From Massalongia carnosa (lineage: Eukaryota), in NCBI GenBank assembly GCA_965645245.1, contig OZ287080.1, forward strand, positions 558,001 through 622,000: DNA of 64,000 bases, read 5' to 3'. Within the stretch, counting starts at the first letter, position 1, and each line of letters opens with the position of its first letter. The translations under genes were made by a program, and so were the position numbers. Positions 1 to 64,000 of this stretch are shown here, piece by piece. The notes beneath the pieces were generated by a model. That model was not told where the DNA came from, did no database searches, and saw nothing but the letters and a program-made list of their open reading frames with translations.

Positions 1-3000
1 GGTGTTTGTGATAGGAACGAGGAGGGGAAAAAAACGAAAGGGATATTTCTCCCGGCGGTGGAAGGGGAGGGGGGACGGAATGGGATGACATGATGAGCAG
101 GAACTGGTTGGTTGGACGGGGAGGAGGAGATAGGTAAACCCCCATTTTTATGTCGGAAAAATCGCTCGCTTGTGGGTTGAGGATTGGAAATGGAACAGAG
201 GAAGAGAAGAAAGAGAAGGGAAGAAATCCCCATGTTAACTAGGCAATTACCTACCTACCTGAAATATAACCTACCTTTCTCGACTTTATCGTGTCTCATG
301 TTTGTCAGGTATCGTTCAGCTTCTAGAACGAGATCAAATATATTGCTACTTTTGGATCTGGGTTTCCCCTCTATATCTCATTTCCCGTCGAAATCGCTCG
401 GAAGAGGGGGGAAAAGGGGTTGTTTGTCGTGATTGGCTCTGCGGGTGCGCTTCTGAGAGCTGTGGATATTTGATTGTAGGGTTTCATTTCTCGAGTATAT
501 ATAGTCAAGATGGACAAGCTAGATTTCCTGTACGATGAGGAGGAGGATGGTGATGATGGTGAAGGAATAGCTGGATAAGAGAAGCAATTCGTAGCGAACC
601 ACAGGTAGTTTGTTTGGAAGTGTAAAAAAATCGACATTGCAGACCTTATGGCGGACTGAATGGCTGTCTATTTCTGTTAGAATATATATCGGATTGTTCC
701 GAACACTGTTGATGTGGGTACATATCCCTTATCTAGATATGTGGGGTTCACGTTTGAAAGCCGAAGAGTTCCGATTCTATTTTTGATTGTTCTTTCTCTT
801 CATACATAATTTCTCCTATCTTTTACCTCTCTGCCTCCGCGCTCTCTTGACTTACCTCCCTCTCTCCCTACCACAATTCCTAGTTTTGAGCCCAAAGGAG
901 ACCTAAAAAGATCAAAGAAACAGGGATCCCATACTGGAATTGGACAACTAGTGGGGCTTACCAGGTCGAGAGCAGAGGAGAAAGTAGAGAGGTAAGATAC
1001 AAAGGGATGAGAATATTAGAGTCGGTGTTTGTGGGGTTTAAAATAGACTATTGTTTTGTTGCCGAACTTGTCTCTTCTCCACTTCCCAACATCAAAGAAT
1101 ATGAAACTCGATTTTAGTTCCTTCAAATTAGGGTTGAAATGCTAGGTGCCCCCTTAAAACTTCAGTGTTGTAACAATATCAGCGGCTGTTTTGCAGTTTC
1201 AAAATAGGGGCTTGAACCCTGCAGACGTCAAGTTACGAAGACGAAGCTGTTGTGGTGCAGCAGCGTCCATTTGCTATCCTGTAAAAGAGAGAATACCAAT
1301 CTGTGTTCGGTATTATCCCAAAAAGGAGTAGACTGCTAGTGCTTGAAAAGCCTATGTGGCCGAAGAGAAAAGGTGTAGGTATCCTTGGAACGGGCAGAGA
1401 AGTCGGGAAGGTTCTCGAAACTCTGTCTGGTTGAGAGAAAGGATTCTTCGTATAAGTGAAAACGAACATTTTAAAGAAGGCCAAATAATAATTATGAGTC
1501 ACCAAAACTAATCGAAAGGAAGTGGAAGTCTCTTGTTAATGATCAAGTGATTAATATGACTTACATAGCTCGGGCTTTTCTTAATTTAGGTTTCGCACCT
1601 GTTGAACAAAAAATCAACCAGGCATACGGCAGCGGGATGCAGGAGAAGAGGGTCTAGGGCTATCAAGGATAGGCAAAGAGAAGTGCTTGGCAAACGTGAT
1701 GCAGGTACTCCGTATTTCCAGTGAAGATACTCCAAATTTAGCTATCTGCTGCACTGAATTCTGAACGACTGAATAGCTAAATTACATGAGGAATCATCGT
1801 CTCTTTATACTGCTTGAGGGCCTCCATCTCGGCCTATATCAAATGCATGAACCTGCTTCCTTTGAACCTTTTCAGCTGGGCAAAATACACCTTATTGCTG
1901 ACCGGAGACACCGAGACACTCAGTGATCATGAACAGCTGAATTGCCTCCGAAATGTAGCATTTTTGCTGCATACCTTTGCCTCCTCGTAGTTGCCGAAGT
2001 CGTGCCGATATCTGAAGCTTTTCGCATGATTGCCTAATCTGGAAATTAGTAAGCAGGAGGCAAAAGAACCTCGGTCGCAAATATTCAGGTATCTCGGCAA
2101 ATTCCAATAGCACCAAATCAGTTATTTTGTGTTCTGTCAGTTCATACGTAGACCTGAATTCCCACATCACTTGATGCTTTCGAGTCCTCTAAAAGAAAGG
2201 GGGAAGCGAAGTGATGAAGAGCGCAACCAGACTCGAAAGCATGAATAGACGCGCTATCAAGGATTCCTCTCCCGAGTCGACTGAATCACCACGTGCGAGC
2301 CAACATCAACTATTCTTCTCAATTATAGACTTTTATAGCTTCTCGAACCTCGCTTGAGGTACTTGAAGGAGAAATAAGTGTTAGATAGAGGCGTGTCCTT
2401 TGAGAGAGTTTCAGCCTCGCGCTGATACTGATATCCGATGGTTCTTTATACCCTATCGTCCTGGAGAATGGCCGAAACGATTATAACTGAGACTTCTTAG
2501 TTAACTAGTCTTCATTGGATTACTGTTTGTCACATTAGTTGGTAAGCTCTCATATGCACCAAGTGCGAAACTAGCCAACAGAGTGCTTAATTTGCTCTGG
2601 ATAGATATTTCGTGTCATCTCATCCGTCACTCTAACACAAAAGTAATCCGTCATTGCCTGCAGCATCGAATCCTCTGAATCCTTCTCATGTTCGCTCATG
2701 AACTCACTCCCCATAACTAGTCTGTACGGACCGTTGATCTTATTGCGTCAGCTTTTGCACAGCCGAGGATCTTCAATGTTTCATACTCATGCAGCAAAGT
2801 CTGCCCGATCCGATCTGAAAGGATCAAAGACATCACTATTGATGCTGGAAAAATAAGAAACAGGCATCGCCCCGCGGATAGCTTCAGCTAAAGAAAGGTG
2901 GTGTGGTCAGGCGCCCTGCCGGTGTCATTATTACTCCTATTTCTTATTAGCTACCTGGTACTCTGGTCTATCGTACGGACCCTCCCGTACCCGAGTAGAT

Positions 3001-3723
3001 GTGTTGGATCCCCGCACCCGTCCGTCTACGCGGAGAAAAACAGCTTGATGATCCCAACATCGAGAGCTTGACTATCCGTCTTCCGCGTTACCATTTGACG
3101 TCAAGGTACATGGAAAATCCTTCGAGAAAAGCACTCAAGAAAAGCATCTAAGTTAAGATACTGAATGCTCTACGTTCCAACGCCCCCAACTCCAGAAGAG
3201 TCGCATTGCGGAACCAGCTGCGCCTCGATAAATACGTCTTGATGATTCACAACCTTCGTTTACTAGTATTAGTTTTTCAACCAATCCTCTCTCGTTGATC
3301 TTTATTAGTTCTGGCTTTGTCGCCTTTCTTTCACTCTAAGTAGAATTTCAAGCGCTCATAGTTTCATTTAGATGAGCCAACCCGTTCCTTCGAGCAGAAT
3401 GATCGGCAACGCTGTTGGTAGCGATGACAGCAGAGCGATGCAACGGCTTTCTTCATGAGCAAGCTCCGTTGGGCATGTTGGGAGTAGGTTTTCCTATCTC
3501 TGCTGGCGTCGTCTTGGAGACGTCATTGAGGCTTGAGAGCAGGGCTGTCACGGGTATAAATACCGCCTCCAGGTTCTGTGAAGATTCCATCAACAGAATC
3601 ATCTTCTTCCATCATCAACTCTCCAAAGAAGCCTAATTAATTTCAAACAACGCCCAGCCCAAATTCTCGCTACAAAAACCCCAAAACACTTAATAAACAT
3701 CCAAGATACCCTTTGCCTACTAG

Positions 3724-4262
3724 ATGCATTCCACCGCCTTTCTCGCTCGCACTGTTTCCCTCGCCGCTATGGCACTTATAGCTGGCATCCTGCACAGCAA
3801 ACCCACGGCGGCAGCACCACGTACGTCCCAAATTCAAGATTGAAACGCTCCCAGATTCCAAGGCGAAAGTGATAATTACAAAATTGACTTAACTTCCCAG
3901 TTGAATCCTCTCCGCTGGCAAAACGATACGCCGGCGGTTGGTGTGGAGTTCACGTAACGCAGCACCAGAAAAACGAACCCGACAATCAAAGCCCCAACTA
4001 CGCCCTTGACATCCGCATCTACGACGCTGCCGGAGCCGAAATCGGCAACGTCAACCACGCCAATGCACCCGGCGGCCAGGGTGTCGGCGTCACCAGCCAG
4101 CTCCCCTACGTACTGATCCTCACGACGGAGAATGTGGACAATGACCCGGTACAGTTCGCGTATGCGGGCCAAAATTGGAACAGCAATGATCAGAGCCACC
4201 ATTGCAATTTCGGAGCGTATGACAACGGGGCGAGGCAAGGCGACTGTGGATTTTCCTGTTAA
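3724..4262 (+). CDS. Small secreted Cys-containing protein, 152 aa, 2 exons (3724-3820, 3901-4262); not in the ORF track
   Basis: Hydrophobic N-terminus MHSTAFLARTVSLAAMALIAGIL. Intron 3821-3900 (GTACGT...TTCCCAG) keeps the frame. Kex2-like LAKR site is followed by YAGGWCGVHVTQHQKNE...HCNFGAYDNGARQGDCGFSC*. Confidence 0.8.
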
Positions 4263-4597
4263 ACGGAAGAGGTGCTTTTGGAAAAAATCTCGGTATCCCA
4301 ATACGTCTGAAGGGGGAAAATAGATTCAAGCGTAGCTAGCATTCGAGTTTATGTATGACGATCTTATTTTGGGGGCGGCACTGAGAGCGATTCTATCGGA
4401 ATCCCTCATTTTTTCCTTCGATGTCTGTTGAGTATAGCGTTTGTACGATAGGTAGAGCCCTTCGAGGCGTCTTAACGTACCGAACGAGAGGTGTGGTTAG
4501 AGATGTAGCTTGACGACAAAGAAATCAAATTCTGCCCTTCATATTTCTCGTTTCTTGTGAATTCAGATATCTTTCAGAAATCTGGACTGGCTTACCT

Positions 4598-5700
4598 GTG
4601 AGATGTGAAGTTGAGAATAACGTATGTGTGCATAAGGATACTCATCTGAAGGCCAAAGTTCAAGGCGCGCATCAATATCTTTCTGCTAAAGGAATTCCAC
4701 ACGACGTGCGCGATATTTTCAAAGAATTTGGTGTCAGATCCGAAAGAGCAGGATATAAAATGCTGGAAGAGGAAGCATCGTCACGAAAGCGGCATCATAT
4801 TTCAGAAATAAATGACACTCGAGGTCGCAAATCAAAAGTCACTGGAGAACAAGTGCGAGAGGCTAATCAAATTCTACAACAAAGTGATTTAGAGCTCGAA
4901 GAAAAGATATATACTTGGAAACAAATTGCAACGGAGGTAGGAGCTGAAGTGATAGATCGAATCATGCATAACATTCTTCGAAAGACTTTGAATTATGAGA
5001 AATGCCTGACCTGCGTGAAAGAATGACTTGATGAGACTCCTATGAAACGAAGAGTTGAATATGCTTCGGTAATGAAAGCAAGATATCCCAAATCAGAAGA
5101 CTGACATCGAGTTCGATTCAGCGACGAAGTGCACTTCGGACACGGTCCCGAAGGTCAATTGTGGATAATTCGTCAGCCTGATACTCGATATCGCTGGAAT
5201 TTTATTCAGCATCGTGATCCTCCACCCGAAAAGACTCGAAAACGAATGCATTGCTGGGCTGCAGTCGGGTTCAATTTCAAATCTGATATCATATTTTACG
5301 ATGTTCCGGGCAACAGCAATGGTAAAATGACTCATCAGGTCTACATCGACTCCATTCTCGAACCTGTAGTCAAGCCGTGGCTTGACAGAGACGACGACTT
5401 CGTTTTGGAAGAAGATGGGGACTCCGGACACGGCACCGGTAGAACGAGAATTGCTGTGAAAAAATGTAAGGAGGATCATCATTATTTCAATTGTGCATCA
5501 TCACCCGATATGTCCCCCATTGAAAACTGCTGGCAACCGATTAAACAGCATGTTCGTAAATATCCACATTGGGATGATGCTACTTTGAAAGAACTGATTC
5601 GGGCTAGTTGGGACCGTGTTTCTCAGGAGTTCATAAATGAAAACGTGTTCGTTCCATGCCTGAACGACTGCACAGTGTGATTGACAGTCACGGTGCAATA
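4598..5700 (+). mobile_element. Tc1/mariner-superfamily (DDE) transposase relic, pseudogenised
   Basis: Catalytic motifs FSDEVHF, LEEDGDSGH and SPDMSPIENCW. In-frame TGA stops at about 5024 and 5102 sit where Trp is expected. No complete TIR pair seen. Confidence 0.85.
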
Positions 5701-7262
5701 ACTAGCTATTAAACATGTAAATAATGATGTTTTGATGAATTTTATGGGAAAGTTTTTGGTGGGGTGATCAGGGGTTAACTTCGGCCCACGTTGCATCTTT
5801 TTTTTTTTTTCACCCGCGTGTCTGGTTTGAAGATGAGGACGGGACGCTTTAGCGACTTGCAAGGCGGGGAGGAGTAAGCGAAAAAGGTCCTCGGATGCTG
5901 TCATCACTTCCTCGAGGAGACAAAGACGAAGGGCTGGTTATAAAGCGTAAGAAGTCCCTATGGGCGTTTCCTGCGCAATCGGTTGCTCCCTTCTTTACAG
6001 TGGTCCCCGAATGCTTGCTCTCGATCAGGGTGTATTATACCTTTGTCAATAGTGACTGATATATCGAAGTTTTGAGCGATTTGGCTGAATATACTCTGTA
6101 GACCAATTGAGACATGGATAGCATTTGGGAGCGGAGAGCTTCAGTCGTTGAGTATAGAAAACTCTCTTGACTATTCCTGGGGAGAGTAGGCTTTTTAGGT
6201 AGTTAGTAGAGAACTAATGTACCGAGACAATGTATTGCTTCGGGAGAAAGGTTTGGCTCATGAACCTTAGCCACAACGGCTGATCGACCGACACATTGGT
6301 ACCGCTTCTCGCCCTTCTCGTGTTGTAAAGAATAGGTGGATGAAAACCTTGTACCTTGGAGCGGGATAGGTTTGCAGAGTGACACCGTCTCAGCCGTCTC
6401 TTCTTTCGCTTACCAGATAATTCGGTCAGGCAATTAACATGACAAAATCTCATCTCTAAACTCCCTATTCCTCTCAATGCTTCTTCGAATAAGTCGAATT
6501 ATTCGAGAAGTACTGATACTCTATGAAGTAATGCAGAATGCTCTTCGGAGCATTCATTTAGAACCGCGTTGCCACCGACTTATGTCTTGCCGTCAGGTGG
6601 TGATCCGTTCGTCTGCTAAACACTTGGAGGAAAACCGGGCGTTTCTTTTAACGAGCCGACTCCAAAAACGATGAGGTCCAACAATTCATTTTAGCCCGAA
6701 CAAGCTAGAGAGCTATGTAGAACTCTACCCCAGCCGGTTTCGAACTCCGAGTAGCTGAAACAACTTCTTTAATTTTTCCTCCCTGTCATACGTAGAGGGT
6801 GAGACTCCTGGGGCTACCTGAATAGAACTGATGGGATATTCCGATCGAGATATCAAGCTAAGAATCTAGCAAGTAAGATAGCTCGAAAAAAGAAATAACC
6901 ATGATGGAAGAAGGCGACGTGCAATCACTATCAACATACTATCAATTTTTAAACCACGAATAAGTTGTCATTGAATGAGCAGACGGCTAAGACTTGAACT
7001 AGTTTCATAATCTACATCCCATCTGTCTCAACGGAAACAATTGAGCATTTTACTGACACGGACAACCAAATGGAACGGGTTGGAGCCTCGACCACTGAAA
7101 CGGGAAGCGATTTCGATTCAGACAGATTATGCGCTTGGACTTTGTTGAGTATATGTTGATTTTATATATGGTGCGCATCCCGGTTGATTTGATCTCTCAA
7201 GCTCGAAGTTATTCTGCTGGTTTTCTCGTTCATCAAAATACTCTTTGTACCGTTATTGAACC

Positions 7263-8369
7263 ATGGTGCAAGTTCGAATAAGTTTGTGTTGGCTTTCTTT
7301 GGGTTGTCTCATCCCCGCTATATTCACCTTATTAGTGACCCCCTCGAATAACTTGTAAGTCCTGCGATATCGTGACTTCAACCGAGAGAGGATATTGATG
7401 CATTCTTAGGAACGTGCGTCAGTATAATCAGCCTCTCGATACAGGAAACCCTTTGGCGGTAGGGACCCTTCCTGAAAACCAAGCTGTTGAGGAAACTCTC
7501 GCACTCAACGGCGGCCTCACCACCCCTTCTAACGATAAGTTACCTACCGACACTCCGGTATCTAATGACGGAGGAGTCAACTTCAATGATCAGTTGGTCG
7601 GCGACAGTTTGGCGGCAAATACAGGGTCCAATCAACCCCTTAACGAGCCATTGGGTGAAGTTTTCGCATTAAATGCAGGAGGGGCGATGAATAACCAGCC
7701 TTCTGTTGAGGCTACCTTGTTGAACGAAGGAAACATTCTTGACAGCCATTCATCTGACGAGTTATTCATAGGGGACAAAGAGAACGACCCTAATGGCGAC
7801 TCGGGTTCTGCTTTTAATCCTCCTGACCCGTGCAATCCTGGCTATCAACAGAGCGCCAAATTACGAGCGCGATATGATTGCGAGAAGAAACCCAAAAAAC
7901 CCAAAAAACCTTCTGATACCCCCAGTCAAGGGTTTGGTCCGAATATTCCTGCTAAAGAGAGTTTTCCACGCCCCGAGACTCGCCTCAAAATCCCCGTATT
8001 TGGTCCAGGGTTCCGCGGAAATAACGATGAATGTTTTAGGTACACATTTGGACTTTTGCCGCTGGGGGTTTGCGGCTCGGAACAGCCAAATAAGCGCTTT
8101 TTTTCTACGTACACGTACCATGGGGCCCATTTTTTCCGACTGGAAGATGCCGATCTCGGTAAGTCGCTCAGTCTTTCTTGCTTTTTTACAATGCTTTATC
8201 TATCGGATTGCGAAGACTAAGTAACCTGGGCGCAGCACCACCACTTTCCAGTACCTGCCATGGTAATAGCAAACTATACTGCTGCTATCAATACAAAGCC
8301 GCGATCCGCGAGGGAGATATTTGTCAGAAGCTGGAGGCGCTCAAGGCAACAGCCCCTCCAGGAGTGTGA
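7263..8369 (+). CDS. Secreted protein with low-complexity N/Q/P/L repeats and a Cys-rich C-terminal domain; 3 exons (7263-7354, 7410-8158, 8236-8369)
   Basis: Signal peptide MVQVRISLCWLSLGCLIPAIFTLL. Introns 7355-7409 and 8159-8235 (GTAAGT...AG) join the ORFs in frame. Repeated NQP-x(n)-LALN-G units; about 8 Cys in the C-terminal half. Confidence 0.7.
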
Positions 8370-9727
8370 GAGCGTAGAGTGCAGGGTTCATGTTCATGCT
8401 CTGATTTGCCAATATGAAGCCGCAATTTTTAATGTAGTAGCTATCATGATTGGCATCTCGCTTTGAAGCTGTTCAGATCGTGCAAGAAAAACCTCCTGAC
8501 CGATGCATCCTGTTCAGTCTATGCCAGTTCTGACCCTTTTGGTTTTGTTGTCGGCCTACAATCGCTCCAGCGAACAGAAATACATATTGTATGTATTGAT
8601 GAAAAAACTTAGCAACAGCAACGCGGCAATTTCTCCACACCGTCTCCCTAAGACCGAACTCATTATTTACTCTACTCCTACGAACGAATATTTCCCATCG
8701 ATATAAAGCAACAAAACAACTAACTAGCTACTTAGACAATCCTACTTTTCCCTAAAAAAGAAAAAGAAAATTAAGAACATCCCTTCATCATCACGCATAT
8801 ATGTAATGTACTCTATACAAAACTATTTATTCTCTCTTTCTTTCTTTCATAAATTGTCCCTTCAACTCAAATCCATTCATCGAGAGAACTCAATTTCTGA
8901 GGATCTTGATTTGATAGCGGCTTTTTGGGGAAAGAAAGCAAAAAAAGGGCCCAAAATGCGATAAATATACTCTACAAGTAGGTAGGTAAGTAGATAGATA
9001 ATATCAAAGTAAATACATAACCCAACCACCATGAAAGGATAACTAAGAGTATTTGAAAAGTGCAAGGTTTCCCCAACCATATTCGCAAGGCATCTTCTTG
9101 CTTCAGGTCATCATGCCCTCCCGCCCTAGCTCGCCTACGTAGTTGTTAAATAGTTAGTTTAGCCTTCCCGGTTGAAACACGGTAAATCTAGCCGTCTATC
9201 TATCTATATCCGTCATCTTCTCTTCTTCCCACTCTGGACTGTCCGCGTTGCGCACACTGGATCATATACTCTAGCGGACATGAATGCATATAAAATAAAA
9301 ATAATCAAATACCCGTGTCTCGTGTCTTGAGATTTTTTTTTGTCCAGGGCTTTGTCGCGACCCAGGGGCATACTCAAGAAATTAGGTACGGATAGACTGG
9401 ATTTACCTCGGTCGCACGGTTAAAAATATGGTGAGATTTTGCTGCAGTTCCAAGTTAAATAACGGGCTTTCGTTCCTTTGACCCTTGTGTGCTCACCTAA
9501 TTAATCCTAGCTCGAGTTATTCCTTGTCTAATCGCTCACTGTTTGAATGCTTGATTTAATGGTCATTAACTTTCTTTTTTTTTCTGTTTTATGAATTTCC
9601 TAATCATCAAGGTCGAATATCAAGCTCTATTCCCCGGTAGACTCTTACAATCAATGGGCAACGTACGGAGTACAAACCTCGTCATTAAATCCTCTTTGTA
9701 AACTCTACAGCTTGCCGATAAAATAAA

Positions 9728-11629
9728 ATGACTGTCATTCCCCTCACAACCATTGTAATACCGTCGGAAACCAAATTTCTAGATCCAACTATCTCCTTTG
9801 AAATTCATCGACCTGAAGCGCCGGGTTTCGATTTCCTTCGTCAATCTAGTCAATGGGCCTTGCTCTTACGGCATGACTTTGGCATGTGTGACGGCTCCCC
9901 TATTCCCACCGAAAAATGTCTTAGCGCTCTGCGCCGCAGACACGCAGGCAAGAGATCTGCCACCCTTGCGCTCCATGTCGCCGAGCTCATTTACCTAGGC
10001 CCGGCGGGCTCGTCATTTGAGGCTATGAAGTAGTACGAAAAAGATGTCGTGAAGCTAAGACGGGCTGTTTTGATACAGCGCCAGGCGGACAAGCAAGCCA
10101 GAGCAGATGGCCGAGCCACCTGGCGGAACAAACTCATAAAGCAAGGGCCTTGGGATGAGGCGGTGGACCCTTTGTCTTTAGTAGGTGCTCCTGTGTTGCC
10201 GATACCGGTAGTGATCAACAATGGAGAGAGTTTATAGCCTTTTTTCATGCACTTAAGACGTGGTGAGGGAGTGGAGGGTGTAGCGAATGTGGAAAAAACC
10301 CCTGAGCCGGTTTATGGGACTGGCTTCGTGGAGTAGACGAAAGGAATGCTGTATGAAGACGGAAGAATGGATTTGTGCAAGAATTAAGTTCGTTCTGTGT
10401 TGTGCAGTTCGAGTCCCGGTGATGACATCGATGATAAAGATGGGGTTGACTTCTTCAACAGGGTTGTTGGTCCGCCAAATACCTCGTAGCTTATAGAGAG
10501 TCTAGAAACCAATACTTTTGTCCGCTATTTCCTTCTCGGTAATAATGTCATCAGTCCGTTTGGAGCATGTCGCATCGCAGATTTTGCCAAGAAGCACCCG
10601 TTAAGGGTAGAAACTTGGTAACTCGCTGGGGACTGCATCGATGCTCCCAGTCTGCAGCATTTGGTTTCTGCGTGGATACCTTCGCCCTCCATTACAAATA
10701 TCTAGCTAAAACGGAACCCTCTAAACCCAGCCTCTATTGGCTCACTCTATGCTCTAATAACTCAGACGCCGAACCTCCGCACACTTGATCTCGATCAGAC
10801 CAAACTTGGTGATGTCGGCATAGCAGAGCTTTTCTCACGGCTTTTCGATGCAAAACGATCCGATCTCCCTCTGAGACATCTCTACCTCAACGCCAACGGT
10901 ATTGGCCAATCAGCTTGCGAGGCGTTGGCGCTATATCTCGGCTCTTCGAACTGTGCACTCGAGTCTCTCTATATAAGCTGCAACCCGCTCAGTGACGCAG
11001 GTGCCGCCGCATTGGCGCCTGGTTTGCGTAAGAATACGTCTCTTACTCGACTTACCATGGCATCTTGCGGCCTCAAATCACAAGGGGCAGCAAATATTCT
11101 AGAAGCCTTGGTTCGGCATCCTAAGCTCCAAACCTTGGATATTGGTCAACGCTTTTCCACCGCTGATCTAGGTATGAGATATAATTTCCTGGAGGATGAT
11201 GTAATGGACTTTATAGGGAAGTTAATAGCAGAATCCACAACTATGAGATAACTAGACCTAGGGATCACAGCCATGACACCTAGAGCGTTGGGCATCATCA
11301 TCGCCAACGTCGAAAAATCCGACAGCCTAATGATCTTCAAGGCTAACAGCATTCACGGTAAATTACCTCCTAAGCTCAAACAACACTTTAGTCAAAAATT
11401 AGTTGAGAATGTAAAGAAAATACATGGGAAGGCAATGGATTATGCTCGATTTGAGAAGGAGGAAGCGAGGTGGCGTACAAGTTCGAGAGATGTAAGGATG
11501 CTTCATAGCGGGTATCGAAATAGAGATGCTAGGCTAGTAATGACGGGGTTGATGGGGTTAGATAAAAGGTGGACCGATGGAGAGTTGATGAAGAGGGTGA
11601 TGAAACTGGACGGCGAAATCTTAGAATAG
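9728..11629 (+). pseudogene. RNI-like leucine-rich repeat protein, disrupted
   Basis: LRR units (LRHLYLNANGIG, LESLYISCNPLSDAGA, LTRLTMASCGL, LQTLDIG) are spread across several ORFs separated by stops and frameshifts, e.g. TAG at 10031 and TAA at 11249. Confidence 0.7.
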
Positions 11630-13082
11630 TACGGATCAGAAGAGAACAGGAAACAGAAATCCATTGATGTGTGGAAAAATATGTCAGCACCATTATTCAC
11701 CTACCATATAGCCTCAAGTAAATCTCGTCGCTGATTTGTTGAAGTTGAAGCGATAGTGGTCTTATTCTACCTCCAACTCGAGAGCTCTGGATAACGGGAG
11801 CTAGCATGTGATTCGCACGTTGCAACCCCAAGATCCAAGCCTTAAGAACCCTCGTATCTATCCCTTCCGTGCCGTTCTCCCTGAAGTCTATAACTGCATG
11901 AATGACAGCTATTCTGCATGTTTTCATGACTGGAGAAATGGATCGAGGCCCTTGACTCCATCGGCCGGCTACTGTTTCTCACTTCTTCGACAATGAGCGG
12001 GGGAAGGTGATGACGTGATAGTATTTATCGTAACGCAAATCCCTTTTTGAGCAAAACCTTTCTACCGACATGACCGACAGACCCATAGGGTTCGCGTTTG
12101 GGGTATCGACGAACAATCTATCTGGCTTCGCGAATTGCATCTGCAATAAGTTATGCCGCGGCCGTTCAGTAAAGATCGACATAGATACCTTCGAGGAACT
12201 TTTGTTTAGTTTTGATCTATTCGGAACTCCGCGTGGGGTGGACTAGAAGGGGGGGGGGTTGGTGGTACGTATGTGCAGGAAGGCGGTGCAGGAGGTTCCT
12301 CTTATCATGTAGAAAGAATAGATAGGAGAAGTTCTTTCAGACGGTCATCAATTAAAGCAAAGCAAGGTCAACTGTGTCAGTGTCAGTGTCGCAGAGAGTT
12401 CGTGTCTTTCGTATTAATATGATCTTGGTTGTTTTTTCTACACGTGTTCTGTGTTTGTCTTCTGCTCGCCCGAGGTCATCTATGTAACTACCCCTGACTA
12501 CTCATTCTCAATATGCGTAAATACTATCCATGATTGAGCAATTCTCTTCTTGCTGTTGTTCTGCTGCTACTCGGTTTTGCTGGAAGTTTTTTTAATAATG
12601 GCTCTATTTTGGCAAGGCGATTGGTTAAGTTGATGCGCAACTTCGAGAGTGATAATACAAAGTGTCAAAAGATCGATAATTCACGTTTTCTTTCCTCTCT
12701 TTTTACTTTCCTCATTTGAACATCATATTTCTTCAATCCTCGGTCTTCATCGACTATTCATGTTCATTCCATTCCAGCAGTATTTTTCGCCCAAGTTGAA
12801 TGACTTTAAACGTGAACTGACTTTACAACCGTCTATTTTTAAAAAAAAAAGAGAGCCCGGGCCAAAAAAAGCCGACATATCTAGCGGAAACCTGACCCTC
12901 GGGGTGAAGTCATTTGTTATCTTATGTTTCGAGTAAGTAATCCTTGATGAGCAACGCTCTTTTGTTTGATGAGACAGATATTCCTTCAGGTTAACCTTAA
13001 CATGTGATTCATGAAATTTGATCGCATCCTGCATCATTCTTTCCCATCGAGAACCCCTCCCACCTCTCCACTGTATACCAGG

Positions 13083-14336
13083 ATGCACCCAATCGACGTC
13101 ATCTACGCAATTGGCCTATCAGGCTACATCAACAAAGATTTCGAGGCCGCGCGCCAGAACGAGGATAACAACACATCTCTAACCCTCGTTAGGCCAGTGA
13201 CACCCGGTTTTAAGCAAGCCGTTCAAGCCGGAAATGTCATCTCCATAATGCTGCGCTTGCCCAACGGCACCGTAGCCATTGGTGAATGCGCCGATGTGAT
13301 CTTCTCCGGTGCGGCAAGCCGTGATCCGCTGTTCGTTCCGGAGCAGCATTTGCCAGTTTTGGAGAATGTAGTGCGGCCCTGGTTACTGGAGTGCGATGTG
13401 AGTTCTTTCCGCGCGCAAAGCTACTGGGTCGATACGCTGCGAGTGGACGGAGTGCGACTGCATTCGGCCGTTCGGTATGGTCTAAGCCAAGCCCTTCTTT
13501 CGGCCACAGCACTGGTGCACCACTGTACTGTGGCAGAGGTCATTGCACGGGAATGGTCGCGGTCGATCCAAGAGCGTCCGATTGATATCCTTGTCTCGTG
13601 TCACCGAGGCGATCAACTTCAGCTGGAGAGGATGATCATGAAACGCGCAGCGCTACTTCCGCACGCTTCCTTCGTGCATGTGGATGATCTGGGAGTTAAT
13701 GGATCTAAATTACTAAGCTATATTGCCGCGGTTGCGAAGAGCGTTTCTCGGCTTGGGGCAAGAGATTATCATCCACGGCTGCATTTTGATGTTTATGGTA
13801 CTCTGGGGGATTTTTTTGATCGAGCCGGCGATGAAAACGAGCTTCTGTCGTTCTTCGAAAAACTCGCGCAAGCCGCTGGACCATACGAGCTTCTCATCGA
13901 ATCTCCCATCATCGCGCCTACCAAGGCAGAGCAGCTGAAACGACTCTCGCAGCTCCGGCAGCAGCTCGCACGGCGTGGAATACGCGTCAAACTCGTCGCA
14001 GACGAGTGGTGCAACACTCTCGACGACATCAAGGACTTTGTGGACGCGAGCGCCACTGACTACGTGCAGATCAAGACGCCGGATCTGGGAGGGCTTGAAA
14101 ACAGCATAGAAGCGGTGCTGTACTGCCAGGCCCAGGGGGTGGGCAGCTGCTTGGGCGGCTCGGGCAACGAGACGGACGTCTCGGCGCGGATCACGGCGCA
14201 GATCGCGCTAGCAACCGGGCCGGATTTCCTGCTGGCGAAGCCTGGTATCGGCGGCGATGAGAGCTTGATGATCATGACCAACGAGATGATACGCACGCTT
14301 GCGTTGGTGAGAAACTGGCGCGAAGTGAGAAAATGA
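13083..14336 (+). CDS. mal: Methylaspartate ammonia-lyase (beta-methylaspartase; enolase superfamily), intronless, 417 aa
   Basis: Motifs SRDPLF, LHSAVRYGLSQALL, LPHA, HFDVYGT, IESP, VADEWCNT, QIKTPDLGG, GG-x-x-NETD and LAKPG...NEM match bacterial MAL along the whole length. The ATG at 13083 (MHPIDV) aligns with the bacterial N-terminus. Confidence 0.93.
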   Translation: MHPIDVIYAIGLSGYINKDFEAARQNEDNNTSLTLVRPVTPGFKQAVQAGNVISIMLRLPNGTVAIGECADVIFSGAASRDPLFVPEQHLPVLENVVRPWLLECDVSSFRAQSYWVDTLRVDGVRLHSAVRYGLSQALLSATALVHHCTVAEVIAREWSRSIQERPIDILVSCHRGDQLQLERMIMKRAALLPHASFVHVDDLGVNGSKLLSYIAAVAKSVSRLGARDYHPRLHFDVYGTLGDFFDRAGDENELLSFFEKLAQAAGPYELLIESPIIAPTKAEQLKRLSQLRQQLARRGIRVKLVADEWCNTLDDIKDFVDASATDYVQIKTPDLGGLENSIEAVLYCQAQGVGSCLGGSGNETDVSARITAQIALATGPDFLLAKPGIGGDESLMIMTNEMIRTLALVRNWREVRK

Positions 14337-17300
14337 ATATATTGAGGTTAATTGTAAGATGAAAAGAACTAGACTAATGATAATAAAGATAAAAATCGAT
14401 TTTATTGTCATCTGGGAGAGGTATTGAGTATATGATTCACGAGTTCCCGAGAAGGAAAACAAAACCTGGTGGTGCTGTTGGTAGAAACCTACTTCCAGAA
14501 CGTGCTTTTCGCGCTAGAATCTTAACTATACCGCATATTTACCCTTCACAAGATATGTGTAATTCGAGCACTCAACCTGTTTTCTCTCTTCTCTTCTCTC
14601 CTCTTTCACCTTTCCTTCTCTTTACTACGTCATTCCGAATCAATCCACTTCGTAAGTTTCTTGCAACCCCTCTTGCCATCCCATCCTTCTTATCACCTCA
14701 CTCGGGGTTCCCGTAAAATTTGCAAAAACATTCGTTTGAAATCGTTATTATGTATTTAGGTCTATCTAATTGACTGATGCAGTGCTATACAGAATAGCAC
14801 GAACTGTCAGATTCATTGGCATTTTCCCGATATATACGGACTCGGCCACCGCTGAGGGGGTCTTATAAGTAGGAGAAAATGAATAGGGGGTAGGTAGAGT
14901 CGCTTATTTTGAGGATTTGCGTAAGGGGAAATGGTGTGGAGGAAGGGGAGATTACCCCTATTTTCATATTTAGTTTTGTTTTCTAAAACTTGGAAGAGGA
15001 TAAGCTGAATTAGGAAGAAGAAAAAAAGAAAAAAGGGATGAAGTAGTGTATATAGAATTCTAGAATTGTAAATCTGGCCGATCAGTTATGTAACGAGTCA
15101 TACATACCTATTGATTATTCGTAGAAAGGGGTACTCTAGGTCAAACCCACAGCAGCAAGACACATGCTCGGGGGTTATATTCCCGTTAGGCTTTATGATT
15201 CGTTGAATTTTTTATTTTTTCCATATTAACCCCGATTGTTACTAAAGAAAGAGTTCAACAGCAATAGACGAAGTAGATTCCTAGTTACATGATCATTTGT
15301 GACTGTGAACTTCTGCTCACCCGCTAAAACCATGATTTCCGGTAAGGGGAGAATAGCCCAAGTCCGACCCAATAGAGGATGTAGTAGGCTAGAACTGGTA
15401 TAGGGGAGACCGAGTTCCTGTAGAAGAGAACGAAAAGAGAGATCGTTGATACGCGCTTTAGGTTTTTGATTGACTAGCTATCAGACAGGGGTTTTCTCCC
15501 ATTTAATCCCTGGACGCCACGTGATCAGATCACTGGGTGACTGGTTTTGAGGCCTGTGAACGGCACGCATCGCTGCTACATCGGGAAAGGCTTTCTCATA
15601 TTCGCTTTCATAGTGTCTATGTGTTTCGTATTCCCACTTAGTGATGAGCTGAGATCGCAGTTCGGAGAAAGTCAGTGAGAGCGTCTTCATCCTCAAAGGC
15701 TGTCCATCTTCTGCGAAGAAGAGTATTCGCATCAAATCATGATCCGTCGATCCGAGCGAAATAGCAATCTTAAACTCTAATATTACTCTTCAAGCTAACG
15801 CTAACTAGGTTCCTCGGGCTTGTTATGAGGAAATACTTTTCGCCTTTATAAAATAGCTGTTCGTGAAAAGCTCGAGGATATTTCGACTCGATGTGCAAAC
15901 GGCCGATCCAGTCACCATAGTCTATGATGAAAGTTCCACAGTCCGAGAAGCTTTCATAGCTGTCAGAGTAAGATCGAAACGAGCCCTGAGGCAATACTTA
16001 CGAAGGGAATTTTGCACCAAACCCTCCGGGTGTGTCAACAAACTTCACCTGCAGGTCACTTAAATCTATAGTTGCGATGCGCTTTTCACTATACCATATA
16101 TCATATTTGCTATAGGCTAAAAGCATAAGAGGTAGCGAGGGATGAAAATTACTCTTGTAAATAAATAAGCCATGAATGCCCGAGATGTCTACATAATTGG
16201 ACGGAGTCCCGAGAGCGGAGGTTGATCCTATAGAGGAAGAGTGGTTTATTGGCAACGAGTGACACATACGCAACGAAAGGATTGTCACGATCAATGAAGC
16301 ACCGATGATGATTGTAAAAGCCTAACGCACCTTCGAGCCCACCAGTCGGAGCAATCGAGAATGGTTTCGATGCAAGCCGATGGTCCTCTGCGGCAAGATG
16401 AAATATGTGCATACCACAGATCAGGACTTCCAAATCTCTGCTAAATTTGATGGTGGGATTCATTAAGTCGTGCAAATGCCAGTCAAGATCTAAACAATGA
16501 ACAGGTTTTTTGGGTGCGTTAAGGTTGAACGTCTGGATTTGTGCTTTACTGGTCCCATAGCGAAGAACGCTTAGAGTTGAACCATCGCTCGAGATGCTGG
16601 AGAAATTTCGTGAGGAACATTCGAAACCCTGATCCACTAAGCCCTTGGGAAACACAATCTCGAGAGTACTAAGGTCCATTTTATAAATGCGTCCTGCCTT
16701 GATGATCCAACCGATATTCTCCTTGATGCAAATAGCAAGTTGTCCTGAGCCGAAGCCTACCCCATCCAGAATGCGTTTACCACAGCTACGTATTTTGGGT
16801 ATTCCATCACTCAGATCCAAAACCACAATATTTAGGTAAAGCAACTGCATAAGGAAACCAGAAAGTTTATTTTCATCCTCTGAAAACTTGAATATGGATT
16901 TAGACCCGTAATATTCGCTTGGAGGTATCTTGAAGTACTCTTTAAAAGTAGTGTCATACAAAATATTTGCATTCTTATCGAGGCCATTGTAAAGCAACAA
17001 ATATCGACCTGTGGGGCTTACTTGATTCACGTGCAGCCTGACCTCGGGTAGTGAATATTGTTCTGTAGAACTCGGCTCTTGACATGAGAATCTTTTCACT
17101 GTCACAGAGTACATTTCATCGACGAAAACGTCCCCTTTCTGACTCAAACAGGCTTGAGAATCGATTTATCCATCAGAGAAAACAACTTCTGTGAAAAGGA
17201 TAAAACAGTGCCAGTAATAGGTTCAATTCGATCAATCGAGGAATAGAAGTAACCGTCGTCTCCATACACAATTGGGGCTCGCACCTTGCATCTTATTTCT

Positions 17301-20250
17301 TTGCAAAAAATCTTACGAGCCCAAGTTCCAGCTCGCATTCTCTTCTTAGAATTAATATCAGAATCAATCTGCCATATCGATATTCTACCGCTAATAATAA
17401 TAATAAGATCACTATACATAATAGCAAAATACTCTCCATTTGTACTTGTTGCAAAGTCGGAGATCTTGCCCTGAGAAACCTCAGAGTCAACCGCAGGTGG
17501 TAGACAGCTTCCTGTCTTCACATCTTGAACATAAAGAGTCTCGTGGTATGTTATAGAATCGTCAGCTGTTATAAAGACCTGGCGCATGTGATCATAGATG
17601 AAAATCCCTTGGCCCGATGGCACATGCTGGAGCTGAAATGAATTTATCGGTGACATCTTGCCCTGTGCTCTGAGAAGAGTCTGATCGTCATACAGCATTT
17701 GTTTGTGCTCCCTGGTTGTAAAATGACCGTGATTCTGGTATGTTTCGCCAAGATCGTTGGAGGAGAAGATTCTATGCATGTCTAGAATATAAATTTCCCA
17801 TGGACGATCTGCAATAAACATACCGTAATCATTGACTAGGCGAAGAATCATGGAGCACCAATTACTTGAAAATCTGTAGTGGTCAAGGAAACCGGATGAA
17901 GCTTCATGCATCTCATTAGAAGCCCATTCGTAGACTTCTTCAAGTCTATAACGTACGCGCTCGAGAAAGCTAGATGAGTCTAAAATGAGACATGCCTCGA
18001 TCCAGTAAAATGCCACTGAAAAATCAAAAGTCCTTTGAAAAACTTTAGCAGCCTCATGGTTGCTGGCTCCTTCACAGTCAATAAGATGTAATAGCCAGTT
18101 GAGACTTGCGTATCTAATCAAAGGACTCTGTCTCAGTCGATCCTGAAGTCGCTCTTCATCAACTCGAAGATCTAAGCGATTTGTTTTGGTATCTAAAGCT
18201 AAGATTGGCTTTGTGAGGTTTTGAGACATATACTCCAGACTGGTCAATGTTAGCTCCAAGCTAGCTGCCATAGGGTCCACTAGGAGTTGTGTGTATTGTT
18301 CGGCAGCATCAGTCAAATTTTTTCTGTCCAGTAGATACTCTTTCACCGTCGCGTGAATGACTTCTATGACTCCATCATGAACCATCAGTAAAGAACCGCA
18401 GGCTAACTCAATATCTTTGATGGCGTATGAAAATGACTGCCTATCTGTAAGTAAGGTATGCCCTTCCCTTTGATAGAAAAATGTGAGTACTTCAGAAAGT
18501 TCCTCCAAACGGAGCGGGCGTTATAAGGTAGCTAATTTATATTCGTAAGCAACAGTTTCTAGACAAAATTCCCACTTACAGAAGCAGATACAACCCAAAT
18601 AAATACCTTCTTTGCAAGATTCATTGTCGGCTCTTTAAGCGATTCGCTCAGCCTTTTCAGGATACTTTTGTAGATGGCAGGTAACCCCTTTGACAATGTC
18701 TTCATAGTCTCCTCTACCAGTTCTACGGAAAAGCAAGCCTTGAGATCCTTCAACATAAGGTAAACCCATAAAAACATACCGCCGTGGCTTGCAGAAAGTT
18801 TGGTAACGATCATGTCATGGACCAAACGGTGACCTAGAAAGGGGTTTTCGATAGCTCTGTTCCGATGAAAGTCTTAATATCCTCATTTATATATTCTGGT
18901 CGAATCTCAATAGTCAGTTCTTTTGAAAGCAGTTTATGTAACTGAACCTTCTTTCGGCTTGTTATTATTATTTTGATGTCATTCAATCTGGAAAGATCTG
19001 TCAAACTTTGAATCAGCATTTTAGGTTTCTTGCATTCATCCAGAGCATCTAGTATTATGATAGGCTTGTTCATCTTGCTAATGTGTGCAGCGGAAAGTGA
19101 CCACATGATTTCGAAGTCTACGCCTCGCTGTTGATCGGAGTCATGCATCGCTTTTTCAATATTATTGCTTAATACACCAAAGTCTGCTAGGGCTTTCATG
19201 AACCGGAGCAATTGATATAGAAGCGATTAGATGATAGGCATTGCTTCATTCTTATCCGCATCTGAATCTTCACAGAAAAAATAGAGAACATTGTGAGACA
19301 TCTGGTTAGCACGTTCTTGTTGATAATAGTCTATCAAATAGGACGAGAGCACTGTCTTGCCCGCTCCCGGTTTGGTATGGATCCAGAGCAGACGCTCTTA
19401 TGATACAAGAGACTTGGAGAAGTTTATAAACTGGGTGTTGTTTAGCAACCAGAGACAAGTATTTGGGTGTCGTTTTTTCCTTGCTGCCTCATAATCTTTT
19501 TTGTAATATTTTACATCATGAGTGGCTGATGGCGAGAGCCATCTTATGAGTTCATTCTTCAGAGAAGAGCTTTGTGTTTCTGAAATGGTAAGATTCATAG
19601 CTTGTTGATCGATCATGGCAAACTTCGATTGCACTATATGTTCCGCAAGTGCATTTTCTCCGATTCAAGCTCCAGTTATGAGCATATCAACTTCAAGAGC
19701 CTGAAACTCTGAATCATAGCTGCTCCAGATTCTCGAGTATTTCCAGAGCCTGCGACGTCGATAAAATTTGCAAGCTCGCGTCCAAAACTTAAGAATAGAA
19801 ACGTAGAAAGCACAAGTACAATCCATTACTAAGCTAGAGTCCATGAGAGTATTATTATATATTTCAACGCGTGGGAGACACTCAATCATGCGATTAAGTG
19901 CTTCTCATAATCTCTCATATTCTTCTACTGCATCTTGCACGATCTGCAGTTGATAAAAAGGATTAGCGGCATATCCCCTAAAAGTAATATCCATTCAGAA
20001 CAAGACCCAGGACAGATAGAAAAAAAAGGAAATCATTTGAGAAAAGACCCATTGATTGATTGATTTATTCTTATTCCGATATGACACCGGCCGAAGGCCG
20101 GCCCATGCGGGCTGTCTATGTTTATCATACAAGGAAAACCCTTCTTGGGAATAAAAACCCCGTAGACTACGCACTACCTCCGGAGCCTCGCTGGCAACAG
20201 GCTGCTCTCTGTGATCGTTTTTCTTTAGAATCCTTGACGAAAATGAGAAG

Positions 20251-23200
20251 TTATATCTCGTATAACATTTGCGATGCTAGTGAGAACTGTGTTAACAAGT
20301 TTGCTTTTATTATCCATGCAGTTAGCTTTTTCAGCATTTTCGACGAACGCGTAATCGTCCGGTAGTCGTGGGTGCCCAATTGTCTGAGCAGCTCATATCT
20401 GCCTTCGATTAGTCTGCAGTGTAATATGATGTGTTTGGCAGTCTGTTTCTGCCAGCCACACGAGCAAGCTGGAGTCATAGCTCCCGGAACCCGACGATTG
20501 AACAGGAAGTTTGCCAAACCTATTTTCTCAGTGCGGATTTGCGTGGTTAGCGCGCTTTCCGCCTTCATCAAGTTGTCATGAATCTTCAATCTAGTTCTGT
20601 TGAGTGGTCCGAGCTGTGCCTCTGTTGGGTAGGGAACGCGGTCCTGATACGCCTTCCACCTGGTCTCCCAACGCTCCTTGATTCGTACTGTAATGGTCTT
20701 TGCGTGCTTTCCGATAATTCGGCGTGCCGTGATGTATTTCTCGAGACGGACAGGGTCGGGTCCTGACCAGGGTCGGGGCGGCGGCGGTATTGCGGCTGGG
20801 GCTTCGTTGTTTAGCATCTTGCTGGCCCATTCGTGTTTTAAATCTCCTAGGGTGGGGCGTTGTATTCTTTTGCGTCCTGCCTTGCCTCGTAGCTTGTTCG
20901 CTATTGTGCTGCAGGCAGTGGTGATCAGTTTCGCTTGCCCTGAGGCCCGTAGGCGGTATCTTGCTTTCATCTGCAGATGATCCAAGTGTAGCTCCATAGG
21001 GGCGATGAAAGTTTCCGCTTCGAGAACCTCGACGGGTGTTGCTTTAAACGCTCCTGCCACAGTGCGTAGGCATTTGTTCTGCATGACACTGAGTTTGGAC
21101 ATCGTGGCCTTGTTTTTCTTGATTTCCTTGGGCGTGTGCCACACGGCGCTTCCGTATGTCATTGCCGGGCGGACGACGGAGGTGTAGACCTGCCGGGCCT
21201 TTGCGAAGGATGCTCCCCAGGTGGATGCCGAGATTTTTGTGAGCGCTAGCGACTGCGACGTCATCTTTTCCTGCGTCTTCCGTATATGAGCTCCCCATTT
21301 TAGTTTTGTGTCGATTTGTAGGCCCAGTACTCTTATGTCCGTTTTTGGTTCAATCAGATTGGTTTCAATTTGAATAGTGGCCGTCATGTTGAATTTCTTT
21401 GGATTTCTTGACAAATGAATGAGTTCATATTTATCCGGTGCAAATACGGAGCCATGCCGTGTCGCCCACAATTCGCATTTCCTGTGAATTCTTTCAAGAG
21501 TTCTGCAATTTTCTTCCGTGCTTTTACCGTATGCCAACACGTTTACGTCGTCTACGAATCCCAGCGCACTCGTGTTCGTGCCGGGTCTCTGGCATATCTC
21601 TAATAGGTCCGCGTTGTAGAACAGATACAGAATAGGGGAAATGGGCGAGCCTTGAGGAATGCCCGTGCGCACTGCGAACTCCCCGGTTGCTCGCCGATTT
21701 ATTGCTAATGTGGTTTTCCTATTCTCCAGAAAGCTTGCTGTCCAGTCTGTGATCCATTTCGGAATTTTCCTTTTCCGTAGATTGTGTATTAGCCTACGGT
21801 GAGACACCGTGTCAAACGCACCTGCCACATCCATGCTGAGTAGGGTTGCCACCTTGTCGTTGCCTTGTCCCCATACGGTGTATACCTGTTCTGTGAGAAG
21901 CTCGAGTGCGGACTCGGTGGATCGCCCTCGCCGAGCACCCATTTGCGTGTCGGGCAAGAGCCGATGCTGTTCCGCTATGTGGGTGATTTTCTTTGCGATG
22001 ACCGCTTCTAGAACTTTACCCATTGTGTTCAGGAGAGCTATGGGCCGATATGCCTTTGGGCTGGTGTTGTCTTTCTTTCCCGGTTTTTTGAGCGTTATCG
22101 TGTTCGCTCTTTTGAACTCGCGAGGATGATACGCTTGCGTGACGCACGCCTGAAATAAAGGGGTTAGCAATTCTGCTAGCTTTGTAGAGCATGCCTTGAG
22201 GATTTTGTTGGTGATCCCGTCAGGACCCGGAGCCTTGTCGGACTTGAGGCATTGTATGTTTGCGATCACTTCGTTCTTTGTGATCATCATGGGACAATCC
22301 GCGGCAGCGGGGTAGAATGACCCAGGTATGTCGCTCAGGTCCGCCGGCGGTGGTGGGGGAAAGAACTTGGCTTTCAGCATTTCCGCTTTTTCTTCGAACG
22401 TCTCCGCCGTCTGCCCTCCGTGCCTCAGTGGCGGCATTTTCGGTATCTCGCGGGGCTTCTGGCTTCTATCTTTTGCCCATCTTGCCAGCTTCCATATGCC
22501 CAGCGGCGACTCGGTGACTGCACTGATCTCTTTGCGGAATGAGAGCATTTTTGCTTTTCGGATTATCTTTTGCTTCTTGTCGTTGGACTTCATGTACGCT
22601 TTCCAGTCGTCCATGTGACGCGATGACGACCAGGAACGGCGCAATTTGCGAGTCTCACGGATGGCGCGATTGCATTCTTCGTTCCAAAAAGGTTTCGCGT
22701 ATTCGCTGGGTCTGGCCCAGGGGACGGAGGCGGCTATGATTTTCTGAAGATACTCTTGGATTGTCTGAGCGTACTGGTCAATTTCCTCGGCGGAGCGGGG
22801 GTGGGTGACGGGCGGGGCGTTGCTTTCTGCCTCTCTCAGTTTCTCCATGTTCAGCAGTTTCCATGCTCTGCGCTTGACTTGCGTTAGCTGTTCACTACCG
22901 AGAAGAATGCGGGTGGAAATCGGGATGTGATCAGAGGATTGGTTCATTTCCGGTCTCGACATGCAGTGTTCTAGTCTTTCCGTCAGGAATTCCGACATAA
23001 ATACTAGGTCTATGGTGCTAAAAGAGTTCCGAGCCTCCCATGTAACGGTCCCTTTGGGCAGTGTAAGTGAGAGATCGAATTCTTCTACTATATCCAGTAG
23101 TTGGTCCGCGGCTGCGTGTTGCGTTGGCCTTGTGACTCCGTTCCAAAATGGATGGTGAAGGTTGAAATCGCCGAGGAGGACGTGCTGTGCATCTGCGGCG

Positions 23201-23613
23201 AGTTGCTGACGAACAGCCGGGAGCGTGGAGGGGCTGTCTGTGGATGAATAAGAAGACGGGGACGGGTTATACACGTTATGAATGTGCAACGTTCTCGTAA
23301 CACCGTCGGTGCTCACGTTCAATTTCAACGTGCATAGGTCTGCGGTTGGGAATTCTACTTCCCAGCTTTCCGGGTCGATTTTCTCGTTGACGTAGAAGCA
23401 TACGCGTGTGTCGCCGCCGGGGCGATATAGAAGGTGGAATCCGCTTTGGTGAGAGCTAAGAGTGGTCGGGGCGTGCGTGCTCCGCCATGGTTCCTGTATT
23501 GCTATAACGTCGTAGTCCTGCGTGTTTGAATCTGCCAAAAGTGGTATCATTGTACTTACTCGGTCGTTTCTGACGTTGTACTGTAGTATGTTAATGGAGT
23601 TTGTGTCCTTCAT
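20251..23613 (-). CDS. LINE ORF2: APE endonuclease + reverse transcriptase + C-terminal CCHC zinc finger
   Basis: ILQYNV, IAIQEPW, GDFNLHH and SDH (APE). KAPGPDGI, YRPIALL, GIPQGSPISP and FVDD (RT). CSCG...HIILHC (zinc finger). Confidence 0.95.
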   Translation of the reverse strand: MKDTNSINILQYNVRNDRVSTMIPLLADSNTQDYDVIAIQEPWRSTHAPTTLSSHQSGFHLLYRPGGDTRVCFYVNEKIDPESWEVEFPTADLCTLKLNVSTDGVTRTLHIHNVYNPSPSSYSSTDSPSTLPAVRQQLAADAQHVLLGDFNLHHPFWNGVTRPTQHAAADQLLDIVEEFDLSLTLPKGTVTWEARNSFSTIDLVFMSEFLTERLEHCMSRPEMNQSSDHIPISTRILLGSEQLTQVKRRAWKLLNMEKLREAESNAPPVTHPRSAEEIDQYAQTIQEYLQKIIAASVPWARPSEYAKPFWNEECNRAIRETRKLRRSWSSSRHMDDWKAYMKSNDKKQKIIRKAKMLSFRKEISAVTESPLGIWKLARWAKDRSQKPREIPKMPPLRHGGQTAETFEEKAEMLKAKFFPPPPPADLSDIPGSFYPAAADCPMMITKNEVIANIQCLKSDKAPGPDGITNKILKACSTKLAELLTPLFQACVTQAYHPREFKRANTITLKKPGKKDNTSPKAYRPIALLNTMGKVLEAVIAKKITHIAEQHRLLPDTQMGARRGRSTESALELLTEQVYTVWGQGNDKVATLLSMDVAGAFDTVSHRRLIHNLRKRKIPKWITDWTASFLENRKTTLAINRRATGEFAVRTGIPQGSPISPILYLFYNADLLEICQRPGTNTSALGFVDDVNVLAYGKSTEENCRTLERIHRKCELWATRHGSVFAPDKYELIHLSRNPKKFNMTATIQIETNLIEPKTDIRVLGLQIDTKLKWGAHIRKTQEKMTSQSLALTKISASTWGASFAKARQVYTSVVRPAMTYGSAVWHTPKEIKKNKATMSKLSVMQNKCLRTVAGAFKATPVEVLEAETFIAPMELHLDHLQMKARYRLRASGQAKLITTACSTIANKLRGKAGRKRIQRPTLGDLKHEWASKMLNNEAPAAIPPPPRPWSGPDPVRLEKYITARRIIGKHAKTITVRIKERWETRWKAYQDRVPYPTEAQLGPLNRTRLKIHDNLMKAESALTTQIRTEKIGLANFLFNRRVPGAMTPACSCGWQKQTAKHIILHCRLIEGRYELLRQLGTHDYRTITRSSKMLKKLTAWIIKANLLTQFSLASQMLYEI

Positions 23614-25232
23614 AAACATCCTTCTTCCATTACGTCCGTTGCAGGAGCGGTGCGGGTGATTAGTCCTTGGTCGTCGAGGGGGGGAGGTGTGTCGGGGGTC
23701 GGCGGGGAGGGTTGCAGCGGGTGGGCGGCGGGATTGGTGCGGGTGGGGGCGGGTGTTGCAGCCATCGTCGTTGACGTGTTGGGTGGTCTGCCTAGAATGG
23801 GCTTTGCCATTGCTCTTTGCATGTTCATGGGCTTCATGATCTCTGTGTCCTTCCACGACGTTCCTGTTGGGCGGCTTGGGCCTGCCGGCGATACTTCATG
23901 AGAGCCGGCTGGGGCGGTTTTTCTTTTCTTGCTGCTGGCAACTTTCGGGATACCATTGACGGGGCTTTCCGTTGCCTCTCCTAGTGCTGCATTGCTTTCT
24001 TTGTCAGTTGGGGCCTGGGACGAAAAGATGAATGATCGTGCTACGATCGGGTCGCCCGTAGCGAAGAGCTGCGACGAGCTTTTCCTAGCCTTCTCTATCT
24101 TGCTCATTTCTTGTATCCTGAGTTTGCATGTGGGGGCCCACGCTACGTGGCCTCTCTCGTCGCAGCATGCGCATCTCTTCTGTCTACCGGTTGTTTCCGG
24201 GTTGCATTCGTTGGTCGGATGCCCGCCGGCGCAGTGGCCGCACGCCGTAGGATTGCGGCAACGTTTTCCTATATGTCCGTATTTGTAGCAGTTAAAGCAC
24301 TGCGTCAGCTTGCAGCTCTTCGCAAATTTTTCGCAGTTCTTTATCTCGTGGTCGACCAGGAAGCCTTCGTTAATGAGGCGGTTGGCCATAGCAGGGGTCT
24401 CTACTTCTATGTGCAGCGATGAGTATGCCTTCTTTTCTTTGATAGCCCTGAACGACCAGGCGATCCTCGTGATTTTTAGGCCTGGGTGTAATCGTGCATT
24501 AGCTGTCTGCAGGTACTGTATGATTTGATTCTGATTGGTGGCATCGATATGTTCCACCTTGACTCCGCTAGCTCGTACTGCAAAGGTGCGGCGCTGGACC
24601 GTGGCTGACGCTGCGACCGCGGTGATCCACTTGGTGTTCTCGTGTAGGGTCTTCTTGATCTCTGCTGATTCTGCGTGGATCCGTATGTCCCCGCTTGTGA
24701 GTCGAGATATTCCCACTATTCCTCCGACATTTTTCTGCAGCGATTCCACCAGCTCCTGGGTGGGCAGCTGTCTTACTCTTTCTCGATCGGCCTCATTGGT
24801 GAACCGTAGTGTGACCTCCCGGGCTCTTTTGGCCTCGCTAGGGGATAGTTCTTTGGTTTTTTGAGGTCTTGGGTGTCTTAGATTGTACGTTGGGTTGGGC
24901 CCGACTTGGGCTCGGGATGTCGATGGGGTTGCCGCGGTGGCGTAGCTTGTGGTGGGCTCGTTGTTCTTTCTAACGCCTTCCATGCGATTGAGCGCGTTCT
25001 TTATGTCCCGTAGGGATTCCGCCACCATGCTGGTGTCTTCATTTTCCGAGTTAATATGGATCTGCGTCTGCAACGTGGCTTTTACCTCATTTAACAAAGA
25101 GTGCGCCACTGGGTCTCCTGAGCTGTTGCCAAGCTTTAAATACTCATCTATCTTTGCTCCCAAGAGCTTTATCGTCTTCTCCTGCTCCTTCTTGCGTCTC
25201 TCGCGGTCTTGTGTAGATTTGTTGATCATCAT
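23610..25232 (-). CDS. LINE ORF1 gag-like protein with zinc knuckles
   Basis: QCFNCYKYGHIGKRC, CGHCAGGHPTNEC and CACCDERGHVAWAPTC; N-terminal coiled coil. Confidence 0.92.
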   Translation of the reverse strand: MMINKSTQDRERRKKEQEKTIKLLGAKIDEYLKLGNSSGDPVAHSLLNEVKATLQTQIHINSENEDTSMVAESLRDIKNALNRMEGVRKNNEPTTSYATAATPSTSRAQVGPNPTYNLRHPRPQKTKELSPSEAKRAREVTLRFTNEADRERVRQLPTQELVESLQKNVGGIVGISRLTSGDIRIHAESAEIKKTLHENTKWITAVAASATVQRRTFAVRASGVKVEHIDATNQNQIIQYLQTANARLHPGLKITRIAWSFRAIKEKKAYSSLHIEVETPAMANRLINEGFLVDHEIKNCEKFAKSCKLTQCFNCYKYGHIGKRCRNPTACGHCAGGHPTNECNPETTGRQKRCACCDERGHVAWAPTCKLRIQEMSKIEKARKSSSQLFATGDPIVARSFIFSSQAPTDKESNAALGEATESPVNGIPKVASSKKRKTAPAGSHEVSPAGPSRPTGTSWKDTEIMKPMNMQRAMAKPILGRPPNTSTTMAATPAPTRTNPAAHPLQPSPPTPDTPPPLDDQGLITRTAPATDVMEEGCL

Positions 25233-27863
25233 TGTTCGGGAATCGAGAAAAGACCCATATGATATAGATAAGAATTCATTTGTATCCCTACTATCTAGTC
25301 ATCTAGCTTCGTCGGGCGGTGAATATCTAGCTACCGTTCCCCACAAACGCTTGAAGCCTATTTGAATTAAGATCAGAGTCGCCACAGAAATTCAATAATA
25401 CAATTATGGCACAAGGGTGGTTGTTTCGAAAGCGGTATTATAGAAAAGTGAGCAAGGTGATTAATTACATACTGTTAGAACAAATTTGATACTTCCCCAT
25501 AGCAGACATCCCGGCGCCGGGCTTCCTTGAGCCAACAAGTCAATCGAAGAATTGAATCGCTGCAATCGAGCAAGGCCATTATTGACAACCGCTGCAACTT
25601 TCCTATATTTACTTTTGATCTGCTTCTGCTGCCACTTCTCAATCTCGTGCACCAGATCTGCCGGCTCGGTTGGCATCTTAATCTGATCTTGATCCTTCTG
25701 CGGCAACGACTTTCGGTGCGTTTTTAAAGCCTTCTTCCATGCGTGCATGCGTCGACGACTGACGTGTCGCATGTGCTTGTGGCTGAATTCATGGTCGTGT
25801 TCGGAGCCGATGATGACGAGAGAGTTACCATTCTAATAGCAGCCAGCTTGATGAGCGAGCTTTCAAAATCTCAACAGCAATGACCGAGTGATGTTGAGAG
25901 TGAAGCGAAGAAGCCTTGCAAAAGAAGAGCCTACCCTCAGTCCCATGCTGATCGCCCCTCCATTCTCCAAAACTGCTAAGTTAGTTGAGTTGTTTACGAG
26001 TGAGAAACGTACTAGCTCAAAAATCCCAATGAATTAAATCACCAATTAACGCTGTATCTAGTGGATTTTGCATCACCTCATTCTTCCTGCAGCGATGAAC
26101 TATCAAACTACAGAGAAAAATAGCAGCAGCATGTTCTCCTAATCCTCGGTTAAGTCACGTGCCTCGGCGTGAGCCTAGGCGTTTCTTCTCAAAACATGTA
26201 TGAGGCCTATGGTACACTAGGAACTTATGCATTATTGCCCTGGAGGCTGGAAGGAAATAACTCGAAATACGAAAGCTACCATACCGTTTCGGCATTGGAA
26301 AACTTGACGTCACTGGCATAAAAATACGAAAGCCTGTCCAGCGAGATGGATAGCGGCACTGTGAGCCGCTATCAACTGTTGAAGACGACACAACATTCAT
26401 TCTCACCTCCTCATGAAACTTCATATCCCATGTAATCATAATACGGCCAAACAACTCACTGAAAATATCCTTGAATAGGATTTTTGTTATTTCGCTCTGG
26501 CTTCTCGTAACCGATTCAGCATGGTTAAGAAATATAAAATCCCCAAGTTCTCATGTCGTTCTTCCCGCTATATCCTCCTTGACAGGCTTACGCCGACATG
26601 TTAGAATGACGAAGTCTTTTTCTTCCTTTGGTCGTTTCCTTCAATATCTCTTACCACGTTTGATCATTCCTTCTTATTCAACCTCTAAGCTGCGAAATAG
26701 TTTGCTAACTCTTCTTGGTACCTTTGTGTAAGTCCATGTCTAATATATTACTTTGCATTTTTCGCTCAGAAAAATCGGGGATTGAAGACAAGATCGATTT
26801 TTCGGACATAGTATTCGCTGTGATGGGGGTTGGATATGAAAATGATATATCTGAACATGGGATAGCGAAAAGGAGAATATTCTTGCAGCTAAGAAAATTA
26901 AAGTCTGTGAAGGAAACCCCGTGGACGAATTCTGGCATTTTCCCACAAGTTCTTCTTCCATTTCCCGCCGAGGTAATGAACCCCTCTGGTGAATAGGATC
27001 TGGCCTCAATTTCCAGGTACCGTGAACCAGGAACAAAGTAGATATAGTCCTCCAAACCCGCTACATGTGAAGCAAGCAAGGCCTCAACCATACTTTCCGT
27101 ACCTTCCCATTCTCGTACGCAAACGCCCGGACAACGCTCACCACCGCCCCTAACCCTATCCAGCCGATTTGCACTCTGCACAGCGCCCGGCTCCGAGTTC
27201 CCTGCTAGCGCTTACTGCACCTACCCCTGAGTGAGGAGATGTTAGGAGATGCCCAGGATGATGGCGTGGGCTCTTCCCATCAGCGCGGCGGGGCATTGGG
27301 TTTCAAGAAGGAAGTTGCGCAGGAGTGAAGCCTGATGCGTACTTCTTACCATTGAGGCTGGAAATGGGAAGGCGAGAAGTATTTGTGAACGTTGATGTCA
27401 TAAAGTAGCGTTTCTGGGGCAATGGCTATGATGTCGTGGCGCGCAGGAGGTTTTGTTGAGTTATATACCTAGCTATGTAGGTATACAGTCACCCTGCACT
27501 CCATCAATTCCTAGTAAGCTAGGTACTCATTCCGCTCTGTTGCCACTGGTTATTCCGCTAAACATTCCTATCAGTGACGGCACCTAAACAACTACTCATC
27601 TCGGTATCTAGTTGGAGGGGTAGCCGGGCATGTGCCTAAGCCATATCCTTGATACTATGTTGAGTCTAGTCAACAAGAGTCTCCTGTGTCATTCAACTTA
27701 CCTGTCAAAATTTTACAAGATTTCTAAAAGCCTCTTCGCTCATGAAACTTTTTTTTATAATTACCAAGCACCCCGAGGGCTACAAATAGCCAAACGGGTG
27801 GATGAGAACATTGGTAGGAGTTCTCTTGGTTAAGCTGCATGCTTGAACAAGGAATAAATGCAC

Positions 27864-30090
27864 TCAATCGCTAAAACTGGTCCATTCCTCCTCGGGCCCC
27901 TCCTCAACTTGCTCATCTGCTTCTTCTTCTACTTCTTCCTCCTCACTACTATCAGCATATTCATCTTCTAGTTCCTCCATTTTCCTCCTCTTGCTCACCC
28001 TCGCCTTTTTATGCGAATCCACTTGCATGCCTAGTTGCATGCCCATCGTAAGCTCTTGCGTTGGTCGGGAAGGTATCCCGGGAACCTCTCGGAAGGTGTT
28101 GACTTGGATCATGGGTTCTGGGAGGAGTTCGTGTGACACTTGACGCGCTATGATGTGGAGCATCTACTCTCGGAGGTAGGGCCCGGGACTTGCCCACATG
28201 CGGCCTGGTTTATCTCCTGTCTTGGCGGCCCATTGGACAGGATCAGTCTTTTTCTAGGGAGGGTAGGTAATCACGTCTTGCGGGCCTTTCGTCGTTGAGA
28301 AACTCCAAGGTTTTGCCATCAAGGTCCTGCGTGTGTTTAATACTGAAAGACGAGCTCTAAAATCTTACTTAAGTTTTACCTTCCACCTCAGCCCCTGAGG
28401 AAGGATATATTTATCCGCAAATCTCCGAATTGGTTAGTATCATCTGCCAATTGTTGACTGCCCAAGGGGGGTCGGAATTGGTACGTTTACTACATCTCCC
28501 ATGTCCATCGCCTGCTCAATATCTGAATATAGCAATAAGCCTGTGGTTTCTCATTATTAGTCTGCGTGTATTAGCGTTGATACACCAACCTCGAGAGACC
28601 TACCATTGCGAGGACCCATTGCTATCTTGATGATGATGATGATGATGATGATGTATTCATACTCCGATATGTCACCGGCCGTAGGCCGGCCCATGCGGGC
28701 AAAGCTATCTAAGTTATGTTACATGGAAAACCTTTTTCAGGTGTAAAAACCATATCCCTTGATACCTGTCCGATGTGACACCAGGTCGACGTCGGACAGG
28801 AGACGCAGAGCGAAAATCATGTGAGAACTGTGACGCCTTGTGAGGTAAGAAGGAAAAGAGAAGTGAAACTACTGTTAATTGTACAATAGTGTAGATGCCA
28901 GTGAGAATTGGGTCAGTAGACCTGTTTTCATTAGCCAAGCAGTTAATATCTTTAGAGTTTTTGATGTTTCGGTTAGCTGTTGATAGTTGTTCGTGCCAGC
29001 GGCGCAAAACATCTGTTCTCTATTGTCAATAAGTCTACAGAACATAATTACATGTTCTGGAGTTTGTCTGTGCCAGCCACATGGGCAGGCCGGTGAGGTG
29101 ACGGCGGGGACCCGTCGCTGGTAGAGGAAGTCAGCTAGACCGAGCTTACCGGTGCGGATCTGTGTTGTCAGGGCGCTTTCTGCCTTTTTTAGCAGCGTGT
29201 GTATTTTCAGTCGTTTTTTGCTCAGTGGGACTGATTGCGCTATGGAGGGTTCGGTGACGCGATTTTGATATGCGCTCCACGAGTCGTTCCAGACTTTCAG
29301 CTGTCGTGCTTTAATTGTCTGCATTTGTTTTTGACGAGCCAACGCTGCTACGGAGACTTCGCGGAGATGCGCTGGGGAGGGGTCGGACCATGGTGGGTGT
29401 GCTTTGGGTGGTTGAACGATTTTTGCGTCGATCAGTAGGTTTTTGGCCCAGGTGTGCTTCAGCTCTCCCGGAGTGGGGTTTTGAAGGCGTTTGCGACCTG
29501 CCTTGCCTTGAAGTTTGTTAACTATTTTGCTGCATGCGGAAGAAATGACCTTCGACCATTGCTATCTTGTTCCCTTCAGTAACGAACAGATACGAGAGCT
29601 CCTCGGCCGACGGCTCTTTTGGCACTATGTGTGCCGCTGATAGAAACTGCGCCATGTGCCAGCCCGTCAACGGGCACCAACCCAATTTCAGGTCCTGCTG
29701 GAGCTTTTCCGAGGCATATCGCCTAGCCACTTTTTTTCGAAAGTCGTTGGTACTAAACTTCCAGTGAGGATTCTGGTTGGCAGACAACATCATTACCCCA
29801 TTTTCATAGTTGCCGCAAATGCTTTGTCCCTTTTCTGTCTTGTGACGTCTTCCATATCTTCTTCAAATACCTTTATCTGTCTCTGTAACACAATCAGCTC
29901 TTTGTCAAAATCGGTTTTTTCCCTTTGGAGAGACTCTAGATCCTCCTGCAGCTCCCTTTTTGGACAAGTTCGTCGTCTTTAGATCGATAAGACCAGAACG
30001 GTACGCCTCGATGTACTCGAGGCTCCCATTTAGGTCATGAACTTTTCCCTCTAAAAATTCCGAAATATTTGACTTGGTGGAGATTTGCAA
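27864..30090 (-). pseudogene. Fungal HNH-endonuclease-domain gene, decayed and split by a LINE fragment
   Basis: WCPLTGWH...AAHIVP...ELSYLF on the right of the insert. Across the TSD it continues as MGPRNG|LLLYSDIEQAMDMG (small intron), then DGKTLEFLNDERPARR and WASPGPYLR. Frameshifts and stops present. Confidence 0.75.
28630..29555 (-). mobile_element. 5'-truncated Tad-like LINE copy (~926 bp) of a related family, with a 14-bp TSD
   Basis: ORF2 C-terminus (KAESALTTQIRTGKLGL...CPCGW...HVIMFC) is similar to the intact LINE. (ATC)n tail. TSD CCATTGCTATCTTG at 28616-28629 and 29556-29569. Confidence 0.9.
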
Positions 30091-32123
30091 GGTCGCACGG
30101 AATTTTCATTGTTTGATTGTATAAAGCCTTTGCTGAACCGCCTGAGGAATGAGGGAGGAGCGACGCTCCGGCATAACGGGGGGCGAGTATCCAGACATTG
30201 AAAGTATTTTCGACCTGTGGTGTATCGAAGCAAGGAGGTCTTGGGAATTGGTGTTCGGAGATATCTGTAGTGGGAGACTCTGGGAGACAGAAGAAGAAGC
30301 GGATGAGAAACGAGCTTGAATCAGTGATATGAGGTTGCAGAACTACCAGCTCGATGATAGGTTATGAATGAGGTCACGGGTGATTTCAAGAACTCGATAA
30401 GTTGCTGATTGCGTGTTGGGTATGTTGTGAAAAATAAATTGAAAGAAATTTGATAATGAAAACTTGAGTACGCTGAGAATGCTCAATGTTCAATTGCCAA
30501 ATAAGTTCAATTATTTTCATATGCTATTAACTTACTTTTGTTTTAGATGATTACCAGTACCTCCTGCCGGTATGTCAGCTCAACAAACCCTAAGAAACTG
30601 GCATTGGCTCACCTTTCATACCGTTACAAGTACCCTTCCTATTGTTAATGTCCTTAAAAAGCCCTAAGCCTTCTTAATTTCTCAATCGTTTGCCCGCATC
30701 TCCTGGATACCATCACATGCATACCATCCTCCTGTGTGCGAATTCTCAAAGAATGACAGAGGCTAGTACGAAACAACTCAGCCGTGAAAACTCCTTTAGC
30801 CAAGATCTAGACTGCAAGCGATATACGATAGCTGGTTGAGGATACCATGAATTTGCGATGATCGTTCTGTTTTGACTTCTTTGCTCTCTCGCTATACTTC
30901 GGAGCAGATGACACCAAACCGGAATCCGGCACAAATTCTTTCTGCGATATGATTAAATACATGGAAACCACGGATTCTGGGATTTTGGTTGCCGCAAAAG
31001 ACTCAGTCCTAAATGAATGAAGCGTTGGGAAGAAACTATTGTAATGACAGATTACATGTGGATGGATAAAGCTTTTTTATCTTGTACTATGCTGGCCACC
31101 CATCAAGCCATGTTGCAATTAGTCTTCCTCGCTAGCGAATCATCCCCACGCAGGTTACGATATGAATTAACAAGAAAGTGTTTTGTGACTTTCGAAAACA
31201 TTGAAACTATAATATGCTTAATGCGTATCGTACCAGTTTGTAGCCACACGCATTATCTAAAAGATTACCGCCGTATGCGATGACCGCTTGTGCTGGGAAA
31301 CGAAGGAAAAAGCATTCAGGAGGATTATGATCAAGAACCCGCGAAGAAATCCATGGCGTGGATACGAACTTCACAACATCAACTAGATCAAGCTGATAGG
31401 TTATATAACATGCACCTCGCCGTTCTCCAGCTCGAAGCACCTAGAATTATATGGCTAGTTTTGCAGAGTTCGTTATTATTCTCCTTCGCCACAAACGTTT
31501 TCAGGGCAAATTCAACTGGTGATTTTGCCAGGAACGAGGATTTTGCCGGCTGAAACACACAACTGAGCACTCCTCGCAAATTAATCTCTGCGTTCTCGTC
31601 ACGATACTCGTGAAAATGCAACTTCCAAACCGTGCTTCCAAACCGTACTTCCAACCCCTTGATTCAACTCAGAAGGGCATTAAAAGTGCTCGCTCGGCAT
31701 TTTGAAGAGATTCTGGCGAGTTATCGAAGAAGAACACGATGTGGAGTGAAAGAAATAATGAATGCGAAGAAGGAATTCGATTTGAGATACGGAGTAGAGA
31801 GTTTAGAAGCTGAAAGCGCATGAAATATGCTATAACAAATCAAAGCATGCTACGATCTTTTGTTCGTCGCTCAACTTCACACTGAATAAGGTTGCATAAC
31901 TACCGCAACGCCATAGTTAATTAATTAACTAGGCGAAGCTAACCGAACGATGTGGCCTGATGGGTGGCGCGGATATCACGCGTTTGCTAACCACTGAGCA
32001 TTGGTTATCCAAACATTACTCATTCCTTCCCTAGGCAAATCCTCTTCCGTACCTACTACAACCATCAAAACCAAAAGTGCCACTATCTTCAGTATCAAAT
32101 CTTACTAATTAGTTGCTTTAATA

Positions 32124-34756
32124 ATGGCGAGGAAAAAGAAAAGTGCGGAATGCCAGGATCTGACAGCCTGGGTCTCATTTGGGGAGGAACCTGGAACTTC
32201 TGTGTTAGAAGATGTTGGAATACTCGCTTAGCCCCATTAGATCTAGCTCAGCCCTGCAGGCTGCCATGACTGCTATAAGCAGTCACCTCCGTAGTAATTT
32301 CAACATTATGCCGTCAACTGTTTATTTAACAGGTTATGAGTCCCGGGTTTGTGCTTTGCGCCCCTCCGACGGCATCCTTCATGCATAGACTACGTACTAT
32401 CATGTCGTATCAAGAAGATGATGAGGTGAAAGTTCAGACGTGGAAAGCGCGAAAACGAAGCGGAAACGACATCGAAAGGGATGAGAAACGAAGCGGAAAC
32501 GAAGCGGAAACGTCATCGAAAGTGGTGTACGTACGAAACGTGCTGAGGAGGACATCTACAATGGGCGGTGCCTCGAAGACTTCACATCTTGCATTACTGG
32601 TCAGATCAGCAAGGGGAGATAAAAGCCCTGCGATCAGGCCACCAACGTCAATGGTCTGCGGGAAAATGTCTAACAGAGACATCGAGAAAAGCCCTGCTCA
32701 GGCCATCAACAAAACACGTCCATAGTACTCTTCCCATCCACCCATACACTCACAAAAGCTACGTTTCGAGAGATGGTTATGGGTTTAATGAGGCTACAAA
32801 GCAGGACAACAAAAGACATAAGAAAGAACTACGTGCTTAGGGAAAATGGAGTCAGAGGGAGCTAGATTCGTTCCGCAAGGGGAGCGAATCGGACACAGCT
32901 GGATGAATCACTTCGCAAGGGGAGTGATAAAAGCTGGATAGTTTCAATTTTGGAGGCGAAAGGGGAGCCACGCTCGAAGGGGAGTGTTGGAATACTCGCT
33001 TAGCCCCATTAGATCTAGCTCAGCCCTGCAGGCTGCCATGACTGCTATAAGCAGTCACCTCCGTAGTAATTTCAACATTATGCCGTCAACTGTTTATTTA
33101 ACAGAAGACTGGCCTGAAAAGTCAAACCTAAATCATGACCAGGGCACTGAATCCATAACAGACCCGGAGGCTCTTGCAAGTGTCTCTACTCAGTCTCCCG
33201 ATGGCTTTGACATGAGCAAGTCACCCCTACGGCCAACTATCGAATTCGGCCATACTAACACCGTTAGATACCCCTCAATCGCCGCAATACGAGGAACTCT
33301 CGGGCCATATGGACACACTTAGGACCCATGAATTTCCAAATAGTCTACAGTTGTGAGTCTCAAACATGACTTACCGTCGCTCTTTTACTCAGTAGGCTGA
33401 TGGAGTAACTGGGACAGCGAATATCACTCTCCAATCATCCACATATATGTTGGAGACAAGCCGATATGCTTTTTCGTCCATAATGCTGTGCTCGCTCAAT
33501 TTCCTGTACTGGCACGAAACTGCAATCTAGTAGATGGAATACAGACTATAACGCTACCAGAAGTACCGCCGCAACTTTTTGAGCTACTGGTGAGATATGC
33601 ATACACAGGCCAATATCAAAGCGACTTCTTGGTAGGAAACGGAAAGGTCGATGGGACAAACTTTAGAACACACGCGCTCTTGTATTGTCTTAGTCGCAAG
33701 TTTGGGTTGTGGGATCTGGCAGAAAAAACCACTAGGGAAATTGAAAGTATAGGCAAATTTGATTTCCGCTATGTGACCGAGATTGCGCGAGAAGTGTATC
33801 CGAAGCTGCGGGATGATGATATCTGGTTCACCGGGTTCTTCAAAAACGAGGCTGGCAGGGCTATGATAGAAAACAAAAAGCTTATACAAGAGCCATGGAT
33901 CTTGAGTATCTTCCGGGACGATGGTGGCAGATTGGCTGTCGATCTTTTCACCACACTTATCGCTAGCAGCTTAAGTAGCAGCGCCATCATCGTAGAAGAA
34001 TTCATGGCCTCTAAGAGTCTTTCTCAGCCTGTTCTAGACAAGGAAGAAAACTCTCACTGCGCAAATTGTGCACAGCGCTTGGAGTCGCTTGAAAAGAAGA
34101 AAATCGAGCCTGATGTACCTCCCGAATCTCAATTTGCCGTCGAGGCATGCGCAACCAAAGATGTACCTGCTGACGAACCTCAAAGTAAATTTGATTGGGA
34201 TTTTCCGGCTGCGCAGAAGGCAGAGAATCCGGATGAAACAGATGCTGCTGAGGTAAAAAACACAAATGAACCAGCTGATTCTGGCGAATCAACACAGGCA
34301 GCAGAATCATGGGGCATCAATCTTGACACTTCTGCTGAAGCTCCTCGTGAAGCTCTTGGTCTTCAAACTTGCACATATGCAGAAGAACCACAGGTGGACG
34401 CGCCGGATGTATCTGAAATCGATAGCTGGGGAACTTGGGGCGGTTTCAGCAAGAAGTCAAAAGCTAAAAAGAAGAAAAGGCATGAAATAGATTGGACCGT
34501 TTGGGGTCAGGCACCGGTTGAAGACATGCCAGTTGACGAGACATTGCCTGACGGGGCAGTGGCTGAGAGTGTAGAGGCTGAAGGAGTAAAACAAGCCGAG
34601 ATAGCGGGAGTGTCAGAAGCCGAGCCCTACAGCGTGCATTGCCGATTTCGTCTCGAGCATTTTGCCAACGAGAAACAATGGAGCCAATGCGCCATGTGTC
34701 GTCAAGAGCTATCTGCTCTCGCTCTCAGAATGTTGCCGGAAGGAAGCTGTGGGTAA
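32124..34756 (+). CDS. BTB/POZ-domain protein; exon 1 interrupted by an LTR element
   Basis: Removing 32213-33103 plus one TSD restores MARKKKS...VLED-WPEKS. Putative GC-AG intron 33216-33267 and GT-AG intron 33353-33417 lead into the BTB motif FEYHSPIIHIYVGDKPICFFVHNAVL...FELLVRYAYTGQY...HALLYCLSRKFGL. Confidence 0.75.
32213..33103 (+). mobile_element. Non-autonomous Copia-type LTR retroelement (TRIM-like), 891 bp
   Basis: Identical 119-bp LTRs (32213-32331, 32985-33103) with TG...CA ends. 5-bp TSD GAAGA (32208-32212, 33104-33108). PBS GGTTATGAG immediately after LTR1. Polypurine tract GAAGGGGAG before LTR2. No RT or integrase. Confidence 0.92.
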
Positions 34757-35177
34757 GCTCGGTGGGTGCGTCGCTTTTCGATTGAGTCTCTGTTGAGTCA
34801 GCAGCTAGCGATGGTTTGTCGATGATGGTTACGGGTATGGGAAAGGGGCTATGATGAAGGTTAGGAACGGAGTTAGGTTCTTCTTGGTAACGGATTACGA
34901 GCGTGTAGTGCTGAGTTTCAAGGGATGGTAATGATGCTGATGATGATGATTCGTGCGTGCGTATGATAGCTTTTTTAAAAAAAATCAGCAACCAATTCAG
35001 TAACTCGAAATTTTCATGACTCCAAACCCTCCTTTTCGTTCATTCGTGCAATTAAGAAAACTCCTCGAGATCATACTCTATAAAGATAAGATAATAAGAT
35101 TCTAAACCAAATAAAAAATAACAAACAAGTAAAGATAAAATCATGAGAAAGAAAAACAAAAAATAGATATCAAGTAG

Positions 35178-35312
35178 AGCCCTCGGCGGGGGTCGAACCC
35201 GCGACCTTAAGATTAAGAGTCTCACGCTCTAACACTTAAGTCAGCACGTGTGGTTCAATATTGGTATTGTAGGTAGAAGAAATATCATACCTGCCGATTG
35301 AGCTACGAAGGC
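35178..35312 (-). tRNA. tRNA-Lys-CTT: tRNA-Lys(CUU) with a 62-nt non-canonical GT-AG intron in the D-arm (exons 35312-35291 and 35228-35178)
   Basis: The spliced sequence GCCTTCGTAGCTCAATCGGCAG|AGCGTGAGACTCTTAATCTTAAGGTCGCGGGTTCGACCCCCGCCGAGGGCT pairs in all four stems. Anticodon CTT at 35217-35215. A box and B box (GGTTCGACCCC) intact. T-run terminator at ~35158-35163. Confidence 0.93.
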
Positions 35313-37229
35313 TTGTAATAGTCGAGTACTTCGTTATTATATTATTAATAACATTTTATGTTTATTATTATGTTATAGCACCATTACAAGCTGCTCTAGA
35401 AACTTGGTACGTATGTAACTACCACCAAAATCTAGAGTCCAACTTGCGCTCGGAGTGTTTGTAAACTCGCGAGGCCTCTCCTCTCTCTTGAAGCTCTGCT
35501 CTACATAAATAACTAGCCGTTCGCAACCCTTCAAGCCACAGCCTCCAGGATTTTCCAGGACCTTTTCCAAAGAAATCCTTCCTACTCTATGCAATTAAAC
35601 TATTAACGAATACCTAGACAAATCTTCGCAGTCACCAACCACTAACTAACTAACTAAATAAAAGGAGGAGGCGAACCTCCGTACAGATAGTGTTCGTTGG
35701 CAGTGTGGCTATGCAGCCAGAAATCCGTGATATTGGTGACAGCTCAAGGACTAAATGTTACCGTCTCTACAACGCCTTCGTGGAATATTTACTGTTTAGA
35801 ACTAGAACTAGATAGGGCATTACCAGAGATGGCCACAGCTCACCCTCCCGGGCACTGGGATCTCCTACTTGGTTGGTTATGAAAGGCACAGGTATAGTTA
35901 GTTTCCAAATCCAACATATCAACCCGTCTCCACCGAGGATAACTATTTATGGCACTCGCCAGCCCAACAACATTGCCGTCATCAACATCCCCTCAACGCT
36001 CGGGGTTTGCGATACGCATGATACCTATGTAGAATTAACAATCCTAAAATCAGGTTGTCCCTCTCTCCGTCATTCTCTACGGCAGGTTGTTAGTCAATCC
36101 CTCCCTCGCACTTCGCACAGGAAGCCGCAAATAACTAGTTACTCTCTCCAACACCGAAGCTTGGACTTTGGAGGCAGGGTAAGAGAATGTGCAGCACTGA
36201 AGAGGGAACGGAAAACGGCTGATGTAGGAAAATATATCCTATACCGTAGCTTCAGGCGTACAGGGTATTATGATACGAGCTTTTACGTTCGGATGTAACT
36301 ACTGAGAGCAGCATCTGGGGAGCTTTGCACAACAGGCGGATGGGAATCCTACTGGGTGGCATATGTATGGAACGGATCAGCGTTAGTTAGGTCATTGTTG
36401 TTGTTTGGTAGCTTGGATTATATAGAATTTACACCTGCAGAAGCTCAATCCTTTTGATATCGATCACGATCCCCAAACACAAGCAAGTACCTAGTTTTTC
36501 CGATGGGGAAAGGGGCAGAAAGGGGCAGATATCAGCATAAAGAACCAGCATTTTATTTCTTTTTCTTTTTCGGGTTTGTTCCTGTGTAGCTATTATAGTG
36601 TCTAGACAAAACTGGTCGTATACATAGTTACATAGAGTATGCGGAGTGAGTGAGTGAATCAGTAAACCCTATTGTCCTGCTCTGGATTTCCTAAACTAGG
36701 ACTCTCGGGGCATTGTATTAGGTTGGACTAGGCACAATGGTGTGCAGAGATATGATGAAAAACGGAGTTGGGGAAAATTGAGAGTGCGCCAATAATTAAT
36801 CAGAGAGAAGGGATTTTCAATCTTAAGGGGAGAGGAGCGGATTTCGCCTAAGGAGGCCCGGCTCGTTAGCTCACACGGCTGGGTGGAGAAGATCTTTTTT
36901 AAGATTGGAGCCGTTGCGTACATTGTACATACGTACGGAGTACTGTGTACTCTGTATCTCCTAGCCATCCACCCAATTAGGATGCACATGCCTTGACCGC
37001 GCGTCGTATGTAACGGGAAAGGTCCCAGTTTTGGGGAGATTTTGGGGGCTGGGAATGGACATATACCGCTTGCTCATTCGCTCTCTGTCAATTCTCCTGA
37101 TGGGAAACAGCCCTTTTAAAACTCACGAGGAAAAGAAAGTTTATCCAGCCCTTAAGCCGAAGACGCACCCTCACACATAATACTGAGACTGTATTTTCAA
37201 ATTTTCGCATAAGAGTGAACAAAATAAAC

Positions 37230-37748
37230 ATGCGATCCTCGCTGTTCCTCATCGCTCTAGCGGCAGCGATGGGATTTGCGTTCGTCTTAGCCCAGCAGGA
37301 AATGGAGTATGACGAAGTGGCTCGCGCAGCCGAAGGTCGCTCCGATTCGAGTCTTTATTCGATGCTCAAGGTAAAAAATATTGTTCTTTCATCCCTTTCC
37401 CAAAGGCTCCCGGCACCGACGATCTAACAATTTCCTCAGGCGCGGTGGGAAAGCGCCTCCCAAACCACAATCTCCGCCACCAGCACGTGGGACTCGTTAT
37501 ACCCGGAGCGGCTAGCGAACGCGCACATGACGCTGACCCCGGAACTGCAGGCTGCGCGAGCAGCGTGCGAGAAGGCAGACGAGGCGCTAGATGAGGCCTA
37601 CTTTGCGCTCATTGAGACGGAGGGGGTGCCAAGGGAAGATCGATATCGGTGGGCTTTTTTGATGGAGGGAGAGGAGCGGTTTTCGATAGATGCGGAGATG
37701 AGGCAGAGGCTAGATGCTGTTTTGAAGGTATTGAAACGGGAGGGTTAG
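37230..37748 (+). CDS. Small secreted helical protein, ~149 aa, 2 exons (37230-37370, 37440-37748)
   Basis: Signal peptide MRSSLFLIALAAAMGFAFVLA. Intron 37371-37439 (GTAAAA...CTAAC...CAG) joins two ORF-track fragments in frame. Confidence 0.65.
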
Positions 37749-38329
37749 GTTGCGGTAGCTCATCGGAGGAGGGAGAGGTGTTTTGAAGTGTTTGGTGGTA
37801 TGAGAAGGGAGTTGATGGAAGCCGTTTTGGAGGAGCTGGGAAAGAGGCGCTTGAGGAGTTTGGTTTTCGGCCCTCGGGGTATATGAGAGTTTGAAAGGTG
37901 GCTGAAGGATGGTGGTTGAACGCCTTTAAGAGTAACAAGGAGGTACGCCCTAATCTTAATAACCCTCTGCGAAGACTCAGATCTCTTTCTCACATCATCA
38001 ACCGCCTATGCGCACTCAACTACTTCCTTTTCAGACCGTTGATCCTCCCAAATCCGCTCCCTCAACTTCCGTCCACCACACACCTCCCTTCCCCGCTAAG
38101 ATAGTCTGCCATGCTCTATATTTGCCACAAGTTCGAGGTTCGAAATATTTGCGTAGCGCGGTAGCTAGTTATTCTCTAGTTCTTGTCACTATACGTTATT
38201 TTGAAGAATCCACCCTTTTCAAACTTTTCAAAGATCCTATACCTTAACAACAACTTTGCCCCTGGCTCTTCTGCTTAGAATCCACTGGTATGCCTACATC
38301 TTGATATCAGCTATGATTGACAGTTTAGG

Positions 38330-39440
38330 TTACTTCAAATATTACCTTCAACGCATCCTCCATCTCCCAGCACGAATCAATCTCAATCATCAGCTTGCTT
38401 TCCTCAACCATCTGCCGCAACTTCTCCAGGCTCGCCAAGTTGGTAATTCCACTAACACAGACATACTGCCTAGAAACGCCTCCTAAGACAGCCAACTAGA
38501 GAGCGTTCTTGAGCATCAGGAATACTGCGTATAGCAGGCTGGAAGCCGTGTACTCCTTGAACGCCACGCCTACGGTCACGAAAGGCTTTCCCAGGCTTAG
38601 TTTATTTGCGCAGTATGTATACAGGTCTTGAATTCTTTAAGCATTTATGACGGCGCTAAAGCGAAGGTTCGAGCAATGAGAGGTTAGGTACTCATGGACG
38701 GGTTCATGTACCTGATAATCGATAACCTAGTCCCAACGCATCAGTCGAGTAAGTATCAGGGCGTTGTTGACAAAGTAAAATTTTCAACGACAATCCTCGT
38801 TAGAAATGCAGCCTTTACGTAGACTCGAAATACCTACCTCGTCGGCGCCCAGCTTCCGAACGATCTCAGTATTTCGGCCCGAACAAATTGCTGCCACCCT
38901 TCCGCTCTCACCCACGGCATCCCGAACCATTTGCACTAGCATTGTGCCAATACCCCCGCTCGCGCCGTTGACTAACTCACTATCTCCCCGCTTCAAGCTC
39001 GTACTCTCAGCCAGCAGCAAAGCCGTACAACCTGCAACCCCAAGTCCAGCTGCTCCTTCGAAGCTCGTATTGTCGGGCTTACAGACTACAGCCTCAGAAT
39101 CTACAGCGGCGTACTCAGCCAGAGCGCCCACGCCGTTGAAGAGATGCGTTGCTACTGACACGGAGCCAAAGACGGCGGTCCCTGGCTTGAGCCTACGGTC
39201 TTCGGGAACGGCGGAGCCGGCAGCCACGAAAATGCCAGAGAAGTCAAGCTCAGGAATCGCCGGTCTGGCTCGAAAGATGAAAGGGCAAAGCTGCATCATG
39301 GAGTTACTAGGATTCAGCGCCGCGTGGGATATACGGACAAGAACGTCTTTAGGGGCGTTTGCTATAGGAGCTGTGGTGTTTTGGGAGAGCGTGAGGACGG
39401 GGGATGGATGTCCAGCGCGGAAATGGATCCAGGAATGCAT
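38330..39440 (-). pseudogene. MDR-family NAD(P)H quinone-reductase / enoyl-reductase-like gene (YIM1/RTN4IP1-like), probably pseudogenised
   Basis: AALNP, PELDFSG, GALAEY, VNGASGGIG, LGADE|VIDY. After the intron the frame contains stops (AVINA*, KNAL*). Confidence 0.75.
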
Positions 39441-40329
39441 GATAGCTTCGGATATAAATAAATAACATGAACATTGAGAGATAAAGCAGATTTTGTTAAA
39501 GCGACGTTCAACGGACTTCCTGCTGACATGAGATAACCATGCAATAATCTAAGTGGAGCTCAACAACGTTGCATTTCTCACCCGGCTCAAAAAGACAAAG
39601 GAGCTGTTGAAAGGTTAGGTTTTGTAACCTCTTGAAGAGAAGATTTAGGAAAAAGCAGTAATAGCCGAGATTGTATAGACACATATTTACCTAGGAAAGG
39701 ACGTCGGAACAAATGAGAATGGTTGATTGATGAGGCGATAAGTTACGTAACCAGAAACTATCGAGGAAGCTTCCATCCTTTTCAGTCTTCCGTTTTCTGA
39801 ACCACCATGGAAGCCCTTGTCTCAAGACGTGCACTTACCCACAAAGTAAGGAAGCTGTCTTTTGTAAGGCTAAACCGCCTTCTTCCCATGGAGGAGTCTA
39901 GAGCTCCTCCCCACCACGGGTTACTAACAGGAAATAGCTATGATCGGTGTACTAAGAATTTGTGAACGATTTGTAAAGCAGGATGTGAGAATGCCCATGC
40001 TTGAGTAGGAATATCGTGCGAGCTGAGGCGAGAAATCTGTTCCGGATGACCGCCTCGAGTCGTTATACTAGGCCACCACGGCACATACATCATGAAGTAG
40101 AAGGAACGCTACTTTGAGCCCTGATGGATTGAGCCCGAAGTCCCTATTGACAGAATGCATCTTAGCTTAGGGCTTTGGACAGTCCTCCGTCATGCTTCAA
40201 ATCCTGCGCCTATCGCCATGCTAAATGCCAAACCGTTCCTCCTTCCGCTCTTACCTTGCATTTCATAATTTCCATCCGCCAACTTGCAGTTACAGCCTTT
40301 GAGTATCGTGCTTCCCGATTATTAACCGC

Positions 40330-43055
40330 TTAAGATTCTGCATGGCTGGGCCCTGCTACGCTTTCCGGGATTTCTCTTCCTTTGCCCTTCCTATCCCGTT
40401 TCTCCCTTTCTTTCATCTCGTTGCTCTTGCTTTCGTTGCTTTCATCCCCCTCTTTACCTTCTCTCTTATTGCTGTTGCTCTCCTCCCCCATCTCCCGTTC
40501 ATGTCTTGCCTGGTCCTCGTCCTGCGTCTGTCTTGCTCTTTCTCTCTCCTCTGCTCTTCTTGTAGCTTCTGCCGCATCCCTCGCCGCAATATGACGCTCG
40601 CCGACGCCCGGAATCAAACTTGCGAGAAAAAGTGCAATTGCTCGTTCCGCCCTCCTTAGATATTGCCGTCCGAGAATTCCATCCCTTTGCCCTCGTTGCC
40701 TTAACAGTCTCTCGGCTGTCTGCTGAGGCGTGGCTAAGACGTTAGAAAATTGTGAATCCTGTCCCTGCGGCGGATTGACATTTTCTTCAACTACAGCAGC
40801 ATTAGGAAGGAGATGGCGTTCATTGTTAGCTAAAGGAAGTAGATTTTCCATATGCCTTCGAAATGGTTCCCACAGCGATTGTAGCATGGGGCGAAAGAAA
40901 CTTGTCTGTAAGATGAAAATTAAGAAAGCGCCAATACCTAGGAAGATAGCACGCCGATGGCCTCCACCACCCGTGAAGAAATACACAAATCCGAATAGAC
41001 GAACAAGAAGCCAGATGTGACCGCCTAGAGGGAGGAGGACACGGATGAGATCTCTAGCTTGGTTAACCTGTTGCTCTTGCTGTTGTTGTTGTTGCTGCTG
41101 CTGTGGTGCTGGTGCATCCTGAACGCCAATAACAGGGGGGATTTGCGCATTTGACTCGTTGACAGGGTTTGCAGGTTGAGTGGGGGTAGGAATGTGAGAG
41201 TGGCGGTGGGTTAGGGGGCTTTGATTTGAACCAGCCAGCGCAGGAAACTGCCCTGCAGTAGTGTAGATGCCCTCAGGCGAGACAAGGAGTGCATACGGTC
41301 CATTTGGGGACGAAAGCAGATAGACGCTAGTAGGCTGAGAGGGGATAGTAGAGTGTTGAGATGGTAATGAGGGAGGCTGGAGCGTTTGTAAAAGATGTGA
41401 TGAGGGGGTTGGCGATGATTGAGAAGGTACGGACGGTTGAGAGGGTAGTGAAGAAGGTTGAGAGGATGATAGATAGCGTTGAGAAGGTTGTGAAGAAGAT
41501 TGAGAAGCGATTAGAGCTGGTGAGGAGGGTAGTGAAAGGGCTTGAGAACTGAATGGGGAAGTTTGAGGTGCAGGTCTTCTAAGATGAGGTTGTTCCGAGA
41601 CAACACGCCTCAAAATGTTATTCAAGCCTGCGCGCAGGCGATCGGCCTGGTTTGATAAATTATCAAGCCGATGGCGAAACGTGGAGACACTACTCGATGA
41701 GATATCCGGCAAACTAGATATACTATGTAGTAGTGTCCGAGCGGACTCAAACATGGCCACCGTCGGTGCAGTTCCTCCTGCCAGCGCGGTCTCGATTGAA
41801 GACAGGGTTTGCTCAAATCTAGATTGCAGTGATTGTCCGTTGCTGGGGTTCGAAACCGGCAGGTCTCCGGGGATCATCCTAGAGGAGTCTATAGATTGAG
41901 GGGTTGGAGTTGTGATAGGCATAGGTGGTGACGCGGTATTGCTGCGGTTAGACAAACTAGAACTCGGGCGGTGAGTTTGCGTGTTTTGGAAATCATGGTA
42001 ATGATTATGTTGGTGAGGAAGGGTAACAGTTTGAGTACTCTCAATAACCATACGCCAATGTTCTCCATTTGGACCGTGGTTCTCCTGAATAACTCGACTG
42101 TTGGCTGGAAGGCTAGGTGCAGTAGAATTTTCTAGTGGTGAGGAGATCCCCCGATTGGGCATAGAAGATCCGCCGGATTGCATTAAATTGCTTCGATCAT
42201 CAGAATTCATACCGTGTAGCTCAGCGGCAGCTCTAGCTTGCTGTTGCTGCACTATGATTGACTGGAAATTTGGAGGTATAAAGTTAGGTTGTGAAGACGG
42301 ATTATGATTAGCTTGATTCTGTGAGCCAGCTTGAGGCATAGCATTGCTATTCGGGGGAATAAGTGCTCTCAGCCGTTGATTCATCGTCTCGAAGTGGCGA
42401 TTCATTGCTTCTTGGAGATACGGTGGTAAGGGGGCTGGCAGCGGCGGAAGGGAGGTGTTTTGGGGGTCAACGTGTGGATCGGTAGATTGTGGCTGCGAAA
42501 GACTCCCTAGAGAATTGATTTCTGGGGCTACAGCTGTGTTAAGCGGGACTTGGTGACTGGATTGGTGATCTGCTGCAAACGGTGGTATCCAACGTGAACG
42601 CTGATTGTTTAGGTTTGCAACGTTAGTTCGCGTGGTCAAAGGCGTAGAAGATCTGGATGGGTTTGTAGGTCCAGATGGGGGTAGGACCAGGTGCAGTGAA
42701 AGGGATTCGGACTGGTCGATCTATGTAGGTTGGTTAGCACACCGAATATAAAATATAATTTGGGGATTTAGCGCACCGTCTCTTGAGAGAAAATATCTTT
42801 CAGGGTCGCTCCCTCTTGTATGAGCGCTTTGCCTCTATATATCAGACGCTGTCTATCGGGAGCAGGTCTTGAGGCCACCACATCACGTATTTTTATTTTG
42901 AGCTCGCCTACTGTGGTGGATGTAAAGATGTCGGAAAATGTGAGTCGGCTGGGAACCTCGATGGAGGGTGAGAGTACGTGAACCACAATCGATTGGGGTT
43001 TTGCTTCTGATTCCTTGGAAGAACCTTGAGCGGACAAATCTCCTTCATCCATCAT
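40330..43055 (-). CDS. Ubiquitin-like-domain membrane protein, Usa1/HERP-like ERAD scaffold; 2 exons (intron 42776-42721)
   Basis: N-terminal UBL (TTVGELKIKI...QRLIYRGKAL). Long disordered region. Hydrophobic hairpin HIWLLVRLFGFVYFF...AFLIFILQ. C-terminal ALFLASLIPGVGERHI. Confidence 0.75.
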
Positions 43056-45558
43056 AAACTTCTGCGCCCCCCGTATTTGACCTTAAAGTATCCCTGAGAA
43101 GCAACCTCGATTCATTACACAAGATAGATTGGGTGTTATTGCTCCAGGACTTACAGACTCAGGTAACATGTAGAACTAAAGAGTAAGCATTGAAGAGATA
43201 TGGAAAGGATACTATGAGCAATCTGGCATATATGATCTAGCCTTGTAGGGCTGAAATAGCTTACCTAACAAGATTATACTTGGACCTAACTTTGAAAATA
43301 ATTGCAATTTCTGTGAGAAGTTTGAAGTCAAATCATTAATTTTGAGTCTCAAACTAGTAATTTTCCGTTTGGGTACTTTTGGAAAAACCATAGAAGTAAG
43401 TCATTCATTCACCAAAGATTTGATGGGGAATTTTATTTTTGGTATGTCCTTGGGTGGCTTATTTTTCTGTGGAATACAACAAGCTCCAAGAGCTGTAGTT
43501 ATCCACCCAATCTCTATCTTCTTGAATGTGTTATTATATTTGATAAAACTCTAAGCATACTTTAGTCTTAATGCTTGGCTTAGTACCCGTAAGCAATTAA
43601 TCATATTTTCAGCTATACACTTATCATCTATCGCTTCGCCGTAAGCTTCTTGCCTAGAAAGCTCCTTGTATGATAATGTCGCCGCTGATGTTTTTTTCGC
43701 GAAAGAGGCAGCTTTAATCAGCATGAAAACAAGATGCTGGGCAAATTGACGGACAATAAGAGCTTTCCTAGGTGTAACCAGGAGGAGTAATCATAAGAGA
43801 ACAAACAAGCCCAATACCCGCAATTGTAACATATGCTAGTTGGTACATTGAGTTGAACTCACAATCTCATTAGATTATACGTATTACCACGGCTGCACAT
43901 TATTTTCATGTAGTTGAAGCTTCCTGGGTAAGTACCACAATGCTTAAGGCCCTTGCTGTATGTCACCTAGTCTAAGATGTAAAGCTTGTCCTTTTGTCCA
44001 AACGCTACCTTATGATAATCCAGCTTGGTATGGTATAACTGTAGCTTTAGATTAGTCAGTTTGGATGACTTTTACAAGGAATTGGTAGATGTGGACACAG
44101 ACTAAGGAGAGCCATCACGTTGCACCTTCTCGATATTCTGAGTCTAAGATTGATTAGGATAAAAAGAGTGAACCAGCGCCCAGCCGATGACCAGCGCGGA
44201 CGAAATAACTTGAACGGGAAAAGCTAAATCAGGAGGTAGTTACGTGAAGCACAGACCGCTCTCGAAGGAGTGTGAAATACCTTTAATCTTATTCAAGAAG
44301 CTCACTTTATTGGCCTAGAATATGAAAGTGAGTGTAGAGTGTTTAATTTGCTGTGAAGTAATATATCTCCAGAGGTTAGTCCATGCTCAAAAGATTGAAA
44401 AAAATTAAGTCAACTTCCTGGGTTACAGGCCTGAGATAGTATAACTTAATTGGATCTTTGAGAAGGTCATCCCATAACGTGGTATCGACCGTCGAGAAAT
44501 GTTAATAGGACGGATTACTGAAAAGAGTCCACTGCGGTTGTTAAGCATGGCGTACTTCGATACAGATCCAACTCAACGAGTTGCAAAATTATTAGTTCTG
44601 TAGAAGAGCCCTTTCTTCGACAGAGATGAACAACTCTTGAGTTTAACTTAAACCCAAGGGTTGGGACTCTTTTGCCACTTTTAAAGGTTTCTCTTTCGTT
44701 TTGTTTAAACAATATGACTTATTATCTTACATTTCGTCCTGCTAAGAGCGACGAACACTATATCAAAGTTCTGATCTCAGTGTAAATTGGTTTTCGGATG
44801 CCTCACCTTTCGTTAATCATGGTTTTGCTTGTAAGCGTTTAGATCATGATCCCTATTAAACGCCGCTTTGGAACCGTTCTAAACTGTACATGTAATTCCT
44901 TATGGTATACGGAGTAGAGTGACAATACGGCCGTTGGTTTTTTTTCTTCTTTTTTTCTTTCAATCAAAATCTGCACTATGCTCTAGAAGAAGTATACACG
45001 GCATAGTAGTTCTGAAAGCAGTAAACCCGAAGTGGCTGTAAGGGCGAAGTTCTCCCAAAAATTCAGGGATATTTCCTAACGGATTTCTCTTCTTACAATG
45101 TGACAGGTCACGTTCGACTTATCTCTGTCCTATTTTCATAAACAATTGTAAAAAAGGAAGCATAAGATAGTTACTAGCTGCCCCAAGATTTCAAGAAAGG
45201 AAGAAAAGTTCAAGACAGTAGTTAGATTTCGAGAGTAAAAACTGAAGGAGAAGAACGACTCAGATTTCTACCGCAAGACTATGTAAATGCTTGTATGAAC
45301 TGGTAGAAGCTTAATAAATAAAGTTGAGTGAAGCCGAGCGAAGCGCCTAACGCGGCAGGATTAGCTACCACGCCCTACAAGGCAACTTTTTAAATGCCAC
45401 TTGTCCAGAAAGCAGCCCATTGATGACAGCTCGCAAGAGCTGCTTCCTGTCCTTTCTGGTAAGTTGATTTATTTTCACGTCGCCAGACCCAGCTTCGATA
45501 TTTGACAAAGGGCCTTGGTCTTCAATTTTAACCAGCAAGACGTTTCTTTCTCCACATC

Positions 45559-48500
45559 ATGCCCCCATATGGCAAAAGGCGGCTCTCCTTGGTCTCGATA
45601 CTATCATTACTCTTCATCCTTGCCTACACAGCATCAGCAGCTTCTGCAGTTCTCGGTATAGATCTTGGAACAGAATACATCAAGGCAGCTTTAGTGAAGC
45701 CGGGTATTCCTCTGGAAATCGTCTTAACGAAGGATTCCAAGCGAAAGGAAACCGCTGCCGTTGCGTTCAAACCTTCGAATTCCAAGTCCACGACACTAGA
45801 ATCTAATGCATTCCCGGAGAGGATATATGGGGGAGACGCCTTGGCTCTTTTGGCAAGGTTTCCGGGTGATGTTTACCCGAATCTAAAACCACTTTTGGGA
45901 TTACAATTTGAAAATAATGTGGTTGTCGCTAAGTATAGAGGAAGATACCCCGGTCTTCATGCTGTCAATGAAAAGGAAAGAGGTACAGTTGGGTTTCGGA
46001 GTGAGAGTTTCAAACCTGAAGAGGAGCCCTTCCTGGTGGAGGAGCTTCTCGCAATGCAACTGAAAAACATTCGGGGAAACGCTATGGCGCTTGCGGGCAA
46101 AGGATCAAGTATCCATGATGCTGTGATTACCGTGCCTTCGTTCTACACAGCTGAGGAAAGAAGAGCGGTGGCTCTAGCAGCAGATCTCGCAGGTCTACGG
46201 GTTTTGGCATTAATCAGCGATGGGCTGGCCGTTGGCTTGAACTACGCAACTTCTAGAACCTTTCCAAGCATAAATGAGGGAGGCAAGCCGGAATTTCATC
46301 TCGTGTACGATATGGGCGCTGGTTCCACCACCGCAACGGTACTCAGGTTCCAAGGAAAGACTGTGAAAGATGTGGGGAAATTCAATAAGACGGTGCAGGA
46401 AGTTCAAGTCCTCGGTTCCGGCTGGGACAAAACTCTGGGAGGGGACGCACTCAATGACATCATATTGGAGGATATGATCCATAAATTTGTATCTACGGGT
46501 CGTATGAAAACTCTGGGTGTAGACGCCAAACACGTGAAAGAGCATGGTAGAACCGTTGCAAAGCTTTGGAAGGAAGCTGAAAGGATGCGACAAGTTTTGA
46601 GTGCCAATACGGAGACCTCTACGGGTTTTGAAGGACTCTTCTATGAGGACGTTAATTTCAAGTATAAGCTCTCTCGAGCAGATTTTGAAAAACTGGCATC
46701 TGGATATTCGTTGCGTGTCCAGAATCCTATTAATACTGCTCTGGAATCAGCAAAACTTAGCCTTTCGGACATTGAATCGGTAATTCTCCATGGAGGAGCT
46801 GTTCGCACTCCATTTGTGCAAAAGCAACTTGAAGCTGCAATTAAAACCCCGGAAAAGGTTAGGACTAATGTAAATTCAGATGAAGCAGCAGTATTTGGCG
46901 CTGCGTTTAAAGCAGCCGGAATTAGCCCCAGCTTTCGGGTAAAAGATATTAGAACTGGGGATATTGCGGGGTTTGCCTTTGGCGTTGCATGGACTTTGGA
47001 TGGCAAAGAAAGGCAGCAAAAGATTTTTGTTCCAACTTCTCAAACTGGAACTGAGAAGCAAGTATCCTTGAAAGTCACTAGTGATCTATCATTCACTCTG
47101 TACGAACAAGTTCCAGGGGAGACTGCAGATTTGATCGAGCGTCCGGTTGTAAGGATCCAAACACTGAATCTGACATCGTCGGTTCAGCAATTGACCGAAA
47201 AACTCAGCTGCTCATTGGCCGACATAAGCACACAATTTGCTATCAGACTCAGCCCGATAGATGGCTTGCCTGAGCTGGTCAGGGGCTCGGTCAGCTGTGA
47301 AGCTACCGAGAAAAAAGGTGGAGTGGTTGATGGCGTCAAAGATTTTCTGGGCTTTGGATCCAAAAAGAGTGAGCAAGAGCCGCTAAAAGAGGATACAAGC
47401 GCGAAGCCTTCCATTTCAAGCTCTGGGAGCGAATCATCAACGCTTTCGTCTCCCAAAGAAGAAAAAAGCTCTGATCCAACGACTAAGAAGACTGCGGATG
47501 CGAACGAGAAACCCAAGGACGCAAAAAAGATGGTTGAAACAATCTTTCTCGACCTCTCAACACAACCCGCAGGGCTGCCTTTATTCAGCGCTGATAACCT
47601 TCAACGAATCAAAGATCGTCTTACCTCATTTGATGCCTCCGATCAATCTCGGATGAGACGCGAAGAGACGCTTAACACTTTGGAAGCATTTACCTACAAA
47701 GCTCGGGATCTATTGGAAGACGAAGGATTCATAGCAGCATCGACCGAAAATGAACGTGCCAAGGTTGAAGAGCAGTTCAAGAGTGCAAGCGAATGGCTCT
47801 ATGGCGAAGGTGCAGACGCTACTCAAGAAACTCTCAAGACACGACTTGATGAGCTTCGTGGTTTGGTTAATCCGATTCAAAAGCGTAAAGATGAATCAGC
47901 CAAGCGACCGAAGGAAGTTAAAATACTACAAGAGGCCTTAGAGCAAACAAAGGCAATGATCAGTATGATCAGCCAGAACAGGGAAGCACAGTCGATTGCA
48001 GATAAAATTGCTGCTTCATCATCGTCCTCCTCTGTAGCTGAGTTCGAAACTACGACAGCGCCATCACCGTCAGTCACGGACGATTTTGCTGACCTTGAAG
48101 ACGATTCTACTACTACAACTTCCACAACAACTACGGATTTACCTCCACCACCCCCAATGCCGAGCTATTCCGTAGAAGATCTCACGACCTTGACCGAAAA
48201 GCAAGAGTTTATCCAACAATGGCTAGGTACCAATCTAGCCGAACAAGCCAAGCTATCACCTACGGACGACCCCGTGATACTTTCTTCAGACCTAGCCGCC
48301 AAATCTAAAGAGTTGAATGAATTCGTAATGAGGCTGCTTCAGAAGCAGATGCAAATTCCGCCCCGGCCGAAAAGCACTAGCAGAACTAAGAAGGCAGCTG
48401 CCAAGACCTTGACCGTTAAGCCAAGCGTAACGGAATCTGCCGAGAATACAGAGGAGACAATAGACGCAATGGAGGACGTCTTCAAGCAAATGCCTGACAT

Positions 48501-48759
48501 GGACAATAACGCGCGGGAAGAGATCGTCGCGGCGGTCAAAGCACAAAAGGCCAAGGAGGAGCAGGGAGTAGCTGAAGATAAAACAAACGTGGAGACAGCT
48601 GATAAGAATCAGGAGTGGGAAAATTCGGAGGACAAGCCGAAGGAAGAAAAGCCAAAGAGCAAGGCGAAAGAGAAGCTAAAGCGGAAGACGAAAGGTAAAA
48701 GCAAGGCAAAGATTACGAAGAAAGGGAAGGGGAAACCTAAAGACCATGGGGAATTATAA
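45559..48759 (+). CDS. LHS1: ER lumenal Hsp70-family chaperone / nucleotide exchange factor Lhs1 (Grp170/HYOU1)
   Basis: Signal peptide; GIDLGTEYIKAALVKPGIPLEIVL, YDMGAGST, ILHGGAVRTPFVQ, NSDEAAVFGA; C-terminal ER-retention-like HGEL. Confidence 0.95.
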   Translation: MPPYGKRRLSLVSILSLLFILAYTASAASAVLGIDLGTEYIKAALVKPGIPLEIVLTKDSKRKETAAVAFKPSNSKSTTLESNAFPERIYGGDALALLARFPGDVYPNLKPLLGLQFENNVVVAKYRGRYPGLHAVNEKERGTVGFRSESFKPEEEPFLVEELLAMQLKNIRGNAMALAGKGSSIHDAVITVPSFYTAEERRAVALAADLAGLRVLALISDGLAVGLNYATSRTFPSINEGGKPEFHLVYDMGAGSTTATVLRFQGKTVKDVGKFNKTVQEVQVLGSGWDKTLGGDALNDIILEDMIHKFVSTGRMKTLGVDAKHVKEHGRTVAKLWKEAERMRQVLSANTETSTGFEGLFYEDVNFKYKLSRADFEKLASGYSLRVQNPINTALESAKLSLSDIESVILHGGAVRTPFVQKQLEAAIKTPEKVRTNVNSDEAAVFGAAFKAAGISPSFRVKDIRTGDIAGFAFGVAWTLDGKERQQKIFVPTSQTGTEKQVSLKVTSDLSFTLYEQVPGETADLIERPVVRIQTLNLTSSVQQLTEKLSCSLADISTQFAIRLSPIDGLPELVRGSVSCEATEKKGGVVDGVKDFLGFGSKKSEQEPLKEDTSAKPSISSSGSESSTLSSPKEEKSSDPTTKKTADANEKPKDAKKMVETIFLDLSTQPAGLPLFSADNLQRIKDRLTSFDASDQSRMRREETLNTLEAFTYKARDLLEDEGFIAASTENERAKVEEQFKSASEWLYGEGADATQETLKTRLDELRGLVNPIQKRKDESAKRPKEVKILQEALEQTKAMISMISQNREAQSIADKIAASSSSSSVAEFETTTAPSPSVTDDFADLEDDSTTTTSTTTTDLPPPPPMPSYSVEDLTTLTEKQEFIQQWLGTNLAEQAKLSPTDDPVILSSDLAAKSKELNEFVMRLLQKQMQIPPRPKSTSRTKKAAAKTLTVKPSVTESAENTEETIDAMEDVFKQMPDMDNNAREEIVAAVKAQKAKEEQGVAEDKTNVETADKNQEWENSEDKPKEEKPKSKAKEKLKRKTKGKSKAKITKKGKGKPKDHGEL

Positions 48760-49163
48760 GCTTACGGTCCGGTTTCGCGCGGCTTTTATATGTATACCAG
48801 ATCTCAAAAGTTTCTCCTCACAGCGCATTTGAGTAGATCTAGACGAGTTTCACCTGCTGGTGGTGGTTTTGTCTCTTTACACAAGCATAGTTATGTACAT
48901 AAATCAAGCGCTTTGCGCTGCATGTTTCTGTTAATCAGTAGGAACAAATCTTATGCCAAAGCCTACCAGATAGCTATGTGCCGATATCTTCCTCACCCCT
49001 TCTTTAACTTGGCATTAAGTGGATGAGAGGGCGACCCCCAGGACAACACTCGAAGATAAATACATATTCCCCAAACTCTATTTCTTCCTCTCTTCACCGC
49101 AACCATTCCAACCCCCATGCCCCCCCCCCTCAAATCCCCCGCCGGTCCCACAAAAACTTATCA

Positions 49164-51202
49164 ATGCACGAAATCCTTACCCTCCAGCTCGGCCACCGCG
49201 CCAATCACCTCGCCACCCACTTCTGGAACACGCAGGAATCCTATTTTTCCGCCTTCCCCACCAGCGCAACATCTCCCAGCAATGAAGCTCCCGCTCCATC
49301 TGCCACCCCTCCCCCCAGCTCCTTGGTGGACCACGACATCCACTGGCGCGAAGGGATCAGCGCGGTGGGCGGGGAGGATACGTATACGCCACGGACGCTG
49401 ATTTACGATCTCAAGGGCGGGTTTGGCGGGCTGAGAGGGTGGGGTGCGGCGGGGGATGTGGGGGCAGATGATGGGAGGAATGGCGCTTGGTGAGTAGGGT
49501 GCCTAGATCTGCGGGGCTTGTTCGTTTGGGACGGTTTTCGGTGGATATGGAAGGGGGGGTGTTTGTCTGTACTTGGCTATAGCTAACTGGTATGAAATTC
49601 ATGATAGCTAGGGACGGCAATGTCACGCTCGTGAAACAACCCCCCATTCCGCCTTCCGAATATCAACTCGGCCTCGAGTCCGGACTCGCGATCCCCCCCA
49701 GACCGAGACTGGACACGGTGCGCTACTGGTCGGACTACAACCGCGTGCTATACCACCCGCGCTCCATGGTGCAGATCTACGACTACGAGCTCGGATCGTC
49801 GCTGTTGCCTTTCGAGTGGTGGGAGAGCGGGGAAGAGCTCTTCGCGAGCTTGGACCGGGAGGTGGACGTGCTGGATCGGGATCTAAGGGTGTGGGCGGAG
49901 GAGTGCGATGCCCTGCAGGGGATTCAGGTAGTGGCAGGAACGGATGATGCGTGGGGTGGGTTTGCGGCGAGGTACGTAGAGAGGATTCGGGATGAGTTCG
50001 GGAAGATTGGAGTGTGGGTATGGGGAGTCGAGGAGGAGAGGGGAAGGGACGTAAAGGTACGTTTTAATTGCTAGGTGGCTGAATAAAGGAGTATGGAGAG
50101 TTATTGCTAACTTTTTGGAAAGGTGAAGCAGATGTTAAGGACGGTCAATGCTGCCAAATCGATGTACGAGGTCTCCATGCAGGCTTCAATGTATATTCCG
50201 CTTTCGATTCCATCGTTGCGGCTACCATCATACCTGGACCTAGATCGAGGCTCGATTTGGCATACTTCAGCACTACTGTCGATGGCGCTGGAAAGCATAA
50301 CATTGCCCTCGAGGCTTAGGCCTGATGGTGGGAAGCGTGGGCTGTTGGATGATATGGAAGCTGCGTTGAATGTCAACGGCAACCAGCGAATCGGCAAGGT
50401 CCAGATGAGCCTTCCTGATCCCTTGGTACCAAAAGGTCAGCAGCGAGTGGCTGGGGAGACGGAGGACGATAGGACACGAGGGCCGAACACACAGGGTCTG
50501 TTTCATGAGGACGCGTTCTTAGCCAGCGCTGCCAGCCTTGACATGGATTTCTTCTATGGGGCAGCTCCAACATCTAGGGGTTTCCATGCTCACAGCGAAA
50601 AGAAAGATCACGTGTTTGGACAGGTGGAGATTATGAGAGGGAATACCGGGCCGACACACGAGCAGGATGACGGCCATGCGGATGGCAACACGAGAAAACG
50701 CAGGCGATATGCTTCTCTTCCAATACTCGAAAAGTTAGTATCTCCCCATCCCATTGGTTCCAACCTTTCCATTTCGAGATTGCGCATGTCATTGCCTTTC
50801 TACACTTGGAATGGTGGCAGCGCACAGCCATTGGGGCAGGTTAAAGCAGGCCCGTAACATGCATGCTGCGGAAACATGGCTGCATTCTGCACCTATTACC
50901 TGCATCCCCACTTGCCTCCACTAACTCTTCAAATCAGGTATCGCACCAGCCTCCAGTTCCCCATTCTGAACAGCTTCCCCGCCATTTTTGCCCACCGATC
51001 AGACTTTTCGCAATCCATAGGCGTACATGCTGCGCTTTCAACCACATCTAAAGTTTTGCCACGAATCAAGGAGCTGCGTGGGGTGGTGAGCATTATGGTC
51101 GGCTTGGCGGAGAGAGAGGCGCTCTTGAATGGCCTGGGTGAGATCGGTGAAGGGTACACGGGAGGATGGGAGAGTGGGTCGGATGACGATAGCGATGACT
51201 GA
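49164..51202 (+). CDS. DML1: Dml1/Misato tubulin-FtsZ-like mitochondrial distribution protein, multi-exon
   Basis: [69 protein letters not shown]...DDAWGGFA, ending [12 protein letters not shown]. Introns visible between ORF pieces. Confidence 0.92.
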
Positions 51203-53562
51203 GACGGAGCACGATTAGTCGGCCGGGGGAATACGAGGGAGTTCCAGAGTATTGAAGCCATAAACCCAGGGGAGACTGAGCATGATGACAGAGTCTTTGC
51301 CTTTTCGCCGGCTCACTAGGTCAGCGAACCATCCCAGTCATCCTTGGACTGCAGGAACCATCACCTCTCTTTTGTTTGATAGTTTCTTGACCTGTTGATC
51401 ACCAAACCATTCCGTTCGCGGCAATACACCTAGAGTAGAACATTGCAGCCTGCATGTCGCTACTGCAGGTTCTGTCCAACGTTGCTATGGCGTCATAAGC
51501 GGGGGACCTTTGTCATCGTAGCCTATTCTGGAAAGGTTGTGCCCTCCGCAGAAGGCCACATAGTTAGCGTGGTGGCGCTCAAGTCAGGAAATATCTACAG
51601 AATATTCTCTCGTGATCCATGAGCCTTTTCATGTCCGCTCTCTGGAGAACATCATTGAAACTCCATCCATCTAGATCGGATCGCATAGTCCTGTGCGTAC
51701 AGAGTATTTTCCAGCCAATATCATGGCAAGGTACAGAGTACTCCGTACTCTTTAAGCACTCCGTACTCGGCATCTGAAGCCGAATCCCGAATGCCCCTTC
51801 CCTCGTACAATCCGGTAGGAAACCGGGAAAGAACGGAGTACGAAAGGGGCCTTGTATTACATACAGAAGTAGGTACCTCGTACTGTGTGCAAGAGCAGAG
51901 AGAGTAGAGAGTACAGAGTATCCCTGAAGCCCTCAGGCCGACTCTGTATGGATACTCTGGGTTCTATACAGGGGAGGAATACAGCGTACTTAATGCTGGA
52001 AAGTAATCAGTAATCTGGATGACATACGATTCCAAGTACTTCGTACTTTGTGCTCCCTACCCCGTACTCCGTATTCTATAAACAAATGCTTCATTGGGGA
52101 GAGGGAGGCTAGTGAGTGGGTAATGGCAACGTGGACTGAATCGACCTACTTTCTATCATCTCGTATGAGAACAAAATCAAGTTGCTACGCTAGTTCAGCC
52201 TGATGAAAACGGCCTCGCTCCGATCGTAGGGGGATGCGGTGAGGTGGAGAGAGACTGACGCTTATCGGGCACAGACGCCAAATGAACTCCGTACGATGTA
52301 CATTTGCTTTTGTTGTTTGCTTTCAAGAAAGCAAACGGCGAATGGATTGACTTTATTGGCGATCCATCGTGCTTACTCCGTACATGTTACTCCGTGTATT
52401 TATTCGCTCTGTCTGGCCTCGCAGCTTTCCTGTGGGCTTCCTGCATTCTGCAATCTTTGAGGAAACAAATTCGTGTTCGCTCTGGCATGCTGACTTGCAC
52501 TCATTCAGCTTACCTACAGAGTACAGAGAGCACGGAGGTATGCTGTATGTATCATGTACTCCGTAAAGAGGAGGTATTCAATTCCCGCCGGTGGGGAACG
52601 TCGGGACTTTGGAGCAGCGAGGGACATAGGAAAGCGGTACGGTATGTAACTAACCTTTAGCGACGAGCGAAGCATGAGAAATTTCCAACTGGGTCCAAGA
52701 TGCGTCTTTACTTGCCTTCGAACTGGATTCTGCCTCATCTACTCTGTACTCTGTACCTTTGTACATGTTTCTGCTTCCTTTCTGCGCCCCCTCCGCCTCG
52801 TTATGGGCTAGATGAGGATGTTTGTCTGGCTTTGGTGGTCCGTCGCACCGGTTTCAGCTATCAAGCATCATAATGAGTTTAACCAATGATTCCTACATGG
52901 ATTTCGAGCTCCCTAAACAGCATGGATACACTGTTCTGGGCCCGATCAGAGGGCTGGTACGAAGCTTAACGTACTCTGTATACGGCTTTCTCGTCGAAAC
53001 TTCTCGTGTGATGCTATGTCAGCCCTGTACTTAGGACCAAGGATATAACCGTTGAGGGATGAGAGGTTTTCATGCAACCTAACAAGTGGCGGTTGTCGTG
53101 TCGGTCCAATCATTCAACAGCATCTCTCCGTATCACCAAAACTGCATCAGCAAAATAACCTCGCCCAGAACAAACGTTTTCCGAGGGCAAGGAAGGAACT
53201 TTGGCAATACGAGAGACCTTGTTTGCAAAAACAAGTCTCCTGGCCATGCGTTCTGTAGGCATGACGTCGGAGCCCGGTGATCTGATTGGATCGTCCTCAG
53301 ACCTTCCTGATGCTATTCTCTCGTTCAAGTCTCGATTGCACCGCTGTGGTTCGTGAGCCATGCAGTCTCTTGCTTTATCACCCATTATGTCCCCGCCGCA
53401 CTGTTTGTTATTATTATTCCCCTCCGTTCTGAAGATTCATATCCGTACAACAAGAACTCGCTCGCTACGGTTCTTCTGTGTCTGTTGCTCTGTTCATTCA
53501 AATACCTTCGCTGCTGTGCCATCTTTCGTTACGGGTCATCGTGATACTCAAGAGTTTTCATC

Positions 53563-55304
53563 ATGGTCAAATATACACTCGCTTTGCTAGCTTTGGCTGG
53601 GGTCATTTCCGCTCGTAAAATATTGATTCCAAGAGGGTATTATCTTTATAATGAAACGAGGTATGTTGAGCGATGACGATAAGAACGATCGACTGACCTG
53701 GATCAGTACCACTCCATCAGAGACGCCCGTCACGTACACCTCGAACTCGGAACAACCCACGGATACCGCTCCATATCCAACTTACGTGTCTCCGAATGTG
53801 CGTTCTTCCGACACTGATGGCGTTTGGTCGGTGTCGAAGGCGTTATTGACAGCGATATAGATTACAAGCATCGTGGTGAAGCCAACCGAGACCGAGCCAT
53901 ATGTGTCGACGACAACAGAAACGATTACGCTCACCACAACCACTTGCCCAGGTATGTATCACATTCCTGCCTGCTGCGGATATCTCTTGATGGTTTGTAG
54001 TCACATACACAACATACACATCAGCCTCGGCCATAGTCACGGTGCCTGTCACGTTAACGGAAACAATCACCCTGACCACCACCACCTGTTACGCTGTAAC
54101 CAAAACCCCAGCTCCACCTCCCCCCGTCACTATTCCTGTCACGATCAAAGTTCCCGTTACCAAAACATCGACAATTGTAGTTACCACCACGACCTGCCCA
54201 GGTTCGTATACCGATTCCCTTAGGGTTCGATTCTTACTAACTGAGCGTTCAGTCACGTATAAAACCATCCAATCAGCCTCGAGCACAATCACGGTGCCTG
54301 TGACTTTGACGAAAACGATATCCTACACTACAACAATTGAAATCGTGGAGACGCCGCCTCCTCTCCCGCCAGTTACTATTCCTGTTACATTCACCGCCAC
54401 ATCTGTTGTCATAATCGAGACCGTTACGAAACCAAGTAAGTCTCATTCACTGCACAGGAATTTCCCGCTAACTTTGACAGTAATATATAAAACCACCATC
54501 ATCAGCTCGACCCCTGTCACAGTGCCAGAAACTCTAACGGAAACAATCACATACTCCTCAATTATAACATACCCAGTGATCGAAACGATCCCGGTGACCA
54601 TTCCTACGGAAGCTCCGACTACAGTACCAGTGAAATACAGCACATCCGTTGTTGTGGTTCAAACCATCACCAATCCTGGTTAGAGTCTCCGTAGACTCCT
54701 GGGTTCTCAATGCTAACGTCTTTACAAAGTGATATACAAAACCACCGAGATCAATTCGACCCCTGTCACAGTGCCAGAAACCCTAACACAATATACCACA
54801 TACTCCTCCACCGAGACCTATCCGATCGTCGAAACGACGCCTATTGTAGCTTCCGAAGTTGGCACATCAATAATCGTAGTCACCCAAACCACCGAACAAG
54901 GTAACAGTGCTCCTTTCATCCACATCTTTCGCTCTTCTACACCTACTAATCAACAACCTATAGTCGTTCAAAGCACCATCCAGACCGGCTCCACTCCTGT
55001 CGTAGTGCCCGAAACCGAAACTTCAATCATCGTCTCCACACAAACTAAAACCTACCTCATCCCTACTCCCACCTCAATTATCCCAACAGAACTTCCTCAA
55101 ACACCTTCGGCTACCACGCCCATTGTCACCGTCATCCCCTCGGAAGTACCCACCTCCGTTGGAACAGTCGGCACGATCGGCGCCGTGTTTCCGCCCAAAC
55201 CCACCGCCACAAAACCCAGCCCTTTCCTCGGCGCTGCGGTTGCCAATAGACCAGTTGGGGCTCTCGCACTAGCCGGGTTGGCGGCTTTATTGGCTCTAAC
55301 TTAA
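53563..55304 (+). CDS. Thr/Val/Pro-rich secreted, probably GPI-anchored cell-wall / adhesin-like protein built from exon-encoded repeats
   Basis: Signal peptide MVKYTLALLALAGVISA. Repeated YKTT...STPVTVPETLTETITY units. C-terminal GPI-like signal FLGAAVANRPVGALALAGLAALLALT. At least 7 introns. Confidence 0.8.
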
Positions 55305-56010
55305 GTCTAGAGATGGACGACCTGAAGTAAAGTTTGGGGAGGGAGAAAGTTTTTTTTTACGAAGAATATTCAATGAGGTTTATGACGTTTTAGTTCGAGG
55401 TGGTACATATGCTTTGCGGCGAAGCATTCCCCTGAATGGACTTATTCTTGGCAGATGAACCCAGGAGCAGAGAAAGATGGTCAAACTCTTTAGGGGACGC
55501 TTTCTAATTTCTAGCGAAGGGTTATCATCACTTGTAATTGTTAATTCTCATCATAAAGGCAGAAACGGGGGGAGGATTGAAGAACCTTTTCTATTTAGAT
55601 TTTTAGTAAACTGACAGATATAACGACGTCAAAGGACTGAATATTCCGAGTTTTAACAGTTCGTGTATTTGGTCAGTATGTTTCACGTTTCACAGCGATT
55701 AAATCACTTTTTTTTCCATAAAAATGTGACTGATGATGACTTGTCATTTCCTTGCTCTGCTTTTGAATATACCCCTATTTATAAGGAGACACGCTCGTCG
55801 GTGTGACGGAAAAAGCATTTAATAGTTATGTCACGTGAAGCGATTCCTGCTGGGGGTATAATTACCTTATTGGGTGATTCATAACTAGCCGATAACTAGT
55901 TAGATAACTAGTTACTGTAGACGAGGACGGAAACACGAACCTCGGCAAGCTTACCTTTCGTTAGCCATGAGGTCCTTTTCTGGATTCTTACATCGATCCA
56001 TTCCCCCATC

Positions 56011-57149
56011 ATGGTCCTCGAACCTGACGTTGAAGTTGAAGCGCAAACTAAGCTGAAAGATTTCCAAGACATTTTTTCTCTCGATGGGAAAGTTGTCGTG
56101 ATCACAGGTGGGTCTCGAGGCTTAGGTCTTCATGCCGCATCGGGGTTCGTCGTCTCCCATACCACCCCGCTTCTTGCTCCCACCCTGGATGTAGCTTGGC
56201 GTACACCAATTAACTCTTTCTCCTCCTCCTCAGCTTCCTCCAAGCTGGCTGCTCAAAAGTCTACATCACCTCTCGCAAAGCGTCTGCTTGCGCGTCTGCT
56301 TGCGCGGCACTGAATGCCCTCTCCACCAAGCGTCCTGGCGCTGTCGCCATCTCGGTTCCTGCCGACAGCGCCAAAATCGCGCATGTAGAGGCGCTCGTCC
56401 GAGAAGTGAGCAAGACAACCGATCACGTGGATATTCTGTTTGCGAACGCGGGAGCTACGTGGGGGGAGACGTTCGACACGCATCCTGACGGGGCGTTTGC
56501 CAAGGTGATGGATTTGAACGTGAAGAGTGTGTTCAATACGATCAGACTGTACGTCCTTAGCTGGGACATGTATTGGATAGAAATGGATAGTTGCGGACAA
56601 TGACTCAGTGGGCTTTACTTACTTTCCCATCCAGATTCGCACCTCTACTTCAAAAACGTGCCACGATAGAGGATCCCTCCCGCGTTATTGTTACAGCCTC
56701 TATCGCAGGCCTGGGCATTGGCTCTCTGGGTGAAAATGCCACATTCGGCTACTCGGCCTCGAAAGGTGTTTCTCGCTTTCATAGAAATAGCAATTTCAAC
56801 CCCTTTCTTTTCGTGCCCCTAACTCTGCTTCACAGCTATGCTAACCTCTTCCCCTCTCTCAGCCGCCGCAATCCATCTCACCCGCAACCTAGCCGTGGAG
56901 CTCGGCCCCCGCCACATCCTCTGCAACAGCATCGCCCCGGGCTTCTTCCCCTCCAAAATGGCTTCGGGCCTGATCGCCGCGCACGGCGGCGAAGCCGAAA
57001 TGGCCAAGGCGAATCCAAACGGGAGGTTAGGCCGGCCGGAGGATATCGCCGGCACGGTGGTGTTCTTGGCAAGCAGGGCCGCTAGCCATATCAACGGCGC
57101 TTGCGTCACCATTGATGGAGGAGGCCTGTGGTCTAGGGGGAAGCTGTAG
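56011..57149 (+). CDS. Short-chain dehydrogenase/reductase (RhlG-like), multi-exon
   Basis: TGGSRGLG, ILFANAGATWG, YSASK, NSIAPGFFPSKM, GRLGRPEDIAG; ends in GKL (possible PTS1 variant). Confidence 0.9.
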
Positions 57150-57286
57150 CGTAGGATAGATACATCATTTGCCAATATATCCCCCCAAAAAAAGGGATAA
57201 ACAAACACACCAAGTCGACAGAACGGAATGAATGAATAACAGAAAATGGTCAACACCCCCCCCAAAAAAGCCACAGCCACAGCCTA

Positions 57287-57288
57287 TA

Positions 57289-57322
<34 letters not shown>
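57287..57322. repeat. (CATA)n microsatellite
   Basis: tacacatacatacatacatacatacatacatata. Confidence 0.9.
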
Positions 57323-57446
57323 CAACCATATAACACAGGTTATATTGCCCCCTTCAAGAACACATATATACATCTCCTGCAATACTCCAATTTTTATTCT
57401 ATTTTAAAAATTTATCTTATATTCGTCTCGTCTAATAACACTTTAA

Positions 57447-57474
57447 CATCATCATCATCATCATCATCATCATC
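57447..57474. repeat. (CAT)n microsatellite
   Basis: About 9 tandem CAT units. Confidence 0.9.
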
Positions 57475-57938
57475 CCTCCTATTAAAAAAAAAAAGGACAT
57501 CCCCGTCCCTCGTCCCTAACCATACCCGCTCGTTCCGTTCCTGCGTTTCGAAAAAGGGAGTTTGGTTGGATTGGATACTGAGGAGGTTGCTTGATGGATG
57601 GGAGAGTAGATAGGGGAGAAGAAGGTTTGGGGGTTTAAAAAAGGGGGCTTGCTTGCTTGCCCTGGAAACCCAATCTCGTCCCAGAAACGCGTGGGTTGAA
57701 ACTAGCTTTACGTTTATGTATGTATGGCTTCCCCCTTCCCCCACCCACATAGGTCAAGACGAGAAAACGGATGATGATCTATATGTTATGTAACTCGATG
57801 CCGGGATATGGCGATGACATGTTCAAAGTAGGTACTAAGGTGCCAACAACAATAACAACAAGGCCTCGAACATGTGGTGTGGTGTATTTACCTTACCCCA
57901 CCCCTATCCCCCACCCCTTCACAAGCTAACCAAAAAGA

Positions 57939-60062
57939 TCAAAAGATCCTCACGCCACAGCACTCGACCCTCCGGCCCTGTATCTCGGCCCGTCTGCCCC
58001 AGTAAAACTCCACCAGCTCCTGCACAAACGCGCCATCGGCCTCGCTCCAGATATCGAGGCCCATGCGAGCCATGTCTTCGGTGGTGACGAGGACGACTCC
58101 CCGATTGCGAGCAGCAGCCTCTGCTCCACTCCCGTTCCCAGCGCCGGCGCGCGACTCCTGCTCATCTTCGTTACCGGCTGAAGCAACGGAAGCGTCATCA
58201 TCGTCATCGTCGTCCGCGGCATCCACGACCGTGCTTAGGGTCCTTAGAATTAGTATGGTCAGCCGGTGGAAGTACGCAATAATGGCCATCTCCAGCATTC
58301 CGTCTGCTTGCTCCTCCCCGGAACCGTCCGCCCTAGAGATCGCCATGCGCGATGACGACCTGGGCCGATTGGGCGATCCATTGGTCTGAGGCGAACCGAA
58401 GTCACGAAGAAGGGCAGAATCGTGCTCCGCCTCTTCGTCAAGGTCCGCGCGTTTCTCGCCTGCCGATGCCCACCACATGAACGAGGAGTATGCGAGTGCT
58501 GACCATGACGGAGATTCAGTGAGGCGTGACTCGCTGGTTGAGGACGCGTCGTCGAAGGTTTCTTGGGAATTTTCTGGAAGGTGCGGAGTATGTCGCTCCG
58601 TGTGATTTGGGGTGTTTCTTGAAATGGTTTCGAAAGGTGAGGTTACGCTGCTCCTGCTATGATAAAGGTGGAGCTCTCGGCGGAGGGTCCGGTAACGGCG
58701 GAGATCGCGCTGAGTGGCTTTGATTTCGGGGTTTCGCTTGGAAAAGATGCGCGGCCAGACCTTCTCGACAGCCTGAGCGGTATAAGGGGGGGGGATGGAC
58801 ACAAGGGTGTCGTAAAGGTGATCTTTGGTAATTAGAATATCATCGGTGGAGCAGGCCACCCATCCGTAACCCATATCATCGTCTCCATCCTCGACTTTCC
58901 GATCATTGCGGGAACCTTGGGCTAGGGTTTGCATATCATGTACACCGACGGAGAAAAGGGGTCGGAGGCGAACTGGGAGAGGCTCCAGTGGAAGAAGGGT
59001 GGAGATAGACGTAGGAATACCAGAGAGGATGGATATATTAAAGACTGTTCTGTGAAGTCAGGAACACAATCAGAGAGAAAGAACCGAGATGTCTTACCAA
59101 AATTGCATGCAAGCTCTACCGGAGCCTGCCCTACTAGAAGTATCCTTTTCCGTAACAGAGCCGCTTTATACAATGGAAAGATCAATGGACCAAAGGTGTC
59201 AAGAAAGGCTGGAAGAGAGAGGGCGGGATGATGTGGAGAGAGCGACTGCCCAGGAGTTGCGAAAGCGGAGGCAGTAGATACAGCTCGATGACGCAGATGT
59301 GATTGCCCATCTACGAGGGGCTTCTTCGGCTTTCGAATTGTCTCGTCGGGTGATGGAGATGTAGCTTGCGCTTCTGAGTCCGACGATTTCGTGCCATCTT
59401 GGTCATGATGTGTCTTCCAGAACTCTTCCAATGGCTCGACTATTGAAAGGTCCAAGGCAAGATTCCTTGTGCACTAATTCAGCTAAGCAGTTCTTCGAGG
59501 TAATTACAACATGTACCTTGCTAGTTCTTTTAGCCCAGCAGCGTGCTTCCAGCTCTTACCCAGGCGTCCTTGGCTTAGGGGGACCAATGCGCCTACGGCC
59601 AGCATGAGCGCATTGCGCTCGGATTTAGCAGCTGGCTTGTTGACAAAAGCGCTGATACCCGCGTAGTCATTATCGTGAACGAAATAACTAGATCTATGAT
59701 CAGCGTTGGTCAGGGGTTTGACACCAGCACATCTTACATAATGTCCTCTGGGACATTGTGGAGGCCGGATGGTAGGGATTTGAACTCCACACTCTCTACG
59801 AGATCCACTGACAGAATCGTAAGCAAATCGCTTTGTATAGCATCATGATTTTCCTTACATCCAGGGGTTGATCGCTTCCATGCTATCGTGTAACTTTCGA
59901 TTGAATTAGTAGAGGCGCATTTGTCCGGGTCCTCTGTGCTTACCCAGCTTTAACGTCGAACAGAATGAGAAACACTGCCACAACAGGAGGCAATTGCTCG
60001 GAGTTTACATTGGAAAGATCAAGATGCAGGGTATGGCCTCTTCTTTTTCTGGAAGTTGACAT
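57939..60062 (-). CDS. DUF2347/DUF4484 DENN-related protein (Anr2/DENND11-like), multi-exon
   Basis: LPPVVAVFLILFDVKAG|YTIAWKRS, VEFKSLPSGLH, FGPLIFPLYKAALLRKRIL, WSALAYSSFMWWASAGE, MGLDIWS...YWGR...CCGVRIF. Confidence 0.8.
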
Positions 60063-60560
60063 GTTGGTGGTTTCGTCATTAGTTTACGGGAGTAGATATT
60101 CGAGAACTCAGGCGCAGAGTATCGATTGGTGAATCCCAAAATAGGTGCATGCAGCTAGCCATAAAACCGTCCAGATCGTAGGACGCCGGCATCCTAACGA
60201 ACGAACGGAAACCTCAACACAGTTAGGGTCCGTTCCATTAATCAATCACCTTACATATTACGTGATCTTAGCGTCTTAGGCTAGGGTCTTAGTCCAGATC
60301 ACGTAGACGGCTCTTCATTCGATCATAGATAAAACGGTACAACGATGATGCAGAACTGTACAGGTTGCTTTGATTTTTCACAAAGTCATTCGTAGTTGAA
60401 ATCATGCCTATTAACAGACAATAAAGCTGTGCATGCTATCTGATCGTTTGCTCTGCGAATCGCCAAGAACAACTCTTTGAATTAAACAAACCCCCTTCGG
60501 ACATCATTCTGACCCATGTCTGTGCCATACTCACCTTAAAACTCCAAATATTTTGATCTA

Positions 60561-62269
60561 TTAAACCTTCCCCGCTGGCGCACTGATATCCCTCCTCTCC
60601 ATCCCCACTACCATGACCCTCCTTGGTGTCCCTTGTCCCGCGGCAATACTTCTAGCGCGGCCCCTCCTGACCCGTATCTGCTCGAGCGCCTGCTCGCGCG
60701 TCATCGTTGACTGGGGGGTAAATGGTTCATCCCGGATTGTAATAGGGGTGCCAAGAAGTGGGATGGTGGTGATGGTGGTTTTGATAGTGTGCGTTTGGTT
60801 TTGGGTGCTAGTACAGCTAAAGGGGAGTATCGGGAGGGGGCGATGGAACGGCGTGGATATTGTGGGGATATGCGGAGACGTTGGGACGGTGGAGGGTGAA
60901 GGCTGTGGCGATAGTGTTGATGGGCGATGGGGTGGCGGAGGTGGTGGTGAGTCGGAGGTAGGAGTCTGTGTGGAGGTATTATGGATGAGAGGAAACTGGT
61001 GTTGTTTTGGGGGCGAGGGTGTTTTGTAAAATGTGCCGGTTGTTGGGGAGAATTTGATCAACAGTTCCGAATCTTCTAGCTCCAGGGTAGGCTGCGTTGA
61101 TGGTGCAGCAACCGGTTCATAGAATGGGTCCGAGACTTGCACAGCGGGTGAAGGCTCATGAGTCTGCTGAGACGCAGTTGTGGTTTGAGCCGCTTCCTTT
61201 ATCAGAGCATCGTCGTGCAGATACTCAACACCTTGATACTCGGCAACCCGGCATGAGCAGCATTGGAACTGGCATTCCATCTTCATATAATGAACTTGAT
61301 CCTCGGCTTTCTGCCTTATTCTCTTTTCAATCCGTAGTTCCTCTTTCAGCGCTGTCAACTCCTCTTGCTCTGCCGAATATTCCGGATCTACGTTCTCTTT
61401 AAGGCTGTCTCGGTGGACTTGCCGATTCTTTTTCTTCGGAGATGCAAATTCATCTCCTTCTCTCAGAACAGGCAATGCAATCCTTCCCTCGGCAGCGATT
61501 CTCGCAACCTCTTCATCTTTCAAACTAGTCTTCAAGGCATCTCTTTCCATTTCAATGACCTTTCTTTGCTGCCCAAGCGTTTCGAGTTGCTCTTGCAAGC
61601 CTACGAGCTGATACTGCGCCGCAAAAGTCTCCTGTTCCCGAGAATCAACCTTCCTTCGCTGCACGTCCACTTCTTCCCTCATAAGCGTGAATTTATTTCT
61701 TGCCGACTTCAATTCCTCCTGCAACTTGACCAACGCACTGGAGGACTTGAAGGCTTCCTTCCTCGCTCTTCTTACTTCCTTTTCATACAGTGTCTGCGAG
61801 TGAGCATGAGTCTCTTTCACTCTTTGCAGCTCCTCCTATCAATATTGTTAGTGAAGCGCTTGAAGCAAGTCCTCAACCATCCTACCATGACACCTTCGAC
61901 TCTTTCGGCGACCTTTCTTTCCCTCCCTCTCCCTTCTTCAATCTCTTTCCTCAAGACTCGATTCTCCTCTTTCAGTCTTCTCGTTTCGCTTTCAGCCTCC
62001 TCTCGCCCCATAACAGCCCGCTTGAGAGCGGCCTCATTGTCTTTCCGTCGCTGGATTGCCTCTTTGCTTAGATTGTTGAACTGCGCGACTTTCCCCTGAA
62101 CATCCGATGATGTCCTAGTATGAATCATGGTAAAAGGGTCACGAAGGTGCGCAAGCTCTGAAGGTAGAGAGGAGGATTGCGGAAGAATAGGCTGTCGATT
62201 TGCCCGCTCTGGGGAGACGGTGAAGAGTGGTGTGCCTGGAGAGGCGGGGAAGCTGAATTTTGGATCCAT
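60561..62269 (-). CDS. Conserved fungal coiled-coil protein of unknown function (2 exons; intron ~61885-61829)
   Basis: Long heptad-rich segments (EAALKRAVMGREEAE, YEKEVRRARKEAFKS); MKMECQFQCCSCR motif; Pro-rich tail. Confidence 0.75.
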
Positions 62270-62898
62270 GCAGTTCAAGCTACCATTTCGAACATGGAAA
62301 TTCACAAGGTATATACTTGTAGAGTTTTTGGAGAGGCAATATATACGATGCAGCTTCCCACACATGGCCGGAGAAAAGGTCTTGTTGACGCGCTTGGCGC
62401 TAGCGATTGCACGTAGCAACCATCACGTGATCGTTAGGCTATGTTGACATTGTTCGTGTTAGGTACTCGTATTTGATCAGGCTCCATGAGACAGATTTGT
62501 TGGGCCAGCTTTATAAGTAGCAATCAAAAAGATAACTGCATAAGATTGCGCACACAACATTAATATCACTATAGCTTATTGAAATCATCGCCAGTGCCTA
62601 TAGCTAAGCACATGCACGTAGTTATTGTGATATTATAACAATATCCATCTCAATGTCTCCACTATATCGATTTTGTCAACATTAAACGTATCATTCTCTG
62701 ACCTGCCTCCTTTACTTCTCCAATTATATTGTGTGGGCACTTATAGTGCGATAGTTCTAAAGATTTCTCTGGAAACGTTGGGGGTGGATCCATTGCTGGT
62801 TATTGGTTCTCGACATGTTTGAACCCTTTTTGAGTATTTTTGTTCAGCTCGAACCCCCGCTCAAGTCTCGCCTATAACTTGCAGTTGCTGTTCTATTC

Positions 62899-64000
62899 CT
62901 ACGAATTCTTCGCTTTCCTTGGGAGGCTTGGTCTAGGGCCCGAAGGCTTCTTCACTAGGTTCTGTCTTGGCCCTTTGTTCCAGCGATTTTCCATGGATTG
63001 GATCTTTCGCCGTTTATGAGGTGGGGTTGTTTCTTGATTTTCCTTCGTATTGTTCCTCTTGAGACTTCCCCCTTTCTGATTCATCAAAGACTTGGCTTTA
63101 AGCTTGAAATCTTGGCTAAGAGCTTCCGAAATTTCGTCGTTGAGCTGCCACATAACTTGCCTTCCGCTGTTCATATCGTTTCCTTCACGATCATAGATTT
63201 TTTGCACAAACGCACCCTGGCGAACGAGGTTGTCTATTGCGATAGGACGATAAGGAGCCGGATACCTACGAATATGGCGAGAGAAATCAACAAAATCTCT
63301 CACGTGATATAGCTCCTCAATATTCTCCAGGCTCATAGGGTTCTTGCCGAAAGGCTCCCCGCAGAGGAGGCGGTCTTCGCCTCGAATAGCAAGCGAACGA
63401 CACAATATCGAAAGATCGAGGCAGCGTTCGAGGCAATGGAGATGAACGTACCCGGCGTTGTGCTGAGGATCATGGTTTGGGTGTGAATGGCTTAGCTCAT
63501 CGAATGCCACCCGAACTTTTCCTACTTTGATAACGTTCTTATACTCGGAGCAGGCCTCGAAGCGGCAAATCTCCGCAAGGGGGCCGCTGGCGCGGGAGAG
63601 GCGTGCAGGTGGGGTTCGTTGGATCCAAAGTCTGAGTCCGCCATTGAGGGAGTTAAAGCAGTTTGTGGTCCCATGGAGAGGATGTCGAACGAGATACTGA
63701 GCCATTTCCATTACCGAGTAAGTACGACCGGGCTCAAGTTCTCCGTGAATATTGTACCTGAAGCATTTCCAGTCACGGGGGGCTTTCGATAGCGGCTCAT
63801 AGCTGGTCAACTCTGTCTTGTTGATTGGAACGCTATCATCTGCGTTAAGGGACAAAGTACTATCACTATGTGGATCCGGGTCGAGTGACAAAGTAGAGTT
63901 CTCGCTGGTAGACGTTTCGCCTGATGGCGTTTGCTCTTCAAACGACGTTGGGCTGTTTTCCTCCAAGTTTGATTCAATCGGCCGATTTGGATAAGGAGAA
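62899..64000 (-). CDS. 3' part of a conserved fungal hypothetical protein, running off the window edge
   Basis: Open frame of more than 355 aa with LRLWIQRTP, CRFEAC, RVAFDE and DPQHNAGYVHLHCLER. Confidence 0.7.
   Translation of the reverse strand, partial: SPYPNRPIESNLEENSPTSFEEQTPSGETSTSENSTLSLDPDPHSDSTLSLNADDSVPINKTELTSYEPLSKAPRDWKCFRYNIHGELEPGRTYSVMEMAQYLVRHPLHGTTNCFNSLNGGLRLWIQRTPPARLSRASGPLAEICRFEACSEYKNVIKVGKVRVAFDELSHSHPNHDPQHNAGYVHLHCLERCLDLSILCRSLAIRGEDRLLCGEPFGKNPMSLENIEELYHVRDFVDFSRHIRRYPAPYRPIAIDNLVRQGAFVQKIYDREGNDMNSGRQVMWQLNDEISEALSQDFKLKAKSLMNQKGGSLKRNNTKENQETTPPHKRRKIQSMENRWNKGPRQNLVKKPSGPRPSLPRKAKNS

Follow-up and report, generated by a model that had tools for sequence, protein, structure and literature searches.

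Introduction

The introns of eukaryotic nuclear genes are currently kept in separate classes: spliceosomal introns belong to transcripts of RNA polymerase (Pol) II, with U snRNA genes and some rRNA genes as the exceptions, and tRNA introns lie at position 37/38 and depend on TSEN and tRNA ligase for their removal (PMC12530127, PMC4090602). In a 2025 paper, spliceosomal and tRNA introns are treated as unrelated classes (PMC12530127).

Among the exceptions, the U6 gene of Schizosaccharomyces pombe and other fungi, whose product is a Pol III transcript, contains mRNA-type introns that are spliced (Tani & Ohshima 1989, 1991, cited in PMC5855946). The U6 introns are explained by reverse splicing, since U6 is part of the spliceosome's catalytic centre. 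A 2018 review on U6 lists U6, U2, U5, U1 and rRNA as the non-coding genes with spliceosomal introns, and tRNA is absent from this list (PMC5855946). Lichen-forming ascomycetes likewise have ectopic spliceosomal introns, which were described from their rDNA (Bhattacharya et al. 2000, cited in PMC8527467). An rDNA intron of Cladonia grayi is 57 bp long, and yeast spliceosomes removed a lichen rDNA intron from Pol I transcripts (PMC8527467).

Nuclear tRNA genes that are interrupted outside 37/38 are known from the red alga Cyanidioschyzon merolae and from the nucleomorphs of cryptophytes and chlorarachniophytes, where introns are found in the D arm and the T arm (PMC4090602, PMC3728597). Here we analyse a tRNA-Lys(CUU) gene that is split in its D stem by a 62-nt insert with the signals of an mRNA intron. 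It lies in a 64-kb stretch of DNA, which was analysed as a whole and is called the window below.

Results

The organism to which the window belongs was identified from its protein-coding genes. Pfam matches on 79 long ORFs gave the gene set of a filamentous ascomycete. The best named relatives of the DENND11/DUF4484 protein were all Lecanoromycetes: Lobaria immixta (68% identity) and Pseudocyphellaria aurata (66%), then Letharia, Usnea, Heterodermia, Lecanora and Lambiella. These homologues, together with the lichen-metagenome label of one of the sequencing runs used below (X4), indicate that the host is a lichen-forming lecanoromycete. In the Pfam-supported ORFs of the window, 94 of the 181 Lys codons are AAG, so that a tRNA-Lys(CUU) is needed.

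Some other features of the window are recorded here. An intronless methylaspartate ammonia-lyase gene (13008-14333, plus strand) has 61-62% identity to its best fungal relatives (Aspergillus, Penicillium, Orbilia) and 58-60% to bacterial ones; the family is patchy, and the gene may have been acquired horizontally. A homology search with this protein resolved the host no further than Pezizomycotina. An intact-looking LINE-like ORF of 1214 aa with endonuclease and reverse transcriptase (20254-23895, minus strand) is flanked by pieces of fungal STAND/NLR genes (18837-19226 and 25464-25832, both minus strand), in which NPHP3_N NACHT-type and 'Goodbye' N-terminal domains were recognized. A DDE_3 transposase fragment is present at 5105-5677 (plus strand).

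The tRNA gene occupies positions 35178-35312, exactly as given in the original prediction, and is read on the minus strand, which had been left unstated there; all features of the gene listed below are on this strand. Exon 1 (35291-35312, 22 nt) corresponds to tRNA nt 1-22 and contains the 5' acceptor strand, the 5' strand of the D stem, the D loop and G22. Exon 2 (35178-35228, 51 nt) corresponds to nt 23-73 and includes the anticodon CTT (35215-35217) and the discriminator T (35178). Nt 22 and nt 23 are separated by the insert (35229-35290, 62 nt), which we interpret as a spliceosomal intron of the U2 type. When the two exons were joined by coordinate and the insert left out, ARAGORN called tRNA-Lys(ctt) with 73 nt and a full cloverleaf, thus confirming the size and position that had been proposed for the insert. 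As had also been proposed, its exact removal restored the acceptor, D, anticodon and T stems with all pairs, and the cloverleaf was obtained only after this removal.

Because AG is found at both borders of the insert, the cut may formally be placed after nt 20, 21 or 22. Only one of these registers, with the cut after nt 22, gives GT-AG borders. The joined tRNA has 12 of the 12 invariant nucleotides that were checked (U8, A14, G18, G19, A21, U33, G53, T54, T55, C56, A58 and C61). The sole oddity of the cloverleaf is the 15/48 pair, which is A/C; this could be a first sign of decay. On its own, the insert does not form a stable structure (z +0.49).

The expectation that standard tRNA finders could miss the gene was borne out by the results of both ARAGORN and Rfam. 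ARAGORN reported 0 genes in the 64-kb window, and with the intron option it made a wrong call, a tRNA-Leu with a 43-nt intron. Rfam at the gathering threshold gave 1 match in the window, a partial tRNA of 32.6 bits at 35186-35243, in which the end of the insert is misaligned as the D arm. This misalignment is due to an identity of 8/15 between the 3' end of the insert and the 3' end of exon 1, which was not significant against shuffles. A scan of the 64 kb for the T-arm motif matched exon 2 alone, and this is therefore the sole tRNA gene of the window.

As a reference for the splice signals of the insert, we used five mRNA introns of the window that were anchored by homology and not by their signals: either by the continuity of a Pfam domain (Misato-like gene) or by tblastn with five full-length homologues (DENND11-like gene). 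Intron 1 of the Misato-like gene (49490-49611) has 122 nt and the signals GTGAGT..CTAAC..TAG; intron 2 starts at 50057 and has 66 or 75 nt, with GTACGT..CTAAC and an AAG or CAG acceptor. The three introns of the DENND11-like gene have 50 nt (GTAAGC..CTAAT..AAG), 44 nt (GTAAGA..CTGAC..TAG) and 53 nt (GTAAGA..CTGAC..CAG, with the branch A 13 nt from the end). The branch motif is thus CTGAC in two of the five introns, CTAAC in two and CTAAT in one. Intron 2 of the Misato-like gene (50057-50131, plus strand) offers a choice of in-frame acceptors, AAG at 50122 and, 9 nt further on, CAG at 50131, which are either alternative 3' splice sites or the result of an ambiguous Pfam alignment.

Two other approaches to local introns were given up and replaced by the homology-anchored set: a screen that joined ORFs, which produced 145 noisy clusters, and a loose intron pattern, which was not enriched across the window (175 matches versus 213.8 ± 20.8 in shuffles). 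An intron guessed at about 59440-59559 proved by tblastn to lie in one continuous exon and was rejected.

The donor, branch motif and acceptor that the original prediction had named in the insert were all present. The 5' splice site GTATGA (35285-35290) follows the exon sequence CAG; its G at +5 is shared by all five anchored local introns and its A at +6 by two of the five. The branch-site motif GCTGAC (35240-35245) covers insert positions 46-51, and the predicted branch A, at 35241, is 12 nt from the 3' splice site. The latter is TAG (35229-35231), an acceptor that is also found in two of the five reference introns. The insert shows one deviation, a U at donor position +4, where the local introns have A in four cases and C in one. 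Its 62 nt fit the sizes of the mRNA introns of the window (44, 50, 53, 66 or 75, and 122 nt), with which it had been compared before. The tRNA insert falls within the set of the five local mRNA introns.

The probability of such signals arising by chance was estimated with random 62-mers placed between the exons, where any register that restores the tRNA was allowed (2,000,000 trials per composition). GT..AG alone was found in 0.7-1.0% of the random 62-mers. The combination of GT..AG, G at +5, CTRAY 8-30 nt from the end and a pyrimidine at -3 had a frequency of 1.1e-4 with the composition of the flanks and 6e-5 with that of the insert. Moreover, of the 72 junctions in the mature tRNA just two are MAG/R proto-splice sites (the slash marks the junction), and the insert occupies one of them, CAG/A. 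The splice signals exceed by far what chance would produce. In its sequence, the insert has the features of a U2-type intron: an AG at the end of the preceding exon, a donor whose position +5 is G, CTRAY and YAG, a fitting length, signals above the chance level and a proto-splice site. We conclude that the anatomy of this locus is real, non-random and specifically spliceosome-like.

The insert could nevertheless be removed by machinery other than the spliceosome, namely by a relaxed tRNA splicing endonuclease with a ligase, or by the machinery with which lichen fungi remove group I introns. The non-canonical D-arm introns of Cyanidioschyzon and of nucleomorphs are in line with the former (PMC4090602, PMC3728597). 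The latter has its parallel in non-self-splicing group I introns that lichen fungi excise by an unidentified machinery (PMC8527467), and another study describes small putative group I introns of 56-81 nt in fungal and lichen SSU rDNA (PMC3160393). The insert resembles these small introns in its size, in its non-coding host gene and in its occurrence in a lichen fungus. Group I introns are preceded at the 5' splice site by an exonic U, in the G.U pair of P1, and end in G (or U) (PMC3160393). At our locus, the three registers place C, A or G before the cut and never the required U, so that no group I 5' splice site fits.

The archaeal-type bulge-helix-bulge (BHB) motif, which had been reported as not evident, was examined in its canonical hBHBh' geometry, that is, two 3-nt bulges with the splice sites and a 4-bp helix between them. 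This geometry failed in all three possible registers: the central helix had 1, 2 and 1 of the 4 pairs, and the flanking helices failed as well. In the precursor's minimum free energy (MFE) fold, both the acceptor arm and the T arm were preserved, and neither splice site was located in a 3-nt bulge. The canonical tRNA intron position is 37/38, whereas the insert is in the D arm at nt 22/23. The ruler mechanism of TSEN acts at 37/38, and TSEN can therefore not account for a cut in the D stem. Removal of the insert without the spliceosome would also leave its full set of spliceosomal signals and its position at a proto-splice site unexplained. We thus give this possibility hardly any credence and continue with the spliceosomal reading.

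As for the origin of the insert, a tandem duplication of a part of the tRNA was considered and rejected: alignments of the insert to exon 1, exon 2, the joined tRNA and the permuted tRNA were no better than those of shuffles (P 0.32-0.78). The window contains the insert only once, with just chance matches of 8-13 nt elsewhere, and there is accordingly no sign of a repeat family, such as an introner or another repeat, from which it could have come.

The gene has the elements expected for transcription by Pol III. The A box (tRNA nt 8-19, 35294-35305) lies wholly within exon 1 and the intron contains no run of four T, as had been noted before; the longest T run in the entire precursor is 3. The B box (35189-35199) is in exon 2. 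With the insert, the spacing between the A and B boxes is about 94 nt, a distance that TFIIIC would probably tolerate. A terminator-like T6 (35158-35163), followed by G and T5 (the whole at 35152-35163), begins 15 nt past the 3' end of the tRNA. Upstream of the gene, 35313-35360 is AT-rich (79% A+T over 48 nt) with a TATA-like run from about -38 to -22; by analogy with fungal tRNA genes, this region may function in TFIIIB/TBP binding. The ORFs on either side leave a gap of about 1 kb around the gene, and no Pfam-supported gene is located nearby on the same strand.

These elements bear on the question of which polymerase would make the precursor. The spliceosomal intron could be carried by a Pol II transcript and be spliced co-transcriptionally, after which RNase P and RNase Z would excise the tRNA. 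Spliceosomes normally assemble in connection with Pol II, and the gap of about 1 kb leaves room for a longer transcript. Yet the Pol III elements are complete and well placed, with T6 right after the gene, and no adjacent same-strand ORF or Pfam-bearing gene supports a Pol II unit. Furthermore, the spliced introns of U6 and rRNA show that Pol II is dispensable for splicing (PMC5855946, PMC8527467). For these reasons we give a Pol II precursor little credence, and a Pol III transcript is assumed for the spliceosomal reading below.

We then compared the contigs of four public sequencing runs with the window over positions 33300-36300, using a likeness threshold of 80%. Runs X1 and X3 come from the same study, which is possibly the source of the window, and X4 from a different one; X4 and X5 are both less than 1% diverged from the window. 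The locus was found whole in the contigs of X1, X3 and X4, that is, in two studies. In X1 and X3 a single contig runs unbroken through the locus, at a depth of 432 and 910, respectively. A joint that skips the insert was not present in the contigs of any of the four runs.

Other contigs of X1 and X3 with similarity to exon 2, including an uninterrupted alga-like Lys-CUU gene, had a depth of just 2-47, and therefore come from other members of the thallus. At the depth of the fungus, no second Lys-CUU-like gene was found in the contigs of X1 and X3 by this comparison, which an isodecoder less than 80% alike would escape. An identical second exon 2 would break a k-mer-based contig and a similar one would align at 80%, hence no intact synonymous copy is visible. 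The locus is possibly the only tRNA-Lys(CUU) gene of the fungus, as judged from contigs, which show presence better than absence.

One of the low-depth contigs with similarity to exon 2 (748 nt at depth 3 in X1; 412 nt at depth 5 in X3) matched window positions 35193-35228 with 6 of 36 letters different. It departs exactly at the border between exon 2 and the insert into non-tRNA sequence with neither a D loop nor a 5' half. This contig may stem from another thallus organism with a tRNA gene split at this very position, or it may be a fragment derived from a tRNA.

Run X4 differs from the window in 21 positions of 3001 nt (about 0.7%) and retains the insert. One of the changes is at intron position 33, outside the signals, one is at -3 upstream, and none is in the exons. 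This pattern is compatible with constraint but carries no weight at a divergence of about 0.7%.

A metagenome scan for interrupted homologues, in which the end of exon 1, a gap of 40-70 nt and the start of exon 2 were required, gave a single locus, and this was a false positive. The match on this marine contig was made by two adjacent tRNA sequences, and the Lys gene there is uninterrupted. The contig has a feature of its own: at about 340-445, between a tRNA-Leu(CAA) (236-317) and the uninterrupted tRNA-Lys(CTT) (455-528), the 3' half of a tRNA is followed directly by a 5' half. This pair of halves looks like a circularly permuted tRNA gene, a type that is known from picoalgae.

The copy number and the comparison between populations have to be weighed against the possibility that the tRNA gene is dead or dying. 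Intron-like DNA would then have landed in the D stem, either as a reverse-spliced or transposed intron or as an unrelated fragment with signals by luck, and AAG would be read by another gene or through wobble of tRNA-Lys(UUU). As a rule, a eukaryotic tRNA gene that carries an insert in its D or T arm is considered a pseudogene (PMC4090602), and the A/C pair at 15/48 agrees with such a view. In addition, the metagenome scan did not provide an orthologue that carries the insert, and the divergence of X4 is too low to judge the conservation of the exons. On the other hand, every invariant nucleotide checked, all stems, both promoter boxes and the terminator are intact. The full signal set would arise by pure chance only with a probability of about 1e-4, and the insert is single-copy in the window. 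Finally, no intact synonymous copy is seen at the depth of the fungus in X1 and X3, yet AAG accounts for about half of the Lys codons. The latter point matters because D-arm inserts have been dismissed on the ground that the interrupted gene is one of many synonymous genes (PMC4090602). The locus is like tRNA pseudogenes in having an insert in the D arm and unlike them in having full splice signals and no synonymous copy at the depth of the fungus. We consider a dead or dying gene unlikely, if by no means far-fetched, and prefer to regard the gene as functional.

Discussion

Taking these results together, the locus is probably a functional nuclear tRNA-Lys(CUU) gene with a spliceosomal GT-AG intron in its D stem. 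We infer from the sequence that the gene would be transcribed by Pol III, that the intron would be removed by the spliceosome and that the product would function as a tRNA. The lecanoromycete host counts in favour of the spliceosomal reading, since this group has known ectopic spliceosomal introns in its rDNA.

In the mechanism that we propose, Pol III would begin downstream of the AT-rich region, guided by the A box in exon 1 and the B box in exon 2. It would pass through the T4-free intron and the whole 135-nt body of the gene, and would stop at T6, 15 nt beyond the gene. U1 would base-pair with CAG/GUAUGA, and the branch A of GCUGAC would attack the 5' splice site. Exons 1 and 2 would then be ligated at UAG/A, which joins nt 22 to nt 23, and the intron would be released as a lariat. 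The D stem, in which nt 10-13 pair with nt 22-25, would be able to form only after splicing. Maturation would be completed by RNase P, RNase Z and CCA addition. Against this mechanism, pre-tRNAs fold quickly and are bound by La and RNase P, and to our knowledge the removal of a spliceosomal intron from a pre-tRNA has no experimental precedent.

The comparison with described systems shows which parts of this proposal are familiar. Like the U6 introns, the insert is a short GT-AG sequence with a branch site in a small, structured non-coding RNA gene of Pol III, and its removal would be needed before the product can fold. U6, however, forms part of the catalytic centre of the splicing machinery, whereas a tRNA is not close to this machinery. 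With the lichen rDNA introns the insert shares the lichen-ascomycete host, the short mRNA-type intron and a gene that is not transcribed by Pol II, but those introns interrupt rRNA genes of Pol I, whereas here a tRNA gene of Pol III is split into a 5' exon of 22 nt and a 3' exon of 51 nt.

Among tRNA introns, the cases of Cyanidioschyzon merolae and of the nucleomorphs are similar in that a nuclear tRNA gene is interrupted outside 37/38, the D arm included. The nucleomorph introns have only 3-24 nt and those of C. merolae depend on a BHB and an endonuclease, whereas the insert described here has 62 nt, no BHB and spliceosomal signals. As with TSEN introns, a working tRNA requires the removal of an intervening sequence, which in our case is located at 22/23 instead of 37/38 and has the signals of an mRNA intron.

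The original prediction had been made without awareness of any description of such a gene. We likewise found none in the full-text literature that was covered, from which most subscription journals are absent, so that an older report is possible. On the sequence evidence, the locus is best classed as a new case, a putative spliceosomal-type intron in a tRNA gene, within the known phenomenon of ectopic spliceosomal introns in other non-coding RNA genes.

If our reading is correct, the separation of the two intron classes would be breached by a tRNA gene that requires the spliceosome. It would mean that a structured Pol III pre-tRNA with a 5' exon of just 22 nt can serve as a substrate of the spliceosome, and that the odd intron biology of lichen fungi reaches from rDNA to tRNA. 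The locus would also reveal a gap in what tRNA finders detect: annotation by these programs would make a genome appear to have no tRNA-Lys(CUU).

A more far-reaching combination of ideas, which we regard as quite doubtful when taken as a whole, is that in lichen-forming fungi ectopic spliceosomal introns extend across the genes of all three nuclear polymerases, that the single Lys(CUU) gene of this fungus can be matured by the spliceosome only, and that decoding capacity is throttled by, and tied to, splicing capacity. A hidden class of tRNA genes, in fungi and possibly in other eukaryotes, would then have been overlooked by annotation pipelines. If this were true, it would provide a counterpart at the tRNA level to the idea that rDNA introns slow ribosome production, which has been connected with the slow growth and desiccation tolerance of lichens.
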